From contig CAVYTE010000017.1 in NCBI GenBank assembly GCA_963771385.1, forward strand, positions 6,096-70,095: 64,000 nucleotides of DNA, read 5' to 3'. The notes beneath the pieces were generated by a model. It was given only the letters and a program-made list of their open reading frames with translations. It was not told where the DNA came from and made no database searches. The position numbers and the translations under genes are program-made. This DNA is from an uncultured Actinomycetes bacterium. Its GTDB lineage: Bacteria > Actinomycetota > UBA4738 > HRBIN12. This document shows, one piece after another, positions 1-64,000 of this stretch. Position 1 is the stretch's first letter; the number at the start of each line of letters is the position of its first letter.

Positions 1-967
1 GCGCGCCTGCGTGAGCCACCGCCACAGACGCGGTCCGCCGATGATGGTCGTCACGAGCTGGCCGAGGACCCGGACCCGGCGGGCCAGACCCGGTCCGATC
101 AGCAGGACCCGCCAGAACGTGTGGGCCGCACCCCACCGATCGCCCACCCGGAGCTGCGAGATCCCGAGCGCGTGCAGGTAGAGCGATCGCAGCTGGGGCT
201 CGCGCGCGAACGCCGCCCGATGCTTGTCGAGCAGGAGCCGGATCCCCTCGACCTTCCTCGCCCAGTCGCGACCGACCCTGGTGCCCGCGAGCTCGTGACC
301 GCGATCTACATGGACGGCGATCCGGTCGGTCCCCGCGAACCTGCCGACCTTCGCGAGGCGGATCAGCATGTCCGTGTGCTCACCCCACACGAGCCGTTCG
401 TCGTAGCCCCCGCATCCCGCATGAGGGCCGTCGGCACGACGTAGGTGTCCAGGAACGCCCCGATCCGCACGCGATGGAACAGCGGCTGGAGCCGTTCGAA
501 GCGCTCCGGGGAGCTGACGAGCGGCACGACCTCGGCGGTTCCGCCCCGTTCGCTCGATCGGATCCCCGCGACGACCACGAGGTCGGACGGGAACCCCTGT
601 TCCCGAAGGACGGCGTCCTGCGCATCCCACTTCCCCGGGAGCCATCGATCGTCGTCGTCCAAGGTCGCCCAGATCGCCCCCGGGCCTCCGCGAGGCCCTG
701 GTTCCGCCCGTGCGGCGCCCCTCGAGCCTCCTCGTTGCGCAGGACCCGGACCCGGGGATCGGAGCAGCTGTCCCTGATCGCTCGCGCGTTCTCGGAGGTC
801 GATCCGTCGTCGACGACGATCACCTCGACGTCCTCGACCTGCTCGAGCACGCTTCGAACCGCCGCCGGCACCATCGCCGGGCGGTCCTTCGTGGGGATGA
901 CGACGGTCAGCACCGGTTCCGCCTCGCCTCGGCGATCGCTCGGCCCGCGTCCTTCGCTCGCGCTCAT
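1..967 (-). CDS. Family-2 (GT-A fold) glycosyltransferase; 3' end lies beyond window start; frame broken twice in this assembly
   Basis: ORF 380..967 begins 'EPVLTVVIPTKDRPAMV..VEVIVVDDGS..RGAPHGRNQGLAEARG' (GT2 fold with DxD). The homologous continuation lies in two other minus frames: 'AIWATLDDDDRWLPGKWD..', then 'GGYDERLVWGEHTDMLIRL..', read by hand down to nt 1. This implies 1-nt indels near ~675 and in the C-run 407..411. Confidence 0.75.
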
Positions 968-1008
968 CGTCGGTCCTGCTCGTCGGAGGGGAAGGTGTGC
1001 GGCACGTC

Positions 1009-2629
1009 CTAGACCTCGGGCTCCTGGTCACCGATCGGACCGAGTGGCAGCGAGGGCTCGATGTCCGCTTCGGCCTCGTTCGCTTCGCGCTCGCGCCTGG
1101 CTGCTCGGCGATCGGAGGCGAGCTGCCGGAGCTCCCGGACCTCCATGTGGAAGGGCCGTCCCGTGAGCGCTCCGGCGAACCATGCGATGGAGGCCATCCC
1201 GCGACGAAGAACGCGGGATCACGTCCTGGGCGAACGGAAGCTGTCCCGCGACGGTCGCGACGGCGACGATCACCGCCGAGAAGAGGAACAGGCTGACGGT
1301 ATCTCTGCGGAACGGTGTGATCCCGGTGCGCCGGTACAGGATCAGGCTGTAGGCGCAGTTGACGAACGAGTAGGAGAGGGTGTTCGACCAGGCCGCGCCG
1401 ATCGGCCCGAAGCGCGGGATCAGGAGGAACCCGAGCGTGAGGTTCACGGCCATCCCGACCACGGCGAACCACGCCATCGGTCCCACGAGCCCGAGCGCGC
1501 CGAGCGTGACGCCGTTGAGACCCGTCATCAGGATGGCCCAGTAGCCGATCGCGAGCACCCACGCGACGCTCTCCATCGTCGCGTAGGGCGCCCCGAACAG
1601 GAACGGGAGCACCTGTCCCGGGACCGCCACCAGGACGATCAAGACCGGGATCCTGATCAGGTACCCCCACTTCGTGACGGACAGGTACAGGCCCTTGAGC
1701 TTGTCGGTGTGGTTCCGGGCGACGTAGCCGGTCGCGATCGGCACGAAGAGCACCGCGAACGCCGCCAGGCCCTTCGTCGCGAACTCGGTGAGCCGCATGA
1801 CCGGCGCGTAGAGCCCGGCCTCCGCGGGTGAGCGGAGGGTTCCGAGCAGGAGCACGTCGGCGCTCCGCATCGCGAAGAACAGCAGCTGCGACGCCAACAA
1901 CGGCAGCGAGAACGCCACGAGCGCCTTCGTGTCCGACATCGTGCTCTGCGTGATCGATCCGACCTGCCGGCGACGGCGGACCAGCGCCAGGCTCAGCAGG
2001 AGGTCGATGAGGGCGGACGCAACGAGGGCGCCGGCGAAGGCCGCGATCCCGTCCGCTCCGGCGAGCACGAGGCCGCCGATCAGCAACACGTCGACGAGCG
2101 GGGCCACGATCCCGAGGAACAGGATGGCCCGGAGATCGCGGTAGGCCCGGATCACGGCCCCGAAGGCCGCGCGGAGGCTGGTGGCGAGCACCAACGGTGC
2201 CAGGATCGTGAGCGCGAGCGAGACCCCGAACCCGTCCATGAGGCCGGAGGCCGCGAGGATGAGCACCAGGGCGGTCCCGGCCAGACCCGTCACCAGGCCG
2301 ACGACGATGCCCGACCGCACCATCCGCATGGCCTTCGCGCGATCGCCTTCTGCGCGAGCGAAGGAGATCATGCGGACCGCGCCGTTGCCGATGCCGGCGC
2401 TCGTGACGGCCTGCACCAGCGTGACGACCGTGAGCGCGACCGCCATCGCTCCGTACCGCGCGGCGCCCATGGTCCGGGTCAGGAGCACCGTCACCACGAG
2501 GCCGGAGACGGCGGCGATCACCGTGTTCGTCAGCGACGCCGCCGCTCCCTTGCCGACCTCGGCGAGATCGCGGCGTGCGTCGTGCGGCGAGCCGTGGCTC
2601 GAGCCGATCGCCTCCGCGCTTCGTGTCAT
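1009..2629 (-). CDS. Wzx-like polysaccharide flippase (MOP / polysaccharide biosynthesis protein family)
   Basis: ORF 1028..2671 is ~500 aa with many hydrophobic helices ('LTNTVIAAVSGLVVTVLLTR', 'LPLLASQLLFFAMRSADVLLLG'), matching typical Wzx size and topology. ATG 2629 overlaps the stop of the upstream hydrolase gene (ATGA). The last ~60 aa look more protein-like in ORF 1009..1197, suggesting a frame switch near ~1200. Confidence 0.7.
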
Positions 2630-3492
2630 CGGCGGCCTTCGCGATCTTCCTCCGAGTACCGCGAACACCACTCGACGATCCGCTCCGCAGCCAGCCGCTG
2701 CACCTCGAGCGTCTTGAACGTGTGCATCTCACCCGGCACGACGTCGAGCTCATACCGGTCGGTGGGCAGGGTGAGCCGCTCGAGCGCGAACCGAAGCTCC
2801 GCCCACGCGAAGTCGCGCTCCGCGTAGAGGAAGTACACGGGCGCTCGGTCGAGCGTTCGACGCACGTCCCGAGCGAAGCCCGGGCTCACGCGCGCCTCGA
2901 GCGGGAGACCGCCCTCTCGCCGCTGCATCGCCGCCCGCGCCGGCCCCTGCTCAGGACCCGGTCGCCCCAGCGCACGCGCGAGCTTGACCTGCAGCCGGAG
3001 TCGGCGCGTGCGGGTTCGCGCGTGGGTCGGCGCGGACACGACCGCCACGCCCTGGACCGCCGGGATCGCGCTGGCGGCACGCAGGACGACCCGTCCGCCG
3101 AAACAGGTCCCGACCAACGCGATCCTGCGCACCGTGGTCTCCTGCAGCAGGAGTTCACACGCGTCCTCTACGGCCCACCCAGGCGGGTCCTCCAGGTCGA
3201 AGACCTGCGGCCTGCCGGACGAGTTGCCGACACCCGGGTAGTCGAGCCGGAGCGCGTACATCCCTCTCGCGGCCAGTGCCTCGGCGACGCGGACCCACAT
3301 CCCGTTGCGATGTGTCCGGTCGCGAGCGCGACCGGCCATCAGCACGACGCCGAGGGCCGATCGAGGCGCGTGGCTCGGGACCGTCACGACCGCCCCGAGA
3401 CGCTCACCGCGACTCGGGATGTAGAGCGGAACCTCCGTCGCGGACGCCACACGTTCGGTTCGCGCGCCGGATCCGCCGATCGTCGTCGTCAC
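2626..3492 (-). CDS. alpha/beta-fold hydrolase/acyltransferase, resembles 'hydrolase 1, exosortase A system-associated' type (copy 1)
   Basis: This is the C-terminal 288 aa of ORF 2626..3951: 'GVVLMAGRARDRTHRNGMWVRVAEALAARGMYALRLDYPGVGNS', with nucleophile elbow 'IALVGTCFGG' (Cys). GTG 3492 overlaps the upstream stop (GTGA). The subfamily call is from remembered family architecture, not a search. Confidence 0.7.
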   Translation of the reverse strand: MTTTIGGSGARTERVASATEVPLYIPSRGERLGAVVTVPSHAPRSALGVVLMAGRARDRTHRNGMWVRVAEALAARGMYALRLDYPGVGNSSGRPQVFDLEDPPGWAVEDACELLLQETTVRRIALVGTCFGGRVVLRAASAIPAVQGVAVVSAPTHARTRTRRLRLQVKLARALGRPGPEQGPARAAMQRREGGLPLEARVSPGFARDVRRTLDRAPVYFLYAERDFAWAELRFALERLTLPTDRYELDVVPGEMHTFKTLEVQRLAAERIVEWCSRYSEEDREGRR

Positions 3493-4481
3493 CAGACCTC
3501 CCCGGCCCACTCGACGGTTCGGCTCGCGACGTCCTCGAACAGCGCGAGGTTCGTCGCCAGATGGCCGCTGACCGGCAGCCCCAGCCCGAACGTTCCCTGC
3601 CCCGGACCCTCCGCGTGCGTGACGCTCACCTGCACCCCGAACCCCTCGAGGCGTGAGGCGCTCGTCGCGATCTCCTTGTCCACCCGAGGGTTCACCGCGA
3701 GGAAGAGCGCTCGTTCGGGGGGTCGGGCGATCGCATCCAGCGGATGCGTGGCCTGAGCGGCCGCATAGAACTCGGGGGTGAGTGGGAACCCGAGCAGGTC
3801 GATCTGCTCGCCGGAGGACAGGGCGTCCTGCAGCATCTTCGTGTTCGGCCTGGCGGCATCCGAACCGTCGCTCGCGTCGACCACCTGTGCACGCGAGAAC
3901 GCGCGGAGCAGGCCGTCGAGGTAAGCGCCGGGATCCAGCGATGGTTGCCACAGCGCCACGCCCGGGGCGCCGAGCTCGCCCGCGACCATGAGCGCGATGG
4001 CCGCACCGAAACGTGCGCCAACGGGCACCACCCCCCGGACGCTGGTCCGCGCGACGAGCTCGTCCCGCGCCGCGAGCACGTCCCGGACGTGCGTCTGCGG
4101 CGAAGCCTCCGCCAGACTGCCGCCCGAATCACCGTACCCCCGCACCTGGACGTAGAGCGTGGGGAACCCCGCCGCCGCCGCCCGTCGAGCGAAGAGGAGC
4201 TCGAGTGGGAAGAGCTCGAACTGCTCGAACCCGAACGAGTGACAGATGACGAACCCCACCTCGCGACGGGCGCCGAGGGGCTCCGCGAGCGTGGTGAACA
4301 GCCGCCCCTCGTCGGTCTCGACGAACCGCTGCTCCTCGGACCACCCCGCGTCCGGTTCCTCCAGCACGGAGAAGGCACGAAGCCGGTCGAGCACATCGAC
4401 GCCGACCGGCCGAGCGTCACGCAGGGGTCGGGGACCATCGGCCGGGTCGACCGAGGTCTCCTTCGAGCCGTCGTTGATCAC
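3489..4481 (-). CDS. alpha/beta-fold protein, resembles 'hydrolase 2, exosortase A system-associated' type (copy 1)
   Basis: ORF 3489..4559 contains 'FVICHSFGFEQFELFPLELLFARRAAAAGFPTLYVQVRGYGDSGG', with elbow-like 'VPVGARFGAA' (Arg where Ser is expected). The likely start is GTG 4481 after GGAG; ATG 4559 is the ORF maximum. Confidence 0.65.
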   Translation of the reverse strand: MINDGSKETSVDPADGPRPLRDARPVGVDVLDRLRAFSVLEEPDAGWSEEQRFVETDEGRLFTTLAEPLGARREVGFVICHSFGFEQFELFPLELLFARRAAAAGFPTLYVQVRGYGDSGGSLAEASPQTHVRDVLAARDELVARTSVRGVVPVGARFGAAIALMVAGELGAPGVALWQPSLDPGAYLDGLLRAFSRAQVVDASDGSDAARPNTKMLQDALSSGEQIDLLGFPLTPEFYAAAQATHPLDAIARPPERALFLAVNPRVDKEIATSASRLEGFGVQVSVTHAEGPGQGTFGLGLPVSGHLATNLALFEDVASRTVEWAGEVW

Positions 4482-4659
4482 GCCGTCACTCCACGTCGAT
4501 GGGTGCCCGAGTACGGGTGACACCGTACGAACAGCCGAGTAGTGACCGCACGCCCACACCTGCGTATTCCTGGTACGGCCGATGGACGAGGCCCGATGGC
4601 CTACGCGGGACTAGCCTTTCGCACCGCCGAACCACGGGCATCGGATCACGGAGGCGGAC

Positions 4660-7131
4660 GTGCAGGGACCGCGAGGGGCTTCGCCACAGCGTAGGCGCGT
4701 GGGATGGTCCCGTGCGCTGGGCGTGGCGCTCGGCTCGGCCGCGCTCCTGTCCTCGCTCCTCGTGGTCACCACCGCTCCCCAGCGGCCTGCGGCTGCGGCC
4801 GCCGCGGAACGGCCGAACTTCGTGATCATCATCACGGACGACCAACGCTTCGACACGATCGGGCGCTGTACCGGCGGTTTCGACGGGAACGATCTGGCCG
4901 CGGGCACCGACGCCTGCATGCCGTTCGTCCAGCAGCACCTCGTCGCGAACGGGACCACCTTCACCCGCGGCTACGTGACGACGTCGTTGTGCTGCCCCGC
5001 ACGGGCGAGCATGCTCACCGGCCGGTACGCCCGGCATACCGGCGTGATCAACAACCAGACGTTGCACCTGCTCGACGACACCTCCACGCTCGCGACCTGG
5101 CTCGACGCGGACGGCTACCGGACCGCGCTCTTCGGCAAGTACGGGAACGGGTTCGGCGAGAACCCGAACATGTTCCCGGCCGGGTACGTCCCCCCAGGGT
5201 GGGACGCGTTCCACGCATTCTGGGGCACGCCGGGCTACACGACCTACTCGATGGTGCACCGAGATCCCGGCGGCACCGCGGCGATCACGTCGTACAACGG
5301 GAGAAATGTCGCCCCGGTCGCGTGCGCGCCCGGCGTCGTCTACTCGACGGACTTCCTCTGCCGGCAGGCGGTGGACTTCCTCGCCAGCGACACGACCGAT
5401 CCGTTCTTCCTGCTCTTCGCGCCGTTCGGCCCGCACCTGCGTGAAGGGGACCGGATCGCCGCCTCCCGCTGGTCGACGAGCTATCAGACGCTCGCCCAGC
5501 CCCGTTATCCCAACTACAACATCCGCCCGGCGCCCAACCCGCCGTCCTGGATCCCGAGCCAGCCGATCACGCCGACCATCCTCGGGCGCACCGAACGGGG
5601 GTTCCGGGACGCCCTCAGATCGAACCGGGCGGTCGACGACGCGATCGGAGCACTCGTGGCTCAGCTCGCCGCCGACGGCCGTCTCGATTCAACGGTCTTC
5701 TTCTTCCTGTCCGACAACGGGCTCGCCCAAGGTGAGTTCCGCTGGAGGGAGAAGGGGTGCGAGTACGAGATCTGTCACCGGGTGCCGTTCGTGGTCGTGT
5801 GCCCGGCGACCTTCTGCCCCGGGGCGACGCCCGGATCCGTCGACACGGAACGAGCCGTGCTCAACATCGACATCGCCCCGACGATCGCCGACCTGGCGGG
5901 GCTCACGACCGCGGCCCCGTTCGACGGGAGCAGCCTCCTGCCGATCCTCGCTGACGCGGCGGCCCCGTGGCGCGACTCCTTCCTCCTGGAGGACCACGGG
6001 GTCACTCCGACGAACCAACCGATCGGGATCGTCTCGCTCGGCGCCGACGGGCATGTCTACAAGTACGTGGAGTTCCTTCGCCGGCCAGCGGAGTTCGAGC
6101 TGTATGACCTGACGTCGGATCCGTGGGAGCTCTCGAACCTGGCGGGCGACGGGATCCATTCGGCGATCCAGGCATCTCTGGCCTCGTCGCTGCGCAGCAT
6201 GTTCTACCCGCCGGTCCTGACGATCACGGGTGGCCCCTTCGGCATCACGATGCAGACGTCGGCGACGTTCACGTGGACATCCGACGAGTTCGCCGAGTTC
6301 GAGTGCTCCCTCGACGGACTCCCCTTCACGGCGTGTGGGTCGGGGACGAACGGATCGGCCGAGTACGTCGATCTCGGCATCTCCGACCATACGTTCCGCG
6401 TCCGTGGGACCGACATCGACCAGAACGTCTCGACGCCGGTCCAGCGGAGCTTCACCGTCACGGATCAACCGCCGAGCGACACGTCGCCGCCCACGGTCAC
6501 GATGCAGCAACCCCCGACCGACACCCTTCGGTCGACCACGCAGGTGAACGCGGCGTGGTCCGGCGCCGACGACACCGGCATCGTTCGATACGACGTGTTC
6601 GAGCGCGTCGGCCTCTCGGGGAGCCAGGTGTTGGTCCGGTCCGATCTCGGCACGAGCTACGTGCGGACCGGCTCGCAGGGCACGACGTATTGCTACCAGG
6701 TGCGCGCGTTCGACGCCGCGGGGAACGCGGGCACCGGTCCGGACCGATGCACCGGCGTCCCGTTCGACGACCGGAATCCCTCGGTCGTGTACTCGGGGAC
6801 GCCCGCCCCGGCCTCGGTGAGCGGCTCGTTCCTGAACACCCTCAGCGTCATGGACGGCGTGGGTCTCCAGGCGCAGCTGACGTTCACCGGCCGCAAGTAC
6901 GGTGTCCTTGCTCAACGGGGACCGAACTGGGGGATGGCCGACCTGTTCCTCGACGGCGTCTTCGTGCGCCGGCTCGACCTGTACTCGAGCACGATCCGAC
7001 ATCGCCAGTTCGTGCACCAGCAGAACGTCGCCTTCGGGTCACACACGGTGACGCTCGTCTGGACCGGCGCGCGGAACCCCGCCTCGACGGGCACGGCGGT
7101 CAACCTCGACGGGATCGCCCTGATCGGCTGA
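4660..7131 (+). CDS. Secreted sulfatase (formylglycine-dependent, Cys-type) with C-terminal Ig/FN3-like and beta-sandwich domains
   Basis: Contains 'NFVIIITDDQR' and 'SLCCPARASMLTGRY' (C-x-P-x-R...LTG motif). The N-terminus 'RRRVGWSRALGVALGSAALLSSLLVV' is a signal peptide. GGAGG (4650..4654) lies 5 nt upstream of GTG 4660. The 823-aa ORF is intact. Confidence 0.85.
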   Translation: MQGPRGASPQRRRVGWSRALGVALGSAALLSSLLVVTTAPQRPAAAAAAERPNFVIIITDDQRFDTIGRCTGGFDGNDLAAGTDACMPFVQQHLVANGTTFTRGYVTTSLCCPARASMLTGRYARHTGVINNQTLHLLDDTSTLATWLDADGYRTALFGKYGNGFGENPNMFPAGYVPPGWDAFHAFWGTPGYTTYSMVHRDPGGTAAITSYNGRNVAPVACAPGVVYSTDFLCRQAVDFLASDTTDPFFLLFAPFGPHLREGDRIAASRWSTSYQTLAQPRYPNYNIRPAPNPPSWIPSQPITPTILGRTERGFRDALRSNRAVDDAIGALVAQLAADGRLDSTVFFFLSDNGLAQGEFRWREKGCEYEICHRVPFVVVCPATFCPGATPGSVDTERAVLNIDIAPTIADLAGLTTAAPFDGSSLLPILADAAAPWRDSFLLEDHGVTPTNQPIGIVSLGADGHVYKYVEFLRRPAEFELYDLTSDPWELSNLAGDGIHSAIQASLASSLRSMFYPPVLTITGGPFGITMQTSATFTWTSDEFAEFECSLDGLPFTACGSGTNGSAEYVDLGISDHTFRVRGTDIDQNVSTPVQRSFTVTDQPPSDTSPPTVTMQQPPTDTLRSTTQVNAAWSGADDTGIVRYDVFERVGLSGSQVLVRSDLGTSYVRTGSQGTTYCYQVRAFDAAGNAGTGPDRCTGVPFDDRNPSVVYSGTPAPASVSGSFLNTLSVMDGVGLQAQLTFTGRKYGVLAQRGPNWGMADLFLDGVFVRRLDLYSSTIRHRQFVHQQNVAFGSHTVTLVWTGARNPASTGTAVNLDGIALIG

Positions 7132-7408
7132 GGCGCCGAGCGACAGGTCCGCCGGCCAGGCTCGTACCCCGTACCGGAGACTCCGTTCCCTGATGCATCC
7201 ACCGTACACGGAATACGTACGCGGGGGCGTGCGTGTGCAGTGCGTGCCTCCCTACCATGCTTGCCTGCCCTGCGGATGGTCGCGCGCATCGAACAGCCAA
7301 GGCGAACGGAAGGAGTGGCGTGGGAGCGGACATCGACGAAGGTCGTCTCGACCCGGCCATCTCCGGGCGCGAGCGGGACGGCCGCGAGCGGTCCGCACGG
7401 GCAACGTG

Positions 7409-8366
7409 ATGCGTGCGGACCCCGATGGTCCGTTGCCGGCGTCCGGCGGCGCCTCGCGCCTGGGAACGAGCACCGCCGTGTCCGCGTCCTCCCGACGCGA
7501 CCCCGTGACGGGTATCCGGGAGGAGGCCGCGTTCTTCGGTCCGGGCCCGGGGAGGCGGTTCGGCGTCCTCCACGTCGCCGCCGGGTGAGCCGATCGCCGG
7601 GTTGGTGATCTGCGGTCCCTACCAGGCCGAGGTCCAGCGCCACTATCGACGGGAGGTCCTGCTCGCGCGTCGCCTCGCCGACATGGGGATCGCGGCGCAA
7701 CGGTTCCACTACGCGGGGTTCGGGCACAGCGACGGGGACCCGTCGGCCGCCACCTTCGAAACGATGCGCGAGGACGCGCTCGCCGCTGCCGATCATCTCG
7801 TCCGTGCCACCGGCGCAACGACGGTCGGGTTCCTCGGCACCCGGTGGGGCGGGCTCGTCGCCGCCTCGGCGGTCGCCGAGCGAGGCGGACACCTGGCCCT
7901 GTGGGAGCCGGTCGTGGATCCCGCGCGGTACTTCGACGAGATCTTCCGGTTCCTGATCATGTACCAGCTGAAGGAGGATCCGGCGGCCACGATGTCGGAG
8001 ACCAGCGTGCTCGACGGACTCCGACGCGAAGGCTCCGTCGACGTCCTCGGTCACCCCGTCGACCTGGCGCTGTACGAGAGCGCCGTGGGGATCGGTCTCG
8101 ACGGTTCCGTCGCCGATGCCGCGGACGCCGCACTGCTGATCCAGATCGGCGTGGGCAAGAGCCTGCGGCCCGAGTACGCGAGCCTGGTCGAGTCGTGGAC
8201 GCGACGCGGGCTCGACACGCAGACGCACGTGATCCGGGAACGGGAGGCGTGGTGGATCAGCGGGCACCGGTGGCCGATCCACGAGGTCCACGCTCCCACC
8301 ACGAAGCTGCTCGGACTCACCACGGGCTGGATCCGTGAGCGGCTCGGATCGGACGGCGCCCGGTGA
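7409..8366 (+). CDS. alpha/beta-fold protein, 'hydrolase 2'-like (copy 2); one frame break
   Basis: ORF 7602..8366 contains 'ICGPYQAEVQRHYRREVLLARRLADMGIAAQRFHYAGFGHSDG', with elbow 'FLGTRWGG' (Arg). The N-terminus continues in ORF 7193..7588 ('EEAAFFGPGPGRRFGVLHVAAG'), with the break at ~7585. The start (ATG 7409 or GTG 7406) is uncertain. Confidence 0.6.
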
Positions 8367-9323
8367 CCCTGATCGACGGCATGCGGGTGGCGACGAGCGA
8401 GCAGGAGACCCCGGTGTTCTTCCCCGCGGGCGCGGACACGCTGTTCGGCGTCCTCACCGAGCCGACCGGCGAGCCGAGAGGCACGGCCGCGATCCTGCTC
8501 GTCGGCGGCGGAACCATCTCGACGAACCGCAACCGCCTGTTCGTCCCCCTCGCTCGCCGGCTGAGCGCCGACGGGTTCCACGCGCTGCGATTGGACTACC
8601 ACGGGGTCGGGGAGAGCAGCGGGGTGCTCGCGGGTGCCCCTCGGGTGGGCGACCCGTTCCTCACCGATCTGCAGGGAGCGGTCGACTGGTTCCGCCCAGG
8701 AGGAACGGACCACCTCCTGCTGATCGGATCGTGCTTCGGTGCCAGGACCGCGCTCTCGGCTGCTCCCGAACTCACCGGCGTGCAGGCCGTCGTGCTGATC
8801 TCCCCGCCGCTCCGCGACCTCGCGATGGACGAGGAGGTGGGCACGCGTCTCGCCTACCGGGTGAAGGGCAGGCACGCGATCCGGCGTGCCCTGTCCCCCA
8901 AGGCATTGCGCGCCTGGCGCGACCCGGCGGCCCGCCGCACCTACCTGCGCTTCGTCAAGGTGAAGGCCTCGATGCTCTGGCGGCTGCCCGCGCGGGTGTT
9001 CCGCCGCGGCGCCGACGACTCGTGGGTCAGCCGGGCCCTGCTCGAGCCGATCCAGGCGCTGGCTCGGCGCAAGGTGCCGGTCCTGCTCGATCTTCGGCAC
9101 GAGGGACTACCACTACGACGACTTCCTCATCGCCCAGCCGGGCCGGCTCGGCAAGGTGCTGAAGGGTGCTCCGCTCACGGATCTGGTCGTCCTCGAGGGA
9201 CCGGTCCACGGGTTCCCCAAGATCGACGTGCAGGAACGTGTGCTGGACGTGATCTACGAGTGGATCGACCGCGTGCTGCCACGTGGTTCGGACGACGGAT
9301 CGAAGGGATCGAGCGAACGATGA
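8363..9323 (+). CDS. alpha/beta-fold hydrolase/acyltransferase, 'hydrolase 1'-like (copy 2); one frame break
   Basis: This is the first part of ORF 8363..10636: 'AAILLVGGGTISTNRNRLFVPLARRLSADGFHALRLDYHGVGES', with elbow 'LLLIGSCFGA' (Cys). After ~9089 the homologous frame reads 'IFGTRDYHYDDFLIAQPGRLGKVL..VLEGPVHGF..' and ends at TGA 9321..9323. GTG 8363 overlaps the upstream stop. Confidence 0.65.
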
Positions 9324-10636
9324 CGGAAGAGCGAATGACGGCGGCCGACGTGATCATCGTCGGCGGGGGTCCCGCGGGGGCGACGCTCGGCGGCCTGTTC
9401 GCACAGAGCGGGCATCGGGCGCTGATCCTCGAACGCGACATCCATCCCCGGGACCACGTGGGCGAGTCGATGGTGCCCGCGAACAACTTCGTCTTCCACC
9501 GGCTCGGGTTCCTCCCGAAGATGGAGGACGCCGGGTTCGTGCACAAGGAAGGCGTCGGTTGGACCGCGCCCCGGTCGAAACTGTGGGCCCTCGTGTCGAT
9601 CCGGACCTCGGACTTCCCGGCCCCGAACGCCGTCCAGAAGTACAGCTACAACGTCGAGCGTGACGTCTTCGACACGCTCCTGCTCCGCCACGTGCACGAG
9701 CTCGGGGCCAAGGTGCTCCAGGGCGTGAACGTGAAGCGGGTGTTGTTCGAGGGCGATCGGGCGGTCGGGGTTCGGGTCGAGATGACCGAGGGGTGGGAGC
9801 AGGACCTGTTCGCGAAGGTCGTGATCGACGCCTCCGGCCGCAGGTGCCTGCTGGCCAAGCAGCTGAAGGTCAAGCAGAAGGACGCCGACTTCAACCAGTA
9901 CTCGATCTGGTCGTGGTTCAAGGACGTGGAGGACCCGCCACCCGGCTACGAAGGGTTCGTGATCTTCCATTTCCTCGGGCTCGAGCGCGCGTGGGGGTGG
10001 CAGATCCCGCTGCGCAACGGCGTGAACTCGATCGGGGTCGTGACGGACAAGGCCGACTTCCAGAAGTCGGGTCGGACACCGGAGGAGTTCTTCGACAGCC
10101 TCATCAACCGGAACCGCACGTTCGCGCACGCGATGCGGAACGCCACGCGGACGCGACCCTGGTGGATCGAGGCCGACTACTCGTACCAGATGGACGAGAT
10201 CACCGGCCCCGGCTGGCTGATGATCGGCGACGCCTTCCGCTTCGTCGATCCGATCTTCTCCTCCGGCGTCGACGTGGCGCTCAACTCCGCGTCCTTCGCG
10301 CACGAGGCGATCCTCCATGCCTGGGAGACCGGGGACGAGAAGGCCGCCTTCGAGGCGTACGCGGAGCGTGTGACCAGCGGCGTCGACGTCTGGTACGAGA
10401 CGACGGACCTCTTCTACAAGCTGCAGCAGCTCTTCGGCCGGTTCGCGTTGGATCCGCGGTATCGAGAGGACATCGCGCGATCGCTGCAGGGCAACCCGTA
10501 CCAACCGCAGAACCAGGAGCGCTCGCAGCGGATCCTCGAACTCATGCGCGAGGCCTACGACCAGGTCATGTCGGACCCGGACAACCTGCTGCGGCCGGGC
10601 GCGCTCGACCCCGCCCGCGCCGGATCGACGGGCTGA
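9320..10636 (+). CDS. FAD-dependent enzyme of the flavin-dependent halogenase type
   Basis: Starts at aa 320 of ORF 8363..10636. It contains '[15 protein letters not shown]' (GxGxxG), '[10 protein letters not shown]' (WxWxIP signature) and '[17 protein letters not shown]'. ATG 9320 overlaps the upstream stop (ATGA). Confidence 0.7.
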
Positions 10637-10640
10637 GGAG

Positions 10641-11498
10641 GTGGCTGCGATGCGAGCCACGGCGGGACCGGTGGGCGCGGCGAGCCCCTCGCCGGGCTCC
10701 CTCCGCGCCCGGACCTCGGATCGGACCGTCGTCGTGGCCGGCGTCTCGATCGGTGCCCGCGCGCCCGTCCGCGTGATCGCCGGCCCCTGCTCGGTGGAGG
10801 ACCTGGAGCAGTTCCGGACGACGGCGCAGGCCGTTCGATCGGCCGGGGCGGTGCTCCTGCGGGGCGGCGCCTTCAAGCCGCGCACGTCGCCCTACAGCTT
10901 CCAGGGTCTCGGACGCGCCGGGCTCGAGATCATGCGGCAGGTCGGCGACGAGCTCGGCATGGGGGTCGTGACGGAGGCGATGTCGGCCGACGACGTCCTG
11001 CACGTCGCCGAGCTGGCGGACATGGTCCAGATCGGCGCCAGGAACATGGACAACCGGGCGCTGCTCGAGGCCGCGGCCGAGACCGGCCGGCCCGTGCTGC
11101 TGAAGCGCGGCGCGACGGCGACGGTCGACGAGCTGCTCGTCGCCGCCGATGTGCTGCGCGACCACGGGACCGAGCAGGTGATCCTGTGCGAGCGTGGGAG
11201 CCGAACGTTCGAGCCGTCCACGCGGAACAGCCTGGACATCGGGGCGGTGCCCGAGCTCAAGCTCCGGACCGACCTCCCCGTGATCGTGGACCCGTCGCAC
11301 GGCACCGGCCTGCGCGAGCTCGTCACGCCGGTGTCGCTCGCCGGCATCGCGGCCGGCGCCGACGGGCTCCTCGTCGAGGTGCACCCGGACCCGGACGCCG
11401 CGCTGTCCGACGGACCGCAGTCGGTGCGCGCCGCGGAGTTCGGCGCCTACATGGACCGCGTGCGAGCCCTCTCGCTCGCCGTCGGACGGGCGATCTGA
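10641..11498 (+). CDS. 3-deoxy-7-phosphoheptulonate (DAHP) synthase, type I-beta
   Basis: All catalytic motifs are present: 'IAGPCSVED', '[17 protein letters not shown]', '[10 protein letters not shown]' and '[16 protein letters not shown]'. ATG 10650 (8 nt after GGAGG) may be the true start. Confidence 0.85.
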
Positions 11499-13135
11499 TG
11501 CAGACGGCGTCCCCGCTCGTCGTCGTGCTGGACCCGGAAGCGAACGACGGCGACCTCGCAGACGCGATCGCCGCCGCGAACGACCTCCAGCCCGGCGTGC
11601 AGGTCACCCGGGGGAACGGGTGGGCCGCGATCGCGGTCGGCGACGGTGTGCGGCCGGTCGAGGTGGGAGCCTTGCAGGATCTCCGGGCGGTCGAGCGGAT
11701 CGTCGAGGTGGACGTCCCGTACCGGCTCGCCTGGCGGGAGGTCTTCGGAGAGGACCTGTCCGTCGAGGTCGGCGACGCCGCGGCCGGCGATCGCTCCGGC
11801 GCCGTGACCTTCGGGGGCCGCGCGCCGATCCGCGTCATCGTGAGCTCCCGATGGGTCGGGGCCGGCGAGGCCCGGCTCGAGCTCCTGGCGCCGATGCTGG
11901 CGGAGGCGGGATGCACCGCGTTCCACGCCGGGCGCCTCGCGACGCCCGGCGAACGAGCCGCCGGTGAGGCCCTCGACATCGACGGGCTCCGGCGGATCCG
12001 GGGGATCGTTCGGAGCCAGGGCCTCGCCCTGTCCGTCGAGGTGGCCGACGTCAGCCAGATCGCGCTCGCGGAACCCGAGGCCGACATCCTGCAGGTCGGC
12101 AGCGCGAACATGCAGGACTTCAGCCTCCTGCGCGAGCTGGGAAGGACCCAGCGGCCCGTCATCATGAAGCGTGGGGCGGGAGCGACGGTCGAGGAGTTCC
12201 TCCTCGCGGCCGAGTACATCCTGTCGCACGGCAACGGCAACGTGATCCTGTGCGAGTCGGGGATCCGCACGTTCGACTCCCTCCGCAGGCCGCGGTTCGA
12301 GATCAACGCCGTTCCCCTGATCAAGGGCTCGACGCATCTCCCGCTGCTGGCGGATCCCTCGCAGGCGGCCCCGCATGCCGGCGTCGTGCCGGCCGTCGCC
12401 CGAGCGGCGATCGCCGCGGGCGCCGACGGTCTCGTCCTCGAGGTGGGAACCGAGTCGGTGCACGACCCCGAGGGGACCACGATCGACATCGACACCCTGC
12501 GACGGCTCACGGCCGAGCTCCGGCCGATCGCGCGCGCGGTGGGACGGACGATCGGGCCGATCGGTGTCGGGGACGGGGAGCCGCTCCCGGCCGACCCCGC
12601 GGACATCCTGCGCCACACCGATCGGACCCTCGCGCAGACGATCGAATCGATCATCGGGCTCCCGCCGGACCTGGACGTCGTCGCGCAATGGCGGCTCGAC
12701 GGGGACGCGTCGGCCTGGCTCTCGCCGCCGCTCTCACGCGGTTCGCAGATCCTCGGCCGGTGCACCGGATACCGCATGGGTTCGGTTCGCCTGTCGCGCA
12801 ACCTGTCGTACGTGGACCTGGGTCGGATCGACCCCACCCTCGCGGCCTTGCTGGAGACGCGGCAGCTGAACCTGGGGCAGCTGTTCATCGACCCGAGGAT
12901 CGAGAAGGAGGACTTCGAGTTCGGGACGCACGAGGACGCCGCGGAGATCGACGCCGAGTTCCGCCGATGGTTCGCCGACGAGGAGGAAGACCTGCACCCC
13001 TACGTGTGGCGGCGGTACCGCGCGGCGATCGGCGGGATGACGAGCTTCGTCGTCGTCGAGGCGCTCCCGACGCGGGTCTGGGACGGGCTCCTCGGCACCG
13101 ACGCCCTCGCGATCCGGCAAGGATGGCCCGGATGA
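11498..13135 (+). CDS. Fusion protein: degenerate DAHP-synthase-like domain + Rv2949c-type chorismate pyruvate-lyase domain
   Basis: Starts at aa 105 of ORF 11186..13135. The N-terminal and middle parts are paralogous to the preceding DAHPS ('ILQVGSANMQDFSLLRELG..PVIMKRG..ILCESGIRTF') but lack the Cys, KPRT and DPSH motifs. The C-terminal ~170 aa ('RTLAQTIESIIG..LSRNLSYVDLGRIDP..LGQLF..VWRRYRAAIGGMTSFVVVEALP') match the chorismate-lyase/DUF98 pattern. The ATG overlaps the upstream stop (TGATG). Confidence 0.65.
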   Translation: MQTASPLVVVLDPEANDGDLADAIAAANDLQPGVQVTRGNGWAAIAVGDGVRPVEVGALQDLRAVERIVEVDVPYRLAWREVFGEDLSVEVGDAAAGDRSGAVTFGGRAPIRVIVSSRWVGAGEARLELLAPMLAEAGCTAFHAGRLATPGERAAGEALDIDGLRRIRGIVRSQGLALSVEVADVSQIALAEPEADILQVGSANMQDFSLLRELGRTQRPVIMKRGAGATVEEFLLAAEYILSHGNGNVILCESGIRTFDSLRRPRFEINAVPLIKGSTHLPLLADPSQAAPHAGVVPAVARAAIAAGADGLVLEVGTESVHDPEGTTIDIDTLRRLTAELRPIARAVGRTIGPIGVGDGEPLPADPADILRHTDRTLAQTIESIIGLPPDLDVVAQWRLDGDASAWLSPPLSRGSQILGRCTGYRMGSVRLSRNLSYVDLGRIDPTLAALLETRQLNLGQLFIDPRIEKEDFEFGTHEDAAEIDAEFRRWFADEEEDLHPYVWRRYRAAIGGMTSFVVVEALPTRVWDGLLGTDALAIRQGWPG

Positions 13136-14691
13136 GCACGACGCCGGCGAACGACGGATCCGGCGCCTACAACGCGACGGTCGACCTCCTCGAGCGGAAC
13201 GTTCGCGAAGGCCGCGGCGGCAACACGTACCTGCGAACCGAGGAGCGCACCTGGAGCTACGAGGAGGTGGCGGCTGCGGCGGACGCCGCCGGATCCGGGC
13301 TCCTCGAGCTCGGACTCCGGCCGGGCGATCGCGTGATCCTGGCGCTCCGCGACCGACCCGAGTTCGTGAGCGCGTTCTGGGGAGCGATGAAGGCGGGCCT
13401 GGTCCCGGTCCCGATCGCCCAGGGCCTGTCGGCCTCGGACGTCGACTTCATGCTCTCGGACAGCGAGGCACGGGCGATCGTGTGCGACGAGTCGTCCGCG
13501 GCGGCCGTCCTCCCGGCCGCCCGCGAAGCCGCGGCGGTGGCGTGCCTGTTCGTGGGTGGGTCTCCGCCGGAGGCGGCGCGCGCGTGGGACGAGGTGTGCG
13601 GCGGGTCCGCCGCGCTCCAACCCGCGTCGACGGGGCCGGACGACATCGCGCTGTGGCTCTACACCTCGGGAACGACCGGGCTCCCGAAGGCGGTCATGCA
13701 CCGCCACCGCCACCTGCGAGACGCGCCGAACGCCCTCGCCCGGCAGGTGATGGAGCTCACCGAGGACGACACGGTGCTGTCGGTCTCGAAGATGTTCTTC
13801 GCGTACGGACTCGGCAACAGCGTGTACCTGCCGGCGTCGGTCGGAGCCTCGGTGGTCGTGAACGGCGCGCCGAGCATCCCGGTGCGCATCCAGGCCCTGG
13901 TGAGCGAGTCGAACCCGACCGTGCTGTTCGGCGTGCCGGCGTTCTTCGCCGGGTTCGCACGCCTCCCCGAGTCCGAGCTTCCGGCATCGGTTCGGATCGT
14001 GCTCTCGGCCGGCGAGGCGCTGTCGGGCGAGCTGTTCGAGATGTTCCAGGAGCGCTTCGGGCTCCCGCTGATCGACGGCCTCGGGTCGACCGAGGCGCTG
14101 CACCACGTCACCTCGAACCGACCCGACGACGTCGTCGCCGGAAGTGCGGGGCGCGCCCTCGACGGGTACGAGGTGCAGGCGCTCGATCGGTACGGTCAAC
14201 CGACGAAGGCGGGCAGCTCGGGCGAGCTGTGGGTCCGAGGGCCCACGACGTTCGCCGGCTACTGGCGCCGGCCGGAGCTGACCGAGCGGGCGTACTCGGG
14301 CGAGTGGATGCGGACCGGCGACGTGGTCCGCATCGTCGACGGTCGCGTGTACCACGAGGGGCGGATCGACGACCTGATGAAGCTCGGCGGCGTCTGGGTG
14401 GCTCCGGCGGAGATCGAGGACGTGCTGCGGAGCCACGCGGACGTGGTCGACGCCGCCGTGGTCGCGGTCGACGACGAGGTCGGGGTCCCCGTCCTCAAGG
14501 CCTTCGTGCTCTCCGAGCGGGCCGACGCGGCCCTGCCGCGGGATCTGGCCAAGTTCTGCAAGGGCAGGCTCGCGGCGTTCAAGCTGCCCCGGTCCTTCGA
14601 GGTCGTCCCGGACCTTCCCAGGACGCCGACGGGGAAACTGCGGCGGTTCGTGCTTCGCGGCGGGGCCGGCGACCGCTCCGCGGTGTCTTGA
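13132..14691 (+). CDS. Aryl-acid AMP-ligase (benzoate/4-hydroxybenzoate-CoA ligase family)
   Basis: 519 aa with 'LYTSGTTGLPKAVMHRH', 'SKMFFAYGLGNS', 'GEWMRTGD' and 'PRTPTGKLRR'. The ATG overlaps the upstream stop (ATGA). Confidence 0.8.
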   Translation: MSTTPANDGSGAYNATVDLLERNVREGRGGNTYLRTEERTWSYEEVAAAADAAGSGLLELGLRPGDRVILALRDRPEFVSAFWGAMKAGLVPVPIAQGLSASDVDFMLSDSEARAIVCDESSAAAVLPAAREAAAVACLFVGGSPPEAARAWDEVCGGSAALQPASTGPDDIALWLYTSGTTGLPKAVMHRHRHLRDAPNALARQVMELTEDDTVLSVSKMFFAYGLGNSVYLPASVGASVVVNGAPSIPVRIQALVSESNPTVLFGVPAFFAGFARLPESELPASVRIVLSAGEALSGELFEMFQERFGLPLIDGLGSTEALHHVTSNRPDDVVAGSAGRALDGYEVQALDRYGQPTKAGSSGELWVRGPTTFAGYWRRPELTERAYSGEWMRTGDVVRIVDGRVYHEGRIDDLMKLGGVWVAPAEIEDVLRSHADVVDAAVVAVDDEVGVPVLKAFVLSERADAALPRDLAKFCKGRLAAFKLPRSFEVVPDLPRTPTGKLRRFVLRGGAGDRSAVS

Positions 14692-14778
14692 CGCGGCGCT
14701 CGAGCGGACGGACCCAGGGACATCACGAGGCACGCGAACCTGACGCGCGCGCTCGACGTCTCCGAAGGAACGCGCGGA

Positions 14779-14804
14779 CGCCGCTGAACGCGAGCTCAGC
14801 GGCG
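14779..14804. terminator. GC-rich hairpin between convergent ligase and ACP genes (possible bidirectional terminator)
   Basis: 9-bp perfect stem CGCCGCTGA / TCAGCGGCG with an 8-nt loop. No U-tract. Confidence 0.35.
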
Positions 14805-14821
14805 CCCGCTCGTACTGCTCG

Positions 14822-15106
14822 TCAGGAGCCCTGCGCCGCGGCTCGGTCCGGCGCTCCCTCGTCGATCTTCGCCTCGAGGAACGCCGCGAGCGCGCTGACC
14901 GACTCGAAGTTGTTCTTCACGACCTGATCATTGCGGATGATCACCTTGTAGCGATCCTCCAGGAACCCGATCAGCGACATGAGCCCGAAGGAATCGAGCA
15001 GACCCGACAGTAGCGGGATGTCCTCCGGCAGGTCGACCTCCTCGTTCTCGTCGAGCACTTCCTCGACGATGAAGGTCCTGATCTCCTTCTCGATCTCCGA
15101 TCGCAT
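14822..15106 (-). CDS. Acyl carrier protein (ACP-1)
   Basis: 94 aa at the tail of ORF 14822..16291, starting 'MRSEIEKEIRTFIVEEVL' and carrying the phosphopantetheine motif 'LLDSFGLMSL'. GGAGG lies upstream of ATG 15106. Confidence 0.85.
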   Translation of the reverse strand: MRSEIEKEIRTFIVEEVLDENEEVDLPEDIPLLSGLLDSFGLMSLIGFLEDRYKVIIRNDQVVKNNFESVSALAAFLEAKIDEGAPDRAAAQGS

Positions 15107-15189
15107 CGCCACACCTCCACCTTCCCTATCGTTCGATCGTCTCCGTTGCCTGAGCGTCTCGTGTGCCCCGACCGCCGCGCCACGCGCTC

Positions 15190-17036
15190 TCAGCGCCCGG
15201 GGATCACCCCGTCCAGAGCCTTGCGCAACCGTCCTTCGTCCAACAGCTCCGACCACCGGATCCAGGGGTCGCCCGCATACACGACCTCGGCCGGCTGGTA
15301 CTGGTACATCGTCTCCGGCGTCGACCGCAGCACGAAGGGTCCACTCGCGAACGCGTGCGGCTCCTGCGCAGCGTACGCATCGGCCAGGGCGGCCGAATCG
15401 AACCGGTACAGGAGGAACCGTTCGGCGTCGATCGTGAGCGCCGATCCCGTTCACCGCGCCGACCCGGAGCTGGCTCGGTGGCAGGAACCCGACGTCGATG
15501 ACCTCGAACCCCGAGAGCCGGATCGCACGGACGACGTCCACGAACCCCGGGGGCGACTCCCCCTCCGCGTCCGAGCGCACCGTCGACTCGGACAGGGCAT
15601 CCAACGCGGGGGCGGTCAGGACCTTGGACCAACGGATCATCGCGTCCGGCAGTGGAACGACGTTCGCCGGGTCCGCATAGCGCTCCGGCGGATCGGACTC
15701 GATCACGACGGTTCCGATCCGCCGCGTGCGCCCCTCGTGGGTGCGAGCCCGCAGCGGATACCCCGACCAGGATGCGTCGAACGCATGGAGGTCGCGGGCG
15801 GCGCCCTCGGACCCGAACGCATGCAGGTTGAGCCGGTCGCCGTCGACGTGGACGCGCAGGCTCGCGAGGGCCTCGCGTGGACGCCGCTGGCTCACGAGCG
15901 GCTCGGCCACGCGGATCTCGTGGCCGGCGCCGGCGAGGGCGGCGAGCAGCTCCGCGAACGGCCCGAGCGGACCGGCGATCTCCTCGAACGGAACCGGCTC
16001 CCGACCGCTCAGGAACAGTCGGGTGTCGCGATGCGAGTAGAACCACGCGTGCCAGCGGACGTAGTACCAGGGCACGGGTTCGAGCACGGTCCCGATGAGG
16101 GTGCCCTCGACGGCCCGTCCCTCGATCGTCCAGCGACTCCCCGTCTGCCGGTCGACGAACGTGCCGTGCTCGCGTGCGAAGGTCAGGGCCACGTCGCCCG
16201 CGCTCGGCACGTACGCGGCCATCGCGAAGCCGTCCTCGCCGGGACCGGCGAACACGACGACGGGCTGCCCGTCGATCGTGTCGGCGACCACCCCCCATCG
16301 CGCTGCACCTCACGCAGCGGGAAGGCGACGCTCTCCGTCTGCCCGTCGATGCCGACGACGACCTCGTTCTCCGGGTAGGTCGTGTCGAGGTTCCCCTGCA
16401 GGGTCTGCAGGAACGCCGCGTCCATCCCCTCGCGCGCGAACAGCTCCTCCCGGCCGTGGCCGTGCCGCGCGTCGGGGTGCGTGGGGTCCTCGGGGGGAGC
16501 ATCACGAGGGTGTCCGGGTGCAGGCCGAGCCACTCCGCCCACTCCAGGTGGTACGTGGCGATCCACGGCAGCCGGACACCCGCCGCCCGTCGGTCCATGC
16601 CGACACCCTCGTAGTGGATCCAGTGGCTCCCGCTGCGAAGGTCCTTCAGCAGGAGCGTCGCGTTCAGGAACCCGACCGAGCGGAACAGCGGCTCACGGTC
16701 GGGGTTGCCGGCGACCTCGGCCCGGAAGGCAGACCCGGACTGGCATCGCTCGCAGCTGACGACGAAGAACGGCTCATCGTCGACCCGGTCGTTGACCACG
16801 TGGTAGTTGTCGACCACCCACACGGGGTAGGCCCGCGCGCTGCCCCCGAACGTGAGCCCGACCACGTAGTCGTCGGGCCGCATGTGGGAGGCGCGCTCGG
16901 CCGGCACCATCTCGGGATGGTCGGTCCCCGAGATCGCCTCGCCGAGCTTCCTCGCGAAGCGGTACCGGTCGTACGCGGACTTGTCGAACGCCGGATGGCG
17001 GAGCTCCGTGGAGCCGGTGTCCCGGGAGGGATCCAT
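15190..17036 (-). pseudogene. DUF3179-like protein with long C-terminal extension; at least three frame breaks
   Basis: Fragments lie in three frames. ORF 15204..17036 gives the N-terminus ('YVVGLTFGGSARAYPVWVVDNYHVVNDRVDDEPFFVVSCERCQSG'). ORF 16183..16566 gives 'NEVVVGIDGQTESVAFPLREV'. ORF 14822..16291 gives 'IDGQPVVVFAGPGEDGFAMAAYV..WYYVRWHAWFYSHRDTRLF'. The last ~75 aa were read by hand to TGA 15190..15192. Confidence 0.55.
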
Positions 17037-17039
17037 CGA

Positions 17040-20000
17040 TCACGTCACCACGATCGCGAACGGTGCCGAGTAGGCGGCGGCGCCGACGCCGGGGTTCTCC
17101 AGCCGGGCACGGAACTCATAGGTGCCCGTGCCGGCGTCGGGGACGAACGTGGTGTTCGTGCCGGTCTGGTTCAGCCGCCAGTTGGTCCAGGTGGAGCTGC
17201 CGGGCCGGCGGAGCTGGACGTCGACGACGTAGCCCGCCGGCAGCGGCGCCGAGGCCCAGGTCACCCCGAACGATGTGCTGGTGCCCCCGGTCGTGGGCGA
17301 GACCACCATCGGCACGCTCACCGAGCCGGTCATGTTGCTCGGACCCAGCGTGCTGCGGTAGGGGTAGTTGCCCGCGGCGGCGAAGGTGAACTGGTGCGTG
17401 CCGGTGGGTGCGATCGTCCCCGAACCGAACAGGCCCATGCCGGTGGTGTCGGTCACGTTGTGGTTGACCGCGCTGATGTTGGTCCATCGCACGGTCTGGC
17501 CGAGCGCGATCGCGACGTTCTTCGGCGTGAACCTGGTGGCCTCGATCGACACGCCCACGGTCGTGGCCTGGGTGTAGGTGGCCGTGTAGGTGACCGGGGA
17601 GCTCACGACGACGTTGTGCGACTGCGCCCCCCCGTCGGACCAGGAGACGAACTCGTAGGAGCTCCCGCTCAGGCTCTGGGGCGAGGGCGCGTTCAGCGCG
17701 TTCGCGGAGCCGACGATCACGGTGCGGGTGAACGGCGTCGCCACGCTCTCACCGTTCAGGTCCAACGAGAGCCCGGTGGGGCTGGATCCCATCGTGATGG
17801 TGGTCGTCTCGGGATAGATCAGCACGCTCGTCGTGTCGGACAGGCCCCCGGAGTCGGTGACGGTGAGTCGGACCTCGAGGTGGGATGGATATCCGTGATC
17901 GGGAGCCGTGAACGAACCGGATGCAACCCCGGGGAACGTCTGCGGCGGATAGGAGTGGCAACTCGACGGACAGTGGTGCAGGATCGACCTGCCAGGACAA
18001 CGCGGAGGCGGGAAGGTTCCCGGTCTCGGGGTCCGTCCCCTGTCCCGAGAAGGCCACGTTCTCCCCCACGTGCCAGGTGAACGCGCCGGTCGGTTGGTTG
18101 ATCACGGCGGTCGGTGGGCTGTTGCCCACGCTGATCAGGATCGACTCGGTGTCCTGCGCGCCCAGCGGGTCGGTCACCCGCAGTCGCACCGTGACGTTGC
18201 CCGGCGAGGTGTAGGTGAACTGGGGCTGGGGTGCCGTGGAGTCGTCGTAGGCGCCGTCCCCGTCCAGGTCCCACGCGTAGGTCAGCGCCCCGCTCTCGGG
18301 ATCGGTGGATCCGGTCCCGTCGAAGTTCACCACGAGGGGTGCCGGGCCCGAGGTGGGGCTGGCCCCGATCACCGCTGTCGGCGGCTGGTTGTTGGTCACC
18401 ACGATCGCGAACGGTGCCGAGTAGGCGGCGGCGCCGACGCCTGGGTTCTCCAGCCGGGCACGGAACTCATAGGTGCCCGTGCCGGCGTCGGGGACGAACG
18501 TGGTGTTCGTGCCGGTCTGGTTCAGCCGCCAGTTGGTCCAGGTGGAGCTGCCGGGCCGGCGGAGCTGGACGTCGACGACGTAGCCCGCCGGCAGCGGCGC
18601 CGAGGCCCAGGTCACCCCGAACGATGTGCTGGTGCCCCCGGTCGTGGGCGAGACCACCATCGGCACGCTCACCGAGCCGGTCATGTTGCTCGGACCCAGC
18701 GTGCTGCGGTAGGGGTAGTTGCCCGCGGCGGCGAAGGTGAACTGGTGCGTGCCGGTGGGTGCGATCGTCCCCGAACCGAACAGGCCCATGCCGGTGGTGT
18801 CGGTCACGTTGTGGTTGACCGCGCTGATGTTGGTCCATCGCACGGTCTGGCCGAGCGCGATCGCGACGTTCTTCGGCGTGAACCTGGTGGCCTCGATCGA
18901 CACGCCCACGGTCGTGGCCTGGGTGTAGGTGGCCGTGTAGGTGACCGGGGAGCTCACGACGACGTTGTGCGACTGCGCCCCCCCGTCGGACCAGGAGACG
19001 AACTCGTAGGAGCTCCCGCTCAGGCTCTGGGGCGAGGGCGCGTTCAGCGCGTTCGCGGAGCCGACGATCACGGTGCGGGTGAACGGCGTCGCCACGCTCT
19101 CACCGTTCAGGTCCAACGAGAGCCCGGTGGGGCTGGATCCCATCGTGATGGTGGTCGTCTCGGGATAGATCAGCACGCTCGTCGTGTCGGACAGGCCCCC
19201 GGAGTCGGTGACGGTGAGTCGGACCTCGAGGTGCGCGGGGTACTCGTGATCGGGCGCCGCGAACGAGCCCGAGGCCACGTCCTCGAATGACTGGTACGGG
19301 TGATCGTGGCAGTCCGACGGACAGTGGTGCAGGATCACCTCCCAGGAGAACGCGGACGCCGGTAGCGTGCCGTCCTCCGGATCGGTCGCGTGCCCCGCGA
19401 AGGCCACCGTCTCCCCCACGTGCCAGGTGAAGCTCGAGAGCGGCTGGTCCAAGATCGCCGTCGGTGGGCTGTTGCCCACGCTGATCAGGATCGACTCGGT
19501 GTCCTGCGCGCCCAGCGGGTCGGTCACCCGCAGTCGCACCGTGACGTTGCCCGGCGAGGTGTAGGTGAACTGGGGCTGGGGTGCCGTGGAGTCGTCGTAG
19601 GCGCCGTCCCCGTCCAGGTCCCACGCGTAGGTCAGCGCCCCGCTCTCGGGATCGGTCGGGTCCAGGTCCCGTCGAAGTTCACCACGAGGGGTGCCGGGCC
19701 CGAGGTGGGGCTGGCCCCGATCACCGCGGTCGGCGGCTGGTTGCTCGAGAAGTACTGGATCCGTCTGACCCTGCCGAGGCCGATGTCGACGTAGAACAGA
19801 TCGCCCGCCGGTCCGGTCTCGATGTCGACCGGGAATCCGGCGAAGTCGACGAACACGTGGGCCAGGTTCGGGTCGGGCAGGCCGTTCTGGCTCCGAGGCA
19901 TCGCCCAGATGCAGCTCCGGTTGTAGTCCGCGAAGAACAACGCGCCGTCGTACGAGTCGGGATACGCCCCTCCCTCGTAGAAGCCGACCGCGCTGACCAC

Positions 20001-21197
20001 GCCGCTGCCGGTCGGGCACGTGTCGCCCGGGAAGACGGGCTGGCTGTGCCGATACGCGAAGTACGGGGCCTTCGCCGCCGTCGCCATCGGCTCGTTGTAG
20101 AGGTTCTCGCAGATCGTCAGGTTGCGCGTGTCCCATCCCGGCATCCGAGGCGATCCCTCGTAGCAGGGCCAGCCGAAGTTCTCGACGACGGCGTCGGTGG
20201 GACTCGGGATCCGGTTGATCTCCTCCCAGGTCGCCTGCCCCACGTCCCCGGTCCAGATCTCGTTGGTGCCGGGACGGAACGCGAAGCGGAACGGGTTGCG
20301 CAAGCCGTACGCGATCACCCGGCGCGCGTTCGGGTCGCTGCTCCCGAACAGGGGGTTGTCCGGCAGCGCGGCCCCCGTGATGGGGTCGACCCGGATGATC
20401 GTCCCGTCCAGCGTGGTCGGATCTGCAGGGGTCCGCAGGTCCTGGACCCGAAGCGCCCCGCCCTCCGCGGTCGGAGGCGTCATCGAGCCGCCGACGCCGC
20501 CCGGCGGATCGCCGCACGGGTTGACGACCGGGTTCCCGAACTGGCCCCAGTCGAGCGGGCTCGCCGCATCGCCCGCACCGACGTACAGCGCACCGTCGGG
20601 GCCGAACGTCACCGTGCCGATCGAGTGGGTCGGGCTCTGCTGGCACCAGTCCTCGATGAGGACCTGCTCCGGACCCGTCATCACGTCGCCCGACGCGGTC
20701 AGCCGCGAGAGGCGGGCGGCGGCGGGGCAGCCGTCGGGTGACGCGCCCGGGGGATCCGGGCAGGGGTCGGACAGGACGCCGGGCGTCCCGTACTTCGGCG
20801 CCGTCCCGCCGATGTCCCCGTCGTACGTGTATAGCGCGTAGACGTAGGGCTGCGCGGGGAAGTTCGGGTGGAGTTCGAGGCCGAGCAATCCCCGGTCGAA
20901 GAAGTTGTAGACGTTCGTGCTCAGGTCCGCGAACGTCGTCGGCGTGGGGTCATCCAGGTCCGTATAGACCTTGATGATCCCGCTCTTCTCGGCGACGAAG
21001 ACACGGCCGTCCGAAGCGAAGGCGACGGCCGTCGGCGTGTCGAGTCCGCTGATCACCGTGTTCACTTGGAACCCGGGCGCGATCGCCTCCGCGACCGACG
21101 GCCGGAGCACCGAACCCTCGGGGAGCACCGTGATCGAGAGCACGAGGGCGAGGAGGGACACCTTGACCGCCCGGATGCCGTTCGTCGAGGCCCTCAC
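17040..21197 (-). CDS. Secreted multidomain protein: PQQ-dependent sugar dehydrogenase beta-propeller followed by 2 x [PKD - His/Cys-containing Ig-like - Ig-like - cupredoxin-like - FN3-like]; two frame breaks
   Basis: ORF 19632..21197 has a signal peptide ('VKVSLLALVLSITVL') and 'GLDTPTAVAFASDGRVFVAEKSGIIKVY', 'FGPDGALYVGAGD'. It continues in ORF 17749..20646 and ORF 17040..17825. The PKD motif is 'VNFDGTGSTDPESGALTYAWDLDGDG'. Frame breaks lie at ~19660 and ~17986. Confidence 0.75.
17041..19745. repeat. Tandem direct duplication, unit ~1351 bp, two copies (about 17041..18393 and 18394..19745)
   Basis: The ORF track gives identical translations at an offset of 1351: 17116..17487 = 18467..18838 and 17368..17577 = 18719..18928. 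Read by hand, the flanks are near-identical and a central ~230 bp has diverged (17880..18115 vs 19230..19465). Confidence 0.9.
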
Positions 21198-21255
21198 GAG
21201 GCGACCCCGCTCACGCCGTCGGACTCCGGGTGCGGTGATGCCATCGTCGCACCGC

Positions 21256-22452
21256 TCATCGGAGCACGAGCTCCTCGATCGCCTGCGCGTCGGAGCGGTT
21301 GAAGCGCGCGTCCACCTGTTCGATCGTCTCGACGAGCAGACGGAAGGCCATCGCCGACGTGCTCGGGTCCGCGAGGAAGCCCATGTTGTGCAGGATGACG
21401 TGGGAGGCGCCGGCGTCGACGTACGGCGTCATCCCCTCCACGAGGTCGTCCGGCGTGCCGTGCAGCATGTACTGGTGGACGAGTTCGAACGGGATCCGAT
21501 CGATCAGCCGCAGCGCCTCGTCCTTCGGGATGCCCGACGGGATGTAGGAGCTCAGGCCGTGGAACCCGTCGCCCATCGGGTGGTCGGCCCCCACGGTCTT
21601 GTAGAGCCAGTCGGGGAGGGACAGGCACAGGCCCTTCACCAACGGGTGGTCCAGCATCCGGTGGGCGGTGTCGTGGTCCTCGTGGGCGACGACGTACGAG
21701 CGGACGGCGGGCGTGAACGGGTCGCCCTGCCGGCCGGCGCGCTCGCGTGCCGCCTCGATCCAGCCGAGGCGCGTGCGCCAGTCCTCGATCGGCATCATCA
21801 CGGGAACCCACCCGTCCGCGTACGCGCCCGTCAGCTCGCACATCTTCGGGCCGTGCGCGCCGACCCAGATCGGCGGGTACGCCCCGTCGTACGGACCGAG
21901 ACCGAGGACGGCCCCGGACAGCCGGAACCACTTCCCGTCGAAGTCCACGGGCCCGTCGGCCTCCCAGAGCAGACGGATCACCTGGAGGGCCTCGGCGAGC
22001 TTGGACACCTGATGATCGAAGCTCATCCCGTACGGGATCGTGTTCTCGCCTTCGCCCGCGCCGATCCCCAGGAAGACCCGGCCCTCGCTCATGTGGTACA
22101 GCGTGAGGAACTCGTTCGCCAAGACGGCGGGATGCCGTCGGATCGGATCGGTCACGCAGGGCCCGAGCATGACCCGCTCGGTGGAGGCGGCCGCCACCGC
22201 GATGCACGCGATCGCGTCCAGGAACACGTGGGGGCTCTTGCTCGGACTGAGCGCGACGAGCGGCGACACGTCCGGCGTCCACAGCGACTCGGGGAGCCAC
22301 CCCATGAGGTGGTCCGGCCACGTGATCATGTCGAAGCCGGCCCGCTCGAGCTTCTTCGCGCGGGTCCCCACGGCCGATGCGGGCGGGCCGAGCGTCCCGC
22401 CGGTGCCGATCCAGACCCGCTTGCTCCCGCCGTTCGTCGCGTTCGTGCTCAC
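21256..22452 (-). CDS. Luciferase-like monooxygenase (LLM) family, F420-dependent oxidoreductase type
   Basis: 398-aa intact ORF with 'RAKKLERAGFDMITWPDHLMGW', 'GIGAGEGENTIPYGMSF' and 'PPIWVGAHGPKM'. GTG 22452 overlaps the upstream stop. Confidence 0.75.
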   Translation of the reverse strand: MSTNATNGGSKRVWIGTGGTLGPPASAVGTRAKKLERAGFDMITWPDHLMGWLPESLWTPDVSPLVALSPSKSPHVFLDAIACIAVAAASTERVMLGPCVTDPIRRHPAVLANEFLTLYHMSEGRVFLGIGAGEGENTIPYGMSFDHQVSKLAEALQVIRLLWEADGPVDFDGKWFRLSGAVLGLGPYDGAYPPIWVGAHGPKMCELTGAYADGWVPVMMPIEDWRTRLGWIEAARERAGRQGDPFTPAVRSYVVAHEDHDTAHRMLDHPLVKGLCLSLPDWLYKTVGADHPMGDGFHGLSSYIPSGIPKDEALRLIDRIPFELVHQYMLHGTPDDLVEGMTPYVDAGASHVILHNMGFLADPSTSAMAFRLLVETIEQVDARFNRSDAQAIEELVLR

Positions 22453-23301
22453 GCCCGCGCTCCGGCGCTCGAGCCGTTGTTCGAAGGCGCCCCGGACGAA
22501 CGCTTCACCGCGACCACCTCGACGTAGTCGATCGGCGCGACGATCGTGTCGTCGCCGGAGATGTTCGCCTCGATCACGAGATCCATCAGCTCGCGCCCGA
22601 ACCGCCCCTGCTTCTCCTCGTCGATCTGGTCGAACACGTTGCCGATCGGCCCGAAGAACCGGCGGAAGAACCCGAGCCAGTCCTCCGCGGAGCGGTAGCG
22701 CAGCTTCACGTTCTTCCGGTGCAACGCGAGCGACTCGATCGCGTCACCGAACAGATCGCGCGCCCGCTCCTCGGTCCCCCACAGGACCGGAGCGTTGACC
22801 CCGCGAGGCGGGAGGACCTGCTTGGCCGCGGCTCGGAAGAAGCCGGCCGCGAGGCTGTCGGGCGGGAAGTTCGCCTGGCCGATCGTGCCGCCGGGCCGGC
22901 ACACCCGCAGGAGCTCGCTCGCCGTGCGCTCCTGATCGGGAGCGAACATCGTCCCGAACGTGGACAGGACGGCGTCGAACGACTCGTCGGGGAACGGCAG
23001 GTCCTCCGCGTCGCCGTCGACGAACGTCACCGCGAGGCGCTCCGCGTCCGCGCGGATGCGCCCGCGCTCGAGCAGGGCCGGGACGTAGTCGACACCCGTC
23101 ACCTCGCACCCCCGCCGTGCGGCCGCGATCGCCGTGTTCCCGCTGCCGGTCGCGACATCGAGGACCTTCTGGCCGGCGCGCAGGTCGACGCGTCTCGCAC
23201 AAACGCTCGCTCACGATCACGATCGTCGTGGCGAACATCGAGAAATCGCCTGCGGCCCACGCCTCCTGCTGACGCTCCTTGATGGCCGCGAGGTCTGCCA
23301 T
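22449..23301 (-). CDS. Class I SAM-dependent methyltransferase; one frame break
   Basis: ORF 22449..23102 contains 'VTFVDGDAEDLPFPDESFDAVLSTFGTMF' and 'RVCRPGGTIG'. The N-terminus 'MADLAAIKERQQEAWAAGDF' lies in ORF 22744..23397. The hand-read bridge 'VDLRAGQKVLDVATGSGNTAIAAARRGCEV' requires removal of 1 nt near ~23194. Confidence 0.75.
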
Positions 23302-23545
23302 GTGCACTCCTTCCGTGGGGCCGATCGTCGGCCTCCGTACATCCGGGGTCAGGGTCCGTGTACCGCCAGTTGAGCCCGGCGCGGACCGGAAACCCATCGG
23401 GTCGCCGGCTCATCCGGCCGAGCTCACGTGCTCGCAAGCGTGTTACCTGGGCGTACGCCTGTCATGGTCCTGTTTGCGTATGTTCTCTACGGCGGAACCC
23501 TTGGCAGGGTCCGACGAACCCTGCGTGGCATCGCGCCGAGATACG

Positions 23546-24586
23546 ATGAGCTCGATGGCCAGGGGCTCTCGGCGCGTACGTCCCTTGAGCCGCCCCGTCC
23601 ACCACGTCCTGTCCGAGGGCGAGGTGAGCGAGATCCTCGTGCGGATCCAGGACCGGTTCGGGTGGCCGGAGACCTCGGAGCGTTTCGAGATCGCGGGGCG
23701 GTGGGGAAGCCGGACGGCGAGCCTGTACCGGTGCCGGGGTGCATCCACGGGCAGGCCCGACGTCATGCTCAAGGTCGGCCGGGACTGGACCCCCGAGATC
23801 GCGAGCGCCGTCCATAAGGAGATGGACGAGCTCGCACGGACCATCCGCGTCGCGGGCCGCCCCATGGTCGGCGTCCCGGACGCCCTCGGGTGGGACGGCG
23901 ACCCACCCCTCGTGTGCTCGGCGTACGTGGAGGGGACCGACCTGTACTTCCTGCTGGCCGATCTGGAGCATCGCGGGTGGTCGGCCTCCGAGCGCTCGCC
24001 GCTCGAGGTCCTCGAGGCTTGCGGCCGAGCCCTGGGCACCTATCACGCACGATCCGTCCCCGGTCCGAGCGATATCGAGGCCCGCACCCAGGCGCTCCAT
24101 GACCTCGAGCGTGCGGCTCGGGCGATGGCCGTGCCGCGGGACCGATCGAACGCGTCGCGGACGTGTTGGTGGTCGCTCGCGGCTTCGGTGACTTCGGGCC
24201 GCATCAGTTCCGCCTGGGCGGGCCGGACGGGCTGTACCTGCTCGACCCGCCGCTCGCCGAGACGTTCGAGCCGGTCCATCGGGACCTCGCGCGGTTCCTG
24301 TTCGGGCTCGCCAGGACCTTGGGGCGCGACGCCGGAGACCGGGGGCGGCAGCGCCGAGCCGAACCCGATCTGCGGTCGGCGTTCCTCCGCGGCTATCGCC
24401 ACGACGGGTCCGACGGATCCCTCGGACCCGCTCGGACGATGGCTGGTGCGGCTCTACGAGGGCGCGGCCGCCGCCGGCATGGCGCACAAGCGCCTCCACA
24501 ACCGCGAGCTCGTCTCGGCCGCGCGATACGCGTGGGCGTGGATGGGTTCCCTCATCGCGATCCGAACGACGGCCCGGCCCGGCTGA
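23546..24586 (+). CDS. Aminoglycoside-phosphotransferase-like (kinase fold) protein; two frame breaks
   Basis: ORF 23279..24586 contains 'LVCSAYVEGTDLYFLLADLE'. The middle part lies in ORF 24163..25071 ('GFGDFGPHQFRLGGPDGLYLLDPPLAETFEPVHRDLARFL'). The start was chosen at an internal ATG and is uncertain. Confidence 0.45.
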   Translation: MSSMARGSRRVRPLSRPVHHVLSEGEVSEILVRIQDRFGWPETSERFEIAGRWGSRTASLYRCRGASTGRPDVMLKVGRDWTPEIASAVHKEMDELARTIRVAGRPMVGVPDALGWDGDPPLVCSAYVEGTDLYFLLADLEHRGWSASERSPLEVLEACGRALGTYHARSVPGPSDIEARTQALHDLERAARAMAVPRDRSNASRTCWWSLAASVTSGRISSAWAGRTGCTCSTRRSPRRSSRSIGTSRGSCSGSPGPWGATPETGGGSAEPNPICGRRSSAAIATTGPTDPSDPLGRWLVRLYEGAAAAGMAHKRLHNRELVSAARYAWAWMGSLIAIRTTARPG

Positions 24587-24624
24587 GTGCACCCTCCGGG
24601 TGTGGCTGGCGATCCGTTCGCCGG

Positions 24625-25857
24625 TCAGCGGCCGCCTTCGGAGCCGCCGGCCACGCCGACGCCCTCGTGCACGACGAACCGCCGGATCCGCGCCACGGCG
24701 TCCACGATCCGGTCCACGGTCGCCGGGTCCATGTCCGACCACAGGGGCAGCGTGAGCACCCGGGAGGCCGCGGCCTCGGTCACGGGGAGGCCGTCGTTGC
24801 CGGACACCAGCGAGCGATAGGCCTTCATCGCGTCCACCGGCGGCGCGTAGTACCGACGGGTCTCGATGCCGACGGCCGCCAGTGCCTCGCCGAGCTCGTC
24901 GGCCCGCAGACCGAACTGCTCGGCCCCGACGAGGATCGTGAAGTCCTTGAAGGTGCTCCGGTCCTGCGGCATCACCTCCGGGAACCCGATCCCGGGAAGC
25001 GAACCGAGGCCCGCTCGGTACCGCTCGACGAGCCGGTTCCGATGGTCGATCCGCGCATCGAGACCGTCTAGGGACGCGAGGGCGATCGCCGCGTGCACCT
25101 CGGACATCCGTGCGTTCAGGCCCACGAACAGGCAGTCGTAGTCGCCGGGGTTGCCGTAGTCGCGACCGATCCGGCAGCGCTCCGCCAGCACGTCGTCGTT
25201 CGTCGCCACGATCCCGCCCTCGGCGGCAACGAGCACCTTCGTCGGCGAGAGGCTGAACACCTCGGCGTCGCCGAACCCTCCGATCCGGGTGCCGTCGTGC
25301 ATCGACCCGAACGCATGCGCGGCGTCGAAGAACAGGCGGATCCCGTTCCGGTCCGCCACCTCCGCGAGTCCCTCGATATCGCACGGCGTCCCGAAGATGT
25401 GCGTGGCCAGGATCGCCGAGGTCCGCACGCCGACCGCTCGTCGGGCGGCTGCGGCGGACAACGTCAGCGTCCCGGGATCGATGTCGGCGAAGGCCGGCCG
25501 GAGCCCGTTCCACGCCACCGCATGGGCGGTCGCGGCGAACGTGAAGGACGGCACCACCACGTCCCCGGAGAGCTCGGCGGCCCGAAGCACGAGCATGAGG
25601 CCGCTCGTGCACGACGACACCGCCACGCAGTGGCGCACGCCCAGGTACTCGGCCGCCCTGCGCTCCAGCTCGCGGACGTACGGGCCGTTCGTCAGGACCC
25701 CGCTCGCGAGGATCCGCTCGACGTCGTCCGCGACGGCTGCCGGATCCGGCACCACCGGCCGGACGAGCGGGATGTCATCACCGGGGGCCTGGGCCTCCGG
25801 GAGGACGAGCGGTCGGAGGGACCGGGGACTGGGAACGGCTGTCGCCACGCTCTTCAC
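24625..25857 (-). CDS. DegT/DnrJ/EryC1/StrS-family PLP-dependent sugar aminotransferase
   Basis: 410-aa intact ORF with 'VLTNGPYVRELERRAAEYLGVRHCVAVSSCTSGL', 'VVPSFTFAATAHAV' and 'FSLSPTKVL' (PLP Lys). Confidence 0.85.
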   Translation of the reverse strand: MKSVATAVPSPRSLRPLVLPEAQAPGDDIPLVRPVVPDPAAVADDVERILASGVLTNGPYVRELERRAAEYLGVRHCVAVSSCTSGLMLVLRAAELSGDVVVPSFTFAATAHAVAWNGLRPAFADIDPGTLTLSAAAARRAVGVRTSAILATHIFGTPCDIEGLAEVADRNGIRLFFDAAHAFGSMHDGTRIGGFGDAEVFSLSPTKVLVAAEGGIVATNDDVLAERCRIGRDYGNPGDYDCLFVGLNARMSEVHAAIALASLDGLDARIDHRNRLVERYRAGLGSLPGIGFPEVMPQDRSTFKDFTILVGAEQFGLRADELGEALAAVGIETRRYYAPPVDAMKAYRSLVSGNDGLPVTEAAASRVLTLPLWSDMDPATVDRIVDAVARIRRFVVHEGVGVAGGSEGGR

Positions 25858-25994
25858 TGCTCCTTCGTCGATCGACGGATCCGCGGAACCGCCTTCGTGC
25901 CGGCGACCTCGTTGGCCGAGGCCGTCTGCTGATGGCCTCCTGCGACGGTAGTAGTCCGGGGCAGGCGTTCCATCCCCTCACCGCCGCAAATCGC

Positions 25995-26963
25995 CTATCG
26001 CACTCGACGTAGATGGGCCCTCCCGGACCAGCGTCGCCAGACGGCCGCGGCGGCGACGGCCCCCACGACCGCGACCCCGGCCGCGCCGAGTGTCCCCAGC
26101 GTGTCCGCGAGCAGGGCCAGCCCGGCGGCGACGATCCCGGCCCCCCAGAACACGAACGTCGAGCGCGTCCGGCCGATCCGCTCAGCCACGAGGTCGTAGG
26201 AATGCTGCCGGTCGCCGGTCGCCATCGGCCGGCGCGTGCGGATCCGACGCATCGTGGTCAGGACCAGCTCGAACACGAAGACGCCGAGGCAGATCCCGCT
26301 GGTCAGGACCCCTTTCCACCCGCTGTCCGCCACGACCAGCGCCGCAAGGACGGCGAGCAGGGCGCCGACCGCATACGCTCCCCCGTTCCCGAGGTAGATC
26401 CGGGCGGGTGGTCGATTGAAGACCAGGAACCCGGCCAGCGACCCGGCGAGCGCCAGCCCGAGAGAGGCATCGGAGGACGTCACGCCGCCAGCCGCGAGCG
26501 CCGCGAGACCCAGCGCGGCGACGAGCCCGAGCCCACCCACCAGGCCGTCCTGGCCGTCGAGCAGGTTCGTCGCGTTCGCGCATGCCACGGTCACGAGCAC
26601 CATCGCGGCCCCCGCGAAGACGCCGAGGGGATCCAGGCGGACGCCGCCGGCCACGAGCACCGCCCCCGCGAGGATGAGGAGCACGACGCGCGACCACGGC
26701 GGCATCGGCCGCAGGTCGTCGAGCAGGCCGGCGGCCAACGCCACCCCGACCCCGATCGCGATCGCGACCGGGTATCCGGGGCCGATCCCGGCGGCGACCG
26801 CGAGCGCGGCGACGACCACGGCGGGACCGCCGAGCACGGGCACCGGAGCGGCGTGGATCTTCAGGTCGTTCCCGGGACGATCCACGATCCCGCCGAGCGA
26901 GCCGAGCTTCGCGGCGAGCGGCGTCAACACGAGCGAGACGACGAGCGCGCCTAGGAACGGCAT
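25995..26963 (-). CDS. Polyprenyl-phosphate HexNAc-1-phosphate transferase (MraY/WecA family), priming transferase
   Basis: 322-aa polytopic ORF with 'IVDRPGNDLKIHAAPVPVLGG' and 'ANATNLLDGQDGL'. Confidence 0.8.
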   Translation of the reverse strand: MPFLGALVVSLVLTPLAAKLGSLGGIVDRPGNDLKIHAAPVPVLGGPAVVVAALAVAAGIGPGYPVAIAIGVGVALAAGLLDDLRPMPPWSRVVLLILAGAVLVAGGVRLDPLGVFAGAAMVLVTVACANATNLLDGQDGLVGGLGLVAALGLAALAAGGVTSSDASLGLALAGSLAGFLVFNRPPARIYLGNGGAYAVGALLAVLAALVVADSGWKGVLTSGICLGVFVFELVLTTMRRIRTRRPMATGDRQHSYDLVAERIGRTRSTFVFWGAGIVAAGLALLADTLGTLGAAGVAVVGAVAAAAVWRRWSGRAHLRRVR

Positions 26964-28748
26964 CGGAGCGTCCAGACGTTGCTGGCCACGCCGTCGTGCA
27001 CGGCGATCCGTGCGCGGTGCTCGAAGCCGACCCGCTCGTAGAAGGCGTTCGCCGGCTCGTTGTCGGTTCCGACGACCACCTTGAGCTCGTCGACGCCTCG
27101 CTCGCGCAACCCCTCGACCACCCCTTCGACGAGCGCCCGTCCGACGCCGCGGGTCCTGGCTCCGGGGACCACGGCGATCGACAGGAGCTCCGGATCCGGC
27201 AGGCTCTCGGCCGTGCCCGGGTAGGCGAGCGACTCCCGCACGCGTTGGAGCGTTCCCGGCCTGGCGAGTGCGGGGATCGCGGCTGCCGAGGCCTGCGCCC
27301 CGTGCCGAAGGATGAAACGACGGTAGAACGAACGAACCGACGGCACCCCGGCGGCGAAACCGAGGATCCCGCGCCGGTCCTCCGCCACCAGCGCCACCGC
27401 CTCAAGGTCTTGCGCGAGGGCCACGTAGAGGCGCCGGAGGAACCGGTCGCCGAGCGCCGGGAGGAACGCCGTCGGCATCGACTCTCGATGCAGTCGCGAC
27501 ATCGACCACGCGTCCCGTGGGGTGGCACGACGGACCCGCATCGGTCCCGCCCCGTTGCTCCCGATCTCCGCGCTCGCCTCCGGAACCGGCGCACGGAAAC
27601 CGCGTCGGGACAGCAGCCGCCGGTACTGCGAGAGGACCAGATCGGCGACCCGTCGCTCGTCGAAGCGCTGCGTCGCGCGGACGCGTGCAGCCGCGCCCAT
27701 CCGGGCTCGCCGCTCCGGGTCCCGGGCGAGCTCGAGGATCGCCTCGGCGAGCCGGCGCCGGGTCACGGACCGGAACGAGCACCCCCTCGAGCCCGTCGGT
27801 CACCACCTCACGGCATCCGCGGATGTCGGTGAGGACGAGCGGGGTGCCCATCGCCGCGGCCTCGATCGCCGAACGCGGGAGGCCTTCGCGCCACGAGGGC
27901 AGGACGAAGATGTCGAACGCACCGAGCAGATCCCGGACGTCCTCACGCCAACCCGCGAAGGTGACGTCCTTCGAAGCGGCCTCCTGTTCGTCCTGGGTGA
28001 TCGCATCGGGCTTCGCGCGGTCCGGGTCCCCGACGGCGACGAACCGGACCTCCGGGAACGAGCGGCGCACCGTTCCGGCAGCCTCGAACAGCTCCCGGTA
28101 CCCCTTCTCGGCGACGAGCCGGCCGACCGTCCCGACGACCACGGCGTCGGACGGCAGACCCAGCCCGGATCGGATCCGCGCGCCGCCGTCCGGGTCGACG
28201 GCGGCGGGATCGAACCGCGTCAGGTCGACGCCGTTGCCCAGCAGGACGCTCCGGGACGGTCGCGCGATGCGTGTCCGCCGAGCCCACTCGAGGTCCTCGC
28301 CGCTCTGGTAGAGCTCGAGATCGCTGAACCTCGCGGCCAGCCACTCGACGCCGAGCACCGGCCACCGCCGCCGGGCGGGGTCCTCCGGCGTCGCGTAGAG
28401 GCCGTGGACGGTGTTCACCACGCACGGGACTCCGGCCATCCGCGCGGCCACCCGTCCCAGCACCCCGCCCTTCGGCGTGTGGGCGTGGACCACGTGGAAG
28501 CGACCACGGCGCAGGATCCGAACCAGCTCCACGAGCGCTCGAGCGTCGTTCGGCGGGTCCCATGCCCTCGTGATCGCCCACGGGATGAACCCGATCCCCT
28601 CGCTGCGGAGGTCGTCGACCCAGGGGCCCGCGGAGCTGATCGCCGTGACGTCGTATCCCTCGTCCCGCTGGCGCCGGAGCTGGTCGAGCAGGAGGAAGCG
28701 GTGCGTCAGGTCGACCGTGGCGACGTGGGCGACCCGGATCGTCGTCAC
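26951..28748 (-). CDS. GT-B (CAZy GT4-type) glycosyltransferase fused in frame to a C-terminal GNAT acetyltransferase domain; one frame break
   Basis: The GT part lies in ORF 27402..29000 from GTG 28748 ('IRVAHVATVDLTHRF', 'GRLVAEKGYRELF', 'FVLPSWREGLPRSAIEAAAMGTPLV'). After ~27765 it continues in ORF 26951..27766 ('RRLAEAILELARDPERRARMG'), which runs without a stop into the GNAT domain ('LLSIAVVPGARTRGVGRALV'). An internal ATG at 27541 could alternatively start a separate GNAT. Confidence 0.65.
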
Positions 28749-29532
28749 GCCGCCTTCCAGGGGCCACGCCCGAGCGCCCGGTACGCGAGCGCCTCGCGCT
28801 CCAACATCCCCCGGACCTTGGCCCGGAAGAACAGCTGACCGTCGCTCGCCAGCACCGGCATGCGGCCCAGCCGGTGGGGATCCAGCCGGCCCCGCCGGTT
28901 CGTCTTCCAGGCGTCGAGCGCCGCCGACCCGAACAGCCGGCGCGCGACCCGGTCCGCCTCGGGCGACCCGACGGCGAAGGGGTAGGCGAAATGGCGGCAC
29001 GCCACCCCGAGCCGGTCTTCGATCAGGTCCTTCGACCGCCGCATCTCGTCCTCGGCGATCCGCTCGGTCGCTCGCGACAGGGTTCGGTGCGCGTGGGTGT
29101 GGGCTCCGACGGTGACGAGCCCGGTCGCCACGGCCTCGCCGAGCTGTGACCAGCTGAGGCCGTCGTCGTCACCGCGCTCGCCGCGCGCCTCGTCGCGGAC
29201 GAGCCCCGTCGCGAGGTACAGGACCGCCGGCACGTCGGTACCGGACCAGGAGCGGGACCACGCGTTCGTGGAAGTCCCGGTAGCCGTCGTCGAACGTGAC
29301 CACGACGCCGCCCCGCTCATCGGCGAGCGCGTCGTCGAGCGAACGGACACTGCCGGCCCGCGCGAGCGCATCGAGGTGCCGCTCGAACCGGTCGAGGGGC
29401 AGTTCGATCTCTCCCGGGCCGTCTCCCGATCCGGTGGTACAGGAGGATGCCGAGGTCCCCCGGACGCCACCGGAACGGTCCGAGCGGGAGCGCGGCGACC
29501 TTCACGGCCTTCCGCGCGATCGTGGACATCAT
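28745..29532 (-). CDS. Polysaccharide deacetylase (NodB-type); about two frame breaks
   Basis: ORF 28745..29470 tail reads 'VPAVLYLATGLV..LSWSQLGEAVATGLVTVGAHTHAHRTL..FAYPFAVG'. The N-terminus 'MMSTIARKAVKVAALPLGPFRWRPGDLGILLYHRIG' lies in ORF 29317..29625. The hand-read middle 'VVVTFDDGYRDFHERVVPLL' lies in a third frame. Confidence 0.65.
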
Positions 29533-29602
29533 GCGTGCGCGGTCCGGTCGGGCCCGGCGGAGAAGCGCAGTCCGCGTCGCGGCCTTCGGAAGCGGAGAAG
29601 GA

Positions 29603-30983
29603 TCACGTCCGCCGCTCCGCGGCATCGACCGACGCGTTCGCCGGCTCTCCGGTTCGTTCCCCCTTCGGCGGGATGCAGAGCAGGACGAGCATGACGGGGA
29701 GCACCTGGACCCGTTGTCGCGCCAGGATCCCGAAGTTCGCGATGCTGGAGTACGCCACGATGAACATCGCGACGTACACGAACGCGAACGCGACGTAGGC
29801 CCTCCTGCGGATGCTCATGAGCGCCGCCACGATCCAGCGGAACCGCACCACGGCCAGGATCAGCAGGAACGCCCCCTCCAGGGACGCGATGAGGGCTTGC
29901 GTGCTGTCTGCCTCGATCGGCAGGGGGCGGAACAGGACCGTGAGCGTGGCCGCCGGGAAGTCCAGCGGCGTCTCCACGATCACGGGATCGAACTCCGATC
30001 CCCCCTTGCTGGTGCGTTCGCCGGTCTGCGTCGAGGGCCTCGCCCAGTCCGCCGAAGGACTCGATCCCCGCGTCGGACAGGAACAGTTTCGCCTGCTGGA
30101 TCATGAACCCCGCGACCAGGACGGCGACGACGATCGCGGCAACCTTCAGGAGGCGCCCGAACTCCTTGCGGGGCACGCGCCCCACGACGAACCCGACGAC
30201 GAGGGCGACCGCCACCAGGCCCGCCACGTGCGGCCGGACCAGCCCAGCAGAACCAGAGCCCGATGGCGGCCACCGGGATGCCGCGCGCGAGGGTCCCGGA
30301 CATCGCCCGGGCGCCCCCGTACGCGGCGATCCCGAGCCCGAACACCATCCACGCCTCCTTGCCGATCCCGGACGGCCAGAAGACCAGCGACGGCAGGAAG
30401 AACAGGAGCAGCGCGTACGAGGTCCGCCGGCCGTCGGGGACGGCGACGTGAAGGCTCGATAGAAGAAGAACAGGCCGAGGAAGCCGAGCCACGAGTAGAC
30501 GAGGAACCCACCCAGGAACGTGGGCCCGGTCACCGCATAGATCAACCCGGTGAAGAAGTAGATGAAGTCCGTGTCGCTCAGGGAGTCCAGGCCGGTATCG
30601 AAGTTGCCGTCCCAGAAGCCCGCCGCGATGCGCGCGCCCTCGCTGTGATACAGGAGCGAATCGCCCTCGCCGCCGTAGACGTCCGACACGACGTAGGCGC
30701 GCAGGAGTGCCCCGAACAGCTTGAGGACGAGCGCGGCCAGCAGGAGCCAGAACACCCACGCATCGCCCTCGCGCCGGGCCTGGCGGACGAGGAGCGGGAT
30801 CGTGACGACGAACATGACGGGGCCGACGATCAGCGCACCCCACGTGTCGTAGCTCGACCTCGGCATGAGGTACATGAGGGCACCCACGTAGACCACGGTC
30901 AGCGTGATGCCGATGCCCACGATGAGACCTTGACCGGGGATCGCGGAGTTGCCCGCTCGCCGATCCGCGAGGGCTCTGCTCAT
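29603..30983 (-). pseudogene. Polytopic membrane protein, candidate O-antigen/EPS polymerase (Wzy-like); about three frame breaks
   Basis: Hydrophobic fragments are spread over three frames: 'GLIVGIGITLTVVYVGALMYLM..FLVYSWLGFLGLFFFYRAF' (ORF 29529..30983), 'YALLLFFLPSLVFWPSGIGKEAWMVFGLGIAAYG' (ORF 29980..31092 frame), and 'LEGAFLLILAVVRFRWIVAALMSI..VAMFIVAYSSIANFGILARQRVQ' (ORF 29603..29983). The function is inferred only from topology and context. Confidence 0.45.
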
Positions 30984-31989
30984 GCGCGCGCCCCTTCGGT
31001 CCGTCGGTCCCGGTCCGTGCTGGGCTCACCGAACGAGAACGCGGCCACCGCCAACGCGAGCGCGCCGCCGGCGATCCAGGCGGCCGCCGCAACGGAGTCG
31101 CGGAGCCCGGCCACCCGTGCGCAGACGTACACGAGCGCGAGTTGCCCGGCCGTCAGGGCGGCGAGGGCCCACACGCGGCCGTCGGGCACGCGCGCCGAGG
31201 ACCCGCGAGCGGCCACGGGCGAGGGCGCGTCCGACCGGCTCGACCACGAGCATCCCGAGGCACGCGAGCCCGCCCACGATGGCGCTGTGTCGGGCGGCTC
31301 CACCCGCCCCGACGGTCCACGCCAGCAGCCCCACGGCGCCGAACGCCCCGGCGGTCCCGAGCGCGTTCATCGCCCGCGGCCACCCGACCGCTCCGGGGAG
31401 CGCGAGCGGCAGGGAGGCACCCAGGACGACGAGGGCCTGCTCCGTGTCGGGCACGGTGGCGTAGACGCCGAAGAGGCTGACCGCGAGCAGCACCGGCGCG
31501 GCTCCGACCCGCCGCCACCGTCGATCGAAGTCGCTCGCGAGCGGCCCTCCCACGACGATCCCCACTCCGAGCAGCACCTGGATCCATCCGATCCGCGGGA
31601 TCGGCTCCGCATGCACGACGAGCCATGCCCCCGGCATCGCGAGGACGGACCCCCACAGGACCGCCCCACCGGGCAGTCGACCGCGCGTCGACGACGAGAC
31701 GGCTCCGGCGCCGACGAGCGCGACGATCCCCCAGGTGAGCGTGTCCGGCACACCTTCGGTTCGCAGCAGCGCGACGAGTGGACGCCGCGACGAAGCACAC
31801 CCCGCCGAGCGGGACGACGACGTCGCGGCCGCCCCAGAGCATCGCGAGCGTTGCCGCGGCGACGACCGCGAGCGCGAGGGATCCGATCACCACCCCCGCC
31901 GCGAACCCCGGGTCACGGAGCGCGCTCACGATCGCGTTCGCGATCGCCGGCTCGAGGATCGTCTCGGTCATGGACGCCGCCCCCCGCAT
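30980..31989 (-). CDS. Hypothetical integral membrane protein; about two frame breaks
   Basis: 'MRGAASMTETILEPAIANAIVSALRDPGFAAGVVIGSLALAVVAAATLAMLWG' lies in the frame of ORF 31153..34245. The protein continues in ORF 31026..31751 ('WGIVALVGAGAV..IGWIQVLLGVGIVVGGPL') and ORF 30980..31303. I recognised no family. Confidence 0.4.
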
Positions 31990-33036
31990 CAGAACACCTC
32001 CACGTCGCCGAGGCAGAGCCCCCACGACCCGAGCCGCCTCGGGTCCGGCCGAAGGTCGGACCGCAGCGGATTCACCACGAAGGTGACGCCCGCGGGCGTG
32101 GGCACGAAGCCGCTCCGGTTGGCGGCGGTCCGGGCCTCGGAGCCCTCGGGGAAGTGACCGGTCACGTGGTCGACGGGCGCGGCCCGGATCACGCGGCGCA
32201 GCAACCGGGTCGCCGTGCCGACGTCCCCCGAGCCGACGATCACGTCGGCGAGGGTCGACTCCCACAGGGTGCCGCGAGCCCGGACCCGGAACACCGCGAG
32301 CCCCTCCAGGCGACCGCCTCGCTCCTCGCGAGCGACCCGGTACTCGAACCCGGGGGCCGATCCGTACCGCCACCGGAGGAACGCGTGATCGCGCGGGGTC
32401 GTCAGCCGCTCCGGGGGAGCGGCCGCCCGCTCCAAGAGGGCGTCCACCTCCTCGGCGGTTCCGAGCCATCCGGATGCGAGCGGCGCGTCTGCCTTCGGCG
32501 CGACGGTCGCGGCGGTGACCCCGGAGGCCTCGGCGTCGCGGAGCGACCGGAACCCTCGTCCGAACCGGATCGGGTTGCGCACCCGAACTCGGACAGGGAT
32601 CCGCCCGACGGGCTCCCAGCCCATCTTCAGGTACCCGGGGAGGCTCTTCTCGTTCGGCGTGTTGAACACGAGATCGACCTCTCCCTCGAGTGCGGCGAGC
32701 GCCGAGGTGGTGAGGCGGCGGAACACGCCGAGCCCCTGATGGTCGGGATCGGTCGCCGTGTCGACCGCACGGACCGCCTCGAGGGTGCGCCCGGCCGCTC
32801 GGAACCTCCAGCGCATGAAGGCCCGCAGGCCGATGATCCGGTCGTCGCGCTCCGCCACGAGCATGAAGGAGGGCCCGAAGGGGTTCTCCACGTGCTTCCA
32901 ACGGAAGAACTCGGGCGATCGCTGACCGAGCGGCCCGCCGCCGAGGGACCGGGCCAGCAGCTCGAGCACCCGCGGCTCGTCTTCCGGCGTGTACGGGCCG
33001 GACCTCGTAGCCCTCGATGCGCGCCGGCCGGCTCAT
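31989..33036 (-). CDS. Large GNAT/FemAB-like acyltransferase typical of EPS loci; one frame break
   Basis: ORF 31989..32969 contains 'FFRWKHVENPFGPSFMLVAERDDRIIGLRAFMRW' and 'DPDHQGLGVFRRLTTSAL..FNTPNEKSLPGYLKMGWEPVG'. The N-terminus 'MSRPARIEGYEVRP' starts at ATG 33036. There is an extra base in the run 32995..32997. Confidence 0.6.
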
Positions 33037-34134
33037 GCGGTGAGCTCCCCGTAGACCTCTTCCATGCGACGCACCGCGCGCCGGATGTCGAAGTCGGCCG
33101 CGCGTCGCCGCGCGGCCCCCCCGAAGGACGAACGGGTCTGCGGGTCCTCGAGCAGGCGGATGATCGCGTCGGCGAGCGCCCGCGGGGTCGGCGGCCGGAA
33201 CGACGAGCCCGTCCCGCTCGTCCGAGACCACCTCGGGGAGCCCGCCTACCCGGGTCACGACCGGAGGCTTCCCGAGCGCCATCGCCTCCAGCAGCGCGAT
33301 CGACAGCCCCTCCTGGAGCGAGGACAACACGAACACGTCGAAGGTCGAGGCGATCCGCAGGGCGTCCTCCCGGTAGCCGGCGAACACCACGGTACCGTCC
33401 AAGCCGAGCTTGCCTGCCTGCGCCCGGAGCGCCCCCTCTTCCGGGCCCTGGCCGACGAGCACGAAGCGCGTCTCCGGCACGGCGCGTCGGACGAGCGTCG
33501 CCGCATGCAGGAGATGCTGATGACCCTTGTGCCCCTTCAGGTTCCCGATCGTGCCGACGACCGGGGCACCGTCCGGGACACCGAGCTCCTCCAGGACGCC
33601 GTCCGCCGGCTCCACCCTCGAGAGCGCCTCCTGGTCCGGCCCGTGGTACAGGGTCTCGAGTGGAGGCATCGGCAGGAACCGCAGCGCGGCCGGGTACCGG
33701 GCGGAGCGACGCACGTGGTCGGAGACCGCGAAGACGTGGTCGTTGCGCGGGTAGGTGAAGAGGTTCGCCCAGCGGGTGGCGGGGTCGTAGCGAGGCCACA
33801 GGTTGTGCTCCGTGTAGACGAGCGGGAGCTTCCGTGGCAGCGCGACCCGGGCCCCCACCATCGCGTACGGCGAGTGTCCGTGGACCAGATCGATGTCCCG
33901 GTCGCGGACCAGGGCCCGGAGCTGGGCGACCCACCCCACTCCCCCGCCGTCTCCCAGACAGTGCGTCGTGACGCCGGCGGCCTCGATCTCGGGCACGAAC
34001 GCGTCCTTCCACGGCAACAGGTAGGCCACCTCGGGCTCGAAGCGCGAGCGATCCACGTGCCGGACGGACGTCGCGAGCAGGCGCTCGGCGCCGCCTCGCC
34101 CGAGTCCCTTGATGAGGAGCAGGATCCTGGTCAG
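33033..34134 (-). CDS. GT-B (GT4-type) glycosyltransferase; one frame break
   Basis: The frame of ORF 31153..34245 reads 'ILLLIKGLGRGGAERLL', 'GNLKGHKGHQHLL' and 'FVLSSLQEGLSIALLEAMALGKPPVVTRVGGLPEVV'. The last 50 aa were read by hand ('RALADAIIRLLEDPQTRSS..MEEVYGELTA', stop 33033..33035) after an extra base in the run 33184..33187. The start is uncertain: CTG 34134 lies 6 nt after GGAG, and ATG 34245 would overlap the divergent gene. Confidence 0.7.
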
Positions 34135-34232
34135 CGTTCGCTCCGTTCGGTCGGGCGCCCGGAATGCTTCCGGCCGGGCTTCGTTGACGGGTCGGGTATC
34201 GTAGGGCCCCCGAGCAGGCCCGCCCCGAACCG

Positions 34233-36098
34233 ATGACTCCTGCACACGGATCCCACATCCTCAGCCGTCGCTCCGTGCTGAAGTTCGCCGGTGCGACGAG
34301 CGTCTCGCTGATCGCGGCGAGCTGCGTCGAAGATCGCTCGGCGCCAGCATCCGGCGGCGCCCCCCGCGGCGACCCCGTGCCGCTGGGCCCGGATCCCCCC
34401 GATCCGAACGACGTCGTGGCGATCACTGAGGAGGTGGTCCTGCGGACCGACCTCCGCGTTGCCGGGGTGGTCGTCGAGCCGAGCGGTCATCTCATCTTCG
34501 ACCCGAACGCATCCGTCACGCTGGAGAGCTCGGGCAACGTCGTCGTTCGTGGCCGCCTGACGGTGCGGGCGGACGATCCCGCGGTCATCCACCGCATCGT
34601 CTTCCCGCAGGTCGGCGAGGAAGCGTTCGTGGGCGGGGGGCTGTACGTGCTCGACTCCGATGTCGGGCTCTGGGTGGTCGATGACGGCAGCATGGACCTG
34701 GCCGGCGCGGCCCGACTGCCCTGGACCCTCGCCGTCGGCGATGTCCCCGCCGGCGTCGACGCCATCGAGGTGCGGGATGACCCGGCGGGTTGGCAGGTCG
34801 GGGACGAGATCGTCCTGACTCCCACCACGCCGCCCACGACCGAGGGCCACGCCGAGGCCTACGACGTGCGCACGATCGCGTCGATCGAGGGACGCAAGAT
34901 CGGGTTGGCCGACCCGGTGACCCACGATCACCCCGCGATCGCATCGGCCCGAGAGACCTTCCCGCCCGCGGAGGTGCTCAACCTCACCCGGAACGTCCAG
35001 ATCGAGGGGACGCCCGAGGGCCGCGCCCACGTCTTCATCCGGTCCAACAGCCCCCAGTCGATCCGCCACGTCCAGATCCGTCATGTCGGCCCCCGCCGGC
35101 CGGCAGCGGACGCGACGGAGGCCGTCCTCGGGCGCTACGGCCTCCACTTCCACATGTCGCACGAGGGCAGTCGCGGGAGCCTCGTCGAGGGCGTCGTGGT
35201 TCGTGAGTGTGGCAACCATGCCTTCGTGCCGCACATGAGCAACGGCATCACCGTTCGCGACTGCGTCGCGCACGACGTGACCGAGGACGCCTACTGGTGG
35301 GATCCGATCGACACGACCGACGACCTGCTGCTCGAGCGGTGCGTCGCCTCGCTGGTGCGAAGCGATCCACCTGGGCGAGGGTACGCCCTCTCCGGGTTCC
35401 TGCTCGGCACGGGACGGAGCAACGTCGCGCGGAACTGCATCGCCGTCGGCGTGCAGGGGAACAGCACGGCTGGCGGCTTCACGTGGCCGGCGCGCCCGGT
35501 CCTGGCCGGCAAGTACCCGTGGACGTTCGAGGACTGCGCCGCGCACAACAACCGCGTGCTCGGAGCCTACGTCTGGCAGAACACGATCACGGCCCAGGAG
35601 GTGGTCGGCTTCCTGGCGTACCAGAACGGGGGCTCCGGGATCCTCCACGGTGCGTACCGCAACCCCTACCTCTATCGAGACTGCGTCCTGTACGCGAACG
35701 GGGTGTCGGAGCTCGAGGTCCTCGCGCAAGCGAGCGAGGCGAGCATCGAGAGCGTCACGTTCGATCGACTCGTGTTCGACGGCAACGGATTCCACGACTT
35801 CGCGGTCACGACGGGCCATCACGCGGTCGAGGCCGTGAAGCCGGTCCGCTTCGAGGGGTGCGAGTTCCGCGGGTACCGCAGGGCGGGGTTCGCCGTCGAT
35901 CCGGCACGAGACGGCGGCCAGCCCGACTGGTTCGAACTCGTGGACTGCGTGTACGAGGGGAACGAGTTCTGGATCGACTCCGCGGCGCACCCGGATGCTC
36001 GGATCCAGGTATCGGACGCGGAGCACGGCAGCATCACGCTCCGCCGGTTCGACCAGCCGGGCACCCCGGTTCCCGCCTGGAACGCAAGCGTCAGCTGA
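34233..36098 (+). CDS. Tat-secreted G8-domain / right-handed beta-helix protein (candidate polysaccharide-degrading or -modifying enzyme)
   Basis: 621-aa intact ORF. It has a twin-arginine signal ('SRRSVLKFAGATSVSLIAASC'), a G8-like N-terminal region, 'LGRYGLHFHMS' and repeated beta-helix-like segments ('NGITVRDCVAHD', 'NVARNCIAVG'). Confidence 0.6.
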   Translation: MTPAHGSHILSRRSVLKFAGATSVSLIAASCVEDRSAPASGGAPRGDPVPLGPDPPDPNDVVAITEEVVLRTDLRVAGVVVEPSGHLIFDPNASVTLESSGNVVVRGRLTVRADDPAVIHRIVFPQVGEEAFVGGGLYVLDSDVGLWVVDDGSMDLAGAARLPWTLAVGDVPAGVDAIEVRDDPAGWQVGDEIVLTPTTPPTTEGHAEAYDVRTIASIEGRKIGLADPVTHDHPAIASARETFPPAEVLNLTRNVQIEGTPEGRAHVFIRSNSPQSIRHVQIRHVGPRRPAADATEAVLGRYGLHFHMSHEGSRGSLVEGVVVRECGNHAFVPHMSNGITVRDCVAHDVTEDAYWWDPIDTTDDLLLERCVASLVRSDPPGRGYALSGFLLGTGRSNVARNCIAVGVQGNSTAGGFTWPARPVLAGKYPWTFEDCAAHNNRVLGAYVWQNTITAQEVVGFLAYQNGGSGILHGAYRNPYLYRDCVLYANGVSELEVLAQASEASIESVTFDRLVFDGNGFHDFAVTTGHHAVEAVKPVRFEGCEFRGYRRAGFAVDPARDGGQPDWFELVDCVYEGNEFWIDSAAHPDARIQVSDAEHGSITLRRFDQPGTPVPAWNASVS

Positions 36099-37230
36099 CG
36101 GTGACGTCGGCGCCCGGAGCGGACACGCCGGCGATCGTCCGGTAGACCTCCGCGTAGCGCCGGGCGATCGTCGCGATGTCGAACCGCCCGTGGATCTGCT
36201 CCGTCGCGGCCCGGCCCATCGTGGCGCGGAGCGCCGGATCCGTCACGAGGCGGAGGAGGCCATCGGCCAGCGCCGCGCGGTCGCCGGGTGGCGCGAGGAG
36301 GCCGGTGACGCCGTCCTGCACGACCTCGGCGACCCCACCGACGTCGTACGACGCGACCGGCAGACCGGCGATTCCCGCCTCGATCAGCACCGCCGGCATC
36401 CCTTCGGTTCGGCTCGACAGCACGAGGACGTCCGACGCCGCGAGCAAGTTGCCGACGTCGTCTCGCGGACCGAGCAGCCGGATGCGCTCCGCGTGGCGGC
36501 CGGATCGCATCGCCGATCCCACTCGGGATCGCAGCGGTCCGTTCCCGGCCAGGACGAGGGACGCTCCCGGCACGACGTCGAGCACGCGTTCGGCCACGTC
36601 GAGCAGCGCGAGCGGATCCTTCTCCCACGTCAGCGCTCCGACCGCGAGCAGGATCGGCGCGTCGAGCTCCACCCCCAGGGAGGCGCGTACCGCATCGCGG
36701 GACCTGGAGGCCCGGACGCGATCGGGGTCGACGCCGTTCGGCACGACGAGGGTGCGATCGAGCCGGACGCCGTAGATCTCGACGGTCTCGCTCCGAACCA
36801 CCTCGGACACGCCGATCACGAGATCGGCCCTGCGGATCAACCATCCGTACACGTGGCGCCTGGCGGCGTCGGTCACCCACGGGTGCGCGGACCCGATCCT
36901 GCGATACACGACCGGGACCCCCGAACCGAGCGCCCCGGGGATCGAGTACTTCAGCGCCTCCCCGCCGTGCGCCTGCACGACCTGCGGGCTCCATCCCCGG
37001 ACCAGCCGGCGTAGCGACCGGGCCCGCGCGATCCCGAACCTGCCCGGCCGGCCGCCGCCCAGCGCGTGGGTCGGCGCGTCGAAGCTCGCGACGATGCCCT
37101 CCGTCGCTCGAAGGACGGCCACACGTTGCTCGAACCCCTCGCTCCGCAGTGCCCGGACGAGGTCCACGGCGAACAGTTCCGCTCCGCGACGTTCGTTCGT
37201 CGCGACGACGTGCAGCACGCGACCCGACAT
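36091..37230 (-). CDS. GT-B (GT4-type) glycosyltransferase
   Basis: 379 aa at the tail of ORF 36091..38328: 'VLHVVATNERRGAELF', 'GALTWEKDPLALL' and 'LVLSSRTEGMPAVLIEAGIAGLPVASYDVGGVAEVV'. Intact. Confidence 0.8.
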   Translation of the reverse strand: MSGRVLHVVATNERRGAELFAVDLVRALRSEGFEQRVAVLRATEGIVASFDAPTHALGGGRPGRFGIARARSLRRLVRGWSPQVVQAHGGEALKYSIPGALGSGVPVVYRRIGSAHPWVTDAARRHVYGWLIRRADLVIGVSEVVRSETVEIYGVRLDRTLVVPNGVDPDRVRASRSRDAVRASLGVELDAPILLAVGALTWEKDPLALLDVAERVLDVVPGASLVLAGNGPLRSRVGSAMRSGRHAERIRLLGPRDDVGNLLAASDVLVLSSRTEGMPAVLIEAGIAGLPVASYDVGGVAEVVQDGVTGLLAPPGDRAALADGLLRLVTDPALRATMGRAATEQIHGRFDIATIARRYAEVYRTIAGVSAPGADVTVS

Positions 37231-37232
37231 CC

Positions 37233-38402
37233 CTAGCCCCGCGACCGGTGTCCGCGCGACGACGTCAGCCAACGGACGGGAACGAGCCACCGATGGAGGT
37301 AGGAGGTGTGCCGCCCCCCATCCCTCGCCTTCACGAACTCGCGGTCGGGGAGCACGAGGGCCCGCACGTACGCGGCCTTTGCCCCGAGCCCGGGGATCGC
37401 TCGAAGCGTCGACCGCGCGGTCCCTCCGCGGCTCCGCCGGTCGGTGAGGTACGCGTCCAACGCGCGCTGCTCGCGTGGGTCGATCTTCGCCTGGATGATC
37501 GAATGGGCGAGCGGCGGCGGTTCCACGCCGAGCACCGTCCGGGCCTCCTCCAGCGAGCGCCGAACCACGGCTCGAAGCCGCCATCGGTCGGCGAGCACGT
37601 CCAACTCCGCCCAGTCCACGTCTCCGATCGCCGCGATCTGGGCGACGTCGCGCAGCGGGACCAGCCGGACCCGGCGGGAGCCGAGGACCGCGTGCATGCA
37701 CGCGTGCAGGAACGCCCTCGTGTCGTCGAGCCGCCGGAAGGCCCGACCGCCGATCGAGAGCTCCGTGGTGCCCTCGAAGAGTCCCTCCGGCTCCATCCAG
37801 AGCCCGAACGGGCCGAGCACCAGGGTCCGGTGGAGATCGATCTGGACGCCGTCGGGACCGATATGGGTCGCGGCCTTGCCGAACCGCTCGTCGAAGCCCC
37901 GGCGTGGTTCCGGGAGCCGGCGTCGGAACCCGGCCGTCGCGAGCGCGATGCAGGCCGCTTGCCAGTCCGCCGTGCTGACGAGCAGATCGAGGTCGCCGAA
38001 CGATCGCCACGACGGATCGGGATAGAACGCGCGCGCCACGGCCGGGCCCTTCAGGACCAGGAACTCGATCCCGGCGTCCTGGAGCGAAGGGGTCACCTCG
38101 AGGAGGCGGCGCTCGAGCTGCAGCGCGACCGTCATCGCTCCGCGGTGCCGCTCGAGCAGTTGATCCGCGTCCGCCTCTGCGAGCGCCAGGGCGCCGGCCT
38201 CGAGCGCCGCGACGCCCAGGCCGGTCAGCCGCTGCGACCCGAGCCAGGCCATCGTCGCCGGCCACGCGTTGGACGCAACGGCGCGTTCGCCCGCCACGCT
38301 CCCCGGGACACCGAAGGCGGCGATCCACCGGGCCGTCGAGAGCGGGTCGGGCGCGGGCTCTCGCGTCGATCCGTCCGCCGCCAGATGCGCGGCCTCCGTC
38401 AT
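37233..38402 (-). CDS. Nucleotidyltransferase-family protein (PF14907 / NTP_transf_5-like)
   Basis: 389-aa intact ORF with 'IEFLVLKGPAVARAFYPDPSWRSFGDLDLLV' and 'IDLHRTL'. It is translationally coupled to the PqqD gene upstream and lies 3 nt from the GT start downstream. Confidence 0.6.
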   Translation of the reverse strand: MTEAAHLAADGSTREPAPDPLSTARWIAAFGVPGSVAGERAVASNAWPATMAWLGSQRLTGLGVAALEAGALALAEADADQLLERHRGAMTVALQLERRLLEVTPSLQDAGIEFLVLKGPAVARAFYPDPSWRSFGDLDLLVSTADWQAACIALATAGFRRRLPEPRRGFDERFGKAATHIGPDGVQIDLHRTLVLGPFGLWMEPEGLFEGTTELSIGGRAFRRLDDTRAFLHACMHAVLGSRRVRLVPLRDVAQIAAIGDVDWAELDVLADRWRLRAVVRRSLEEARTVLGVEPPPLAHSIIQAKIDPREQRALDAYLTDRRSRGGTARSTLRAIPGLGAKAAYVRALVLPDREFVKARDGGRHTSYLHRWLVPVRWLTSSRGHRSRG

Positions 38403-38677
38403 CGGGCGACCCGTTCCACCCAGCCTCGCCGCTGCAGCTCGTCCAGGAACGCCTCGACGTCTGCCAGCACGGCCCGCTCCTGCTGCCCGAAGGCCTCCGC
38501 GACGAGCCGGGTGACCTCCCCCGGTGCCCTCGGTACGTCGAGGACGTGCCAGACGGCGGCCGCCGTGCCCGAGAGCCGGTCGATGTCGGCGTGCCCCGCG
38601 GCCGTCAACAGGACGTCGCCTCCGACGTTGCGGACGAGCATGTCGGGGGATCGCCGCAGCTGGATCCGATCGCTCAC
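38399..38677 (-). CDS. PqqD-family protein (RRE-type peptide chaperone), copy 1
   Basis: 92 aa from GTG 38677 (overlaps the upstream stop, GTGA): 'RRSPDMLVRNVGGDVLLTAAGHADIDRLSGTAAAVWHVLDVPRAPGEVTRLVAEAFG..VEAFLDELQRRGWV'. Confidence 0.65.
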   Translation of the reverse strand: MSDRIQLRRSPDMLVRNVGGDVLLTAAGHADIDRLSGTAAAVWHVLDVPRAPGEVTRLVAEAFGQQERAVLADVEAFLDELQRRGWVERVAR

Positions 38678-39984
38678 AGCACCACGACGTTCGAGCGATG
38701 GTCCGGGCCGAAGGCGTTCCGCGCGTCGAAGACCACGCTCGCGTGGTTGGCGATCCAGTCGAGATCGTACGCCGCGTGCGGCGTCAGGATCGCGACGCAA
38801 TCGGCGGCCTCGACGGCGGGCCTCGAGAGCTCGGTCCGCGTCACGTGCAGACCGTTCACGCTGATGGTGTCCACGAAGGGGTCGTGGTACTCGATCACCG
38901 CACCGCGCCGATGCAGCTGGGCCATCACCCGGAGGGCCGGCGATTCGCGAACGTCGCCGACGTCGGCCTTGTACGACACGCCGAGCACGAGGATGCGTGC
39001 GTCCTTCACGGCCTTGCCCGCGTCGTTCAGGGCCTCACCGATCCGCTGCGCGACGTAGGTCGGCATCTGCGCGTTGATGTCCTGCGCCTGCTCGAGGATC
39101 CGGAACTGGTGGCCGGCGTCGCGCCGGATCTGCCACGAGAGGTAGGTCGGGTCGAGCGGGATGCAGTGCCCACCCACGCCGGGGCCCGGGTAGAAGGTCA
39201 TGAACCCGAAGGGTTTGGTCGAGGCGGCGTCCACGACCTCCCACACGTCGATCCCCACCTCGTGACACAGGATCGCGATCTCGTTCACGAACGCGATGTT
39301 CACGTGGCGGAAGGTGTTCTCCAGCAGCTTGCTGAGCTCCGCGGTTCGGCACGACGAGACCGGAACGACCTTGTCGACGAGCTGGCCGTAGAACAGGACG
39401 GCCACACCGGTCGATTCGGCGGACACCCCACCGACGATCTTCGGCGTGTTCCGCAGGTCGAACTCGTCGTTGCCCGGGTCGATCCGCTCCGGGGAGTACG
39501 CGAGGAGGAAGTCGCGTCCACCCTGCAGACCCGAGCGCTCCAGGATCGGCATGACGAGCTCCTCGGTCGTACCCGGGTACGTCGTCGACTCCAGGACGAC
39601 GAGCCCGCCGGGCTTGAGATGCTCGGCGACGGCCTCGGTCGCCTGCTCGACGTGGGTGAGATCCGGGGCGTGGTCCCGGACCGGCGTCGGGACGCAGATC
39701 AGGACGATGTCACAGTCCGAGATCACCTCGGGATCGGTCGTGAACTCGACCCGGCCGCTCGCCATGCCGGCCCGGTAGAGCTCCTCCCGGACACCCGCGA
39801 CCGAGAGCGTCCCCTGACGGAGGTCGGAGAGGCGTGCGTCATCGACGTCGATCCCGTACACGCTGAATCCGGCCTCCGCCGCGGCGCACGACAGCGAGAG
39901 GCCGACGTACCCTTGTCCGATCACGCCGATCCTCGCTTTGCGCGCGAGGATCCGGCGCCGGAGCAGCGCGGTCGTCTTGATGAT
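38674..39984 (-). CDS. UDP-sugar / nucleotide-sugar 6-dehydrogenase (UDP-glucose/GDP-mannose dehydrogenase family)
   Basis: ORF 38674..39924 contains 'GQGYVGLSL', 'AYSPERIDPG' and 'PGPGVGGHCIPLDP'. GTG 39924 would truncate Rossmann strand beta-1 ('RIGVIG' is encoded just upstream). GGAGG at 39988..39992 is followed by ATC ATC (39984, 39981). The start is therefore uncertain. Confidence 0.8.
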   Translation of the reverse strand: MIKTTALLRRRILARKARIGVIGQGYVGLSLSCAAAEAGFSVYGIDVDDARLSDLRQGTLSVAGVREELYRAGMASGRVEFTTDPEVISDCDIVLICVPTPVRDHAPDLTHVEQATEAVAEHLKPGGLVVLESTTYPGTTEELVMPILERSGLQGGRDFLLAYSPERIDPGNDEFDLRNTPKIVGGVSAESTGVAVLFYGQLVDKVVPVSSCRTAELSKLLENTFRHVNIAFVNEIAILCHEVGIDVWEVVDAASTKPFGFMTFYPGPGVGGHCIPLDPTYLSWQIRRDAGHQFRILEQAQDINAQMPTYVAQRIGEALNDAGKAVKDARILVLGVSYKADVGDVRESPALRVMAQLHRRGAVIEYHDPFVDTISVNGLHVTRTELSRPAVEAADCVAILTPHAAYDLDWIANHASVVFDARNAFGPDHRSNVVVL

Positions 39985-40040
39985 GGTCCTCCTTCAACCA
40001 GGGGGCCGGCGTGGGCGCCGGCACCGGATGGATGCTTCCG

Positions 40041-40829
40041 TTACGACTCTCGGTTCGCGAGCGGATCGGGCGTGGCCCGCCGGGCGCGACGGGGCGCGCC
40101 CCCCCGGAGGGCTCGTTTCATCCGTCGTTGCGCCAGGAACAACCGGTCGGGCACGCTGCGCGTGCGATCCCCGAACCGCTCCCGCACCTCCTCGAGATGG
40201 GTCATCGCGGGCGCGTACTCCTCGAGGTCGCGGCCGAAACCGGACACGTCGTCCGGCGACCAATGGTTGTGATGCAGGCAGACGGTCCACACGCCGGGCG
40301 GCTGCGGCTTGAACCTCCAGCTCTGCATCGGGACCCAGAACGTGCCGGCTCGATCCCGATACGGGGACAGGGCGAGCCCGTCGCTGACCACCTCGACCCC
40401 GCAGGCGAGCAGGGCCGCGACGGTCGACCGGTCGAACGCATGGTTCGGGGCTACCCAGGCCTCGGGGACGACCCCGTGCTCGCGGAAGATCGCCGTGCCG
40501 GCCCGCAGCTTCTCGAGCTGCTCCTCGTACGCCAGGCCGGCGAACTCGCTGCGTGCGTTCCAGCCGAACAGCCCCGGATCCTCCGACACGTAGAGGTGCT
40601 GGTACCCGTGCAGGGCGATCGCCCAGCCCCGCGCCTGCCAGTCACGAACCCGCTCCCAGAAATCCGCCGCCGCGGGCTCGAGCTCGAGCGACGGGTCTCG
40701 GTTGTCCGGGATGACGGCGAGGATCGGCCGCACGCCGGTCTCCACGAGCAGCCGTTCGACCTGCTCCCAGATCGTCCAGTTCATCGTCGGACACAGGTCG
40801 TCGAACCGCACGAGGTAGGTGGCCTTCAT
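40041..40829 (-). CDS. DUF2334-domain protein (polysaccharide-deacetylase-like fold)
   Basis: 262-aa intact ORF with 'YLVRFDDLCPTMNWTIWEQVERLLVETGVRPILAVIPDNRDPSL' and 'GWAIALHGYQH'. Confidence 0.65.
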   Translation of the reverse strand: MKATYLVRFDDLCPTMNWTIWEQVERLLVETGVRPILAVIPDNRDPSLELEPAAADFWERVRDWQARGWAIALHGYQHLYVSEDPGLFGWNARSEFAGLAYEEQLEKLRAGTAIFREHGVVPEAWVAPNHAFDRSTVAALLACGVEVVSDGLALSPYRDRAGTFWVPMQSWRFKPQPPGVWTVCLHHNHWSPDDVSGFGRDLEEYAPAMTHLEEVRERFGDRTRSVPDRLFLAQRRMKRALRGGAPRRARRATPDPLANRES

Positions 40830-42034
40830 CCCTCCGTCACCCCTCGCTCGTCGATCCGAACCTCCGTGTTGCCGTGTGCCCGTCCGCCCGCGGACAGCAC
40901 CCGTTCGTAGAGCTCGAACATCCCGCGCGCGGCGCGCTCGGCCGTGTACCGGTCGAGGAAGCGCTCCCTGCCGCGCTCGGCCCGCCGCGACGACTCATCG
41001 CTATCGGCGAGGGTCTCGCCGATGGCCGCGGCGAGTTCCCCGGCGTCTCCGACCCGCGCGAGGAGCCCGATGTCGTGGCCGTCGAAGACCTCCCGCACCG
41101 CGGGAAGGTCGCTCGCGACGGTGGGCGCCTCGAGCGCCATCGCCTCGAGCAACACCCCGGGCAGCCCCTCGCGCCGGGAGGGCAGGACGAAGACGTCGGC
41201 CGCGCACAGGAGGTCCGGCACGTCGCCCCGCGTTCCCAGGAAGACGACCGAGCCGGCCAGATCACCACGGGTCGCGCGCTCCCGGAGGAGCGCCGTCGCG
41301 TTCCCATCCGCGCCGGCAACGAGCAGTCGTGCGGCGACGCGTTCGGACCGCACCGAACCGAACGCGTCGAGGAGGACGTCCAGACCCTTCGCGTGGTCCT
41401 GCCGAGCGATCGCCACGATCACCGGCACATCGTTCCCCACCTCGAGCCGCGATCGGGCCGCGCGTCGCCGGTCCTGCGACCGGCGACCGAGCACCTGCGG
41501 GTCCCTGCCCCTGGGGACCACCGTGAAGCGGCCCCGTGGGACGCGCAGCCGCCGGGCCATCGTATCGGCGATGTGCTGCGCGGGAACGTGGAACCGGACG
41601 ACCGATCGCGCCGTCGCCGCGTCGGCGGCCTGCGCCGCACGCACCTTCCACCGGCGGAGCCCGGGCTCGCTCAGGTGCGCGGAGCCGTACCCCTCGCTCA
41701 CGATGCTCGACACGACCGGCACCCGAGCCAGCCGGCCCGCGATCCGGCCGAGGAGATCGGCCTCGTACAGCGTGGTGTGAAGGAGGTCCGGCCGCCGTTC
41801 GCCGAGCACCCGACGGACGCGGCGGAGATCGCCGGTGCGGCCGCCCGGGCCGTCCAGCGGCAACAGCGTGGCGCCGCTCTCGCGGAGCAGGTCGTGCACA
41901 CCCGGACGCTCGCGCAGATACGCGACGTCGAGGCGAACGCCCGCGGCGACGAGGTCCGGCGCCATGGAGGCGAGCGAACGCTCCGCGCCTCCCATCGCCA
42001 GGCTGTCGATCAGGTACAGGACGTGCACGCTCAA
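40826..42034 (-). CDS. GT-B (GT4-type) glycosyltransferase
   Basis: 402 aa at the tail of ORF 40826..43738: 'VHVLYLIDSLAMGGAERSL', 'ARQDHAKGLDVLL' and 'FVLPSRREGLPGVLLEAMALEAPTVASDLPAVREV'. TTG 42034 overlaps the upstream stop (TTGA). Confidence 0.8.
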   Translation of the reverse strand: MSVHVLYLIDSLAMGGAERSLASMAPDLVAAGVRLDVAYLRERPGVHDLLRESGATLLPLDGPGGRTGDLRRVRRVLGERRPDLLHTTLYEADLLGRIAGRLARVPVVSSIVSEGYGSAHLSEPGLRRWKVRAAQAADAATARSVVRFHVPAQHIADTMARRLRVPRGRFTVVPRGRDPQVLGRRSQDRRRAARSRLEVGNDVPVIVAIARQDHAKGLDVLLDAFGSVRSERVAARLLVAGADGNATALLRERATRGDLAGSVVFLGTRGDVPDLLCAADVFVLPSRREGLPGVLLEAMALEAPTVASDLPAVREVFDGHDIGLLARVGDAGELAAAIGETLADSDESSRRAERGRERFLDRYTAERAARGMFELYERVLSAGGRAHGNTEVRIDERGVTEG

Positions 42035-43734
42035 CCCCGTCCCCTCGGCCCGCCGGCGGGCGCGGGCGACGAGCTCGTGGCAACCGTCTCCGACCCACCG
42101 CCGGATCCGCTGCGTGAACGGGCGCCGGCGGTCGACCCGGCGGCGACCTCTTCCAACCGCCGGCGATCCACCTTGCCCGTCGAGGTGCGGGGCAGCTCGT
42201 CCAGGATCTCGACGCTCGCCGGGACCATGTACCGGGGGAGCCGCTCGGCCACGTGGCGCTTCACGTCGCTCGTGGCGATCACCGCTCCGCGGTTCGCAAC
42301 GACGCACGCCACGATGGCGGTGCCCCAGCCGTCGTGCGGCACGGCGATCGCGACGGCGTCGGCGAGCGCGGGATGCGCGCGCAGGGCGACCTCGATCTCC
42401 CCGAGCTCGATGCGGTACCCGCGGCTCTTGATCTGATGGTCCCGGCGGCCCAGGAAGTCGAAGGCACCGTCCGGCCGCAGCCGCACGAGGTCCCCGGTTC
42501 GATAGACGGGCTCCCCCGCGTGCGCGGGCAGCGGGCTGGGCGAGAGGACCTCGGCGGTCTTGTCCGGCCGCCCCCAGTAGCCGCGCATCACCGTCGCGCC
42601 GCGCACGTACAGCTCGCCCTGTTCGCCCACCGCGGCGAGCGCACCCGCGTCCGTCCATGCGAAGACCTCGGTGTTCTCGCACGCGCGGCCGATCGGGATC
42701 GTCCGGTCGTCCTCGGGGATCTCGTCGACGCGGTGGTAGGTACAGACGTTCGTCTCGGTCGGGCCGTAGAGGTTCCACAGGGCGGCGTCGGGGACGACAT
42801 GGCGCAGCGTCCGCAGATCCCTCGTCGGATAGACCTCTCCGGCGAAGACGACCGTCCGCAGATCCGGGAAGGCCCCCGGCTCTCGTCCGGTCCGCGCGAG
42901 CAACGTGAGCGCGGTCGGTACCGAGTACCAGATCGTGATCCGCTCCGACCGGACGAACCTGGCGAGCTCGGTGCCGAGGAACGCGATCTCCTCGGGGACG
43001 AGCACGACCGTCGCGCGGCCGAGGGCCGCGAGGAACAGGTCGAAGACCGAGAGATCGAAATGCAGCGGCGCGTGGTTCGACAGCCGGTCGCCGGGCTCCA
43101 CACCGATCCGAGCGGCGCTCCACTCCACGAACGTCAGCGCGTTGCGGTGGGTGAGCGTGACGCCCTTCGGGACGCCCGTCGAGCCCGAGGTGTACAGGAT
43201 GTAGGCGACGTCGGTGTCGATCACCGGGACCTCGGGGTCGCTCGCCGGACGCGACGCCGAGTCGAAGTCGATCACGGTGGACGGCAGCCGGCCGGCCTCG
43301 GACCCGTCGTCGGCCAGCACCACGAGGCGGGGCGGTGGCCCATCCATCTGTGACAGGAGGGCCGTCGCACGCCCGGGCGTCGTGACGAGCGCCGAGATCG
43401 CGCAGTCCTGCGCCACCATCGCGACGCGCGGAGCGGGGGCCTTCGGATCGAGCGGCACGTAGGCGGCCCCCGCCTTCAAGACGCCGTAGACGGCGACGAG
43501 GGTCTCGACGCGCTTCGGCAGGTGGATCCCGACGCGGTCCCCAGGGCGGACGCCGGTGTCGAGCAGCGTCCGCGCCAGCCCGTTCGCCGCGCCCGCGAGC
43601 TCCGCGTACGTGAGCTCGACCCCCGCGCAGCGCACGGCGGGGTGCTCGGGACGTTCCCTCGCCGCCTCGTCGAGGAGCTGGTGCAGGAGGAAGCTCACGC
43701 CGGGTCGCCCGACCTTCCGGCGCCGCTCGCGCAT
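42031..43734 (-). CDS. Stand-alone adenylation enzyme (NRPS A-domain / DltA-like amino-acid--carrier-protein ligase)
   Basis: 567-aa intact ORF with 'LTYAELAGAANGLA', 'AYILYTSGSTGVPKGV', 'HFDLSVFDLF', 'NLYGPTETNV', 'YRTGDLV', 'GRRDHQIKSRGYRIELGEIE' and 'PRTSTGKVDR'. Confidence 0.85.
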   Translation of the reverse strand: MRERRRKVGRPGVSFLLHQLLDEAARERPEHPAVRCAGVELTYAELAGAANGLARTLLDTGVRPGDRVGIHLPKRVETLVAVYGVLKAGAAYVPLDPKAPAPRVAMVAQDCAISALVTTPGRATALLSQMDGPPPRLVVLADDGSEAGRLPSTVIDFDSASRPASDPEVPVIDTDVAYILYTSGSTGVPKGVTLTHRNALTFVEWSAARIGVEPGDRLSNHAPLHFDLSVFDLFLAALGRATVVLVPEEIAFLGTELARFVRSERITIWYSVPTALTLLARTGREPGAFPDLRTVVFAGEVYPTRDLRTLRHVVPDAALWNLYGPTETNVCTYHRVDEIPEDDRTIPIGRACENTEVFAWTDAGALAAVGEQGELYVRGATVMRGYWGRPDKTAEVLSPSPLPAHAGEPVYRTGDLVRLRPDGAFDFLGRRDHQIKSRGYRIELGEIEVALRAHPALADAVAIAVPHDGWGTAIVACVVANRGAVIATSDVKRHVAERLPRYMVPASVEILDELPRTSTGKVDRRRLEEVAAGSTAGARSRSGSGGGSETVATSSSPAPAGGPRGRG

Positions 43735-43756
43735 GCAATCCCGCCGGGCGCCATCG

Positions 43757-44920
43757 TCACAGCCCCAGATCGCGCGCGATGATGCGACGCTGGATCTCCG
43801 AGGTCCCCGAATAGATCGTGCCGCCGACCGCGTCGCGCAGCGACCGTTCGACCTCGACCTCGGTCATGTACCCGTATCCCCCATGGATCTGCACGGCGTC
43901 CAGTTGCGTTCGGACGTTCGCCTCGCTCACGAACGCCTTGGCCACCGCGGCCTCCACCGTGGCGTCCCTGCCCGCATCCATGAGCCAGCCGACCCGGAGC
44001 ACGAGCGCGCGGGCGGCGTCGACCGCGATCCGCATGTTCGCGATCTTGTCGGCGACGGAACCGAACTTGCCGATCGGTTGTCCGAACTGGCGACGTTGGC
44101 GCGCGTACTCCGCGCAGCTCTCCATCGTCCGGCGCATGAGCCCGACCTGGCTGGCCATGATGCAGGCGCGTTCCCACCGCATCGACTCCTGGAAGATCTC
44201 GCCTCCCCGCCCGCGCTCGCCGAGGATCGCCTCCTCCGGCACGGAGCAGTCATCGAGGATGACTTCGGACATCGGCGAGGTCCGAAGGCCCATCTTGTCG
44301 AACTCCCGACTGACGGAGCACCCACGCGTTCCGCGCTCGACGAGGAACGCGGTGATCCCGAAGGGTCCGATCCCCTCGGAGGTGCGGGCGAACACGATGA
44401 GGAGGTCCGCGACCGGCGCGTTCGTGATGAAGACCTTCCGTCCGTCCAGGGCGTACCCCCCCGGCACGCGCCGGGCGGTCGCCCGCATGGCGAACGCGTC
44501 GGACCCCGCCTCGGGCTCGGTGATCGCGTGGCACCCGATCAGCCCTCCCGAGCACAGACCCGGCAGCCATCTCGCGCGCTGCTCCTCGGACCCGAACCGC
44601 CACAGGGGGATCACGCTCGTCCACAGGTGTGCGTTGATCGAGAACACGAGCCCATTGTCGCGACAGCCGTACCCGAGTCCCTCCAGCGCAAGCATCGTCG
44701 TGACGACGTCGGCTCCGCCGCCCCCGAGGTCCTGCGGGACGGGCAACCCCTGGATCCCGAACGCCCCGCACCGGTCCCACACCTCGCGCGAGAACTCCGC
44801 GCTCCGATCCCGCTCGCGCGTGTCGTCCGGAAGCGTCCGCGCGAACCGCGTCACGGCCTCGAAGAACTCCGACTGCTCGGGGGTGACCCACTCGACGACC
44901 GACGGGGCCGACACCGTCAC
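43757..44920 (-). CDS. Acyl-CoA dehydrogenase-family flavoprotein (probably acts on an acyl/aminoacyl-S-carrier protein)
   Basis: 387 aa from GTG 44920 (GTGA overlap with the ACP stop): 'GCHAITEPEAGSDAFAM', 'FITNAPVADL', 'QIHGGYGYM' and 'IYSGTSEIQRRIIA'. Confidence 0.8.
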   Translation of the reverse strand: MTVSAPSVVEWVTPEQSEFFEAVTRFARTLPDDTRERDRSAEFSREVWDRCGAFGIQGLPVPQDLGGGGADVVTTMLALEGLGYGCRDNGLVFSINAHLWTSVIPLWRFGSEEQRARWLPGLCSGGLIGCHAITEPEAGSDAFAMRATARRVPGGYALDGRKVFITNAPVADLLIVFARTSEGIGPFGITAFLVERGTRGCSVSREFDKMGLRTSPMSEVILDDCSVPEEAILGERGRGGEIFQESMRWERACIMASQVGLMRRTMESCAEYARQRRQFGQPIGKFGSVADKIANMRIAVDAARALVLRVGWLMDAGRDATVEAAVAKAFVSEANVRTQLDAVQIHGGYGYMTEVEVERSLRDAVGGTIYSGTSEIQRRIIARDLGL

Positions 44921-45162
44921 TGCTGCGCGACCCGGGAGTTCACGAGGTTGTCGATGTCCGCGATCGTACGGAAGTGCTCGACGGTCACCTCTTCGTCCTG
45001 CACCTCGATGTCGAACTCCTCCTCGAGGAACGCGACGAGCTGCATGAGTCCGAGCGAATCGAGGACCCCGTCGAGCAACGGCGTCTCGTTCGTGAGGGCG
45101 ACGGAGTCGTCCTCGAAGAGGATCTCGGTCTGGATGAAGCCGCGGATGCGATCGGCGTTCAT
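44917..45162 (-). CDS. Acyl/peptidyl carrier protein (ACP-2), paralogue of ACP-1
   Basis: 81 aa at the tail of ORF 44917..45510, starting 'MNADRIRGFIQTEILF' and containing 'LLDGVLDSLGLMQLVAFLEEEF'. AAGGAG lies upstream of ATG 45162. Confidence 0.85.
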   Translation of the reverse strand: MNADRIRGFIQTEILFEDDSVALTNETPLLDGVLDSLGLMQLVAFLEEEFDIEVQDEEVTVEHFRTIADIDNLVNSRVAQQ

Positions 45163-45212
45163 GGGAACGCTCCTTTCCGTGATCGATGCTCGTGCGGATG
45201 TGGCGCCGGCCG

Positions 45213-45572
45213 CTACGCCGCGACCTGCGGATCGCCCAGTTGCACGATCCGCCGGATGGCGCTGCCCCGGAGACGGAAGCACTGCCGCCTCGAGACGCCG
45301 AGCTCCTGCGCGATCTCGCCGACACCGAGCTCGCGCAGGTACCACAGGATCAGGACCAGACGGTCGCGCTCGGGGAGGAGCAGGAAACGCCGGCGGAGCT
45401 CGGACCGCTCGTCCAAGGAGTCGACCAGACCGGGATGCAGACCGTCGTGTCCGCTCCGTGTGCGTCGGGCGTGGCCGACCTCGATCACCGACGAGGTCGA
45501 CGGCTGCCACCAGTCCGTGTACCGCAGGAGGCCTCGAACCACGCCGCCTTCGGACGCAAGTAGGTCCGACAT
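45213..45572 (-). CDS. Small sigma-70 region-4-like HTH protein (no region 2 recognisable)
   Basis: 119 aa at the tail of ORF 45213..46262: 'LLLPERDRLVLILWYLRELGVGEIAQELGVSRRQCFRLRGSAIRRI'. Confidence 0.55.
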   Translation of the reverse strand: MSDLLASEGGVVRGLLRYTDWWQPSTSSVIEVGHARRTRSGHDGLHPGLVDSLDERSELRRRFLLLPERDRLVLILWYLRELGVGEIAQELGVSRRQCFRLRGSAIRRIVQLGDPQVAA

Positions 45573-45580
45573 CTTAGAGG

Positions 45581-47134
45581 TTAGTCCTCCGAGGAGGGAC
45601 GCGATAGGGGGGGATTCCCCGCATGCCCGTCCTCGCGCGCCCGCACGTACGCGTGGTAGCCGGACGGCACCGGGATCTCCTTGGCCGCGTTCAGCACCAC
45701 GCCCAGGATCGGTGCCCCGAGGCGCTCGAGGACCTCCGTCGTGCGCGCCGCGATCTCGGGCCGAGTCCATCCCGCCCTCGCGACGACGAGCACGCCGTCG
45801 ACGAACGGCAACAGATAGGCCGCGTCGCTCACCGCCAGGATCGGGGCGGAGTCCAGCACGACGATGTCCGCGACGGCCTTCGCCTCGGCGACGGCGGCTC
45901 GCATGTGCTCCGAGCTGAGCAGCATGCTCGGGGTCTCCCTCGCCGGTCCGCTCGGCACGACCCGCACGCTGTCGTGGGGCGTGTCCCACGTGCACTCGGC
46001 GAGCAACGGCCTGCCGTTCGCCGTGCTCAGGGCGTCGACGAGGCCGGTGTCGTTCGGCACGCCGAAGAACCGGTGGACGTCGGGGTGGCGGAAGTCGCAG
46101 GCGAGCACGATGACCCGCTTCCCCGTCTCCGCGAGCGCGACGGCGAGGTTCGCGGCAACGGTCGTCTTGCCTTCGGACGGACCCGAGCTCGTGACCAGCA
46201 GGGCCCTCGGCTCGTCCGAGGACACGAGCGAGGGCTTCACCTTGCCGTTCGTGATCGACCACCGGGCGACCTCGGTGCCGAGCAGCCGGAACGCCTCGGC
46301 CGGAAGCGAGGTTGGCTCGTTGGCGGACACGATCGTGTCACGCTGGCTCCGCGGGATCTGTGGGATCTCCGCGAGGACCGGCAGCGCGAACCCCTGCTCC
46401 GCGACGCTCTTCGAACGGATCCGCGTGTCGACCCGTGCCAGCAGGATCGCGATCCCGAGCCCGATCGCCAGGCCGAGGAGTCCCGCGATCAGGGCGCGGA
46501 CCGCGAAGCTGCGGGGCGGCTGGAACCCGAGATCCGGCGCGATCCGCGCGGGGCCCGCATCGATCCGCCCGTATCCGGGGTCGAACTGCGCCACGGCCAG
46601 CGCCTGGAGCTGGTTCTCGAACTGAGCGATGAGCACCGAGTCGGGATCGCTCTCCATCAGCGACTCGATCTGTGCCTCCAGCTGTGCGATGTAGGGTCCC
46701 GTCGTCTCCGTCCGAAGCTCCCCGAGGAACCCGATCACCGCGGTTCCGAACGCATCCGCGATCTCCTCGGCGCTCTCGGCGTCCGGCCCGGAAGCGGTGA
46801 TCGTGACGAAGCCCGACTCGGCGTCGACGCCCGCCGACACCTGGGTCATGAGGTCGCGCGGGTCTCCCTCGTAGCCGAGCCGCTGCGCGGCCCGATCGGC
46901 GACCTCGTAGAGGAACACGAACTCCCGGACCGCCTCCGGTTCCGTCGTGCTGATCCCGAGCGCGGGGTTCTGGAGCGATGCCGCGAGGATGACGTCCGCC
47001 TCCCAGGTCTGGGTCTGGGCCGCCTCGCTCTCGTCGGCGCGCGTGAACCACGCGGCGGCAACCGCGACGAACACGCACGAGACGACGATCAGCCAGTGCT
47101 GGCGGACCGCTCGGAGCACGTCCATCATGCCCAC
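45581..47134 (-). CDS. Polysaccharide co-polymerase fused to BY-type tyrosine autokinase (Wzz + CpsD/CapB-like ATPase)
   Basis: 517-aa intact ORF with an N-terminal TM segment ('HWLIVVSCVFVAVAAAW') and a second TM segment ('ALIAGLLGLAIGLGIAILLA'). It has Walker A 'SSGPSEGKTTVAANLA', A' 'VLACDFRHP' and B 'IVVLDSAP'. Only two Tyr lie in the C-terminal tail ('SGYHAYV'). Confidence 0.8.
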   Translation of the reverse strand: MGMMDVLRAVRQHWLIVVSCVFVAVAAAWFTRADESEAAQTQTWEADVILAASLQNPALGISTTEPEAVREFVFLYEVADRAAQRLGYEGDPRDLMTQVSAGVDAESGFVTITASGPDAESAEEIADAFGTAVIGFLGELRTETTGPYIAQLEAQIESLMESDPDSVLIAQFENQLQALAVAQFDPGYGRIDAGPARIAPDLGFQPPRSFAVRALIAGLLGLAIGLGIAILLARVDTRIRSKSVAEQGFALPVLAEIPQIPRSQRDTIVSANEPTSLPAEAFRLLGTEVARWSITNGKVKPSLVSSDEPRALLVTSSGPSEGKTTVAANLAVALAETGKRVIVLACDFRHPDVHRFFGVPNDTGLVDALSTANGRPLLAECTWDTPHDSVRVVPSGPARETPSMLLSSEHMRAAVAEAKAVADIVVLDSAPILAVSDAAYLLPFVDGVLVVARAGWTRPEIAARTTEVLERLGAPILGVVLNAAKEIPVPSGYHAYVRAREDGHAGNPPLSRPSSED

Positions 47135-47694
47135 GTGGGCTCCTTCACGAGTCCCGTCGTGACCGCGAGGTTGACCGCCGCGGTCTGGTTGGCGACGCCG
47201 AGCTTGGAGAACATCCTCGTCTTGTGCCGTTCCACGGTCTTCGCGCTGATCCCGAGTTGCCGCGCGACCTGCTTCGCCGCGAGACCACGGGCCACGAGAC
47301 CGAGGATCTGCCGCTCCCGGGTCGTCAGGCCCGCGCGCGGCTGTCCACCGGTGGGTAGCCCGGGCACGAGGGCCCGTGCGAGCACCGCGACCGGCGCCGC
47401 GGTCGAGACGCGGACGCCACCCTCGTCCACGTCGTCGGGATCGACGTCGTTCGAGGGACCGCCCAGCATGACCACCCGGACGCCCCGGCGTCGGAGCAGG
47501 ATCGCGGCGGCGTCCGCCCCGGGGAGGCGCTCGTCGAGCGCCACGGCGTCCGCCGTCTGACCCCGCGCCTCCGCCTCGGCCGCCGACGAGGCCACGCCCG
47601 CCGGCACGATCGGGGGGAACTGGGCGAGCGCGGCCGCGATGCCCTCGGCGACCATGCCCTCGCGGTGGGCCACGACGATCACGCGCGGCCTCAC
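47125..47694 (-). CDS. LuxR/FixJ-type transcriptional regulator with atypical receiver-like N-domain
   Basis: The HTH is 'LTTRERQILGLVARGLAAKQVARQLGISAKTVERHKTRMFSKLGV'. The N-terminal 'VIVVAHREG' lacks the acidic pair. Confidence 0.75.
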   Translation of the reverse strand: MRPRVIVVAHREGMVAEGIAAALAQFPPIVPAGVASSAAEAEARGQTADAVALDERLPGADAAAILLRRRGVRVVMLGGPSNDVDPDDVDEGGVRVSTAAPVAVLARALVPGLPTGGQPRAGLTTRERQILGLVARGLAAKQVARQLGISAKTVERHKTRMFSKLGVANQTAAVNLAVTTGLVKEPTWA

Positions 47695-49586
47695 GGGACC
47701 ACCACCGCGGCTCGAGGGAAGTCCTCGGCGAACGACTTGACGCGAGCCGCCAGCTCCGTCCGTTCGCCGGCGGTGCTCAGCGACTCGAGCTCACGCAGGG
47801 CGCCCCGCAACGAGGGGCGGTCGGGAACGGGTGGCCGCGACATCACGATCCCCGGGTGCGTCGTGGCGACCGGGTGCTCGTCGGGGTTCACGAGCTCCTC
47901 GATCAGCCGTTCCCCCGGTCGGGCGCCGACGAACTCGATCTCGACGTCGCGACCCGGGACCCGGCCCGAGAGCAGGATCAGCTTGCGTGCCAGACCCATG
48001 ATGTTCACGGGCTCACCCATCTCGAGGGTGAAGACCTCGCCGCCCTCGGACAGCGCGGCCGCCTGCAGGACGAGCTGGACCGACTCCTGCACGCTCATGA
48101 AGTACCTGGCCATGTCGGGAGCGGTGACCGTGACCGGGCCTCCCCGCCGGATCTGCTCGAGGAACGTCGGGATCGACGCTTCCGCGGCTCCCCAGGACGT
48201 TGCCGAACCGCACGGCGCAGAACACGCAGTCCATCCCGTGGATGCTCCGCACGATCTGCTCGGCGAACCACTTCGTCGCGCCCATGACGCTGACGGGGCG
48301 GACCGCCTTGTCCGTGGAGATCAGGATGAATCGCGTCACCCCGGCCGCGACGGCCGCATCGGCGACGTTGGCGGTTCCGATCACGTTCGTGAGCACCGCC
48401 TCTTCCGGGATGCGCTCCAGGACCGGCACGTGCTTGTGCGCTGCCGCGTGGAAGACGACCTCGGGGCGGTGGTGCATGAAGACGCCGAAGATCCGGTCGC
48501 GATCGCGGACGTCGGCGAGGACCTGTTCGATGACGACCGTGCCGTCGTCGACCTGCAGGACGACGTCGTGCAGGTGCGTCTCGTCGTGATCCAACACGAT
48601 GATCGAGGCGGGTTCGAACTCGGCGATCTGCCGCGCGATCTCGGAGCCGATCGAACCTCCCGCTCCCGTGACCAGGATCCGACGCCCACGGAGCGTGGCG
48701 GCGACCGACTCCAGGTCCGTCGTCACCTGCTGGCGGCCGAGGAGGTCCTCGATCTGGAGGTCGCGGATGTCCTTGGCCGAGATCTTCCCGTCGACGACCT
48801 CCTGGACGGTCGGGAGGACGCGCAGCATGACGTTGGCCTCCTCGCACACGGCGGCCACCTCGCGAACCTGCTCCTCGGTGGCGGAGGGGATCGCCAGCAG
48901 CACCTCCTCGACGTCGAGCCGGTCGACGAGGGCAGGGATCGCCGAGCGGTCGCCCGAGCACCGGCACCTCGTGGAGGGCGAGGCCGATCTTCCGTCGGAT
49001 CGTCGTCGACGAACCCGACCGGCTCCAACTCGACGGAGGGGTTCTCCAGGATGTCCTTCAGGACCATCGACCCGGCGGCACCGGCGCCGACGAGCAGGAC
49101 CCGGGGCCGGGGGTTCGGGCCGACGGAACGCCGGCGCAACGCGAACAACCGGCTCTGGAAGCGGATCGCGCCGAACCCGATGAGCGACAGCACCGAACCC
49201 ATGATCACGACCGAACGGGGCAATGGTTGCTCCCACAGCCAACCGACGGCCGCGTTGACGCCGATCACGAAACCGCCGCCGACGAGGGCGGCGATCGCCA
49301 CCCGGCGCGCCTCCTGGACGCTCGCGTACCGCCACATCTGCCCGTAGAGCCCGTAGACATGGTTCGCGGTCAGGTGGATGAGCCCGACGACGGGGATGAA
49401 CAGCCAGAAGTAGGTCCAGTACGTGTCCGGAACGCGTCCGTCGAACCGCAGGACGAGGGGACCCAGGTAGGCCGGCAACACCACGGCGAGATCGAGGAGC
49501 GCGAGCGGGACGTTGCGGCGAACACGCCGAGACACCGACGTCGCGAGCCCGTCGTGCCTGCCCCGCCGCCCGTTCCCGATCGCCAT
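47691..49586 (-). CDS. CapD/WbpM/PglF-type membrane-anchored nucleotide-sugar 4,6-dehydratase; two frame breaks
   Basis: The N-terminal TM region lies in ORF 48723..49640 from ATG 49586 ('LALLDLAVVLPAYLGPLVL', 'VLLVGAGAAGSMV'). The core lies in ORF 48013..49650 ('ILVTGAGGSIGSEI', 'VFHAAAHKHVP', 'ISTDKAVRPVSVMGATK'). The C-terminus lies in ORF 47691..48113 ('MARYFMSVQESVQLVLQAA'). Breaks lie at ~48975 and ~48175. Confidence 0.8.
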
Positions 49587-49722
49587 GCCGAACCTCCCCG
49601 GTTGCTTCGAAGACCCGCAGCATAGGCACGCGTCCTGCACCCCTCATCAATCACGGTGCGTAACTTCGCTACGCCGAACCGCGTAAGGGGATGCCCGAGC
49701 CCGACTCCGGGGGACATCTACG

Positions 49723-50190
49723 ATGAACGGCGGATGCGCCATGCGGCCCAGGCCCCGAGACTCAGGCTGCATGAACGACCTCGAGGGAAGCGATCGGTAC
49801 GAGCGCTCCCTCCTGGAGGACGACGGTGCAACTGCCGACACGCCGACCGCGATCGAGATGCGTACGGACGTCCCCCGGACGCTCGTGACCGTACCCGACG
49901 GGTACCGTCCACGACGCCGTGAAGGCGTGCTCGACATCGACATGGGCGACGGTTTCATCCTGTTCGACGAGTCGTCGAGCCTCGTCCACCACCTGAACCC
50001 CTCCGCGACGTTGATCTGGCAGCTGTGCGACGGCACGGGAACCGTCGCGGACCTCGCCGGGGACATCGCCGCCGAGTACGGGCTCGACGAACCGACCATC
50101 CGGAGCCAGGTCGCCGAGGTGATCGCCGAGTTCGATGCACTCGAACTCGTCCAGGATGAACGGAACCTCTTCTCGGAGCGAGATCGATGA
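49723..50190 (+). CDS. PqqD-family protein (RRE-type peptide chaperone), copy 2
   Basis: Contains 'VLDIDMGDGFILFDESSSLVHHLNPSATLIWQLCDGTGTVADLAGDIAAEYGLDEPTIRSQVAEVIAEFDALELV'. The start could also be ATG 49771. Confidence 0.7.
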   Translation: MNGGCAMRPRPRDSGCMNDLEGSDRYERSLLEDDGATADTPTAIEMRTDVPRTLVTVPDGYRPRRREGVLDIDMGDGFILFDESSSLVHHLNPSATLIWQLCDGTGTVADLAGDIAAEYGLDEPTIRSQVAEVIAEFDALELVQDERNLFSERDR

Positions 50191-50289
50191 CCTACGCCCC
50201 ATGTCGTAGGGCGACCGAAGGCATCGCGAACCGACGCGATCGACGTGGCGACTCGCTGGGACGCGGACCCGACCCGATGCTCCGGTATC

Positions 50290-50305
50290 TACGCACACGT
50301 GCGTA
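50290..50305. promoter_or_regulatory. 7-2-7 inverted repeat TACGCAC-AC-GTGCGTA, candidate NarL/LuxR-family operator upstream of the Cys-rich ORF
   Basis: The arms are perfect 7-bp repeats, ~85 nt upstream of ATG 50390. A TATCAT -10-like hexamer lies at 50329..50334. The same heptamer (GTGCGTA 49656..49662) plus TACGCCG (49670..49676) lies in the capD/pqqD-2 divergent intergenic region. Confidence 0.35.
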
Positions 50306-50389
50306 TCGCCGAGCGTCAACGCAGTCCGTATCATGGCCCCGCGGCACGACGCCTGTGCGACGTGGCCTCCGGGCGGAAGGACCCACTGG

Positions 50390-50794
50390 ATGAGCAACCG
50401 TGATCGTGAGGATCTGAACCGGCGCGACTTCCTTCGGAAGGCTGCGCTGACCACCGCAGCCGCCGCGTGGGCGGCCCCGGTGATCCAGACGGTGGCGGCG
50501 ACCCCGGCATTCGCTCAGGCCCAGGGAACCCCGCCTCCGACCTCCGATGAGCCCTGCGGCCACTCCACCGGCCTGAACGGTGGCTGCATGGGAGCCTGCG
50601 CCAGTGTGTGCGGGGGCAACCAGTGCGGCGGTCAGTCGAACGGTCGGAACCAGGTGGCCGGCCCCTGCACGACGTACTGCGCGCCCGGCCAGGGCAACGA
50701 CAACCCGTGCGCCAACCCGGGTCTGTGCGAGCCGGGGAACTTCGTGTGTAGCCCCGACCAGCAGGGCGTCGCGACCTACACCGGCCCGCTGTAG
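50390..50794 (+). CDS. Small secreted Cys-rich protein with twin-arginine signal (candidate substrate/precursor of the PqqD/HprK-like module)
   Basis: 134 aa starting at aa 20 of ORF 50333..50794. The signal is 'MSNRDREDLNRRDFLRKAALTTAAAAWAAPVIQTVAATPAFAQA'. The 90-aa mature part has 10 Cys, including 'CMGACASVC', and is rich in Gly/Asn/Pro. GGAAGGA lies upstream of the ATG. Confidence 0.6.
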   Translation: MSNRDREDLNRRDFLRKAALTTAAAAWAAPVIQTVAATPAFAQAQGTPPPTSDEPCGHSTGLNGGCMGACASVCGGNQCGGQSNGRNQVAGPCTTYCAPGQGNDNPCANPGLCEPGNFVCSPDQQGVATYTGPL

Positions 50795-50814
50795 ACCGCA
50801 CTCCTTCCCCGACC

Positions 50815-51639
50815 TCAGGTCAGGCGTTCCGCGAGCAAGGCTGCCCGTTCCCTCGGCGTGCCGCCCCGCAGCTCGAAGGCCTCCGCCTCCTGCGCAACCC
50901 GCGTGAGGAGCACGACGCCGCGCTCCTGGTACCGGTAGAGGTTGAAACAGTTCGCCGCCATCCGACGGACGGCGTCGGCTCGCGGGACGGGCTCCAGACG
51001 CGGGGGGCCCGATCGCTCCATCCCCACGAAGACGAGCCATGATGGCGGTGCCGCCTCGGCGGCGGCCGCGCCCAGGTCCTCCGGTCGCACGTATCGCTGC
51101 GAGAGCGAAACACCGCTCTCCGTCCGGTCGACGAGCCGGTCGCGCAGGCCGTCGAAGTGCTCGAGGGCGTCATCGTCCAGGCTGATCCGCTTCGGGAAGG
51201 GGTAGGCCCTCCCGGTGACCGGATCGAGCGCGCCGAGCTCGTCGGACAGGTACCCGAACCCGAGCTCCAGCAGTGCGACCACGAGCGAGGACTTCCCCGC
51301 GTCCATCTCGGCCGGCAGCACGAGCGCTCGGCCGTCACGGGCGACGGTCCCGGCGTGCAGGAACAGGAAGTCTCGCGACCCCTTCGGGACGGTCGCGTGC
51401 AGATCCCAGACGGCGTGCCCGAGCAGACGCTCCAGCTGCGCGTGCCGGTAGCGGAGCAGTCCCCCGCGGTAGAGCGACCGGGGCGGCGGCGTGACGTCCT
51501 CGTCCTCTTCGTCCACGAACAGATCGACGAACACGGCGTGGTGGTCGCCGCCCGGACGCCGGAACGGCGCGAGGTGCCAGGCGAGCGCGGCCGAGAACCG
51601 CTCGTCCACGGAACGGACCGTGTACGAGGTGGAGAGCAT
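50815..51639 (-). CDS. HPr-kinase-related kinase (HprK-related kinase A/B type) with intact P-loop
   Basis: 274-aa ORF with 'FLHAGTVARDGRALVLPAEMDAGKSSLVVALLELGFGYLSDE'. A conserved coding-like extension (GWVATDHYR) lies upstream of the ATG, up to an in-frame TGA at 51685..51687. Confidence 0.65.
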   Translation of the reverse strand: MLSTSYTVRSVDERFSAALAWHLAPFRRPGGDHHAVFVDLFVDEEDEDVTPPPRSLYRGGLLRYRHAQLERLLGHAVWDLHATVPKGSRDFLFLHAGTVARDGRALVLPAEMDAGKSSLVVALLELGFGYLSDELGALDPVTGRAYPFPKRISLDDDALEHFDGLRDRLVDRTESGVSLSQRYVRPEDLGAAAAEAAPPSWLVFVGMERSGPPRLEPVPRADAVRRMAANCFNLYRYQERGVVLLTRVAQEAEAFELRGGTPRERAALLAERLT

Positions 51640-51718
51640 CCGATAGTGGTCCGTGGCGACCCAACCTGGGTCGAATTCGTCGCCTCAGCCCCCCGATGGA
51701 TGCCGATGCGCGCGTGGC

Positions 51719-52531
51719 TCATCGGCCAGCCGACCCACCTCCCTCCGGAACCGTCTGCTCGAGCAGGAGCCGGGCAGCATCGGGGAGCGATCCGACGACG
51801 AGTTCGGCGACGCGGGCGTTCCGGAGCACGTCGCGGAACACGAGCAACGCTCGGTCCGCCCAGATGTGCAGGTTGAGACCCGCCTGCGTGAACCGGAAGA
51901 GCGCCTCGGCCGCCCCGATAGGCCGGAGCTCCGACGGACTCCCCGGTTCGAACGTCGGGAAGATCACCCCGCCCGGATCCGCCGGCTCGGCCAGGCGTCC
52001 CCCGAGCTCGTCCAGACGCACCGGTCGCCGAGGCTCCCTCGCGCCGTCCTCGCGCGCTCGCCGGCGGCTCGGCGACGACGAACGGCCCAGCTCCGGGAAG
52101 AGCGCGAGATCGCTCTCCGCGAGGAGCAACGGGATCGACGAGCCGTGCACCCGGCGCATGACCGGGTCGAGGTTCACGATCTCGTCGCCGAGGTAGCCGG
52201 CGCCGGATCGCACGAGGAGCGCCACCAACGCGGGGAGATGCGGCGCGGGGACCGAGGGCAGGATCAGCGCACGGCCGTCCACCACGACCCCGCCCGCCCG
52301 GATGCGGATGAACTCGTTCGAGGAGCGCGTCGCGATGTCACGGACGCCGGAGATCAACCGTCCCGCCATCTCGTCCGGCGCGTACCCCTCGTAGATCTTC
52401 AGACCGCCGACGAACAACCGCTGGCGCGCGCGGACCTGCTTGCCGCCGGCGAGCGTGCGCTGGATCCCGCAGTCGGCGGAGAAGCGCAGCTCGTCGGACG
52501 CGTCCGGGTCCAGGAACCGCTGCAAGGGCAC
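51719..52531 (-). CDS. HPr-kinase-related paralogue with degenerate P-loop (probable pseudokinase partner)
   Basis: 270-aa ORF with 'IRIRAGGVVVDGRALILPSVPAPHLPALVALLVRSGAGYLGDE', aligning with the neighbouring kinase but without GKS. Homology to its paralogue continues ~29 codons upstream of GTG 52531 ('GWVASDRYSVEGTEFAVRATDPAF'), so the true start is unresolved (up to 52639). Confidence 0.6.
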   Translation of the reverse strand: MPLQRFLDPDASDELRFSADCGIQRTLAGGKQVRARQRLFVGGLKIYEGYAPDEMAGRLISGVRDIATRSSNEFIRIRAGGVVVDGRALILPSVPAPHLPALVALLVRSGAGYLGDEIVNLDPVMRRVHGSSIPLLLAESDLALFPELGRSSSPSRRRAREDGAREPRRPVRLDELGGRLAEPADPGGVIFPTFEPGSPSELRPIGAAEALFRFTQAGLNLHIWADRALLVFRDVLRNARVAELVVGSLPDAARLLLEQTVPEGGGSAGR

Positions 52532-52717
52532 GCGAAGCAGTTCGAGGAACGCGGGGTCCGTCGCACGTACCGCGAACTCCGTGCCCTCGACCGAATACCG
52601 ATCGCTGGCAACCCAACCTAGGCGCTCGAGGGTTTCCTCTCAGTGGTTGCGTGCGCGCGTCTGCGGCGTCACAGCTCCCCTCCTCGCTGCATGCGTTCCT
52701 GCTGGTAGGCGGGCGCG

Positions 52718-52732
52718 TACTATAACCAAGTG
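52718..52732 (+). promoter_or_regulatory. -10-like TACTAT placed 6 nt before the GTG start: probable leaderless transcript for the LuxR-type gene
   Basis: 'gcgTACTATaaccaaGTG': the hexamer is at 52718..52723 and the GTG at 52730. There is no SD and no convincing -35. Confidence 0.3.
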
Positions 52733-53419
52733 GCTCCTCGGGTCCTCATCGTCGATCCAGAGCCGTTCTTCAGCGAGTCATTGGCCACCGCGCTCGGTCT
52801 CGACGATCGGATCCAGGTCGTCGGGTGGACCACCGACGAACGAGCGGCGGTCCAGATGGCCACCTCCCTCGCTCCCGACATCGTCCTCTCGGGCTCCGAC
52901 GCCGCTCCGGAAACGGTGGCTCGCAAGGTCCGCCGGTTGCGAGGCCACGCGAAGGTCGTCGTCCTCACCCGTCGACCGGTCGGCAACCTGCTGCTCGAGG
53001 CGGCCACCGCGGGGGCGACGGGTGTCCTCGGGCACGACCTGGGAGTCTCCGACCTCGTCCCGCTGCTCGCCGGGTCGATCGACGGCCGGTTCGTGGTCGA
53101 ACCGAGCCGGCTGGGCGACAACCTCCGGCAGGCCGCAGCTGGGCGTGCACGCGAAGGTCCGGAGAGCGACGGGCTGGAACGACTGACCGACCGGGAGCGC
53201 GAGGTCCTGCATCTGCTCGCTGCCGGCCTGGACAATGCCGCGATCGCGAAACGGCTGCATCTGTCCGCGCACACGATCCGGACCCACGTGGGCAACATCC
53301 TTCGCAAGCTCGAGGTGCACAGCAGGGCGCAGGCGGCTCGCGTCGCCCTCGCCGCGGACGACCCGAGCCGCGCCGTCGGCGTCTTCCACATCCGTGGTCC
53401 GGAGCTCCCTCCCCGGTGA
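52730..53419 (+). CDS. LuxR-family regulator with degenerate receiver domain
   Basis: The HTH is 'LTDREREVLHLLAAGLDNAAIAKRLHLSAHTIRTHVGNILRKLEV'. The N-terminus 'VLIVDPEPFFSE' has only one acidic pocket residue. Confidence 0.75.
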   Translation: MAPRVLIVDPEPFFSESLATALGLDDRIQVVGWTTDERAAVQMATSLAPDIVLSGSDAAPETVARKVRRLRGHAKVVVLTRRPVGNLLLEAATAGATGVLGHDLGVSDLVPLLAGSIDGRFVVEPSRLGDNLRQAAAGRAREGPESDGLERLTDREREVLHLLAAGLDNAAIAKRLHLSAHTIRTHVGNILRKLEVHSRAQAARVALAADDPSRAVGVFHIRGPELPPR

Positions 53420-54033
53420 GCGCCGACGGACGGACCGTCCTCCTCGTCTGCTCGGACCGACTGTTCCGCGAGTCCGCGACCGCCTACCTGGAACGGCACG
53501 GATGGACGGTCCTGCCGGCCGCCGACGAGCTGCAGGCGCTCGTGACGATCTCGCGATCGGTTCCCGGTGCGATGCTCGTGCTCGAGGGCCTCGACCGACA
53601 CCGGCCCGGGGCCCTCGTCCGGCAGATCCACCGGCGGTGGCCGCTCGTCTCGGTCACGGTCCTGGGCAGCATCCCCGTGGATGGAGCCGAGGTCCTTCCA
53701 CGAACGGCGACCGCAACCGAGGTCCTCGAGGGGCTCGAGCGGACCGCCGGCCCGAGCGTACCCAGCCCCGGATCGGCACCGGACGGACTCGACCGCGAGG
53801 GGATCGCGCTCCTGCGGACACTGACGCGACGCGAACGGCGGATCCTGTCCGACCTCGTGGACGGCCTCACGAAGGCCGAGATCGCGGATCGTCTGGGTGT
53901 GAGCGAGCACACCGTGCGGACGCATCAGCAGAACCTCCATCGCAAGCTCGGGGTCCACAGCCGGCTCGAGCTCATGCGGCTCGCATCCGCGCACGGACTG
54001 CTGCGTTCGAAGGATCTCGACCGGGTCGTGTGA
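53416..54033 (+). CDS. LuxR-family regulator with degenerate receiver-like domain
   Basis: 205 aa from GTG 53416 (GTGA overlap). The HTH is 'LTRRERRILSDLVDGLTKAEIADRLGVSEHTVRTHQQNLHRKLGV'. The N-terminus is 'VLLVCSDRLFRE'. Confidence 0.7.
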   Translation: MSADGRTVLLVCSDRLFRESATAYLERHGWTVLPAADELQALVTISRSVPGAMLVLEGLDRHRPGALVRQIHRRWPLVSVTVLGSIPVDGAEVLPRTATATEVLEGLERTAGPSVPSPGSAPDGLDREGIALLRTLTRRERRILSDLVDGLTKAEIADRLGVSEHTVRTHQQNLHRKLGVHSRLELMRLASAHGLLRSKDLDRVV

Positions 54034-54041
54034 CCCGGTTC

Positions 54042-54731
54042 CTACCGGTCGGCGCCGACGAGCTCCTCGACGATCCGGTTCTGCCGCACGAAGGCAGCGG
54101 CCTCGAGCCGCGAGTGGACGCCCAGCTTGCCGAGCACGTTCTGCACGTGCGTCCTCGCCGTCTGCGGGCTGATCACGAGGGCCTGCGCGATCGCGTCGTT
54201 GTCGGCGCCGTCCGCAAGGAGCGCGAGGACCTCGCGCTCGCGACGGGTGAGACGCGAGGCTCGCCGGAGCGCCTCGTCCTGCTCCGTCCGCCGGCGCGTG
54301 AGCCGCGCGATGAGCGTGCCGAGCATCCGCGGAGGGACGAGCGTGTCGCCGTCGTGGATCGCCCTGGTGGCGCTGATGAGCTCGGCGAGTGGGCTCGTCT
54401 TCGTCAGGTAGCCGTTCGCACCGGCCTCGAACGCCGCGACGAGGGACCGCTCCTCCTCCTCGGCCGACACCACGAGGACCTTGCACCCGGGAACGGCGGA
54501 CTTCAAGAGCGCCGTGACGCGGAACCCATCGCCGTTGGGCAGACCGGCGTCGACGATCGCCACGTCCGGCTGCGTCTGCCGGGCCGCCGCGACCGCCTGC
54601 AGCCCGTCACGCGCCTCGCCGACGACCTCGATGTCCAACTCCCGCTCGAGGACCACTCGGACGGCCTCGCGGAACAGCGACTGCTCCTCGGCGATGAGGA
54701 GCCGGATCTTCCGATCACCGTTCGCCATCAT
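54042..54731 (-). CDS. NarL/FixJ-family response regulator
   Basis: The receiver reads 'IRLLIAEEQSLFREA..PDVAIVDAGLPNGDG..VLVVSAEEE..GYLTK'. The HTH is 'LTRREREVLALLADGADNDAIAQALVISPQTARTHVQNVLGKLGV'. Confidence 0.8.
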   Translation of the reverse strand: MMANGDRKIRLLIAEEQSLFREAVRVVLERELDIEVVGEARDGLQAVAAARQTQPDVAIVDAGLPNGDGFRVTALLKSAVPGCKVLVVSAEEEERSLVAAFEAGANGYLTKTSPLAELISATRAIHDGDTLVPPRMLGTLIARLTRRRTEQDEALRRASRLTRREREVLALLADGADNDAIAQALVISPQTARTHVQNVLGKLGVHSRLEAAAFVRQNRIVEELVGADR

Positions 54732-54930
54732 GGCTTCCTGCTCCGTCCAAACTAGTCGTGCGGCACAGGGTACGGGCGGGTCGACTGGTCGGCACGCGTC
54801 CTCGAACGTAGGCCGGGTAGTACGAACGGATGAGATGCACCGTGTCCGCGAGCAGGCCGACGGGCTTCGCGTCCGGCGAGCGAGCTTCCTGCGCCCTCGC
54901 GTCCACGTCCGCTACGCAGGATGACGGGTT

Positions 54931-54955
54931 CGGCGTCGGCATCCCCACGACGCCG
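54931..54955 (-). terminator. Hairpin 40 nt downstream of the response-regulator stop (possible intrinsic terminator)
   Basis: 8-bp stem CGGCGTCG / CGACGCCG with a 9-nt loop. No U-tract. Confidence 0.3.
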
Positions 54956-54994
54956 CTCTCGGGAGGATCGCTCCACGAGGCGCGGCCCGCGATC

Positions 54995-55642
54995 CTAGGA
55001 ACGAGCCGGCCCGACCGGATCGTTCACGAGGTGGTGGCGGACGGCGAACGCCGCCGCCTCCAGACGCGAGTGCACCTGGAGCTTCGTGAGGATGCTCTGG
55101 ACGTGGGTCCGGACCGTGTTCGGACTGATCCCCAGGGGTCGAGCGATCGCGTCTCCGCTCGCCCCCTGCACGAGGAGCGTCAACACCTCGCGTTCCCTCG
55201 GAGTGAGCTGCTCGGCCATCAGGGCGGCGTTCTCGTCCTCCGAACGACCGTTGCCCGAGCTGAGTCGGCGCGGCAAGACCACCTGTCCCGCGGAGACCGT
55301 CCGCACCGCCTGGACGAACTCTTCCACCGCCGTGTTCTTCGTGACGTAGCCATGGAACCCGATCTGCAGCGCCTCCTCGACGGCCCAGTGATCGTCGCGG
55401 GCGGTGAGCGCCAGGATCTTCGCATCGGGGAAGCGCTCGAGGATGGCCTTGCCGGCGGCGAGGCCGCTCTGATCCGGGAGGCCGAGATCCATGAGGATCA
55501 GGTCGGGCCGTTCGCGTTCCACGGCCACGAAGCAGTCTTCCGCGGTCGGGGCCACGGCCACCACGCGGATGCCCTCCGCCTCGAGGGCGGGCGTGATCGC
55601 GTCCGCGAAGAGCGCGTGATCGTCGACGATCAGGACGCGAAT
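54995..55642 (-). CDS. NarL/FixJ-family response regulator (canonical receiver), apparently initiating at ATT
   Basis: 215 aa with 'IRVLIVDDHALF..PDLILMDLGLPDQSG..ILALTARDD..GYVTK' and HTH 'LTPREREVLTLLVQGASGDAIARPLGISPNTVRTHVQSILTKLQV'. There is no ATG/GTG/TTG upstream of the DD pocket. GGAAGGAG (55649..55656) lies 6 nt before ATT 55642. The gene overlaps the kinase stop by 13 nt. Confidence 0.8.
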   Translation of the reverse strand: MRVLIVDDHALFADAITPALEAEGIRVVAVAPTAEDCFVAVERERPDLILMDLGLPDQSGLAAGKAILERFPDAKILALTARDDHWAVEEALQIGFHGYVTKNTAVEEFVQAVRTVSAGQVVLPRRLSSGNGRSEDENAALMAEQLTPREREVLTLLVQGASGDAIARPLGISPNTVRTHVQSILTKLQVHSRLEAAAFAVRHHLVNDPVGPARS

Positions 55643-57384
55643 CGTTCGCTCCTTCCCTCGAGGATGGGCAGCTCCAGTCGGAAGCTCGCCCCCGACCGGG
55701 TGGACCGCAGGCCGATCGAGCCGCCGTGCGCCTCGAGCACCCGGCGCGCGATGAACAGCCCGAGCCCGTGCCCTCGGCGAGCCGCCCTGCCCGACCGGCC
55801 TCGCTCGAAGGGGTCGAACAGGAGTTGGCGCTCCGTCGGGGGGACCCCGGGTCCCCGGTCGGTGACCTCGACGCCCGCCATCCGTCCCTCGATCGCGACG
55901 CGGACAGTGACGGGAGTTGCGGGCGGCGAGTACGCGAGCGAGTTGCGGATGACGTTCGAGATCGCGCCCCGCAGCTGCTTGGCGTCGCCGAGGACGAATG
56001 GGTGATCGGATGCCTCGACGACCAGGCGCTCGTCGATCGCCCCGAGGCTGGAGGATCGCGCCGCATCCCGGACGACGCGCACGAGATCGGTCCGCTCCCG
56101 CGTGATCGGCTCGGTGCCGACGGACCACCGGAGCAGGGGATCGACGAGGTCGGCCAACTGCATCAGCTCCTCCTGGGTCCTGCGCAGCAGCTCCCGGCCC
56201 TCGTCGCCGGCGTGCGTCTCGTAGGCCCGTTCGATCGCGGCGCGCGCGCCGACCAGCGGGCCCGTCAGCTCGTGCGCCGTGAGCGCGATCCCGAGGTCGC
56301 GCGCCTGGTTCCGCGCTCGCGCCCGACGGCTGACGCTCGACTGGGCCAGCGCGGCCCCCAACATCGACTCCGCCCGATCGAGGAACTCGACCTGCGACTC
56401 CTGCGCGTCGCCGACGAGGAGCGTCGCACCCCCGGCCCGGAGCACGGCGACCTCTCCGCATCCGGTGATCTCCCGGAACCGCCGGCGCAAGGTCGCGACC
56501 GGCGCGCGGTGCGGCTCGGGCTCGTCGTCGCGGGCCCGGAGGGCGGCACGCAGCTCCGCCCGTCTCCTCGAGCCGAGACCACCGGTCCCCGCGAGGAACC
56601 ACCCCCATCCGTCGCGATCGGGCAGCACCCCGGCGACGGGGACCGCGAGGTACTCGAAGCACACGCCGACCGTGACGCGGACGGCCTCGGTCGCCGTCTT
56701 CGCCTCCAGCAGCTCCGGGGCCAGCCGCGAGATCGCGGTCATCCCCGCGAGCGCTCGCTCCGTCTGCGACCGGACGAGCGCGGTATCCAACACGAGCGCC
56801 GCCTGCCCGATGAGGGCACGCACGACCTCCTCGCGCCAGACGATCCTGTCCGTCGGGGCGACGATCTCGACGACGCCGAGCACGTCGTCGTCCTGCACGA
56901 TCGGGAAGATCCCGAGCGCGAGGCCCGGGGATCCCTGGATGGGAACGTGGATCGCATCCCCGGTCAGGAACACCGTCCTGCGGCGCGAGGAACGCATCCG
57001 ACCCAGGCCTTCGTGCTGCCCGTCGCACGCGATCACCCGCAGCCGCCCGGCGGCATCGGGAACCGCGACGCGAACCGTCGCGGATCCCTCGCCCACCGCG
57101 GAACGGATCCAGTGGGCGCACGCGGCGGCGGAGCGTCGAAGTTCGGCCTCCGGCCCCCCGATCGACCGTCGAGCGCGCTCGGCCGTCCGCGCCTGCCCGA
57201 TCGAACGGTGTCCGTTCAGAGCCTTGAGGTCGGCCCGCGCGACCGGCGCAGGGCGGGTCCGAGCCCGGTCGGGGATGCGCTCGGATGCATCTCGAAGGGA
57301 ACCCTCTTCCAGCACCGTGTTCCTTCCTCGTTCCAACGTCGGCCCGTCGGAGGCCATAGAGTTCCCTTTCGGGGGGACGCCCAA
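55630..57384 (-). CDS. Cytoplasmic sensor histidine kinase with two GAF-like domains
   Basis: 584-aa intact ORF with H-box 'LTAHELTGPL', 'ISNVIRNSLAYS', 'VTDRGPGV' and 'GHGLGLFIARRV'. No TM helices are evident. The start may be ATG 57357. Confidence 0.8.
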   Translation of the reverse strand: MGVPPKGNSMASDGPTLERGRNTVLEEGSLRDASERIPDRARTRPAPVARADLKALNGHRSIGQARTAERARRSIGGPEAELRRSAAACAHWIRSAVGEGSATVRVAVPDAAGRLRVIACDGQHEGLGRMRSSRRRTVFLTGDAIHVPIQGSPGLALGIFPIVQDDDVLGVVEIVAPTDRIVWREEVVRALIGQAALVLDTALVRSQTERALAGMTAISRLAPELLEAKTATEAVRVTVGVCFEYLAVPVAGVLPDRDGWGWFLAGTGGLGSRRRAELRAALRARDDEPEPHRAPVATLRRRFREITGCGEVAVLRAGGATLLVGDAQESQVEFLDRAESMLGAALAQSSVSRRARARNQARDLGIALTAHELTGPLVGARAAIERAYETHAGDEGRELLRRTQEELMQLADLVDPLLRWSVGTEPITRERTDLVRVVRDAARSSSLGAIDERLVVEASDHPFVLGDAKQLRGAISNVIRNSLAYSPPATPVTVRVAIEGRMAGVEVTDRGPGVPPTERQLLFDPFERGRSGRAARRGHGLGLFIARRVLEAHGGSIGLRSTRSGASFRLELPILEGRSERFAS

Positions 57385-57525
57385 GTGTCGAACACGGAGC
57401 GCGTACTTGTCAATCGGGCTTACGTCGAGGGCACTACGAGGCGCGCCGTATGAGGACTACGCGGAGGACAGGATTCCGCCGAGCCCCCGGATGCCGCATG
57501 ATGGTCCTAGCCCCCCCAGTCGCCG

Positions 57526-58029
57526 ATGCGAGGTGTGATCGTGGGCAAGCATGTCACGCGTGACCTGGGGAGAGCCCTCCGGCAAGCACGCGAGGAGCGC
57601 GGGCTCAGCCTCCGAGAGGCGAGCCGGCGATCGCAGGGCAGGTTCACCCCCTCCGGGATCGCCGGGTACGAGCGCGGAGAGCGCCGGATCTCGGTCGAAC
57701 GCATGTGCGCGCTGGCGGAGGTCTACGGGGTCCGTCCGGAACGGCTGCTCGCGGCCGGCCTCCACCCGGCCGGAGCGGCGCCGGTCGAGGTCGATCTGTC
57801 CTCGCTGGAGCGGCTCCCGCCCGAGCTCCGGACCCTCCTCGCCGGCTACATCGAAGAAGTGCTCACGATGCGCGGACCCGCGGACCCGGACCGGATCTCG
57901 TTGCGGTCGGGTGATCTGGAGATCCTGGCGGGATCGGCGAGCGGCTCGGTCGCGGACCTCTACCGCCGGATGCGCGATGCGCTCGCCGACAACGACGGGG
58001 AAACAGAACCGCAGCCGGCCTCTTCCTGA
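57526..58029 (+). CDS. XRE-family helix-turn-helix transcriptional regulator
   Basis: Contains 'LGRALRQAREERGLSLREASRRSQGRFTPSGIAGYERGERRISVERMCALAEVYGV'. Confidence 0.7.
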   Translation: MRGVIVGKHVTRDLGRALRQAREERGLSLREASRRSQGRFTPSGIAGYERGERRISVERMCALAEVYGVRPERLLAAGLHPAGAAPVEVDLSSLERLPPELRTLLAGYIEEVLTMRGPADPDRISLRSGDLEILAGSASGSVADLYRRMRDALADNDGETEPQPASS

Positions 58030-58034
58030 CGGCG

Positions 58035-58970
58035 TCAGGCGGCAGTTCGGCGGAACCACTGCACGGTCCGCTCGAGCCCTCGTTCGATGTCGAACGCGGG
58101 CTCATAGCCGATCAGTCGTCTCGCGAGCGAGACGTCGGCCTCCGTCTTGCGAACGTCGCCCGCGCGGGGTTCGACGTGGACCGGTTCGGGCCGGGCGTCC
58201 GTGAGCCGCGCGACGATCGCCAGCATCTGATTGATCGAGGTCGGCTCCAGCCCACCGCCGACGTTCAGCACCGTCCCGCGGGCGTCCTCGGGGGCTCGCC
58301 CCGCCAGCAGGTTCGCCTCGACGACGTCGTCGATGAACGTGAAGTCCCTCGACTGCTCCCCGTCACCGTGGATCTCGGGCGCGGTACCCGCGAGACACGC
58401 GAGCGTGAACAGCGGGATCACCGCCGCGTACGCGTTCGCGGGATCCTGGCCGGGACCGTAGACGTTGAAGTAGCGGAGCGCGACGGTCGGCACCCCGTAC
58501 GAGGACCACCACGACCGGCAGAACCCCTCGCCCGCCAGCTTGCTCGCCGCGTACGGGGATCGAGGCAACGGGGACATCGATTCCTGCAGCGGGAACGTGT
58601 CGCGGTCGCCGTAGACCGACGACGACGACGCGAAGACGACCGTCGCCGGCCCCTCGCGCGCCGCGAGGAGCACGTTCAGCGTCCCCCGGACGTTGACGTC
58701 GGTCGTCTTCTCGGGCTCCACGATCGAGCGCGGGACCGATCGCATGGCCCCCTGATGGAAGACGACCGCACACCCCCGCACCGAGTCCCCCACCGTGCGT
58801 TCGTCGCGAAGGTCGCCCTCCACGAACCGCACCTCGGGTACGTCCGCCAGGTTCTCGAGCTTGCCGTCGGACAGGTCGTCGAGCCCGACCACCTCGTGGC
58901 CGTCGGCGACCAGCCGGCGACACAGGTGTGAGCCGATGAACCCCGCGGCACCGGTGACGAGAGCTCGCAC
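58035..58970 (-). CDS. NAD-dependent nucleotide-sugar epimerase/dehydratase (SDR family)
   Basis: 311 aa from GTG 58970 with 'ALVTGAAGFIGSHL', 'SSSSVYG', 'PYAASKLAGE' and 'RYFNVYGPGQ'. Confidence 0.8.
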   Translation of the reverse strand: MRALVTGAAGFIGSHLCRRLVADGHEVVGLDDLSDGKLENLADVPEVRFVEGDLRDERTVGDSVRGCAVVFHQGAMRSVPRSIVEPEKTTDVNVRGTLNVLLAAREGPATVVFASSSSVYGDRDTFPLQESMSPLPRSPYAASKLAGEGFCRSWWSSYGVPTVALRYFNVYGPGQDPANAYAAVIPLFTLACLAGTAPEIHGDGEQSRDFTFIDDVVEANLLAGRAPEDARGTVLNVGGGLEPTSINQMLAIVARLTDARPEPVHVEPRAGDVRKTEADVSLARRLIGYEPAFDIERGLERTVQWFRRTAA

Positions 58971-58978
58971 GCGTCGGC

Positions 58979-60992
<2,014 letters not shown>

Positions 60993-61008
60993 GCCTTCCC
61001 TCCTTGCG

Positions 61009-61035
61009 TTAGCACTCGGGTCTGATGAGTGCTAA
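61009..61035 (-). promoter_or_regulatory. CIRCE operator (HrcA binding site) in the groES leader
   Basis: TTAGCACTC-N9-GAGTGCTAA is a perfect match to the CIRCE consensus, 17 nt upstream of the groES ATG. Confidence 0.95.
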
Positions 61036-61036
61036 C

Positions 61037-61065
61037 AGGATATCGGCGAGAGTGCCAGGGGTCAA
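61037..61065 (-). promoter_or_regulatory. sigma-70-type promoter of groES-groEL
   Basis: On the minus strand, TTGACC (61060..61065) is followed by a 17-nt spacer and TATCCT (61037..61042), immediately upstream of CIRCE. Confidence 0.6.
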
Positions 61066-61122
61066 ACGTCGGCTTTCAGCCCGGGCGCGACCGCTCGCAC
61101 CATCGGCGGGCCGCCCGCAGCC

Positions 61123-62061
61123 CTACATCCCCCGCATGAAGGCGATCGTCTCGCGCAGACCGTCCTCGAGATGGGTCCATGGCCGCCACCCGAGGACGCT
61201 CGATGCGAGCTCGGGGTCGAGGGCACTCCGACGCAGATCCCCCGCCCGTGGGGGCCCGTGGGCCGGTTGCCCGGTGAACCCCGCATGCTCCGCGAGCATC
61301 CGGTACAGCCCGTTCACCGAGGTCTCGAGGCCGGTACCGACGTTCACCAGACGGCCGTCCCCGACGCCCGCGGCGAGCGCGAACGCATGCACGGTGTCAT
61401 CCACGAACACGTAGTCGCGGGTCTGGTCCCCATCTCCGAAGATCGTCGGCGCCTCGCCCGCCAGCATCTTCGAGGTGAAGATCGCGATCACGCCCGCCTC
61501 GCCGTTCGGGTCCTGGCGTGGCCCGTACACGTTCGCGAGCGCGAGCGCCGTGTAGGGGAGCCCGCGGAACGTCTCGTAGAACGCGAGGTAGTCGAGGGCC
61601 ACCTTCTTCGTGATCCCGTAGGGAGAGGAGGGCCGCCCCGACGCCGTCTCCTTCACGGGCAAGCGGCGTGGCTCGCCGTACAGGGTGCCTCCGGACGCGG
61701 CGAACACGACCTTGCGGACCCCGGTCCTCGCGCAGCACTCGAGGATGTTCAGCAGGCCCATGACGTTCACCTGCGCGTCGCGGATCGGCGCCTCCACCGA
61801 CGTCGAGACGCTCGCCTGCGCGGCCAGGTGCATCACGACCTCGGGACGATGACGCTCGAACAGCGACAGCAGGCCCTCGGCGCCGATGTCCATGTTGAAG
61901 AAGGTGAACTCCGCGCCGTAGCCGCGCGCCTCGGACAGGTTCGCGATCCGGCCGGTGGACAGGTCGTCGACGGCCACCACGCGATGGCCCTCGGCCAGCA
62001 GGCGATCGCACAGGTGCGAACCGATGAACCCCGCCCCGCCGGTGACCAGCGTCGTCGTCAT
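61123..62061 (-). CDS. NAD-dependent nucleotide-sugar epimerase (GalE-like SDR)
   Basis: 312 aa at the tail of ORF 61123..63012: 'TLVTGGAGFIGSHL', 'ASGGTLYG', 'PYGITKKVALDY' and 'ALANVYGPRQ'. Confidence 0.8.
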   Translation of the reverse strand: MTTTLVTGGAGFIGSHLCDRLLAEGHRVVAVDDLSTGRIANLSEARGYGAEFTFFNMDIGAEGLLSLFERHRPEVVMHLAAQASVSTSVEAPIRDAQVNVMGLLNILECCARTGVRKVVFAASGGTLYGEPRRLPVKETASGRPSSPYGITKKVALDYLAFYETFRGLPYTALALANVYGPRQDPNGEAGVIAIFTSKMLAGEAPTIFGDGDQTRDYVFVDDTVHAFALAAGVGDGRLVNVGTGLETSVNGLYRMLAEHAGFTGQPAHGPPRAGDLRRSALDPELASSVLGWRPWTHLEDGLRETIAFMRGM

Positions 62062-63061
62062 GCGAGCACCATCGACGGGTCGGCTCCGACGCCGAGCGAG
62101 GTCCGCTCGCCCGCGGGCCAGGCGGGAGGCGCCGGCGATCGCGATCATCGCGCCATTGTCGGTGCAGAGATCGATCGATGGGAACAGGACCCGGATCCCG
62201 GCCCGCTCGCCGGCGTCCAGCATCCGCTCTCGGAGCCGCGTGTTCGCGACGACGCCGCCGCCCAGCAGGACCGTCTGCACGCGACACTCCGTCGCCGCGG
62301 TCATCGTCTTGGAGACCTGCACGTCCACGATCGCCTCCTGGAACGACGCCGCGAGGTCGGCGGGGTCGATCTCCCGCCCCGCGGCGCGCTCGTTCTTCAC
62401 GTGCCGAAGGACCGCGGTCTTCAGTCCCGAGAGCGAGAAGTCCAGATCTCCGGACGACGCCATCGAGCGCGGGAACGCGATCGCGGCGGGGTCGCCGGTC
62501 CGGGCGAGGGCGTCGAGCGCCGGCCCGCCCGGGAACCCGAGCCCGAGGAACCGCGCGATCTTGTCGAAGGCCTCGCCCGCGGCGTCGTCCACGGTCTGGC
62601 CCAGGAGCTCGTAGCGATGCCACGCCGGCATGTGCACGAGCATCGTGTGCCCGCCGGAGACCACCAGGCAGACCGCAGGCGGCAGGTTGGAGCCATGCTC
62701 GATCGTGTTCGCGGCGATGTGGCCCTCGAGATGGTTCACACCGACGAACGGCGCCCCCGTCGACAGGGCGATCGCCTTCGCCGCGGCCACCCCGACGAGC
62801 AGCGCCCCGATCAGCCCCGGGCCGACGGTGACCGAGACCCCGTCCAGGTCGTCGAAACCGCACGCAGCGATCCGCAGCGCCTCGTCGAGCAGCGGCGTGA
62901 GCGCCTCCACGTGCGCCCGGCTCGCGAGCTCGGGGACCACGCCTCCGAACCGCTCGTGGAGATCGACCTGGCTCGCGATCAGGTTCGACAGGACGCGGCC
63001 GTCCTCCACCACCGCGACGCCGGTCTCGTCGCAGGACGTCTCGATGCCCGAGGACCTTCAC
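62058..63061 (-). CDS. tsaD: tRNA N6-adenosine threonylcarbamoyltransferase TsaD; two frame breaks (assembly errors likely)
   Basis: ORF 61123..63012 N-terminal half contains 'VPELASRAHVE', 'GPGLIGALLVG', 'GVNHLEGH' and 'VSGGHT'. The true N-terminus 'MKVLG|IETSCDETGVAVVEDG' needs 1 nt removed at the run 63047..63049. The true C-terminus 'GERTSLGVGADPSMVLA*' (stop 62058..62060, ATGA overlap with the next gene) needs 1 nt removed at 62110..62112. Confidence 0.9.
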
Positions 63062-63110
63062 GGTGCGAAGGTGGTCACGCCGGATCTCACCCCCGCGTGG
63101 CCTCGCGCGC

Positions 63111-63668
63111 TCACACGTCCTCCGGGCGGATCCCCTCGGGGAGCTCGTCCATCAGCGCCCGGATGCGTTCGCGGAACCCGACCACCTGGATGCCGTCGAG
63201 CCACATGATGAGCGCGTCCTCGCCGATCTCCTGGTAGTAGTTCTTCCGGACGCCGACCGGGTGGAACCCGAACCGTCCGTAGAGGCGCTGCGCTCCCCAG
63301 TTGGTCACCCGCACCTCGAGCGAGACCGCGTCGGCCCCCATCTGGATCGCCGCGAGGATCAAGTCGTTCAGCAGTCGCATGCCGATCTTGCGTCGCTGCA
63401 GGTCGGGGTCGACGGCCACGTTCGTGATGTGGGCCTCCTCCCCGTAGCAGATGAGCCCGCCGTACCCGACCACCTGCCGGTCGATGCGGGCGACGAGGTA
63501 GCAGCGGTTCCGCGACTCCGCCATCTCGGAGATGAACAGGTTGGGGCTCCACGGACGTGGGTAGACCTGCCGTTCGATCGCCATCACGCCACGGAGGTGG
63601 CGCCGGCGCATCCGGGTCACCTCAAGCCGAGGCGCCTCGGGCTCGCTGATCCCAAGCGATCTCCGCAT
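63111..63668 (-). CDS. rimI: Ribosomal-protein-alanine N-acetyltransferase RimI (GNAT)
   Basis: Contains 'VMAIERQVYPRPWS' and 'ITNVAVDPDLQRRKIGMRLL', and lies between tsaB and tsaD. The start is probably internal to the ORF. Confidence 0.8.
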   Translation of the reverse strand: MRRSLGISEPEAPRLEVTRMRRRHLRGVMAIERQVYPRPWSPNLFISEMAESRNRCYLVARIDRQVVGYGGLICYGEEAHITNVAVDPDLQRRKIGMRLLNDLILAAIQMGADAVSLEVRVTNWGAQRLYGRFGFHPVGVRKNYYQEIGEDALIMWLDGIQVVGFRERIRALMDELPEGIRPEDV

Positions 63669-64000
63669 CCGTCTTCCTCAGGTATAGGGGCGCGACGTCC
63701 ACCAGCCGGTCGGTGTCCTCGCGGATGAACCTCGGAGCCGCGAGGCTCACCAGCGCCGACGCCCACGGATGGGCGAACGACGCCGGCGCGAACTCGAGAC
63801 GCGCGCCCGCCCGCTCGAGCTCGTTGCGGTACAGGATGGCACCGTTGCCGACGAGCAGCATCTCCTCCGGCACGGCCTCCAGCTCGGCGGCCAGGGTCTC
63901 GGGGGAGCCGACGCGAGAGCCGCCCTGGCGCGGAGCACCCCGCCGGGCGCCGGCCGGTAGAAGGCGAAGAACACCTCTCCGCGGCGGGCATCGAGGACGG
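63622..64000 (-). CDS. tsaB: tRNA threonylcarbamoyladenosine biosynthesis protein TsaB, C-terminal part (5' end beyond window); one frame break
   Basis: ORF 63622..63873 reads 'LLVGNGAILYRNELERAGARLEFAPASFAHPWASALVSLA..APLYLRKTDAEI'. The upstream part 'EVFFAFYRPAPGG' lies in another frame (~63925). The synteny with rimI and tsaD supports the call. Confidence 0.7.
   Translation of the reverse strand, partial: RPRCPPRRGVLRLLPAGARRGAPRQGGSRVGSPETLAAELEAVPEEMLLVGNGAILYRNELERAGARLEFAPASFAHPWASALVSLAAPRFIREDTDRLVDVAPLYLRKTDAEIAWDQRARGASA

What the first reader, a model, noticed from the sequence alone, without database searches (positions are those of the whole stretch)
7409..15106. Operon linking 'hydrolase 2/hydrolase 1' pair, halogenase-like flavoenzyme, chorismate-to-hydroxybenzoate module, aryl-acid ligase and ACP
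Seen: six plus-strand genes (7409..14691) are chained by overlapping stops and starts, and an ACP is encoded convergently at 14822..15106. Known: the set 'hydrolase 1 + hydrolase 2 + AMP-forming acyl-CoA ligase + ACP' defines a function-unknown subcluster of exosortase A (PEP-CTERM) EPS loci in NCBIfam. In M. tuberculosis, chorismate pyruvate-lyase Rv2949c feeds 4-hydroxybenzoate to the FadD22 aryl-AMP ligase/ArCP for phenolic glycolipids. Inference: the usual decarboxylase partner appears to be replaced here by a self-contained shikimate-branch supply (DAHPS + chorismate lyase) and a halogenase. That predicts an aromatic, possibly halogenated, acyl group that is loaded on ACP and transferred by the alpha/beta-fold pair onto the polysaccharide or another acceptor. 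This would give a first chemical hint for the orphan hydr1/hydr2/ligase/ACP module.
Basis: partly seen in the sequence, partly recalled or inferred. Interest (0 to 1): 0.7.

Follow-up and report, generated by a model that had tools for sequence, protein, structure and literature searches.

The report
Aromatic-acyl decoration module in polysaccharide locus
An uncultured soil actinobacterium carries, inside a large cell-surface polysaccharide locus, a conserved gene set that most likely makes a hydroxybenzoic acid from chorismate, loads it on a carrier protein, perhaps chlorinates it, and hands it to an unusual pair of hydrolase-fold proteins; this predicts a substrate for an orphan enzyme pair but no step has been tested.

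Summary
The genes are at the stated coordinates and the functional labels are largely right. Two corrections apply to the raw sequence. Both hydrolase genes are broken by single-base insertions (near 7571 and at 9089), probably assembly errors. Only four of the five junctions overlap.

- **Hydrolases:** best hits are NCBIfam hydr2_PEP and hydr1_PEP, but far below the cutoffs. They are distant relatives, not members, and no exosortase was found.
- **Ligase:** a true benzoate-CoA-ligase-family member, not ligase_PEP_1.
- **"DAHPS + chorismate lyase":** one real DAHPS, plus a fusion of a regulatory domain, a catalytically degenerate DAHPS barrel and a divergent Rv2949c/DUF98-type chorismate pyruvate-lyase domain.
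- **Halogenase:** PltA/Mpy16/ChlB4 type, which acts on carrier-protein-bound substrates.

New findings:
- The hydr1 type carries Cys at the nucleophile position and the hydr2 type carries Arg. This holds across phyla and in fused proteobacterial versions.
- DAHPS–fusion–ligase is a conserved triad in uncultured Actinomycetota, repeatedly joined by ACP plus the hydrolase pair inside polysaccharide loci.
- The window also holds a second hydrolase pair and a proline-to-(dehydro)prolyl/pyrrolyl carrier-protein module, which offers a rival target for the halogenase.

This is a new variant of known logic and all of the chemistry is inferred.

The parts
7409..8366 (+). hydr2-like alpha/beta-fold protein with Arg at the nucleophile elbow (GTRWG). 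It is broken by a one-base insertion near 7571.
   Evidence: Best NCBIfam hit is TIGR03101 at 78.9 bits, below the 202.75 cutoff. Insertion relative to L084/L003. Arg motif conserved.
8363..9323 (+). hydr1-like alpha/beta-fold protein with a Cys-Asp-His set (GSCFG, IFGTRD, VHGF). It is broken by a one-base insertion at 9089.
   Evidence: Best NCBIfam hit is TIGR03100 at 62.9 bits, below the 168.45 cutoff; weak LuxD acyltransferase hits. The Cys aligns to the catalytic Ser of solved hydrolases. Insertion shown.
9320..10636 (+). Flavin-dependent halogenase of the PltA/Mpy16/ChlB4 type (carrier-protein-tethered substrates).
   Evidence: PDB phmmer: 5DBJ 1.1e-88, 5BUK 1.9e-88, 7FCO 1.5e-87. [12 protein letters not shown] Lys, WGWQIP and FVDPIFSSG are conserved. 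Pfam PF04820 scores 70.8 bits.
10650..11498 (+). Type I-beta DAHP synthase: catalytic barrel only, with no regulatory domain.
   Evidence: TIGR01361 337.3 bits, above 267.75; NF006421 365.6, above 335. All metal- and PEP-binding motifs are conserved against 1VS1/3PG8.
11498..12580 (+). N-terminal two thirds of the fusion protein: a ferredoxin-like regulatory domain plus a DAHPS-like barrel lacking the catalytic motifs.
   Evidence: Aligns end to end with T. maritima DAHPS. However GPC becomes [15 protein letters not shown] is lost, DPSH becomes DPSQ and CERG becomes CESG. TIGR01361 scores 177, below 267.75.
12581..13135 (+). C-terminal Rv2949c/DUF98-type chorismate pyruvate-lyase-like domain of the fusion protein.
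   Evidence: Profile hit to 2NWI at 1.3e-4. AF2 pLDDT 88.9. Foldseek: 2NWI TM 0.62/0.70, UbiC 0.59/0.65. The profile reaches PF01947 members. Invariant R421 and E521.
13132..14691 (+). Aryl-acid AMP-forming ligase of the benzoate-CoA ligase family.
   Evidence: TIGR02262 441.1 bits, above 375.25; ligase_PEP_1 189.5, below 592; FadD22 275, below 1228. PDB 2V7B 6e-97, BadA, AuaEII. A conserved LHH replaces LHI at the pocket.
14822..15106 (-). Stand-alone acyl carrier protein with an LDSFG serine motif.
   Evidence: PF00550 19.9 bits against a gathering score of 20.8; NCBIfam ACP families. Orthologues accompany the module in L003, L084, L087, L088, L089 and L098.
2626..3492 (-). Second hydr1-like paralogue (GTCFG Cys motif), intact.
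   Evidence: tblastn to L084/L003 hyX at 69-70% identity. Alignment A3. GTGA overlap with the upstream gene.
3489..4478 (-). Second hydr2-like paralogue (GARFG Arg motif), intact.
   Evidence: tblastn to L084/L003 unkX at 62-65% identity. Alignment A3.
42031..45162 (-). Possibly linked second carrier module. In order of transcription: PCP (44917-45162), prolyl-carrier-protein dehydrogenase (43757-44890), PltF-like adenylating enzyme (42031-~43760).
   Evidence: PigA 437 bits and RedW 420 bits. TIGR01733 402.7 bits, above 317.4. PDB 4IRN prolyl-ACP dehydrogenase 7.5e-113. PltF 6O6E 6.8e-108. Orthologues lie 4 kb from the module in L089.

Best explanation
This is a self-contained module that most likely makes an aromatic acyl group and attaches it to a glycan, inside a cell-surface polysaccharide locus.

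1. The intact DAHP synthase raises shikimate-pathway flux. It probably works in a hetero-oligomer with the fusion protein, whose own barrel is catalytically dead but keeps the regulatory domain.
2. The C-terminal Rv2949c-like domain of the fusion protein converts chorismate to 4-hydroxybenzoate plus pyruvate.
3. The benzoate-CoA-ligase-type enzyme adenylates that acid and loads it as a thioester, most likely on the adjacent ACP.
4. In this sub-lineage the PltA-type halogenase chlorinates the carrier-bound ring ortho to the hydroxyl.
5. The hydr1-type subunit takes the aroyl group onto its Cys nucleophile. With its Arg-bearing hydr2-type partner, it passes the group to a sugar hydroxyl or amine of a nucleotide-sugar or lipid-linked repeat unit.

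Shown here: family or fold assignments, motif conservation, gene linkage and locus context.
Inferred: the identity of the acid, ACP rather than CoA loading, the halogenase substrate, and the acyl-transfer role and acceptor of the hydrolase pair.
For: - **Enzyme identities:**
- **Lyase domain:**
  - The profile hits DUF98 structure 2NWI.
  - A confident AF2 model is closest to 2NWI and also matches UbiC.
  - An HMM search of 1.84 billion representatives finds only 68 clusters. Most are stand-alone proteins of 170-195 aa, and the weak end includes bona fide PF01947 members.
  - R421 and E521 are invariant across all of them.
  - A stand-alone homologue (55% identity) sits directly upstream of a carrier protein, an AMP ligase, an NRPS module and an HpaB phenol hydroxylase.
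  - P0131 joins the lyase-like domain to an orthologous ligase (65% identity) in one ORF.
- **Linkage:**
  - DAHPS-fusion-ligase occurs in the same order in every one of about 15 loci with enough flank.
  - ACP+hydr2+hydr1 joins it in 7 loci, in four different arrangements.
- **Context:** flippase, GT2, DegT, GNATs, deacetylases, UDP-sugar dehydrogenase, Polysacc_synt_2, tyrosine autokinase and priming transferase lie in the window and in relatives.
- **Hydrolase pair:**
  - The Cys (hydr1 type) and Arg (hydr2 type) signatures are conserved in 16 actinobacterial sequences.
  - They are also conserved in fused two-domain proteins of Burkholderia (an EPS cluster) and Azospirillum (next to ACP, ACAD and an amino acid-ACP ligase).
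  - The Cys aligns to the catalytic Ser of solved hydrolases.
- **Precedent:** in clorobiocin and coumermycin biosynthesis, CloN7/CouN7 moves a carrier-bound pyrrole-2-carboxyl group onto a sugar 3'-OH (PMC11218499, PMC8748450).
Against: - No enzyme was assayed.
- The lyase-like domain gets no direct Pfam hit and no significant hhalign match to E. coli UbiC. The same fold serves as a ligand sensor in GntR/HutC regulators.
- The ligase family normally makes CoA thioesters.
- Four loci (L001, L085, L095, L096) show the triad without the ACP or an identified hydrolase pair within the available flank.
- The halogenase is as similar to pyrrolyl-carrier halogenases as to the aryl-carrier enzyme ChlB4. 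A proline/pyrrole carrier module lies in the same window.
- hydr2 and hydr1 are frameshifted in this sequence.
- In a limited search I found no report of a hydroxybenzoylated bacterial polysaccharide.
Confidence: 0.5

Rival explanations
1. Same module, but the halogenase acts on pyrrolyl-S-PCP rather than on hydroxybenzoyl-S-ACP. The pyrrolyl-S-PCP would be made by the PltF-like, PCP and prolyl-carrier-dehydrogenase genes at 42-45 kb. The locus would then install two different aromatic acyl groups, only the pyrrole being halogenated.
For: - The top solved relatives, PltA and Mpy16, are pyrrolyl-S-carrier halogenases.
- The window encodes all three enzymes needed to make (dehydro)prolyl- or pyrrolyl-S-PCP.
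- The same module lies 4 kb from the aryl module in L089.
- The window has two hydrolase pairs and two carrier proteins.
Against: - The halogenase is translationally coupled to hydr1. It sits between hydr1 and DAHPS in all four loci that have it: the window, L003, L084 and L098.
- L089 has the proline module but no halogenase within 10 kb.
- ChlB4, an aryl-S-ACP halogenase, scores almost the same as PltA.
- The dehydrogenase is closest to AnaB, which stops at dehydroprolyl.
Confidence: 0.35
2. The genes make a free small molecule, a (halo)phenolic or pyrrole natural product as in ambigol or bmp pathways. The alpha/beta-fold pair would act as thioesterases releasing the acid from the carrier, and the polysaccharide neighbours would be incidental.
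For: - DAHPS, chorismate lyase, adenylating enzyme, carrier and halogenase is the known logic for 3-chloro-4-hydroxybenzoate in ambigol biosynthesis. This is from my own knowledge; the reference is Kresna 2021, doi 10.1039/D0OB02372H, listed in PMC10300848.
- A stand-alone lyase homologue lies in an NRPS cluster.
- The nearest solved relatives of hydr1 are esterases.
Against: - The module sits in polysaccharide loci in all seven relatives with usable flanks.
- There are no P450s, condensation domains or other tailoring genes beside it.
- The hydr1/hydr2 superfamily is EPS-linked in Proteobacteria too.
- A conserved Cys nucleophile with an Arg-bearing partner is atypical for simple type II thioesterases.
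Confidence: 0.15
3. The C-terminal UbiC/UTRA-fold domain is a ligand sensor that regulates the DAHPS complex rather than an enzyme. The ligase would then activate an aromatic acid obtained elsewhere, by scavenging or from another pathway (for example pABA in L087).
For: - The fold is shared with GntR/HutC effector-binding domains.
- The domain is fused to a regulatory pseudo-enzyme.
- PabAB and PabC lie next to the triad in L087, whose ligase has LHF instead of LHH.
- DAHPS-chorismate mutase fusions use a catalytic-fold domain for regulation (my own knowledge; 5J6F appears).
Against: - The closest fold and sequence relatives are the enzymatic DUF98/Rv2949c family, not UTRA domains.
- The Arg and Glu at the UbiC R76/E155-equivalent strands are invariant.
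- Most family members are stand-alone proteins of enzyme size, one of them beside a carrier protein and a ligase.
Confidence: 0.12
4. In this particular genome the two hydrolase genes are real pseudogenes, and the transfer step is lost or taken over by the intact second pair at 2626-4478.
For: Both insertions lie outside long homopolymers. An intact paralogous pair is present.
Against: - At least nine frame breaks occur in the first 22 kb, spread over unrelated genes.
- Gene fragmentation is the same in sister long-read MAG contigs.
- The orthologues are intact in L003, L084, L088 and L098.
Confidence: 0.2

Closest known systems
NCBIfam exosortase A (XrtA/PEP-CTERM) associated set: hydr1_PEP TIGR03100, hydr2_PEP TIGR03101, ligase_PEP_1 TIGR03098, plus ACP
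   Same: A paired hydr2-type and hydr1-type alpha/beta-fold protein lies next to an AMP-forming ligase and a small ACP inside an exopolysaccharide locus. These models are the best NCBIfam hits for both proteins and for all 16 relatives tested.
   Different: All scores are far below the curated cutoffs. The ligase belongs to the benzoate-CoA ligase family instead. No exosortase, PEP-CTERM or PLP decarboxylase was seen. The host is Actinomycetota. The acyl supply is a shikimate branch.
Ambigol 3-chloro-4-hydroxybenzoate module (Ab5-Ab10, Fischerella); Kresna et al. 2021, doi 10.1039/D0OB02372H (details from my own knowledge)
   Same: A dedicated DAHPS, a chorismate lyase, an adenylating enzyme, a carrier protein and a flavin halogenase acting on the carrier-bound 4-hydroxybenzoyl group.
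   Different: Here the lyase is fused to a dead DAHPS barrel and the adenylating enzyme is of the benzoate-CoA ligase type. There are no P450s or condensation/TE domains. The downstream partners are a Cys/Arg hydrolase-fold pair in a glycan locus.
M. tuberculosis Rv2949c chorismate pyruvate-lyase + FadD22 (p-hydroxybenzoate for phenolic glycolipids)
   Same: An Rv2949c/DUF98-type lyase family feeds an aryl-AMP ligase and carrier (PF01947 link; FadD22 model hit at 275 bits).
   Different: The domain is too divergent to hit PF01947 directly. The ligase is far below the FadD22 cutoff of 1228 and lacks a fused carrier domain. There is no Pks15/1-type PKS.
Clorobiocin/coumermycin CloN3-N5, CloN1, CloN2, CloN7/CouN7
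   Same: A carrier-protein-bound aromatic acyl group (pyrrole-2-carboxyl from proline) is transferred by a dedicated acyltransferase onto a sugar hydroxyl (PMC11218499, PMC8748450). The window also encodes CloN4/N5/N3-like genes at 42-45 kb.
   Different: The acceptor there is a small-molecule deoxysugar. Homology of hydr1/hydr2 to CloN2/CloN7 was not tested here. hydr1 uses Cys and has an Arg-bearing partner.
PltA / Mpy16 / ChlB4 flavin-dependent halogenases
   Same: About 300 bits to each, with all signature motifs and the catalytic Lys conserved. These enzymes accept only carrier-tethered substrates (my own knowledge).
   Different: The substrate here is unknown: hydroxybenzoyl-S-ACP or pyrrolyl-S-PCP. 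The genomic setting is a polysaccharide locus, not a PKS/NRPS cluster.
Regulated type I-beta DAHP synthases (T. maritima FL-domain enzyme; DAHPS-chorismate mutase fusions such as 5J6F)
   Same: The fusion protein aligns over the whole T. maritima enzyme, including its ferredoxin-like regulatory domain. A chorismate-using domain is attached to a DAHPS scaffold.
   Different: The barrel has lost its metal and PEP-binding motifs. The catalytic DAHPS is a separate, domain-less protein. The attached domain is a lyase type, not a mutase.

Membership tests
hydr2_PEP (TIGR03101) | Whole-protein score at or above the curated cutoff of 202.75 bits | tested here: not met
   78.9 bits, although it is the best hit. 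The best E-value among 16 relatives is 5.6e-30.
hydr1_PEP (TIGR03100) | Whole-protein score at or above the curated cutoff of 168.45 bits | tested here: not met
   62.9 bits, although it is the best hit. The fused proteobacterial relatives reach 109 bits, also below the cutoff.
ligase_PEP_1 (TIGR03098) | Score at or above 592.35 bits | tested here: not met
   189.5 bits for the 13132-14691 ligase. The second adenylating enzyme at 42031-43863 scores 336.9, also below the cutoff.
Exosortase A / PEP-CTERM system | Exosortase (EpsH/XrtA) and PEP-CTERM proteins in the neighbourhood | tested here: not met
   Pfam or NCBIfam scans of about 40 ORFs across the 64 kb gave no exosortase hit. There were only sub-threshold hits to the XrtA-associated tyrosine kinase model. 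The rest of the genome was not available.
Benzoate-CoA ligase family (TIGR02262) | Score at or above 375.25 bits, with the aryl-pocket motifs | tested here: met
   441.1 bits. FFAYGLGN and the GSTE.LH motifs align with 2V7B and BadA.
Type I-beta DAHP synthase (TIGR01361) | Score at or above 267.75 bits, plus the metal ligands (Cys, His, Glu, Asp) and the KPRTS loop | tested here: met
   Gene 10650-11498 scores 337.3 bits with all motifs present.
Type I-beta DAHP synthase (TIGR01361), applied to the fusion protein | The same score and catalytic motifs | tested here: not met
   177 bits. The Cys and His ligands and the KPRTS loop are replaced in all 38 family members.
Chorismate pyruvate-lyase, Rv2949c-like (Pfam PF01947 / DUF98) | Direct Pfam hit above the gathering score of 22 bits | tested here: not met
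   None of the 21 domain sequences gave a hit, even at E up to 10.
Chorismate pyruvate-lyase, Rv2949c-like (Pfam PF01947 / DUF98) | Same fold and detectable homology to members | tested here: met
   Profile against 2NWI at 1.3e-4. Foldseek TM 0.62/0.70 to 2NWI and 0.59/0.65 to UbiC. The family profile finds P0176, P0180 and P0182, which pass PF01947 at 32-42 bits.
Chorismate pyruvate-lyase, Rv2949c-like (Pfam PF01947 / DUF98) | Catalytic conversion of chorismate to 4-hydroxybenzoate and pyruvate; active-site Arg and Glu | tested here: inconclusive
   R421 and E521 are invariant across fused, stand-alone and PF01947 sequences. They lie on the strands topologically equivalent to UbiC R76 and E155, which is an inference from the secondary structure. 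Activity cannot be tested with these tools.
Flavin-dependent halogenase (PF04820; PltA clade) | GxGxxG, a conserved Lys, WxWxIP and Fx.Px.Sx.G; Pfam score above 21 bits | tested here: met
   70.8 bits. All motifs align with PltA, Mpy16 and ChlB4.
Acyl carrier protein (PF00550) | Gathering score of 20.8 bits and a phosphopantetheine-attachment Ser | tested here: inconclusive
   19.9 bits, just below the cutoff. The LDSFG serine is present. NCBIfam ACP models hit at 1.9e-10 but below their cutoffs. The L088 orthologue carries a weak precomputed PP-binding hit.
Catalytic alpha/beta hydrolase (Ser-Asp-His) | A GxSxG nucleophile elbow | tested here: not met
   hydr1 type has GxCxG and hydr2 type has GxRxG in all sequences examined.

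The most novel reading that the evidence does not exclude
The Cys-bearing hydr1 subunit and the Arg-bearing hydr2 subunit form a dedicated carrier-protein-to-glycan aroyl-transferase. On this reading these soil Actinomycetota esterify a cell-surface polysaccharide with (chloro)hydroxybenzoyl groups, and possibly pyrrole-2-carbonyl groups. That chemistry is so far known only from small-molecule antibiotics. By extension, the orphan exosortase-A-associated hydr1/hydr2/ligase/ACP sets, the Burkholderia Bep-cluster protein and the Azospirillum amino acid-ACP-ligase clusters would all be acyl-carrier-dependent polysaccharide acylation systems.
Probability: 0.3. Interest if true: 0.8.

Novelty: new variant of a known kind. 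Interest (0 to 1): 0.6.

Why it matters
- **Orphan enzyme pair:** the hydr1/hydr2 pair recurs in exopolysaccharide loci of several phyla, and I found no reported function for it. This module pairs it with an acyl supply whose chemistry can be predicted: a chorismate-derived hydroxybenzoate on an ACP. That gives defined substrates for in vitro tests. The conserved Cys and Arg give obvious mutants.
- **Unusual chemistry:** if the transfer goes to the glycan, it would reveal aromatic, possibly halogenated, acylation of a bacterial surface polysaccharide in abundant uncultured soil Actinomycetota.
- **New DAHPS arrangement:** a catalytic DAHPS working with a dead DAHPS paralogue, which carries the regulatory domain and the pathway's end enzyme, would be a new way of coupling entry to and exit from the shikimate pathway.

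Tried and rejected
- **Exact-sequence look-up** of the window ligase found nothing.
- **The genome-contig scan** with the full-length fusion alignment chose patterns inside the DAHPS barrel. It was flooded by ordinary DAHPS genes, and only one true relative was recovered.
- **Pfam scans** of the lyase-like domain (21 sequences, E up to 10) gave nothing relevant.
- **hhalign** of the domain alignment against authentic E. coli UbiC, fetched from NC_000913.3, was not significant. The link to chorismate lyases therefore rests on the fold and on transitive homology.
- **tblastn of hydr1 and hydr2 against plasmids** returned no exosortase-A-annotated hydrolases. The Cys/Arg motifs could not be checked in true TIGR03100/03101 members.
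- **The promoter and terminator scan** of 6900-15400 found nothing, which is uninformative at 70% GC.
- **Literature searches** found nothing on the exosortase-associated hydrolase/ligase/ACP set or on hydroxybenzoylated polysaccharides. The ambigol paper itself is not held.
- **Rejected: one fused hydrolase-halogenase protein.** The 757-aa ORF 8363-10636 is a frameshift artefact.
- **Rejected: two active DAHPS paralogues.** The second barrel lacks its catalytic residues.
- **P0075** (890 aa, dead barrel joined to the ligase without the lyase domain) and **P0131** (lyase domain joined to the ligase) may be true fusions. They may equally be indels at the ATGA junction, so I give them little weight.

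Full report
**1. Observation**

The window is about 70% G+C, so mechanical ORFs are unreliable. I used third-position GC profiles and translations instead.

Four of the five junctions overlap:
- GTGA at 8363-8366
- ATGA at 9320-9323
- TGATG at 11496-11500
- ATGA at 13132-13135

The halogenase/DAHPS junction does not overlap. It has a 13-nt spacer containing GAGGAGG before ATG 10650.

Two genes are not intact as given.
- The frame opened at ATG 7409 stops at 7586-7588, and the protein continues in the next frame.
- hydr1 changes frame near 9089.
- Alignment with the orthologous DNA of two relatives shows exactly one extra base at each site: CACG[T]CGCC and CTC[G]ATC.
- The orthologues are intact in relatives.
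- tblastn with the relatives' proteins shows similar frame breaks in unrelated neighbours: GT2 at 1-925, DUF3179 at 15199-17036 (three breaks), the PKD protein and GSDH.
- Sister contigs from long-read MAG assemblies are fragmented in the same way.

I therefore regard the breaks as probable assembly indels, and real pseudogenes as a minority possibility.

**2. What each gene is**

- **hydr2-like and hydr1-like (7409-8366, 8363-9323).**
  - With the frames repaired, the best NCBIfam hits are hydr2_PEP (78.9 bits, cutoff 202.75) and hydr1_PEP (62.9 bits, cutoff 168.45).
- **Halogenase (9320-10636).**
  - It matches PltA, Mpy16 and ChlB4 at about 1e-88.
  - The flavin-binding GGGPAG, the Lys in FVHKEG, WGWQIP and FVDPIFSSG are all conserved.
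  - From my own knowledge, these enzymes act on carrier-tethered pyrrolyl or aryl thioesters.
- **DAHPS (10650-11498).**
  - It passes the type I-beta DAHPS models (337 bits against 268; 366 against 335).
  - It keeps every catalytic motif.
  - It consists of the barrel only.
- **Ligase (13132-14691).**
  - It passes the benzoate-CoA ligase family model (441 bits against 375).
  - It is far below ligase_PEP_1 (189 against 592) and FadD22 (275 against 1228).
  - Its closest structures are benzoate-CoA ligases and the anthranilate-CoA ligase AuaEII.
  - Where those enzymes have LHI at the aryl pocket, this family has LHH in 11 of 12 loci. This may reflect a polar para substituent, but that is only an inference.
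- **ACP (14822-15106).**
  - It has the LDSFG serine.
  - It sits just under the Pfam threshold.

**3. The fusion protein (11498-13135, 545 aa)**

It aligns over the full length of T. maritima DAHPS, including the N-terminal ferredoxin-like regulatory domain. The barrel has nevertheless lost its catalytic apparatus:
- the metal-binding Cys (GPC becomes SSRW)
- the metal-binding His (DPSH becomes DPSQ)
- the [11 protein letters not shown] loop
- the Arg of CERG

These losses hold in all 38 aligned family members. The barrel is therefore a conserved pseudo-enzyme.

The last ~185 residues have no Pfam hit, but several lines connect them to chorismate pyruvate-lyases.
- A profile of the domain hits the DUF98 structure 2NWI at E = 1.3e-4.
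- An AlphaFold model (pLDDT 88.9) is closest to 2NWI (TM 0.62/0.70). UTRA effector domains and E. coli chorismate lyase (TM 0.59/0.65) follow.
- An exhaustive HMM search of 1.84 billion representatives finds only 68 clusters, mostly stand-alone proteins of 170-195 aa. The weakest of these (P0176, P0180, P0182) are bona fide members of Pfam PF01947, "Chorismate pyruvate-lyase Rv2949c-like".
- Across fused, stand-alone and PF01947 sequences only four columns are invariant. They include R421 and E521 in fusion-protein numbering. By the predicted strand order, these lie where UbiC has R76 and E155. That placement is my inference.

Activity is untested.

**4. Conservation and linkage**

About 90 full-length homologues of the fusion exist. 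All come from uncultured Actinomycetota or metagenomes.

In every locus with enough flank (about 15), the order DAHPS-fusion-ligase is kept. ACP + hydr2 + hydr1 accompany the triad in seven loci, in four arrangements:

| Locus | Arrangement of ACP and hydrolase pair |
|---|---|
| Window, L003, L084, L098 | Pair upstream of the triad, ACP downstream and convergent; halogenase also present |
| L088 | ACP and pair directly upstream of the triad |
| L089 | ACP and pair downstream of the ligase |
| L087 | Divergent from the triad |

Gene order has been shuffled while the neighbourhood is retained, which argues for functional coupling. Four loci (L001, L085, L095, L096) show only the triad within the flank available.

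The halogenase (at least 78% identical) occurs only in the window, L003, L084 and L098. It always lies between hydr1 and DAHPS. It is therefore an accessory of one sub-lineage.

Two further pieces of context support an aryl-acid-supplying enzyme.
- A stand-alone homologue (55% identity) sits directly upstream of a carrier protein, an AMP ligase, an NRPS A-MT-PCP module and an HpaB-type phenol hydroxylase.
- P0131 joins the lyase-like domain to an orthologous ligase (65% identity). This could be an indel artefact at the ATGA junction.

**5. Setting**

The window and the relatives are polysaccharide loci. Genes found include:
- a MOP-type flippase and GT2
- a DegT aminotransferase and GNATs
- polysaccharide deacetylases
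- a UDP-sugar dehydrogenase and Polysacc_synt_2
- a tyrosine autokinase and a priming phosphotransferase
- Wzy_C and Bac_transf

. No exosortase was found.

**6. The hydrolase pair**

Alignment of 16 actinobacterial sequences shows two different nucleophile elbows.
- The hydr1 type always has Gx**C**xG plus the Asp and, in all but one sequence (L087), the His.
- The hydr2 type always has Gx**R**xG and lacks that Asp/His pair.

The Cys aligns with the catalytic Ser of solved hydrolases.

The window has a second, intact pair of the same two types at 2626-4478 on the minus strand.

In Proteobacteria the two types occur fused in one protein, with the same signatures.
- A 602-aa protein lies in a Burkholderia arboris EPS cluster with Wzc and a glycosyltransferase (GLRLG / GICSG). 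This is probably the equivalent of Bcam1334 in the Bep cluster, which is annotated TIGR03100 in PMC3584217; I did not test that equivalence.
- A 591-aa Azospirillum protein lies next to an ACP, an acyl-CoA dehydrogenase homologue and an amino acid-[ACP] ligase (GFRLG / GLCAG).

.

The fusion argues that the two act as one unit. The repeated company of an ACP-loading enzyme argues that the unit handles acyl-S-ACP. A Cys nucleophile suits transthioesterification followed by transfer. PHA synthases are the classic Cys alpha/beta-fold acyltransferases (my own knowledge).

A documented precedent for moving an aromatic acyl group from a carrier protein to a sugar is CloN7/CouN7, which installs pyrrole-2-carboxyl on the noviose 3'-OH (PMC11218499; PMC8748450).

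**7.

The window encodes a second carrier module at 42031-45162 on the minus strand.
- A PCP lies at 44917-45162.
- The dehydrogenase has PigA (437 bits) and RedW (420 bits) as its best NCBIfam hits. Its best structure is the prolyl-ACP dehydrogenase AnaB (4IRN, 7.5e-113).
- The adenylating enzyme has PltF as its best stand-alone structural match (6O6E, 6.8e-108).

.

Together with the PltA-like halogenase, this is the full set needed for a halogenated pyrrolyl-S-PCP. Orthologues of this module lie 4 kb from the aryl module in L089, which has no halogenase within 10 kb.

Gene adjacency and translational coupling favour the aryl module as the halogenase's partner. Sequence similarity cannot decide, because ChlB4, an aryl-ACP halogenase, scores the same as PltA. 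I put the aryl target only slightly ahead.

**8. Mechanism proposed, and confidence**

| Step | Basis | My estimate |
|---|---|---|
| DAHPS raises flux | Family membership | High |
| Dead-barrel subunit pairs with the DAHPS and tethers the lyase | Inference | — |
| Chorismate to 4-hydroxybenzoate | Fold, homology, context | about 0.6 |
| Aryl-acid adenylation | Family membership | about 0.8 |
| Loading on the ACP | Context | about 0.6 |
| Halogenation on the carrier | Homology | about 0.55 for this substrate |
| Cys-mediated transfer to a glycan acceptor | Context and precedent | about 0.4 |

Overall confidence is about 0.5.

**9. Comparison with what is known, and novelty**

The supply logic (DAHPS, chorismate lyase, adenylation, carrier, halogenase) matches the ambigol building-block pathway. 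It also partly matches Rv2949c/FadD22. The pairing with hydr1/hydr2-like proteins and an ACP in a polysaccharide locus resembles the exosortase A set, but the membership tests fail.

New elements:
- the dead-DAHPS/lyase fusion
- the Cys/Arg signature of the hydrolase pair and its conservation across phyla
- the repeated embedding of the whole set in actinobacterial glycan loci

I class this as a new variant of known kinds. It is interesting mainly because it turns an orphan enzyme pair into a testable hypothesis.

Noticed in passing
window 42031-45162 (-): A PCP, a PigA/RedW/AnaB-like prolyl-carrier-protein dehydrogenase and a PltF-like adenylating enzyme. This is a proline-to-(dehydro)prolyl/pyrrolyl-S-carrier module inside a polysaccharide locus. 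Orthologues lie in L089 at 17297-20015.
   Followed up: partly
window 2626-4478 (-): A second, intact hydr2-like/hydr1-like pair (GARFG / GTCFG) joined by a GTGA overlap, divergent from the sulfatase-like gene. The same second pair is present in L003 and L084.
   Followed up: partly
window 1-925, 15199-17036, 17025-20144, 19397-21191: Multiple frame breaks relative to orthologues in the GT2, DUF3179, PKD-repeat and GSDH-like genes. At least nine breaks fall in the first 22 kb, which suggests an indel-prone assembly.
   Followed up: partly
L091 11224-13032 (-) and L090 8182-9957 (+): Proteobacterial proteins of about 600 aa that fuse a hydr2-type (Arg) domain and a hydr1-type (Cys) domain. One lies in a Burkholderia EPS cluster. 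The other lies next to ACP, an ACAD, an amino acid-[ACP] ligase, DUF1839 and GH2 in Azospirillum.
   Followed up: partly
L087 13195-16096 (-): A fused PabAB-like ADC synthase and a PabC-like aminotransferase class IV lie directly beside the triad. The ligase of this locus is the only one with LHF instead of LHH at the pocket motif, so it may use a p-aminobenzoate variant.
   Followed up: no
L099 2493-17419: A stand-alone lyase-like gene lies in an NRPS-type cluster with a carrier protein, an AMP ligase, methyltransferases, an A-MT-PCP module and an HpaB hydroxylase. Nearby are a MACPF/hemopexin protein and a P-type ATPase.
   Followed up: partly
P0075 (890 aa) and P0131 (709 aa): Single ORFs that join the dead DAHPS barrel directly to the ligase (lyase domain missing), or the lyase-like domain to the ligase. 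They may be true fusions or indels at the ATGA junction.
   Followed up: partly
window 4660-7131 (+): An 823-aa sulfatase-family protein lies immediately upstream of the module, with weak hits to arylsulfatase, choline-sulfatase and PehA. It is conserved at that position in L003. APS kinase or PAPS reductase-family and CysN-like (GTP_EFTU) genes are near the triad in L085 and L087, hinting at sulfation of the same glycan.
   Followed up: no
window 50815-52639 (-): Two adjacent paralogues with sub-threshold hits to HprK-related kinase A (TIGR04352). A response regulator and a histidine kinase lie at 54042-57456, and GroEL at 58979-60700. The same groES/EL neighbourhood is seen in L085.
   Followed up: no
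window 9083-9095: The inserted G in hydr1 creates a GATC site (CTC[G]ATC). This may be a systematic basecalling error at a methylation motif rather than a mutation.
   Followed up: no

What the first reader, a model, noticed from the sequence alone, without database searches (positions are those of the whole stretch)
37233..38677. PqqD chaperone and PF14907-like nucleotidyltransferase translationally coupled inside the sugar-biosynthesis operon
Seen: the minus-strand operon runs from 49586 to 36091 in the order capD, LuxR, BY-kinase, sigma-like protein, ACP, ACAD, A-domain enzyme, GT, DUF2334, UDP-sugar dehydrogenase, PqqD, nucleotidyltransferase, GT. Most junctions show start/stop overlaps (GTGA/ATGA/TTGA). 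PqqD-1 GTG 38677 overlaps the dehydrogenase stop, and the nucleotidyltransferase start overlaps the PqqD stop. Inference: a peptide-binding RRE wired stoichiometrically into a glycan-assembly operon suggests a peptide is a substrate, primer or acceptor in this pathway. The most obvious candidate is the Cys-rich protein at 50390.
Basis: partly seen in the sequence, partly recalled or inferred. Interest (0 to 1): 0.6.

Follow-up and report, generated by a model that had tools for sequence, protein, structure and literature searches.

The report
Peptide chaperone paired with sugar-operon nucleotidyltransferase
A small peptide-binding chaperone and an uncharacterised nucleotidyltransferase, read together in the middle of a cell-surface sugar operon of an uncultured soil actinobacterium, look like the second half of a kinase-plus-transferase system that decorates small exported cysteine-rich proteins, and the gene order suggests which sugar donor this poorly understood enzyme family uses.

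Summary
PqqD-1 (38399-38677, minus; PF05402, 39.8 bits) overlaps the stop of the nucleotide-sugar dehydrogenase (GTGA). It also overlaps the start of a PF14907 nucleotidyltransferase (37233-38402; 116.6 bits; ATGA).

- PqqD-1 models at pLDDT 94 as a RiPP recognition element. Its best PDB matches are the lasso B1 proteins bound to leader peptides (TM 0.82-0.85).
- The pair is conserved. A PqqD lies directly upstream of the transferase in 62 of 70 loci across Actinomycetota.

The transferase-adjacent PqqDs form their own clade (100/99 support), separate from the PqqD-2 clade that sits beside HprK-like kinases and the precursor genes. Those precursors, including the 50390 ORF, carry a twin-arginine signal with an embedded WxxPx[ILV] motif, the known RRE-binding motif. 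Precursor leader, kinase and transferase co-occur across 201 genomes of the order. The window's genome has one transferase and two kinase homologues, all in this window.

The closest known systems are the Bacillota linear polyphosphorylated peptides (LppK/LppB/LppN) and pseudomycoidin PsmK/PsmN. This locus differs in having two dedicated RREs, a Tat leader, no SpI peptidase or ABC exporter, and a transferase coupled to the dehydrogenase. I class it as a new variant of a known kind. No biochemistry has been shown.

The parts
38399..38677 (-). PqqD-1: 92-aa RiPP recognition element (RRE), the nucleotidyltransferase-dedicated paralogue
   Evidence: PF05402 39.8 bits. AF2 pLDDT 94.2 with topology beta1-4, alpha1-3, beta5. 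Foldseek best matches are TbiB1-leader complexes, TM 0.82-0.85. The transferase-adjacent PqqDs form one clade, 100/99 support. GTGA and ATGA overlaps with its neighbours.
37233..38402 (-). PF14907 (NTP_transf_5) nucleotidyltransferase-fold enzyme, 389 aa; predicted catalytic K118-G119, D137, D139, D189/H191
   Evidence: PF14907 116.6 bits. These residues are invariant in 24 homologues. AF2 pLDDT 88.7. Structural neighbours are MenT1, LnuA, ANT(2'')-Ia and FKRP. It is the only PF14907 gene in the genome.
38674..39924 (-). Nucleotide-sugar 6-dehydrogenase, closest to UDP-N-acetylhexosamine dehydrogenases (WecC/TviB); translationally coupled to PqqD-1 and a conserved member of the module
   Evidence: Pfam UDPG_MGDP_dh N, central and C domains. 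TIGR03026 419 bits; the best equivalog-type matches are UDP-ManNAc dehydrogenases, below their cut-offs. An orthologue lies within 10 kb of the transferase in 33 of 43 loci of at least 15 kb, in two different arrangements.
36091..37230 (-). GT4 glycosyltransferase starting 2 nt after the transferase stop
   Evidence: Glycos_transf_1 and Glyco_transf_4; junction read. The same position is occupied in the closest orthologue, L001.
49885..50190 (+). PqqD-2: RRE of the kinase/precursor-adjacent clade (start codon uncertain, ORF open from 49723)
   Evidence: PF05402 55.4 bits. TIGR04353 HPr-rel-A PqqD 35.1 bits against a cut-off of 35. It belongs to the clade separate from PqqD-1. Only a marginal local BLASTP match to PqqD-1 (E 0.056).
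50390..50794 (+). Candidate substrate: 134-aa protein with a twin-arginine signal (NRRDFLRK) containing WAAPVI (WxxPx[ILV]), an AFA/AQA cleavage site, then QGTPPP and a 10-Cys domain
   Evidence: TAT signal models hit. The leader is conserved in 51 unique relatives, all with WxxPx[LVIFAM], while the cores vary widely.
50815..51639 (-). HprK-like kinase with an intact P-loop (DAGKSS)
   Evidence: TIGR04352 99.1 bits, below the cut-off of 200. Sequence. One of only two such genes in the genome.
51719..52531 (-). Second HprK-like protein lacking the Walker A GK[ST]; probable non-catalytic partner
   Evidence: TIGR04352 44.2 bits. Sequence. The paired arrangement is conserved in G149, G072 and G161.
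40041..49650 (-). Upstream genes of the same operon: capD (frameshifted here), LuxR, BY-kinase, sigma-region-4 protein, ACP, prolyl-PCP-dehydrogenase-like ACAD, adenylation enzyme, GT4, DUF2334 deacetylase-like
   Evidence: Pfam and NCBIfam. The synteny capD-LuxR-BYK-sig4-[ACP/ACAD/A]-UGDH-PqqD1-NTase recurs in relatives.

Best explanation
PqqD-1 and the PF14907 enzyme are the second tailoring step of a split peptide- or protein-modification system related to HprK/RRE/NTP_transf_5 systems. The first step is encoded 12 kb upstream: PqqD-2, an active HprK-like kinase and a degenerate paralogue.

**Substrates.** These are small proteins whose twin-arginine signal peptide doubles as a RiPP-type leader, because it carries the RRE-binding motif WxxPx[ILV]. 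Here they are the 50390 ORF and a second, unlinked short precursor on another contig.

**Proposed order of events.**
1. In the cytoplasm, PqqD-2 binds the leader and presents the protein to the kinase. The kinase phosphorylates a Ser or Thr just after the signal cleavage site (the recurrent G[ST]P).
2. PqqD-1 binds the same leader and presents the phospho-protein to the nucleotidyltransferase-fold enzyme. That enzyme adds a sugar, or a nucleotide-activated group, to the phosphate, as PsmN does in pseudomycoidin.
3. The most likely donor is the UDP-(N-acetyl)hexuronic acid made by the dehydrogenase translated immediately upstream.
4. The modified, folded protein leaves through Tat, and signal peptidase removes the leader.

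**Shown here:** the genes, their coupling, the RRE fold, the two RRE clades with strictly separate partners, the leader motif, and the co-occurrence.

**Inferred:** every biochemical step, the order of steps, the acceptor residue and the donor.
For: **Observation and families.**

**RRE fold of PqqD-1.** pLDDT 94.2. Its topology is identical to that described for LppB and PbaB1. The best PDB matches are leader-bound lasso B1 proteins.

**Conservation of the pair.** A PqqD of the transferase-adjacent type lies directly upstream of the transferase in 62 of 70 genome loci with room upstream, and never one of the other type. In two of the exceptions it still follows the dehydrogenase. The transferase-adjacent and kinase/leader-adjacent PqqDs fall on two sides of one branch, 100/99 support.

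**Physical linkage.** In Acidimicrobiia the order is PqqD1-NTase-X-HprK-PqqD2 on one strand. In the window's own genome the single PF14907 gene and both HprK-like genes lie in this window.

**Co-occurrence across 201 genomes of the order.**
- leader vs kinase: 38/47 against 10/154
- leader vs transferase: 25/47 against 11/154
- transferase vs kinase: 28/36 against 20/165

**Leader motif.** W and P are invariant in 25 aligned leaders. All 51 unique leader hits have WxxPx[LVIFAM]; 41 of 51 have Ser or Thr in the first 8 core residues. Of 29 crude Tat-like signals elsewhere in the genome, only 2 contain any [WY]xxP motif, and the Tat signal of the neighbouring beta-helix protein lacks it.

**Precedent.**
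- PsmN is needed to add hexose to phospho-Ser, and its D134A/D136A mutant is inactive (PMC6993621). D137 and D139 are invariant in this family.
- LppN is Pfam NTP_transf_5. LPP clusters sit in capsule loci, LppK phosphorylates Ser3 of the core, and the authors suspect LppN needs a partner or a rare substrate encoded outside the core cluster (PMC13381572).

**Dehydrogenase link.** Its orthologue is within 10 kb in 33 of 43 loci. It sits next to PqqD1-NTase in one arrangement and directly downstream of the precursor gene in the other.

**Export route.** TatC is present in the genome, and no SpI-type peptidase or ABC exporter is on this contig.
Against: - No experiment and no expression data.
- Binding of the leader by PqqD-1 is not shown. 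PqqD-1 lacks the 'HHLNPSA.IW.LCDG' block of PqqD-2 and is barely alignable with it, so it could recognise something else.
- 22 of 47 genomes with the leader lack a full-length transferase, and 11 of 36 with the transferase lack the leader. The transferase step is therefore not obligatory, although many of these genomes are incomplete MAGs.
- Co-occurrence figures are not corrected for relatedness.
- The locus also has everything for an ordinary Und-PP/Wzx-dependent polysaccharide: a WecA-like transferase, a Wzx-like flippase and a BY-kinase. The transferase could therefore act on the glycan.
- In the one heterologous test of an LPP cluster, deleting lppN changed nothing.
- The clade with 'AQY...' cores has no Ser or Thr immediately after the cleavage site.
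Confidence: 0.6

Rival explanations
1. The PF14907 enzyme decorates the polysaccharide or its lipid-linked precursor. It would do this in the manner of LicD/FKRP-type nucleotidyltransferase-fold phosphotransferases, which move a phospho-alcohol from a CDP- or UDP-activated donor onto a sugar. PqqD-1 would be a structural or regulatory subunit that no longer binds a peptide. The linkage to the kinase and the Tat proteins would only reflect a shared surface-glycan regulon.
For: - FKRP is among the structural neighbours of the model.
- The gene sits between a sugar dehydrogenase and a GT4 glycosyltransferase, inside a locus with WecA-like, Wzx-like and BY-kinase genes.
- In L004 the transferase has no adjacent PqqD and lies next to a Wzx-type flippase.
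- PqqD-1 lacks the motif block of PqqD-2.
- 11 of 36 transferase-positive genomes lack the leader family.
Against: - A PqqD of one dedicated clade is kept directly upstream in 62 of 70 loci. It models as a complete RRE whose closest structures are leader-bound B1 proteins.
- In Acidimicrobiia the pair is in one gene string with the kinase and PqqD-2.
- The only characterised PF14907-type enzyme acts on a phosphorylated peptide.
- In L004 a PqqD-1 is still present after the dehydrogenase.
Confidence: 0.15
2. The pair does act on the leader-bearing proteins, but the chemistry is true nucleotidylylation. AMP or UMP would be added to a Ser, Thr or Tyr hydroxyl or to the phosphate. The product would be either a stable modification or an activated protein-P-P-nucleoside intermediate, rather than a directly transferred sugar.
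For: - The closest structural neighbours are bona fide nucleotidyltransferases: MenT1, LnuA and ANT(2'')-Ia.
- The G...DxD...D signature is invariant.
- The authors of the PsmN work could not exclude that PsmN makes a substrate for a host glycosyltransferase rather than transferring hexose itself.
- The 'AQY' cores offer a Tyr at the expected position.
Against: - In vivo, PsmN-dependent products carried +162 Da hexose units, not nucleotides.
- The conserved coupling to a nucleotide-sugar dehydrogenase argues for a sugar donor.
Confidence: 0.15
3. PqqD-1 recognises a different peptide from PqqD-2. Candidates are another part of the precursor, a second precursor class, or a tail of a neighbouring protein such as the BY-kinase. 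On this view the two RREs serve two separate pathways that merely share a locus.
For: - The two PqqDs are deeply diverged clades.
- RRE paralogues are known to discriminate between similar leaders (PMC13381572).
- BYK-PqqD1-NTase is the conserved order in Acidimicrobiia.
Against: - Only one leader family was found to track the system.
- There is only one transferase and one kinase pair in the genome.
- No second conserved small ORF was seen beside the pair in 13 examined loci.
Confidence: 0.1

Closest known systems
Linear polyphosphorylated peptides (LPP) of Bacillota: LppA/K/B/S/D/N (Popov et al., Nat Commun 2026, PMC13381572)
   Same: - Discrete PqqD-type RRE, HprK-like kinase and NTP_transf_5 (PF14907) transferase. 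The Pfam names are given in their Supplementary Data 2.
- Clusters embedded in capsule or exopolysaccharide loci.
- One to several precursors of 35-200 aa, each with a conserved N-terminal leader carrying [Y/W]xxPx[V/L] and a hypervariable C-terminal part.
- Phosphorylation site close to the start of the core, at Ser3.
   Different: - Here there are two RRE paralogues, one fixed to the kinase and precursor and one fixed to the transferase.
- The leader is a twin-arginine signal peptide.
- No SipW-type SpI peptidase and no MsbA-type exporter is on this contig.
- The kinase is paired with a degenerate paralogue.
- The transferase is translationally coupled to a nucleotide-sugar dehydrogenase.
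- The host phylum is Actinomycetota.
- The cores are Cys-rich domains of about 50-260 aa.
Paeninodin-type lasso peptide tailoring: PadeK/PsmK kinase and PsmN nucleotidyltransferase (pseudomycoidin; Zyubko et al. 2019, PMC6993621)
   Same: - An HprK-like kinase phosphorylates a Ser of an RRE-recognised precursor.
- A nucleotidyltransferase of the 'uncharacterised' family is needed to add one or two hexoses to the phosphate.
- The DxD pair is essential (D134/D136 there; D137/D139 invariant here).
   Different: - No lasso cyclase or B2 protease is present here.
- The acceptor there is the C-terminal Ser. Here the conserved Ser or Thr is at the core N-terminus.
- There, a single RRE (B1) serves the whole pathway.
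NCBIfam/TIGRFAMs 'HPr-rel-A system' (TIGR04352 HprK-related kinase A, TIGR04353 PqqD family peptide chaperone)
   Same: An HprK-related kinase next to a PqqD-family chaperone. PqqD-2 reaches the TIGR04353 cut-off (35.1 against 35), and both kinases have TIGR04352 as their best hit.
   Different: - The kinases score 99 and 44 bits against a cut-off of 200.
- PqqD-1 does not match TIGR04353 at all.
- No paper describing that system was found in the library.
Lasso peptide B1 RREs (TbiB1, PDB 5V1V/5V1U; another B1, PDB 6JX3)
   Same: Same winged-helix fold: TM 0.82-0.85 to TbiB1 and 0.74-0.79 to 6jx3. The candidate ligand motif WxxPx[ILV] belongs to the [Y/W]xxPx[L/V/I/F/A] class that these proteins bind.
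   Different: Sequence identity is only 17-18%. The partner enzyme is a nucleotidyltransferase, not a B2 protease or cyclase.

Membership tests
Pfam PF05402 PqqD / RiPP recognition element (RRE) | Sequence match above the gathering score | tested here: met
   39.8 bits against a cut-off of 23.4
Pfam PF05402 PqqD / RiPP recognition element (RRE) | Winged helix-turn-helix fold: three-stranded sheet plus three helices, with terminal strands locking the N and C termini | tested here: met
   AF2 pLDDT 94.2, elements E5-9, E13-18, E21-26, E33-35, H37-45, H52-62, H67-84, E87-91. Best PDB matches are TbiB1 and another lasso B1 protein (6jx3). Topology as described in PMC13381572.
Pfam PF05402 PqqD / RiPP recognition element (RRE) | Binds a leader peptide | not testable with these tools
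   Only single chains can be modelled. A candidate ligand with WxxPx[ILV] exists.
Pfam PF14907 NTP_transf_5 | Full-length match above the gathering score, with the nucleotidyltransferase-fold signature G..DxD..D | tested here: met
   116.6 bits, profile positions 3-248 of 249. K118-G119, D137, D139, D189 and H191 are invariant in 24 homologues. Nucleotidyltransferase-fold neighbours.
Linear polyphosphorylated peptide (LPP) clusters | Archaeal-type signal peptidase I (LppS, TIGR02228) in the cluster | tested here: not met
   No TIGR02228 match on the window's contig. There are two weak hits on other contigs.
Linear polyphosphorylated peptide (LPP) clusters | MsbA-like ABC exporter (LppD) | tested here: not met
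   No ABC_membrane match on the window's contig. Some relatives do have one after the transferase, for example L002.
Linear polyphosphorylated peptide (LPP) clusters | Discrete RRE + HprK-like kinase + NTP_transf_5 transferase | tested here: met
   The family names in the LPP paper are confirmed.
Linear polyphosphorylated peptide (LPP) clusters | Precursor leader with YxxPxVLxHQxIxFETxxS | tested here: not met
   The leader here is RRxxL[KR]R...WxxPx[ILV]Q[ST]...AxA. Only the [Y/W]xxPx[V/L] core is shared.
Linear polyphosphorylated peptide (LPP) clusters | Multiple phosphorylation of a Ser near the core N-terminus | not testable with these tools
   A conserved G[ST]P follows the predicted cleavage site in 28 of 51 leader-bearing proteins.
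NCBIfam HPr-rel-A system | PqqD matches TIGR04353 above its cut-off | tested here: not met
   PqqD-1 has no TIGR04353 hit at E<=0.01. PqqD-2 scores 35.1 against 35.
NCBIfam HPr-rel-A system | Kinase matches TIGR04352 above its cut-off | tested here: not met
   99.1 and 44.2 bits against a cut-off of 200
Lasso peptide biosynthesis | Asparagine-synthetase-like cyclase (C) and transglutaminase-like B2 protease | tested here: inconclusive
   None appeared among the window ORFs scanned with Pfam, but the scan was not exhaustive. The own genome was not searched for these families.

The most novel reading that the evidence does not exclude
The twin-arginine signal peptide serves as a RiPP-type leader for a two-chaperone relay: PqqD-2 with the kinase, then PqqD-1 with the transferase. 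The relay would install a phosphodiester-linked uronic acid on exported proteins. That phospho-sugar would then be the primer or attachment point for the polysaccharide made by the surrounding locus, so the locus would build a bacterial proteophosphoglycan. The leader would act as a sorting tag shared by up to 16 proteins per genome, analogous in logic to PEP-CTERM/exosortase systems in EPS loci.
Probability: 0.15. Interest if true: 0.85.

Novelty: new variant of a known kind. Interest (0 to 1): 0.62.

Why it matters
The biochemical role of PF14907 transferases in peptide pathways is unresolved. PsmN is needed for hexose addition, but direct transfer was never shown. LppN was silent in the only heterologous test, and its authors suspect a missing partner or a rare substrate.

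The actinobacterial arrangement supplies concrete candidates for both:
- a dedicated chaperone (PqqD-1) that always precedes the enzyme;
- a nucleotide-sugar dehydrogenase that stays with the system in two unrelated gene orders.

That turns an open question into a small co-expression experiment.

The finding also extends HprK/RRE/NTP_transf_5 tailoring from short Bacillota peptides to Tat-exported, disulfide-rich proteins in a large group of uncultured soil and freshwater Actinomycetota. It shows a division of labour between two RRE paralogues. It suggests that a general export signal can carry a RiPP recognition motif. And it gives a possible reason why such systems sit inside polysaccharide loci.

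Tried and rejected
- **PDB sequence searches.** The transferase profile and the kinase found nothing, even at E<=1. Only fold comparison was informative.
- **Word-based homologue search with PqqD-1.** It returned just 7 close relatives. I built the alignment for structure prediction from PqqD genes next to transferase homologues in fetched loci instead.
- **Possible PqqD1-transferase fusions (L101, L093).** The two lie in one open frame, but the linker is Arg-rich and looks like an out-of-frame read-through in high-GC DNA. I do not count them as Rosetta-stone evidence.
- **First Tat-signal regular expression.** It was too strict and missed the window's own precursor. It is used only to show that [WY]xxP is not a general feature of Tat-like signals.
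- **Beta-helix/G8 protein (34377-36098) as another substrate.** Rejected: its Tat signal is lipoprotein-like and lacks WxxP.
- **Membership of the LPP family or the HPr-rel-A equivalogs.** Rejected on defining features.
- **Literature.** Searches for HPr-rel-A/TIGR04352 and for NTP_transf_5 in main texts found nothing. PF14907 appears once, in an unrelated phosphonate survey.
Full report
**1. The observation**

The window is about 70% G+C, so open frames alone mean little. Third-position G+C picks out three consecutive minus-strand genes:
- 38674-39924, GC3 0.92
- 38399-38677, GC3 0.89
- 37233-38402, GC3 0.89

Pfam assigns them as follows:
- a UDP-glucose/GDP-mannose-type dehydrogenase, with all three domains
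- PqqD, PF05402, 39.8 bits against a cut-off of 23.4
- NTP_transf_5, PF14907, 116.6 bits, full length

Reading the DNA confirms the junctions:
- The PqqD GTG overlaps the dehydrogenase TGA (GTGA).
- The transferase ATG overlaps the PqqD TGA (ATGA).
- The next GT4 glycosyltransferase starts two bases after the transferase stop.

One public gene call starts PqqD-1 at an internal ATG (80 aa). Orthologues conserve the residues upstream of that ATG, so the GTG start is the better model.

**2. The second module**

Twelve kilobases upstream, and divergent from capD, lie four more genes:
- a second PqqD (49885-50190; TIGR04353 at its cut-off)
- a 134-aa protein with a twin-arginine signal and ten cysteines (50390-50794)
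- an HprK-like protein with an intact P-loop (50815-51639)
- an HprK-like protein with no P-loop (51719-52531)

The genome is a 3.4-Mb, 75%-complete MAG. It has exactly one PF14907 gene and two HprK-like genes, all in this window.

**3. Conservation of the pair**

The transferase has hundreds of homologues in uncultured Actinomycetota. I examined three sets of loci.
- Three loci with precomputed annotation.
- Thirteen loci assembled from relatives in the same order. The recurring string is capD-LuxR-BY-kinase-sigma-region-4 protein-[optional ACP/ACAD/adenylation enzyme]-dehydrogenase-PqqD-transferase. HprK-like genes, a second PqqD and one to six Tat-leader genes sit at one end of the glycan locus or the other.
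- Eighty loci from named genome records. These span Acidimicrobiia, Nitriliruptorales and other Actinomycetota, including the cultured strain IMCC26256.

In the 80-locus set, a PqqD lies directly upstream of the transferase in 62 of the 70 loci that have room upstream. In two of the eight exceptions the PqqD still follows the dehydrogenase, but other genes have been inserted before the transferase.

In Acidimicrobiia the whole system is compact and on one strand: BY-kinase-like, PqqD-1, transferase, an unknown 519-aa protein, HprK-like, then PqqD-2 fused to a further domain.

**4. Two RRE clades**

I built a maximum-likelihood tree of 114 PqqD domains from these loci. The labels came only from genomic context. 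The 64 transferase-adjacent and 43 kinase/leader-adjacent sequences fall on opposite sides of a single branch with 100/99 support. In the window the two proteins give only a marginal local BLASTP match (E 0.056). PqqD-1 is therefore a dedicated, anciently separated partner of the transferase, not a spare copy of PqqD-2.

**5.

With a 57-sequence alignment, AlphaFold2 gives PqqD-1 a mean pLDDT of 94.2. The model has four strands, three helices and a closing strand. This is the topology described for LppB and PbaB1. Foldseek against the PDB ranks the TbiB1-leader complexes first (TM 0.82-0.85). Further down the list are ThcOx, PqqD itself and another lasso B1 protein solved with its leader peptide (6jx3). 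The RRE fold is met.

**6. The candidate ligand**

Every relative of the 50390 protein found with a leader profile has a conserved N-terminus followed by a highly variable core. There are 51 unique sequences. The N-terminus reads RRxxL[KR]R, then a hydrophobic stretch containing WxxPx[LVIFAM], then Q[ST] and an AxA site. The cores are mostly Cys-rich and 50-260 residues long. W and P are invariant in an alignment of 25 leaders.

[Y/W]xxPx[L/V/I/F/A] is the motif that discrete lasso and LPP RREs bind in a hydrophobic cleft (PMC13381572). It is not a general property of Tat signals in this genome:
- Only 2 of 29 crude Tat-like signals contain any [WY]xxP, and neither matched the leader profile in the same genome scan.
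- The Tat signal of the neighbouring beta-helix protein lacks it.

After the predicted cleavage site, 41 of 51 proteins have Ser or Thr within eight residues, and 28 have [ST]P within twelve. In LPPs the kinase phosphorylates Ser3 of the core.

A second leader-bearing ORF with a short Lys-rich core lies on another contig of the same genome. Some relatives carry 10-16 leader genes.

**7. Co-occurrence**

I compared strong hits in 201 genomes sampled from the same order.

| Pair | With the first feature | Without the first feature | Fisher p |
|---|---|---|---|
| leader, then kinase present | 38 of 47 | 10 of 154 | 3e-23 |
| leader, then full-length transferase present | 25 of 47 | 11 of 154 | 4e-11 |
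| transferase, then kinase present | 28 of 36 | 20 of 165 | 1e-14 |

Where a transferase and a kinase are on one contig they are almost always within 36 kb.

These figures are not corrected for relatedness, and many genomes are fragmentary. They show clustering, not proof. The transferase is less tightly tied to the leader than the kinase is, so it looks like an accessory second step.

**8. The transferase**

The conserved core is LKGP...YPDPSWRxFGDLDLLV...VDLHRTLV. K118, G119, D137, D139, D189 and H191 are invariant. The model has pLDDT 88.7. Its structural neighbours are nucleotidyltransferase-fold enzymes:
- MenT1
- LnuA
- ANT(2'')-Ia, the same template family that the PsmN authors found
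- the ribitol-phosphate transferase FKRP

No solved relative is detectable by sequence.

The literature gives three relevant points:
- PsmN is required for adding one or two hexoses to the phosphorylated Ser of pseudomycoidin, and its D134A/D136A mutant is inactive. Direct transfer was not demonstrated (PMC6993621).
- LppN of the Bacillota LPP clusters is listed as Pfam NTP_transf_5 in that paper's supplementary table.
- Deleting lppN had no effect in Bacillus subtilis. The authors suggest it needs a partner or a rare substrate encoded outside the core cluster.

**9. The dehydrogenase**

It is a nucleotide-sugar dehydrogenase (TIGR03026, 419 bits). It is nearest to the UDP-ManNAc and UDP-GlcNAc 6-dehydrogenases, below their equivalog cut-offs. 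An orthologue scoring 425-450 bits against it lies within 10 kb of the transferase in 33 of 43 loci of at least 15 kb. It occurs in two different arrangements:
- immediately upstream of PqqD-1, as in the window's lineage
- immediately downstream of the precursor gene on the other strand, as in Acidimicrobiia

This persistence through rearrangement is my reason to propose its product as the donor. That is inference only.

**10. Best explanation**

The pair is the second step of a two-chaperone tailoring system for Tat-leader proteins.
1. PqqD-2 and the kinase phosphorylate a Ser or Thr near the start of the core.
2. PqqD-1 presents the same leader to the transferase, which adds a sugar, probably a uronic acid, to the phosphate.
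3. Tat, which carries folded proteins, exports the product, and signal peptidase removes the leader.

TatC is present in the genome. No SpI-type peptidase or MsbA-type exporter lies on this contig. Confidence is 0.6 that the pair acts on these proteins, and perhaps half that for the specific chemistry.

The rivals are:
- action on the glycan, with PqqD-1 as a non-peptide-binding subunit (0.15)
- true nucleotidylylation of the protein (0.15)
- a different peptide ligand for PqqD-1 (0.1)

**11. Comparison with known systems**

The system works like the LPP and paeninodin/pseudomycoidin tailoring sets. It is not a member of the LPP family as defined, because it has no SpI, no exporter and a different leader. 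It is also not a member of the NCBIfam HPr-rel-A equivalogs: the kinases score 99 and 44 bits against a cut-off of 200, and PqqD-1 has no TIGR04353 match.

The new features are:
- two RRE paralogues with fixed partners
- a Tat signal used as the leader
- protein-sized Cys-rich cores
- a transferase wired to a sugar dehydrogenase

Earlier notes of this scan had already described the PqqD-2/Tat/kinase module and pointed to the LPP paper. I read the paper and re-derived the leader motif and the co-occurrence independently. What this report adds is the analysis of the PqqD-1/transferase half.

**12. Limits**

Nothing here is biochemical. Leader binding, the acceptor residue, the donor and the order of steps are all inferred.

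Noticed in passing
window 47691-49650 (-): capD (PglF-like polysaccharide dehydratase) is split over two overlapping frames near 48013-48113. Pfam Polysacc_synt_2 positions 1-180 are in one frame and 199-290 in the other. Orthologues in L001 and L002 are intact at 630-651 aa. This is either a frameshift or an assembly error.
   Followed up: partly
own genome G000:C12:146268-146399 (outside the window): A second ORF has the same leader (RRDFLKR...AWAAPVIQTVAAT...AYA) but only a 19-residue core, NGMGSPKSKKKKKPKKPPG. It is far from any kinase, PqqD or transferase. It looks like an orphan short precursor.
   Followed up: partly
order-level genomes G076, G049, G200: The leader family is multi-copy, with 16, 11 and 10 strong hits per genome, many on contigs other than the kinase locus. 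This resembles a sorting-tag family such as PEP-CTERM more than a single precursor.
   Followed up: no
L062 (Actinobacteria bacterium IMCC26256, CP011489) 7750-16500: The cultured acidimicrobial strain has a compact cassette: BY-kinase-like, PqqD-1, PF14907 transferase, an unknown 519-aa protein, an HprK-like kinase, then PqqD-2 fused to a 280-aa domain of unknown function. A PMT_2 (GT-C) glycosyltransferase is on the opposite strand.
   Followed up: partly
L101 5051-6481 and L093 8234-11086: PqqD-1 and the transferase lie in one open frame, so they may be fusion proteins. The linker is Arg-rich and may instead be an out-of-frame read-through in high-GC DNA.
   Followed up: partly
window 42031-45162 (-): The ACAD between the ACP and the adenylation enzyme scores 439 and 421 bits against the prolyl-carrier-protein dehydrogenases PigA and RedW, below their cut-offs. 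This suggests a pyrrole-2-carboxyl-type acyl unit made inside the glycan operon. The trio is present in some relatives and absent in others.
   Followed up: partly
L060 and L083 (genome contigs records): Contigs deposited as 'MAG: Bordetella parapertussis' and 'MAG: Bifidobacterium breve' carry loci nearly identical to that of the acidimicrobial strain IMCC26256. These are probably mislabelled or contaminated bins.
   Followed up: no
window 1028-2629 (-), 25995-26963 (-), 24625-25857 (-): A Wzx-type flippase, a WecA-like initiating transferase and a DegT-type aminotransferase are present. Together with capD, these show that the surrounding locus is an ordinary Und-PP-linked, Wzx-dependent pathway for an amino-sugar-containing glycan.
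   Followed up: partly

What the first reader, a model, noticed from the sequence alone, without database searches (positions are those of the whole stretch)
49723..52639. PqqD + Tat-signal Cys-rich small protein + active/degenerate HprK-like kinase pair: an orphan 'HPr-rel-A'-type peptide-modification module inside a polysaccharide locus
Seen: a PqqD-family ORF (49723..50190) is followed 199 nt later by a 134-aa ORF with a twin-arginine signal and a 10-Cys mature part. Two paralogous HprK-like ORFs converge on it. The first has an intact P-loop ('LPAEMDAGKSSLV'); in the second the loop is replaced ('LPSVPAPHLPALV'). A second PqqD and a PF14907-like nucleotidyltransferase lie 11 kb away in the same locus (37233..38677). 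Known: PqqD domains are RiPP recognition elements. HprK homologues act as tailoring kinases on lasso-peptide precursors. NCBIfam/TIGRFAMs define an uncharacterised 'HPr-rel-A system' from HprK-related kinase A, HprK-related kinase B and a PqqD-family protein. Inference: the window contains no lasso cyclase, leader protease, radical-SAM or LanB/LanM enzyme, so this is not a known RiPP class. The module may phosphorylate the secreted Cys-rich protein, and with the nucleotidyltransferase further decorate it, or couple it to the polysaccharide. Substrate and product are undescribed.
Basis: partly seen in the sequence, partly recalled or inferred. Interest (0 to 1): 0.85.

Follow-up and report, generated by a model that had tools for sequence, protein, structure and literature searches.

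The report
Tat-leader peptide phosphorylation/glycosylation gene module
A small secreted cysteine-rich protein is encoded beside a peptide-binding chaperone, an HPr-kinase-like enzyme pair and a sugar-adding enzyme set, and its export signal appears to double as the tag those enzymes recognise, which would extend a peptide class described in 2026 in Bacillota to other phyla.

Summary
All four ORFs exist as described, and the distant second PqqD plus PF14907 gene is real.

In 19 of 20 related Actinomycetota loci, and in 3 of 3 precursor-first look-ups, the small Tat-signal ORF sits beside the kinase gene. Similar leader ORFs lie between PqqD and kinase in other phyla.

The new point is the leader. 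It combines a twin-arginine motif, the [Y/W]xxPx[LIV] motif that lasso and LPP recognition elements bind, and an AxA cleavage site 16 residues after the Y/W. That is the register of LppA. A Ser/Thr follows within six residues. The PqqD residue aligned with LppB D70 / PbaB1 Q79 covaries with the leader: D with Tyr, mostly Q with Trp.

KinB is a conserved pseudokinase. The second arm is a tightly packed UGDH–PqqD2–NTP_transf_5–GT4 gene string.

The closest known system is the linear polyphosphorylated peptides (LPP, 2026). This module lacks LPP's dedicated signal peptidase and ABC exporter. It also falls below the NCBIfam HPr-rel-A cut-offs.

Caveat: five of eight proteobacterial leader peptides checked had no PqqD or kinase called within 5 kb.

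Verdict: a new variant of a known kind. No chemistry was tested.

The parts
49771..50190 (+). PqqD1, a discrete RiPP-recognition-element (RRE) protein of 139 aa. The ORF is open from 49723.
   Evidence: Pfam PqqD 54.1 bits. The gene call of 139 aa comes from a public contig. A profile of this family hits the lasso and LPP RREs TfuB1 (3e-13), TbiB1 (1e-12), LppB 9x8z (5e-10) and PbaB1 9x90 (7e-9). The Q in IRSQVAEVI aligns with LppB D70 and PbaB1 Q79.
50390..50515 (+). Leader of the precursor, residues 1-42. It holds the twin-arginine motif N10-R-R-D-F-L-R-K, the motif W27-A-A-P30-V-I, and the predicted signal-peptidase site P39-A-F-A42.
   Evidence: TAT_signal_seq 20.9 bits, above the 16.7 cut-off. 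A leader HMM finds homologues in 40 of 47 kinase loci. W lies 16 residues before the AxA site, as in LppA with Y-16 and P-13 (PMC13381572).
50516..50794 (+). Core of the precursor, residues 43-134 plus the stop codon. It is 92 aa with 10 Cys. Conserved features are G46-T47-P48, C56-x-H58-S59 and GC66MGAC70.
   Evidence: Alignment of 45 homologues. AF2 gives pLDDT 75-92 for residues 61-134. No PDB fold match was found.
50815..51639 (-). KinA, an HprK/PEPCK-fold kinase with an intact P-loop (G115-K-S) and the H95 and D133-E134 motifs.
   Evidence: NCBIfam HprK_rel_A 99 bits, E 2e-28, below the 200 cut-off. AF2 pLDDT 91.7. Foldseek hits PEPCK at E 9e-5 and HprK/P 3tqf at 4e-3. GK[ST] is invariant in all homologues.
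51719..52531 (-). KinB, a paralogue of KinA with a degenerate active site. The P-loop is replaced by S-V-P-A-P-H-L-P and the His is replaced by Arg. The YLGDE motif is kept.
   Evidence: The two paralogues align without gaps. The motif LPSxPxPHLPxL is itself conserved across KinB orthologues, which are present in 16 of 20 Actinomycetota loci; L020 is more divergent.
38674..39993 (-). UDP-glucose/GDP-mannose dehydrogenase, the first gene of the UGDH-PqqD2-NTP5-GT4 string.
   Evidence: Pfam UDPG_MGDP_dh N, central and C domains. Its stop codon overlaps the PqqD2 start as GTGA. The same UGDH-PqqD order occurs in L014, L015 and L022.
38399..38677 (-). PqqD2, a second discrete RRE of 92 aa.
   Evidence: Pfam PqqD 39.8 bits. 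A local PqqD HMM gives E 4e-13. Its stop overlaps the NTP5 start as ATGA.
37233..38402 (-). NTP_transf_5 (PF14907) nucleotidyltransferase-fold protein of 389 aa.
   Evidence: Pfam E 3.8e-33. In relatives it sits next to the precursor (L006, L008, L009) or next to PqqD (L011, L012, L014, L015).
36091..37230 (-). GT4-family glycosyltransferase that starts 2 nt after the NTP5 stop.
   Evidence: Pfam Glycos_transf_1 1.7e-31 and Glyco_transf_4 1.2e-19. A GT4 also lies just downstream of NTP5 in L008, L009 and L015. In L056 the two domains are fused into one 735-aa protein.
52730..54033 (+). Two LuxR/GerE-type regulators (52730..53419 and 53416..54033), divergent from KinB. They are conserved neighbours and candidate regulators.
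   Evidence: Pfam GerE 7.9e-22 and 7.8e-19. The same pair flanks the kinases in most Actinomycetota loci.

Best explanation
This is a ribosomal peptide or mini-protein maturation system. It works like the linear polyphosphorylated peptide (LPP) pathway, but it uses a Tat signal peptide as its leader.

Shown by computation:
- The gene set is a precursor, the RRE PqqD1, the kinase KinA, the pseudokinase KinB, and a second arm UGDH-PqqD2-NTP_transf_5-GT4.
- The precursor is linked to the kinase across Actinomycetota.
- The leader combines an RR motif, [Y/W]xxPx[LIV] at position -16, and an AxA site, and a Ser/Thr follows just after the site.
- The RRE pocket residue covaries with the leader Trp or Tyr.

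Inferred mechanism:
1. In the cytoplasm PqqD1 binds W27-A-A-P30-V-I of the 134-aa precursor and presents it to KinA. KinB is probably a non-catalytic partner.
2. KinA phosphorylates a Ser/Thr at the start of the core, once or several times. The most likely site is T47 in the conserved G-T-P. S59 is the alternative.
3. PqqD2 recruits the same leader to the nucleotidyltransferase and the GT4, which add sugar(s) to the phosphate. The sugar may be a uronic acid supplied through UGDH.
4. The Tat system exports the modified protein, and general signal peptidase I cuts after A42 (AFA|Q). These two steps replace LPP's dedicated SipW-like peptidase and ABC pump.

The product would be a 92-residue, 10-Cys, phospho(glyco)sylated envelope or matrix protein tied to the surrounding polysaccharide locus. 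Its biological role is unknown.
For: - Synteny. The kinase-first survey gave 47 loci. PqqD is present in 42 and the leader ORF in 40. In Actinomycetota the precursor is next to KinA in 19 of 20 loci, while PqqD and NTP5 change place. Precursor-first look-ups gave 3 of 3 with the kinase pair.
- Leader anatomy. All 44 sequences have [RK]R and 43 of 44 have [YWF]xxPx[LIVMFA]. The Y/W lies 16 residues (a few 15) before the AxA site. Among the 144 best cluster representatives, 136 keep the motif, 132 keep the spacing, and 128 of 133 have Ser/Thr within 6 residues of the site.
- Match to LPP. The register equals LppA, which has Y-16 and P-13, is cut after -1, and is phosphorylated on Ser+3 (PMC13381572).
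- RRE. The PqqD profile hits LppB, PbaB1, TfuB1 and TbiB1. At the column of LppB D70 / PbaB1 Q79, Y-leaders pair with D 11, E 2, Q 0. W-leaders pair with Q 15, E 3, D 4.
- Kinase. KinA has an HprK/PEPCK fold with an intact P-loop. KinB is conserved but catalytically degenerate.
- Second arm. The genes overlap as GTGA and ATGA and are then separated by 2 nt. NTP5 and GT are fused in L056.
- Precedents. HprK-like kinases phosphorylate lasso and LPP precursors, and a nucleotidyltransferase glycosylates the phosphate in pseudomycoidin (PMC8498205).
Against: - No experiment exists. All source organisms are uncultured MAGs.
- The kinases and PqqD1 score below the curated HPr-rel-A cut-offs.
- In Proteobacteria, five of eight leader-bearing peptides checked had no PqqD or kinase called within 5 kb. 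The conserved leader could therefore be mainly a secretion signal.
- The W/Q versus Y/D covariation largely follows phylogeny, so it represents few independent events. Four W-leaders pair with D, though their PqqDs lie 1.8-2.6 kb away.
- Tat normally exports folded cargo. A 10-Cys protein that needs disulfides outside the cell is an odd Tat client.
- An RRE bound to the h-region could compete with Tat targeting.
- The phosphosite, the sugar and the role of KinB are guesses.
- LppN showed no activity when tested heterologously.
- A complex prediction could not be run.
Confidence: 0.6

Rival explanations
1. The two are neighbours but work independently. The small ORF is an ordinary Tat-secreted, disulfide-rich or metal-binding envelope protein of the polysaccharide locus. 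The PqqD/kinase/nucleotidyltransferase genes act on some other substrate, such as another peptide, a regulator or a glycan intermediate.
For: Sources name the small proteins only as 'twin-arginine translocation signal domain-containing protein'. Five of eight proteobacterial homologues checked had no cassette called within 5 kb. The core folds confidently on its own in AF2.
Against: The precursor stays adjacent to the kinase in 19 of 20 plus 3 of 3 Actinomycetota loci, while other genes move. In other phyla PqqD, peptide and kinase form operons with gaps of roughly 20-160 nt. The leader carries the RRE-binding motif at the LPP register. The RRE residue covaries with it. No other small conserved ORF was seen in the cassette.
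Confidence: 0.13
2. It is a RiPP leader only and not a working Tat signal. The RR/hydrophobic N-terminus is recognised by the RRE and the enzymes. An unidentified protease removes the leader, and the product leaves the cell by another route or stays inside.
For: Only 13 of 36 family members reach the TAT_signal_seq model at E<=0.01. A proline in the middle of the h-region (P-13) is unusual for signal peptides. The RRE would mask the h-region.
Against: The S/T-R-R-x-F-L-K consensus is matched closely: 28 of 44 match strictly and 44 of 44 have [RK]R. The h-region is mildly hydrophobic and Ala-rich, and it ends in P-A-F/Y-A. No dedicated peptidase or exporter was found in the scanned window ORFs or in related loci. 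Even numbers of Cys in the cores suggest extracytoplasmic disulfides.
Confidence: 0.12
3. The small protein is a carrier or primer for the polysaccharide. Phosphorylation by KinA, followed by sugar-phosphate or sugar transfer by NTP5 and GT4, builds or anchors a glycan chain on the secreted protein. The module would then belong to polysaccharide assembly rather than make a stand-alone peptide product.
For: The module sits inside polysaccharide loci in several phyla, with CapD, Wzz/ParA-type kinase, UGDH and GT4 genes. NTP5 is operonic or fused with a GT4 and follows UGDH. LPP clusters also lie in capsule loci (PMC13381572).
Against: There is no direct evidence. Many proteobacterial cassettes have only PqqD, peptide and kinase with no glycan genes nearby. 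This is an extension of the main explanation more than an alternative to it.
Confidence: 0.1
4. It is a remnant or split lasso-peptide cluster whose cyclase and B2 protease lie elsewhere.
For: PqqD1 scores with lasso PqqD models (NF033530, E 3e-7). HprK-like kinases and nucleotidyltransferases are known lasso tailoring enzymes.
Against: No Asn-synthetase-like cyclase or transglutaminase-like protease was found in the window ORFs scanned. None appears in gene tables of related loci. Cores of 65-116 aa with 8-16 Cys are far outside lasso size. The leader lacks the Thr at -2.
Confidence: 0.02

Closest known systems
Linear polyphosphorylated peptides (LPP) of Bacillota: LppA, K, B, S, D, N (Popov et al., Nat Commun 2026, PMC13381572)
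   Same: Both have an HprK-like kinase, a discrete PqqD-type RRE, an NTP-transferase and a precursor with a conserved leader and a hypervariable core of 35-200 aa. Neither has a cyclase. Both are embedded in capsule or polysaccharide loci. In both, the leader has [Y/W]xxP with Y/W at -16 and P at -13 relative to a signal-peptidase-type cut, and a Ser close to the start of the core.
   Different: Here the leader is a twin-arginine signal peptide ending in AxA. No SipW-like LppS or MsbA-like LppD was found. There are two kinase paralogues, one of them catalytically dead, and two RREs. A GT4 is coupled or fused to the nucleotidyltransferase. Cores are Cys-rich mini-proteins. The hosts are Actinomycetota and other non-Bacillota phyla, whereas the LPP authors describe LPP as restricted to Bacillota. 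The rest of the LPP leader motif (VLxHQxIxFET) is absent.
Phosphorylated or phosphoglycosylated lasso peptides: paeninodin PadeK and pseudomycoidin PsmK/PsmN (reviewed in PMC8498205)
   Same: An HPr-kinase homologue phosphorylates a Ser of a leader-bearing precursor, and a nucleotidyltransferase adds hexose(s) to the phosphate. A PqqD-type B1 protein binds the YxxP or WxxP leader.
   Different: No lasso cyclase or B2 protease was found here. The likely target lies near the N-terminus of a long core, not at a C-terminal Ser. Export would be by Tat rather than an ABC transporter.
NCBIfam 'HPr-rel-A system' (TIGR04352 HprK_rel_A, TIGR04355 HprK_rel_B, TIGR04353 PqqD_rel_X)
   Same: It is the same superfamily of kinase and PqqD, arranged in a cassette, often with PF14907. 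A bona fide member (L027) also has an RR-leader protein gene directly upstream of PqqD.
   Different: The window proteins score below all three curated cut-offs, and there is no HprK_rel_B hit. KinB is a paralogue of KinA, not HprK_rel_B. The L027-type leader lacks the Y/W.
Bufferins: MNIO-modified, Cys-containing RiPPs with Sec signal peptides (PMC11626156)
   Same: The precursor is a small Cys-containing protein. Its N-terminus is a general-secretion signal peptide cut at the signal-peptidase site, and no dedicated exporter is present.
   Different: Bufferins use Sec rather than Tat. They are modified by MNIO and DUF2063 enzymes (thiooxazoles) rather than by a kinase and nucleotidyltransferase. 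Their signal peptide was dispensable for modification, whereas here it carries the RRE motif.
Tat signal-peptide-binding chaperones such as TorD and DmsD (from my own knowledge, not tested here)
   Same: The concept is shared: a cytoplasmic protein binds a Tat signal peptide and holds the substrate until maturation is complete.
   Different: The fold is unrelated. Here the binder would be a PqqD/RRE winged-helix protein and the maturation step a covalent modification.

Membership tests
NCBIfam HPr-rel-A system | HprK-related kinase A (TIGR04352) at or above 200 bits | tested here: not met
   KinA scores 99.1 bits and KinB 44.2 bits. For comparison, the L027 kinase scores 335 bits.
NCBIfam HPr-rel-A system | HprK-related kinase B (TIGR04355) at or above 200 bits | tested here: not met
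   Neither kinase ORF hit this model at E<=0.1.
NCBIfam HPr-rel-A system | PqqD_rel_X (TIGR04353) at or above 35 bits | tested here: not met
   PqqD1 scores 33.8 bits, just under the cut-off. PqqD2 has no hit to this model. The L027 PqqD scores 47.1 bits.
LPP (linear polyphosphorylated peptides) | HprK-like kinase plus a discrete RRE plus an NTP-transferase in one locus | tested here: met
   Whether LppN itself belongs to PF14907 was not checked.
LPP (linear polyphosphorylated peptides) | Archaeal-type (SipW-like) signal peptidase LppS and MsbA-like exporter LppD | tested here: not met
   No S26 peptidase or ABC exporter was found among the window ORFs scanned or in gene tables of related loci. 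A few window ORFs had no Pfam hit.
LPP (linear polyphosphorylated peptides) | Precursor leader motif YxxPxVLxHQxIxFETxxS | tested here: inconclusive
   The [W/Y]xxPx[IV] part, the -16/-13 register and a nearby Ser/Thr are present. The remaining motif positions are not.
LPP (linear polyphosphorylated peptides) | Polyphosphorylation of a Ser at the start of the core | not testable with these tools
   This needs mass spectrometry.
Lasso peptides | Asn-synthetase-like macrolactam cyclase (C) and transglutaminase-like protease (B2) | tested here: not met
   None was found in Pfam scans of the window or in related loci.
Tat substrates | Twin-arginine consensus, a moderately hydrophobic h-region and an AxA site | tested here: met
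   The sequence is NRRDFLRK ... PAFA. TIGR01409 scores 20.9 bits, above the 16.7 cut-off. Mean hydropathy of family h-regions is 1.06.
Tat substrates | Export that depends on TatABC | not testable with these tools
   This needs a reporter fusion in a tat mutant.
Bufferins / MNIO RiPPs | MNIO (DUF692) enzyme and DUF2063 partner | tested here: not met
   No such domains appeared in any Pfam scan of the window.

The most novel reading that the evidence does not exclude
This would be a natural class of ribosomal peptides or mini-proteins whose leader is both a Tat signal peptide and an RRE-binding leader. The RRE would act as a Tat-signal chaperone that holds the precursor for phosphorylation and phosphoglycosylation. 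The general Tat and signal peptidase I machinery would then replace the dedicated peptidase and pump of LPP. The family would span Actinomycetota, Burkholderiales, Rokubacteria, Binatia, Planctomycetes and others. It would deliver phosphoglycosylated, disulfide-rich or Lys/Pro-rich peptides into capsule or biofilm matrices.
Probability: 0.45. Interest if true: 0.85.

Novelty: new variant of a known kind. Interest (0 to 1): 0.7.

Why it matters
- It would take the LPP chemistry (kinase, RRE, nucleotidyltransferase), described in 2026 and reported as restricted to Bacillota, into at least six other phyla.
- It would supply the missing substrate for the long-uncharacterised family of HPr-rel-A-like cassettes.
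- It would show a new solution to RiPP export and leader removal. One 42-residue segment would serve Tat targeting, RRE binding and signal-peptidase cleavage. That links RiPP biosynthesis with Tat quality control.
- It gives exact, cheap tests: W27A, P30A, T47A and RR-to-KK mutants, and a Q-to-D swap in PqqD1.
- The repeated placement in polysaccharide loci, and the nucleotidyltransferase-GT4 fusion, point to a peptide-glycan link in capsule or biofilm biology. The LPP authors left that link open.

Tried and rejected
I pasted X-masked minus-strand frames for 27.4-32.0 kb instead and found only a GT4 and a deacetylase.
- Sequence search of KinA against the PDB was nearly empty (HprK 3tqf, E 0.05). 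The fold search was needed.
- Foldseek of the precursor model against the PDB gave no match.
- NTP5 has no PDB or NCBIfam relative.
- No NCBIfam family covers any of the small peptides.
- Rfam found nothing in the window. The promoter and terminator scan of 49.3-52.9 kb found nothing.
- The look-up of encoding contigs returned only a 9.6-kb Logan contig for the window's own proteins, not the 245-kb record.
- The lasso-cluster reading was rejected, because no cyclase or B2 protease is present and the cores are too long.
- The bufferin-like reading was rejected, because no MNIO enzyme is present.
- The query was a composite that I assembled from the L047 N-terminus and the rest of L036. It is not a natural sequence.
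- The comparison of L027, L029 and L032 for small conserved ORFs was too noisy because the genomes are close. The RR-leader ORF there was found by eye.

Full report
**1. Observation**

The window is about 70% G+C throughout. Its closest relatives are all uncultured Actinomycetota MAGs.

| Gene | Coordinates | Size | Key evidence |
|---|---|---|---|
| PqqD1 | 49723/49771..50190 (+) | 139 aa from 49771 | Pfam PqqD 54.1 bits |
| Small ORF | 50390..50794 (+), 199 nt downstream | 134 aa | NRRDFLRK; TAT_signal_seq 20.9 bits vs cut-off 16.7; 10 Cys after AFA |
| KinA | 50815..51639 (-) | 274 aa | LPAEMDAGKSSLV; TIGR04352 E 2.3e-28 |
| KinB | 51719..52531 (-) | 270 aa | LPSVPAPHLPALV; TIGR04352 E 1.2e-11 |

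Neither kinase has a hit in the local Pfam copy. Some homologues carry the newer PF27840 'ScmC'. An independent public contig carries identical gene calls of 139, 134, 274 and 270 aa. The precursor occurs exactly (P0121) on a 245,532-bp NCBI/ENA contig.

**2. The distant pair is a four-gene string**

The stretch 37233..38677 is not one ORF. It holds these genes, all on the minus strand:

- PqqD2, 38399..38677, Pfam PqqD 39.8 bits. Its GTG start overlaps the stop of UDP-glucose dehydrogenase (38674..39993) as GTGA.
- The PF14907 gene, 37233..38402, E 3.8e-33. Its ATG overlaps the PqqD2 stop as ATGA.
- A GT4 glycosyltransferase, 36091..37230, Glycos_transf_1 1.7e-31. It starts 2 nt after the PF14907 stop.

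The order UGDH-PqqD recurs in L014, L015 and L022, with NTP5 following in L014 and L015. A GT4 also lies just downstream of NTP5 in L008, L009 and L015. In L056 the two domains are fused into one 735-aa protein next to the precursor.

**3. Context**

The rest of the window is a large polysaccharide locus. It encodes a flippase, a sulfatase, a DegT aminotransferase, GT4 enzymes, deacetylases, CapD, a Wzz/ParA-type kinase, an AMP-ligase and an acyl-CoA dehydrogenase. LuxR-type regulators and a histidine kinase lie next to KinB.

No Asn-synthetase-like cyclase, transglutaminase-like protease, radical SAM enzyme, S26 peptidase, ABC exporter or MNIO was found. A few ORFs stayed without a Pfam hit, so this absence is strong but not absolute.

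**4. Neighbourhood survey, kinase first**

A profile of KinA homologues retrieved 47 genomic loci, all from MAGs. tblastn and HMM mapping gave these counts:

- PqqD is present in 42 of 47 loci.
- A leader-bearing small ORF is present in 40 of 47. Two of the seven without it are truncated contigs.
- In the 20 Actinomycetota loci the small ORF lies directly after KinA, convergent with it, in 19. The twentieth contig ends at KinA.

PqqD and NTP5 move around between these loci. NTP5 is beside the precursor in L006, L008 and L009, where any detected PqqD lies about 4 kb away. Conservation of the gene set despite this shuffling argues for functional linkage.

In Burkholderiales, Binatia, Acidimicrobiia, Rokubacteria, Thermoanaerobaculia and Planctomycetes the order is PqqD, small ORF, kinase. 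NTP5 is often adjacent.

**5. Neighbourhood survey, precursor first**

Three Actinomycetota homologues of the small protein on other contigs all sit beside the 274-aa plus 268-280-aa kinase pair and the LuxR pair.

For the proteobacterial type, 203 small 'hypothetical' proteins share the consensus SRREFVKKAAYVAPAILTLxAAPxYAKAGSxK, followed by short Lys/Pro-rich tails. Eight contexts were checked:

- Three have the cassette: L047, L052 and L054. Two of them are operons with gaps of roughly 20-160 nt.
- Five have no PqqD or kinase called within 5 kb.

This is the main counter-evidence. Either extra precursors are served in trans, or in that clade the leader is chiefly a secretion signal.

**6. 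Anatomy of the small protein**

The N-terminus is far more conserved than the rest, which is the RiPP pattern of a conserved leader and a hypervariable core. Across 44 sequences:

- 44 have [RK]R.
- 28 match RRxF[LIVM][KRT][KRT].
- 43 have [YWF]xxPx[LIVMFA].
- The aromatic residue lies 16 residues (a few 15) before a P-[AS]-[FY]-A site.
- A Ser/Thr follows within six residues in nearly all. Actinomycetota have G-[TS]-P at about +5. Proteobacteria have K-A-G-S with the Ser at +4.

A whole-library profile search found 810 cluster representatives at E<=1e-3 and 80 at E<=1e-10. Of the best 144:

- 136 keep the motif.
- 132 keep the 15-16 spacing.
- 128 of 133 have the early Ser/Thr.
- Core Cys counts run from 0 to 20 and are mostly even.

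In the window protein the features are R11-R12, W27-A-A-P30-V-I, P39-A-F-A42|Q43, G46-T47-P48, C56-x-H58-S59 and C66...C70. AF2 models residues 61-134 at pLDDT 75-92, but no PDB fold matches. No NCBIfam model covers these peptides beyond Tat-signal models.

**7. Why the leader looks like an RRE ligand**

Popov et al. 2026 (PMC13381572) describe LPP clusters in Bacillota capsule loci. Their components are the precursor LppA, the HprK-like kinase LppK, the RRE LppB, the SipW-like peptidase LppS, the ABC pump LppD and the NTP-transferase LppN.

- LppB binds Y-16xxP-13 of the leader.
- LppS cuts after residue -1.
- LppK polyphosphorylates Ser+3.

The window leader has W at -16 and P at -13 relative to the predicted signal-peptidase cut. 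That is the same register.

A profile of the cassette PqqDs hits TfuB1 (3e-13), TbiB1 (1e-12), LppB 9x8z (5e-10) and PbaB1 9x90 (7e-9). In those alignments one column holds three residues. LppB D70 hydrogen-bonds the leader Tyr. PbaB1 Q79 hydrogen-bonds the leader Trp. The third is the Q of PqqD1 'IRSQVAEVI'.

Across paired PqqD and leader sequences the counts at this column are:

| Leader type | D | E | Q |
|---|---|---|---|
| Y-leaders | 11 | 2 | 0 |
| W-leaders | 4 | 3 | 15 |

The four W/D cases involve PqqDs 1.8-2.6 kb from the leader. The pattern matches the crystallographic determinants. It also follows phylogeny, so it counts as only a few independent events.

**8. Kinases**

AF2 of KinA is confident (pLDDT 91.7, pTM 0.89). 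Foldseek finds ATP-dependent PEP carboxykinases (E 9e-5) and HprK/P (3tqf at 4e-3, plus 1knx and 1kkl). From general knowledge, these belong to the one fold superfamily that includes the HprK/P catalytic domain. H95, G115-K-S and D133-E134 are invariant or nearly so.

KinB aligns to KinA without gaps, but it has Arg in place of the His and S-V-P-A-P-H-L-P in place of the P-loop. The replacement motif LPSxPxPHLPxL is itself conserved in KinB orthologues down to about 47% identity, apart from the more divergent L020. KinB is present in 16 of 20 Actinomycetota loci. It is absent in two loci that have no room for it. KinB is therefore a pseudokinase kept by selection. A role as partner or scaffold is inference.

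**9. Family membership**

The window proteins fall below all curated HPr-rel-A cut-offs. A Casimicrobiaceae locus (L027) passes them: its kinase scores 335 bits and its PqqD 47 bits. It represents a sister clade.

Directly upstream of the L027 PqqD lies a 170-185-aa ORF that begins RRRLL...LPSVLTLSSGA. This resembles an RR-leader but lacks the Y/W. Leader-bearing proteins therefore seem general to this superfamily, and NCBIfam does not describe them.

Against LPP, the enzyme trio, the locus type and the leader register are shared. The dedicated peptidase, the pump and most of the LPP leader motif are not. The module works like LPP but is not a member of the LPP clade as defined.

**10. Literature**

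- HprK-like kinases phosphorylate lasso precursors, and a nucleotidyltransferase glycosylates the phosphate in pseudomycoidin (PMC8498205).
- Bufferins are a precedent for a general-secretion (Sec) signal peptide on a Cys-containing RiPP precursor (PMC11626156).
- Searches that combined twin-arginine with RiPP or RRE terms found only engineered systems or unrelated papers.
- The LPP paper does not mention Tat and states that LPP is restricted to Bacillota.

**11. Proposed mechanism**

The gene content, the linkage, the motifs and the folds were shown above. Every step below is inferred.

1. In the cytoplasm PqqD1 binds WAAPVI of the leader.
2. KinA, with KinB, phosphorylates T47. S59 is the alternative site.
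3. PqqD2 brings the same leader to NTP5 and GT4, which add sugar to the phosphate, possibly drawing on UGDH products.
4. Tat exports the modified protein.
5. Signal peptidase I cuts after A42.
6. The 92-aa product forms disulfides outside the cell and stays with the polysaccharide layer.

My confidence in this overall scheme is about 0.6. It is lower for the exact site, the sugar and the role of KinB.

**12. Verdict**

This is a new variant of a known kind: LPP-like chemistry, a Tat/RRE hybrid leader, no dedicated peptidase or pump, a pseudokinase partner, Cys-rich cores, and hosts outside Bacillota. Interest is about 0.7. The leader architecture is surprising and directly testable, but the enzymology now has a 2026 precedent and nothing was tested chemically.

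Noticed in passing
window 47691..49640 (-): The CapD/WbpM-like polysaccharide gene is split over three reading frames (48723..49640, 48013..~48900, 47691..48113). Its orthologue in L057 is one intact 630-aa gene. L001 shows similar frame breaks in KinB, the Wzz/ParA-type gene and the AMP-ligase. This suggests indel errors in long-read MAG assemblies, or pseudogenes.
   Followed up: partly
window 61123..63057 (-): One uninterrupted 644-aa frame holds a TsaD (Kae1) domain at residues 22-306 and a complete NAD-dependent epimerase/dehydratase at residues 337-637. It lies between rimI-like and groES-groEL genes. It is either an unusual fusion or a lost stop codon or frameshift.
   Followed up: no
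L056 1595..3802 (-): A single 735-aa protein joins NTP_transf_5 (PF14907) to a Glycos_transf_1 domain, directly beside a Cys-rich Tat-leader precursor. This is a fusion of two genes that are adjacent in the window.
   Followed up: partly
L049, L050 and L051, around 5001..6813: Orphan Y-type leader peptides (MDKE..RR(D/E)FIKKAAYVAPAILTLAVAPAYAKAGS..) lie 400-1000 nt upstream of proteins with a weak PEP-CTERM/exosortase-sorting domain hit. No PqqD or kinase is called within 5 kb.
   Followed up: no
L027 8705..9295, L029 8693..9322, L032 8697..9326 (+): In bona fide HPr-rel-A loci a 170-185-aa ORF just upstream of PqqD starts with RRRLL..LP(S/T)V(L/Y)TLSSGA and carries a Cys-containing domain of about 140 aa. 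It is only about 43% conserved, while flanking genes are about 85% conserved. No NCBIfam model covers it. It is a candidate substrate for the classical system.
   Followed up: partly
L011 17193..19782; L031 (three leader ORFs and two kinases); L022 (two leader ORFs): Some MAG loci carry more than one leader ORF or a second divergent kinase copy. This suggests multiple precursors or duplicated systems in one genome.
   Followed up: no
L025 8118..9737 (+): In a Planctomycetes locus the PqqD domain is the C-terminal end of a 540-aa open frame directly upstream of the kinase. It may be a fusion of the RRE to another enzyme domain.
   Followed up: no
window 8339..10636 (+) and 13222..14658 (+): A frame combines an alpha/beta-hydrolase domain with a Trp-halogenase/FAD-binding domain. 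A second AMP-ligase paralogue lies on the plus strand, where my GC3-based gene call had picked the opposite strand.
   Followed up: no
window 57511..58029 (+): An HTH_3/HTH_31 regulator with a sub-threshold BldD-like C-terminal domain sits next to the histidine kinase and LuxR regulator cluster that flanks the module.
   Followed up: no
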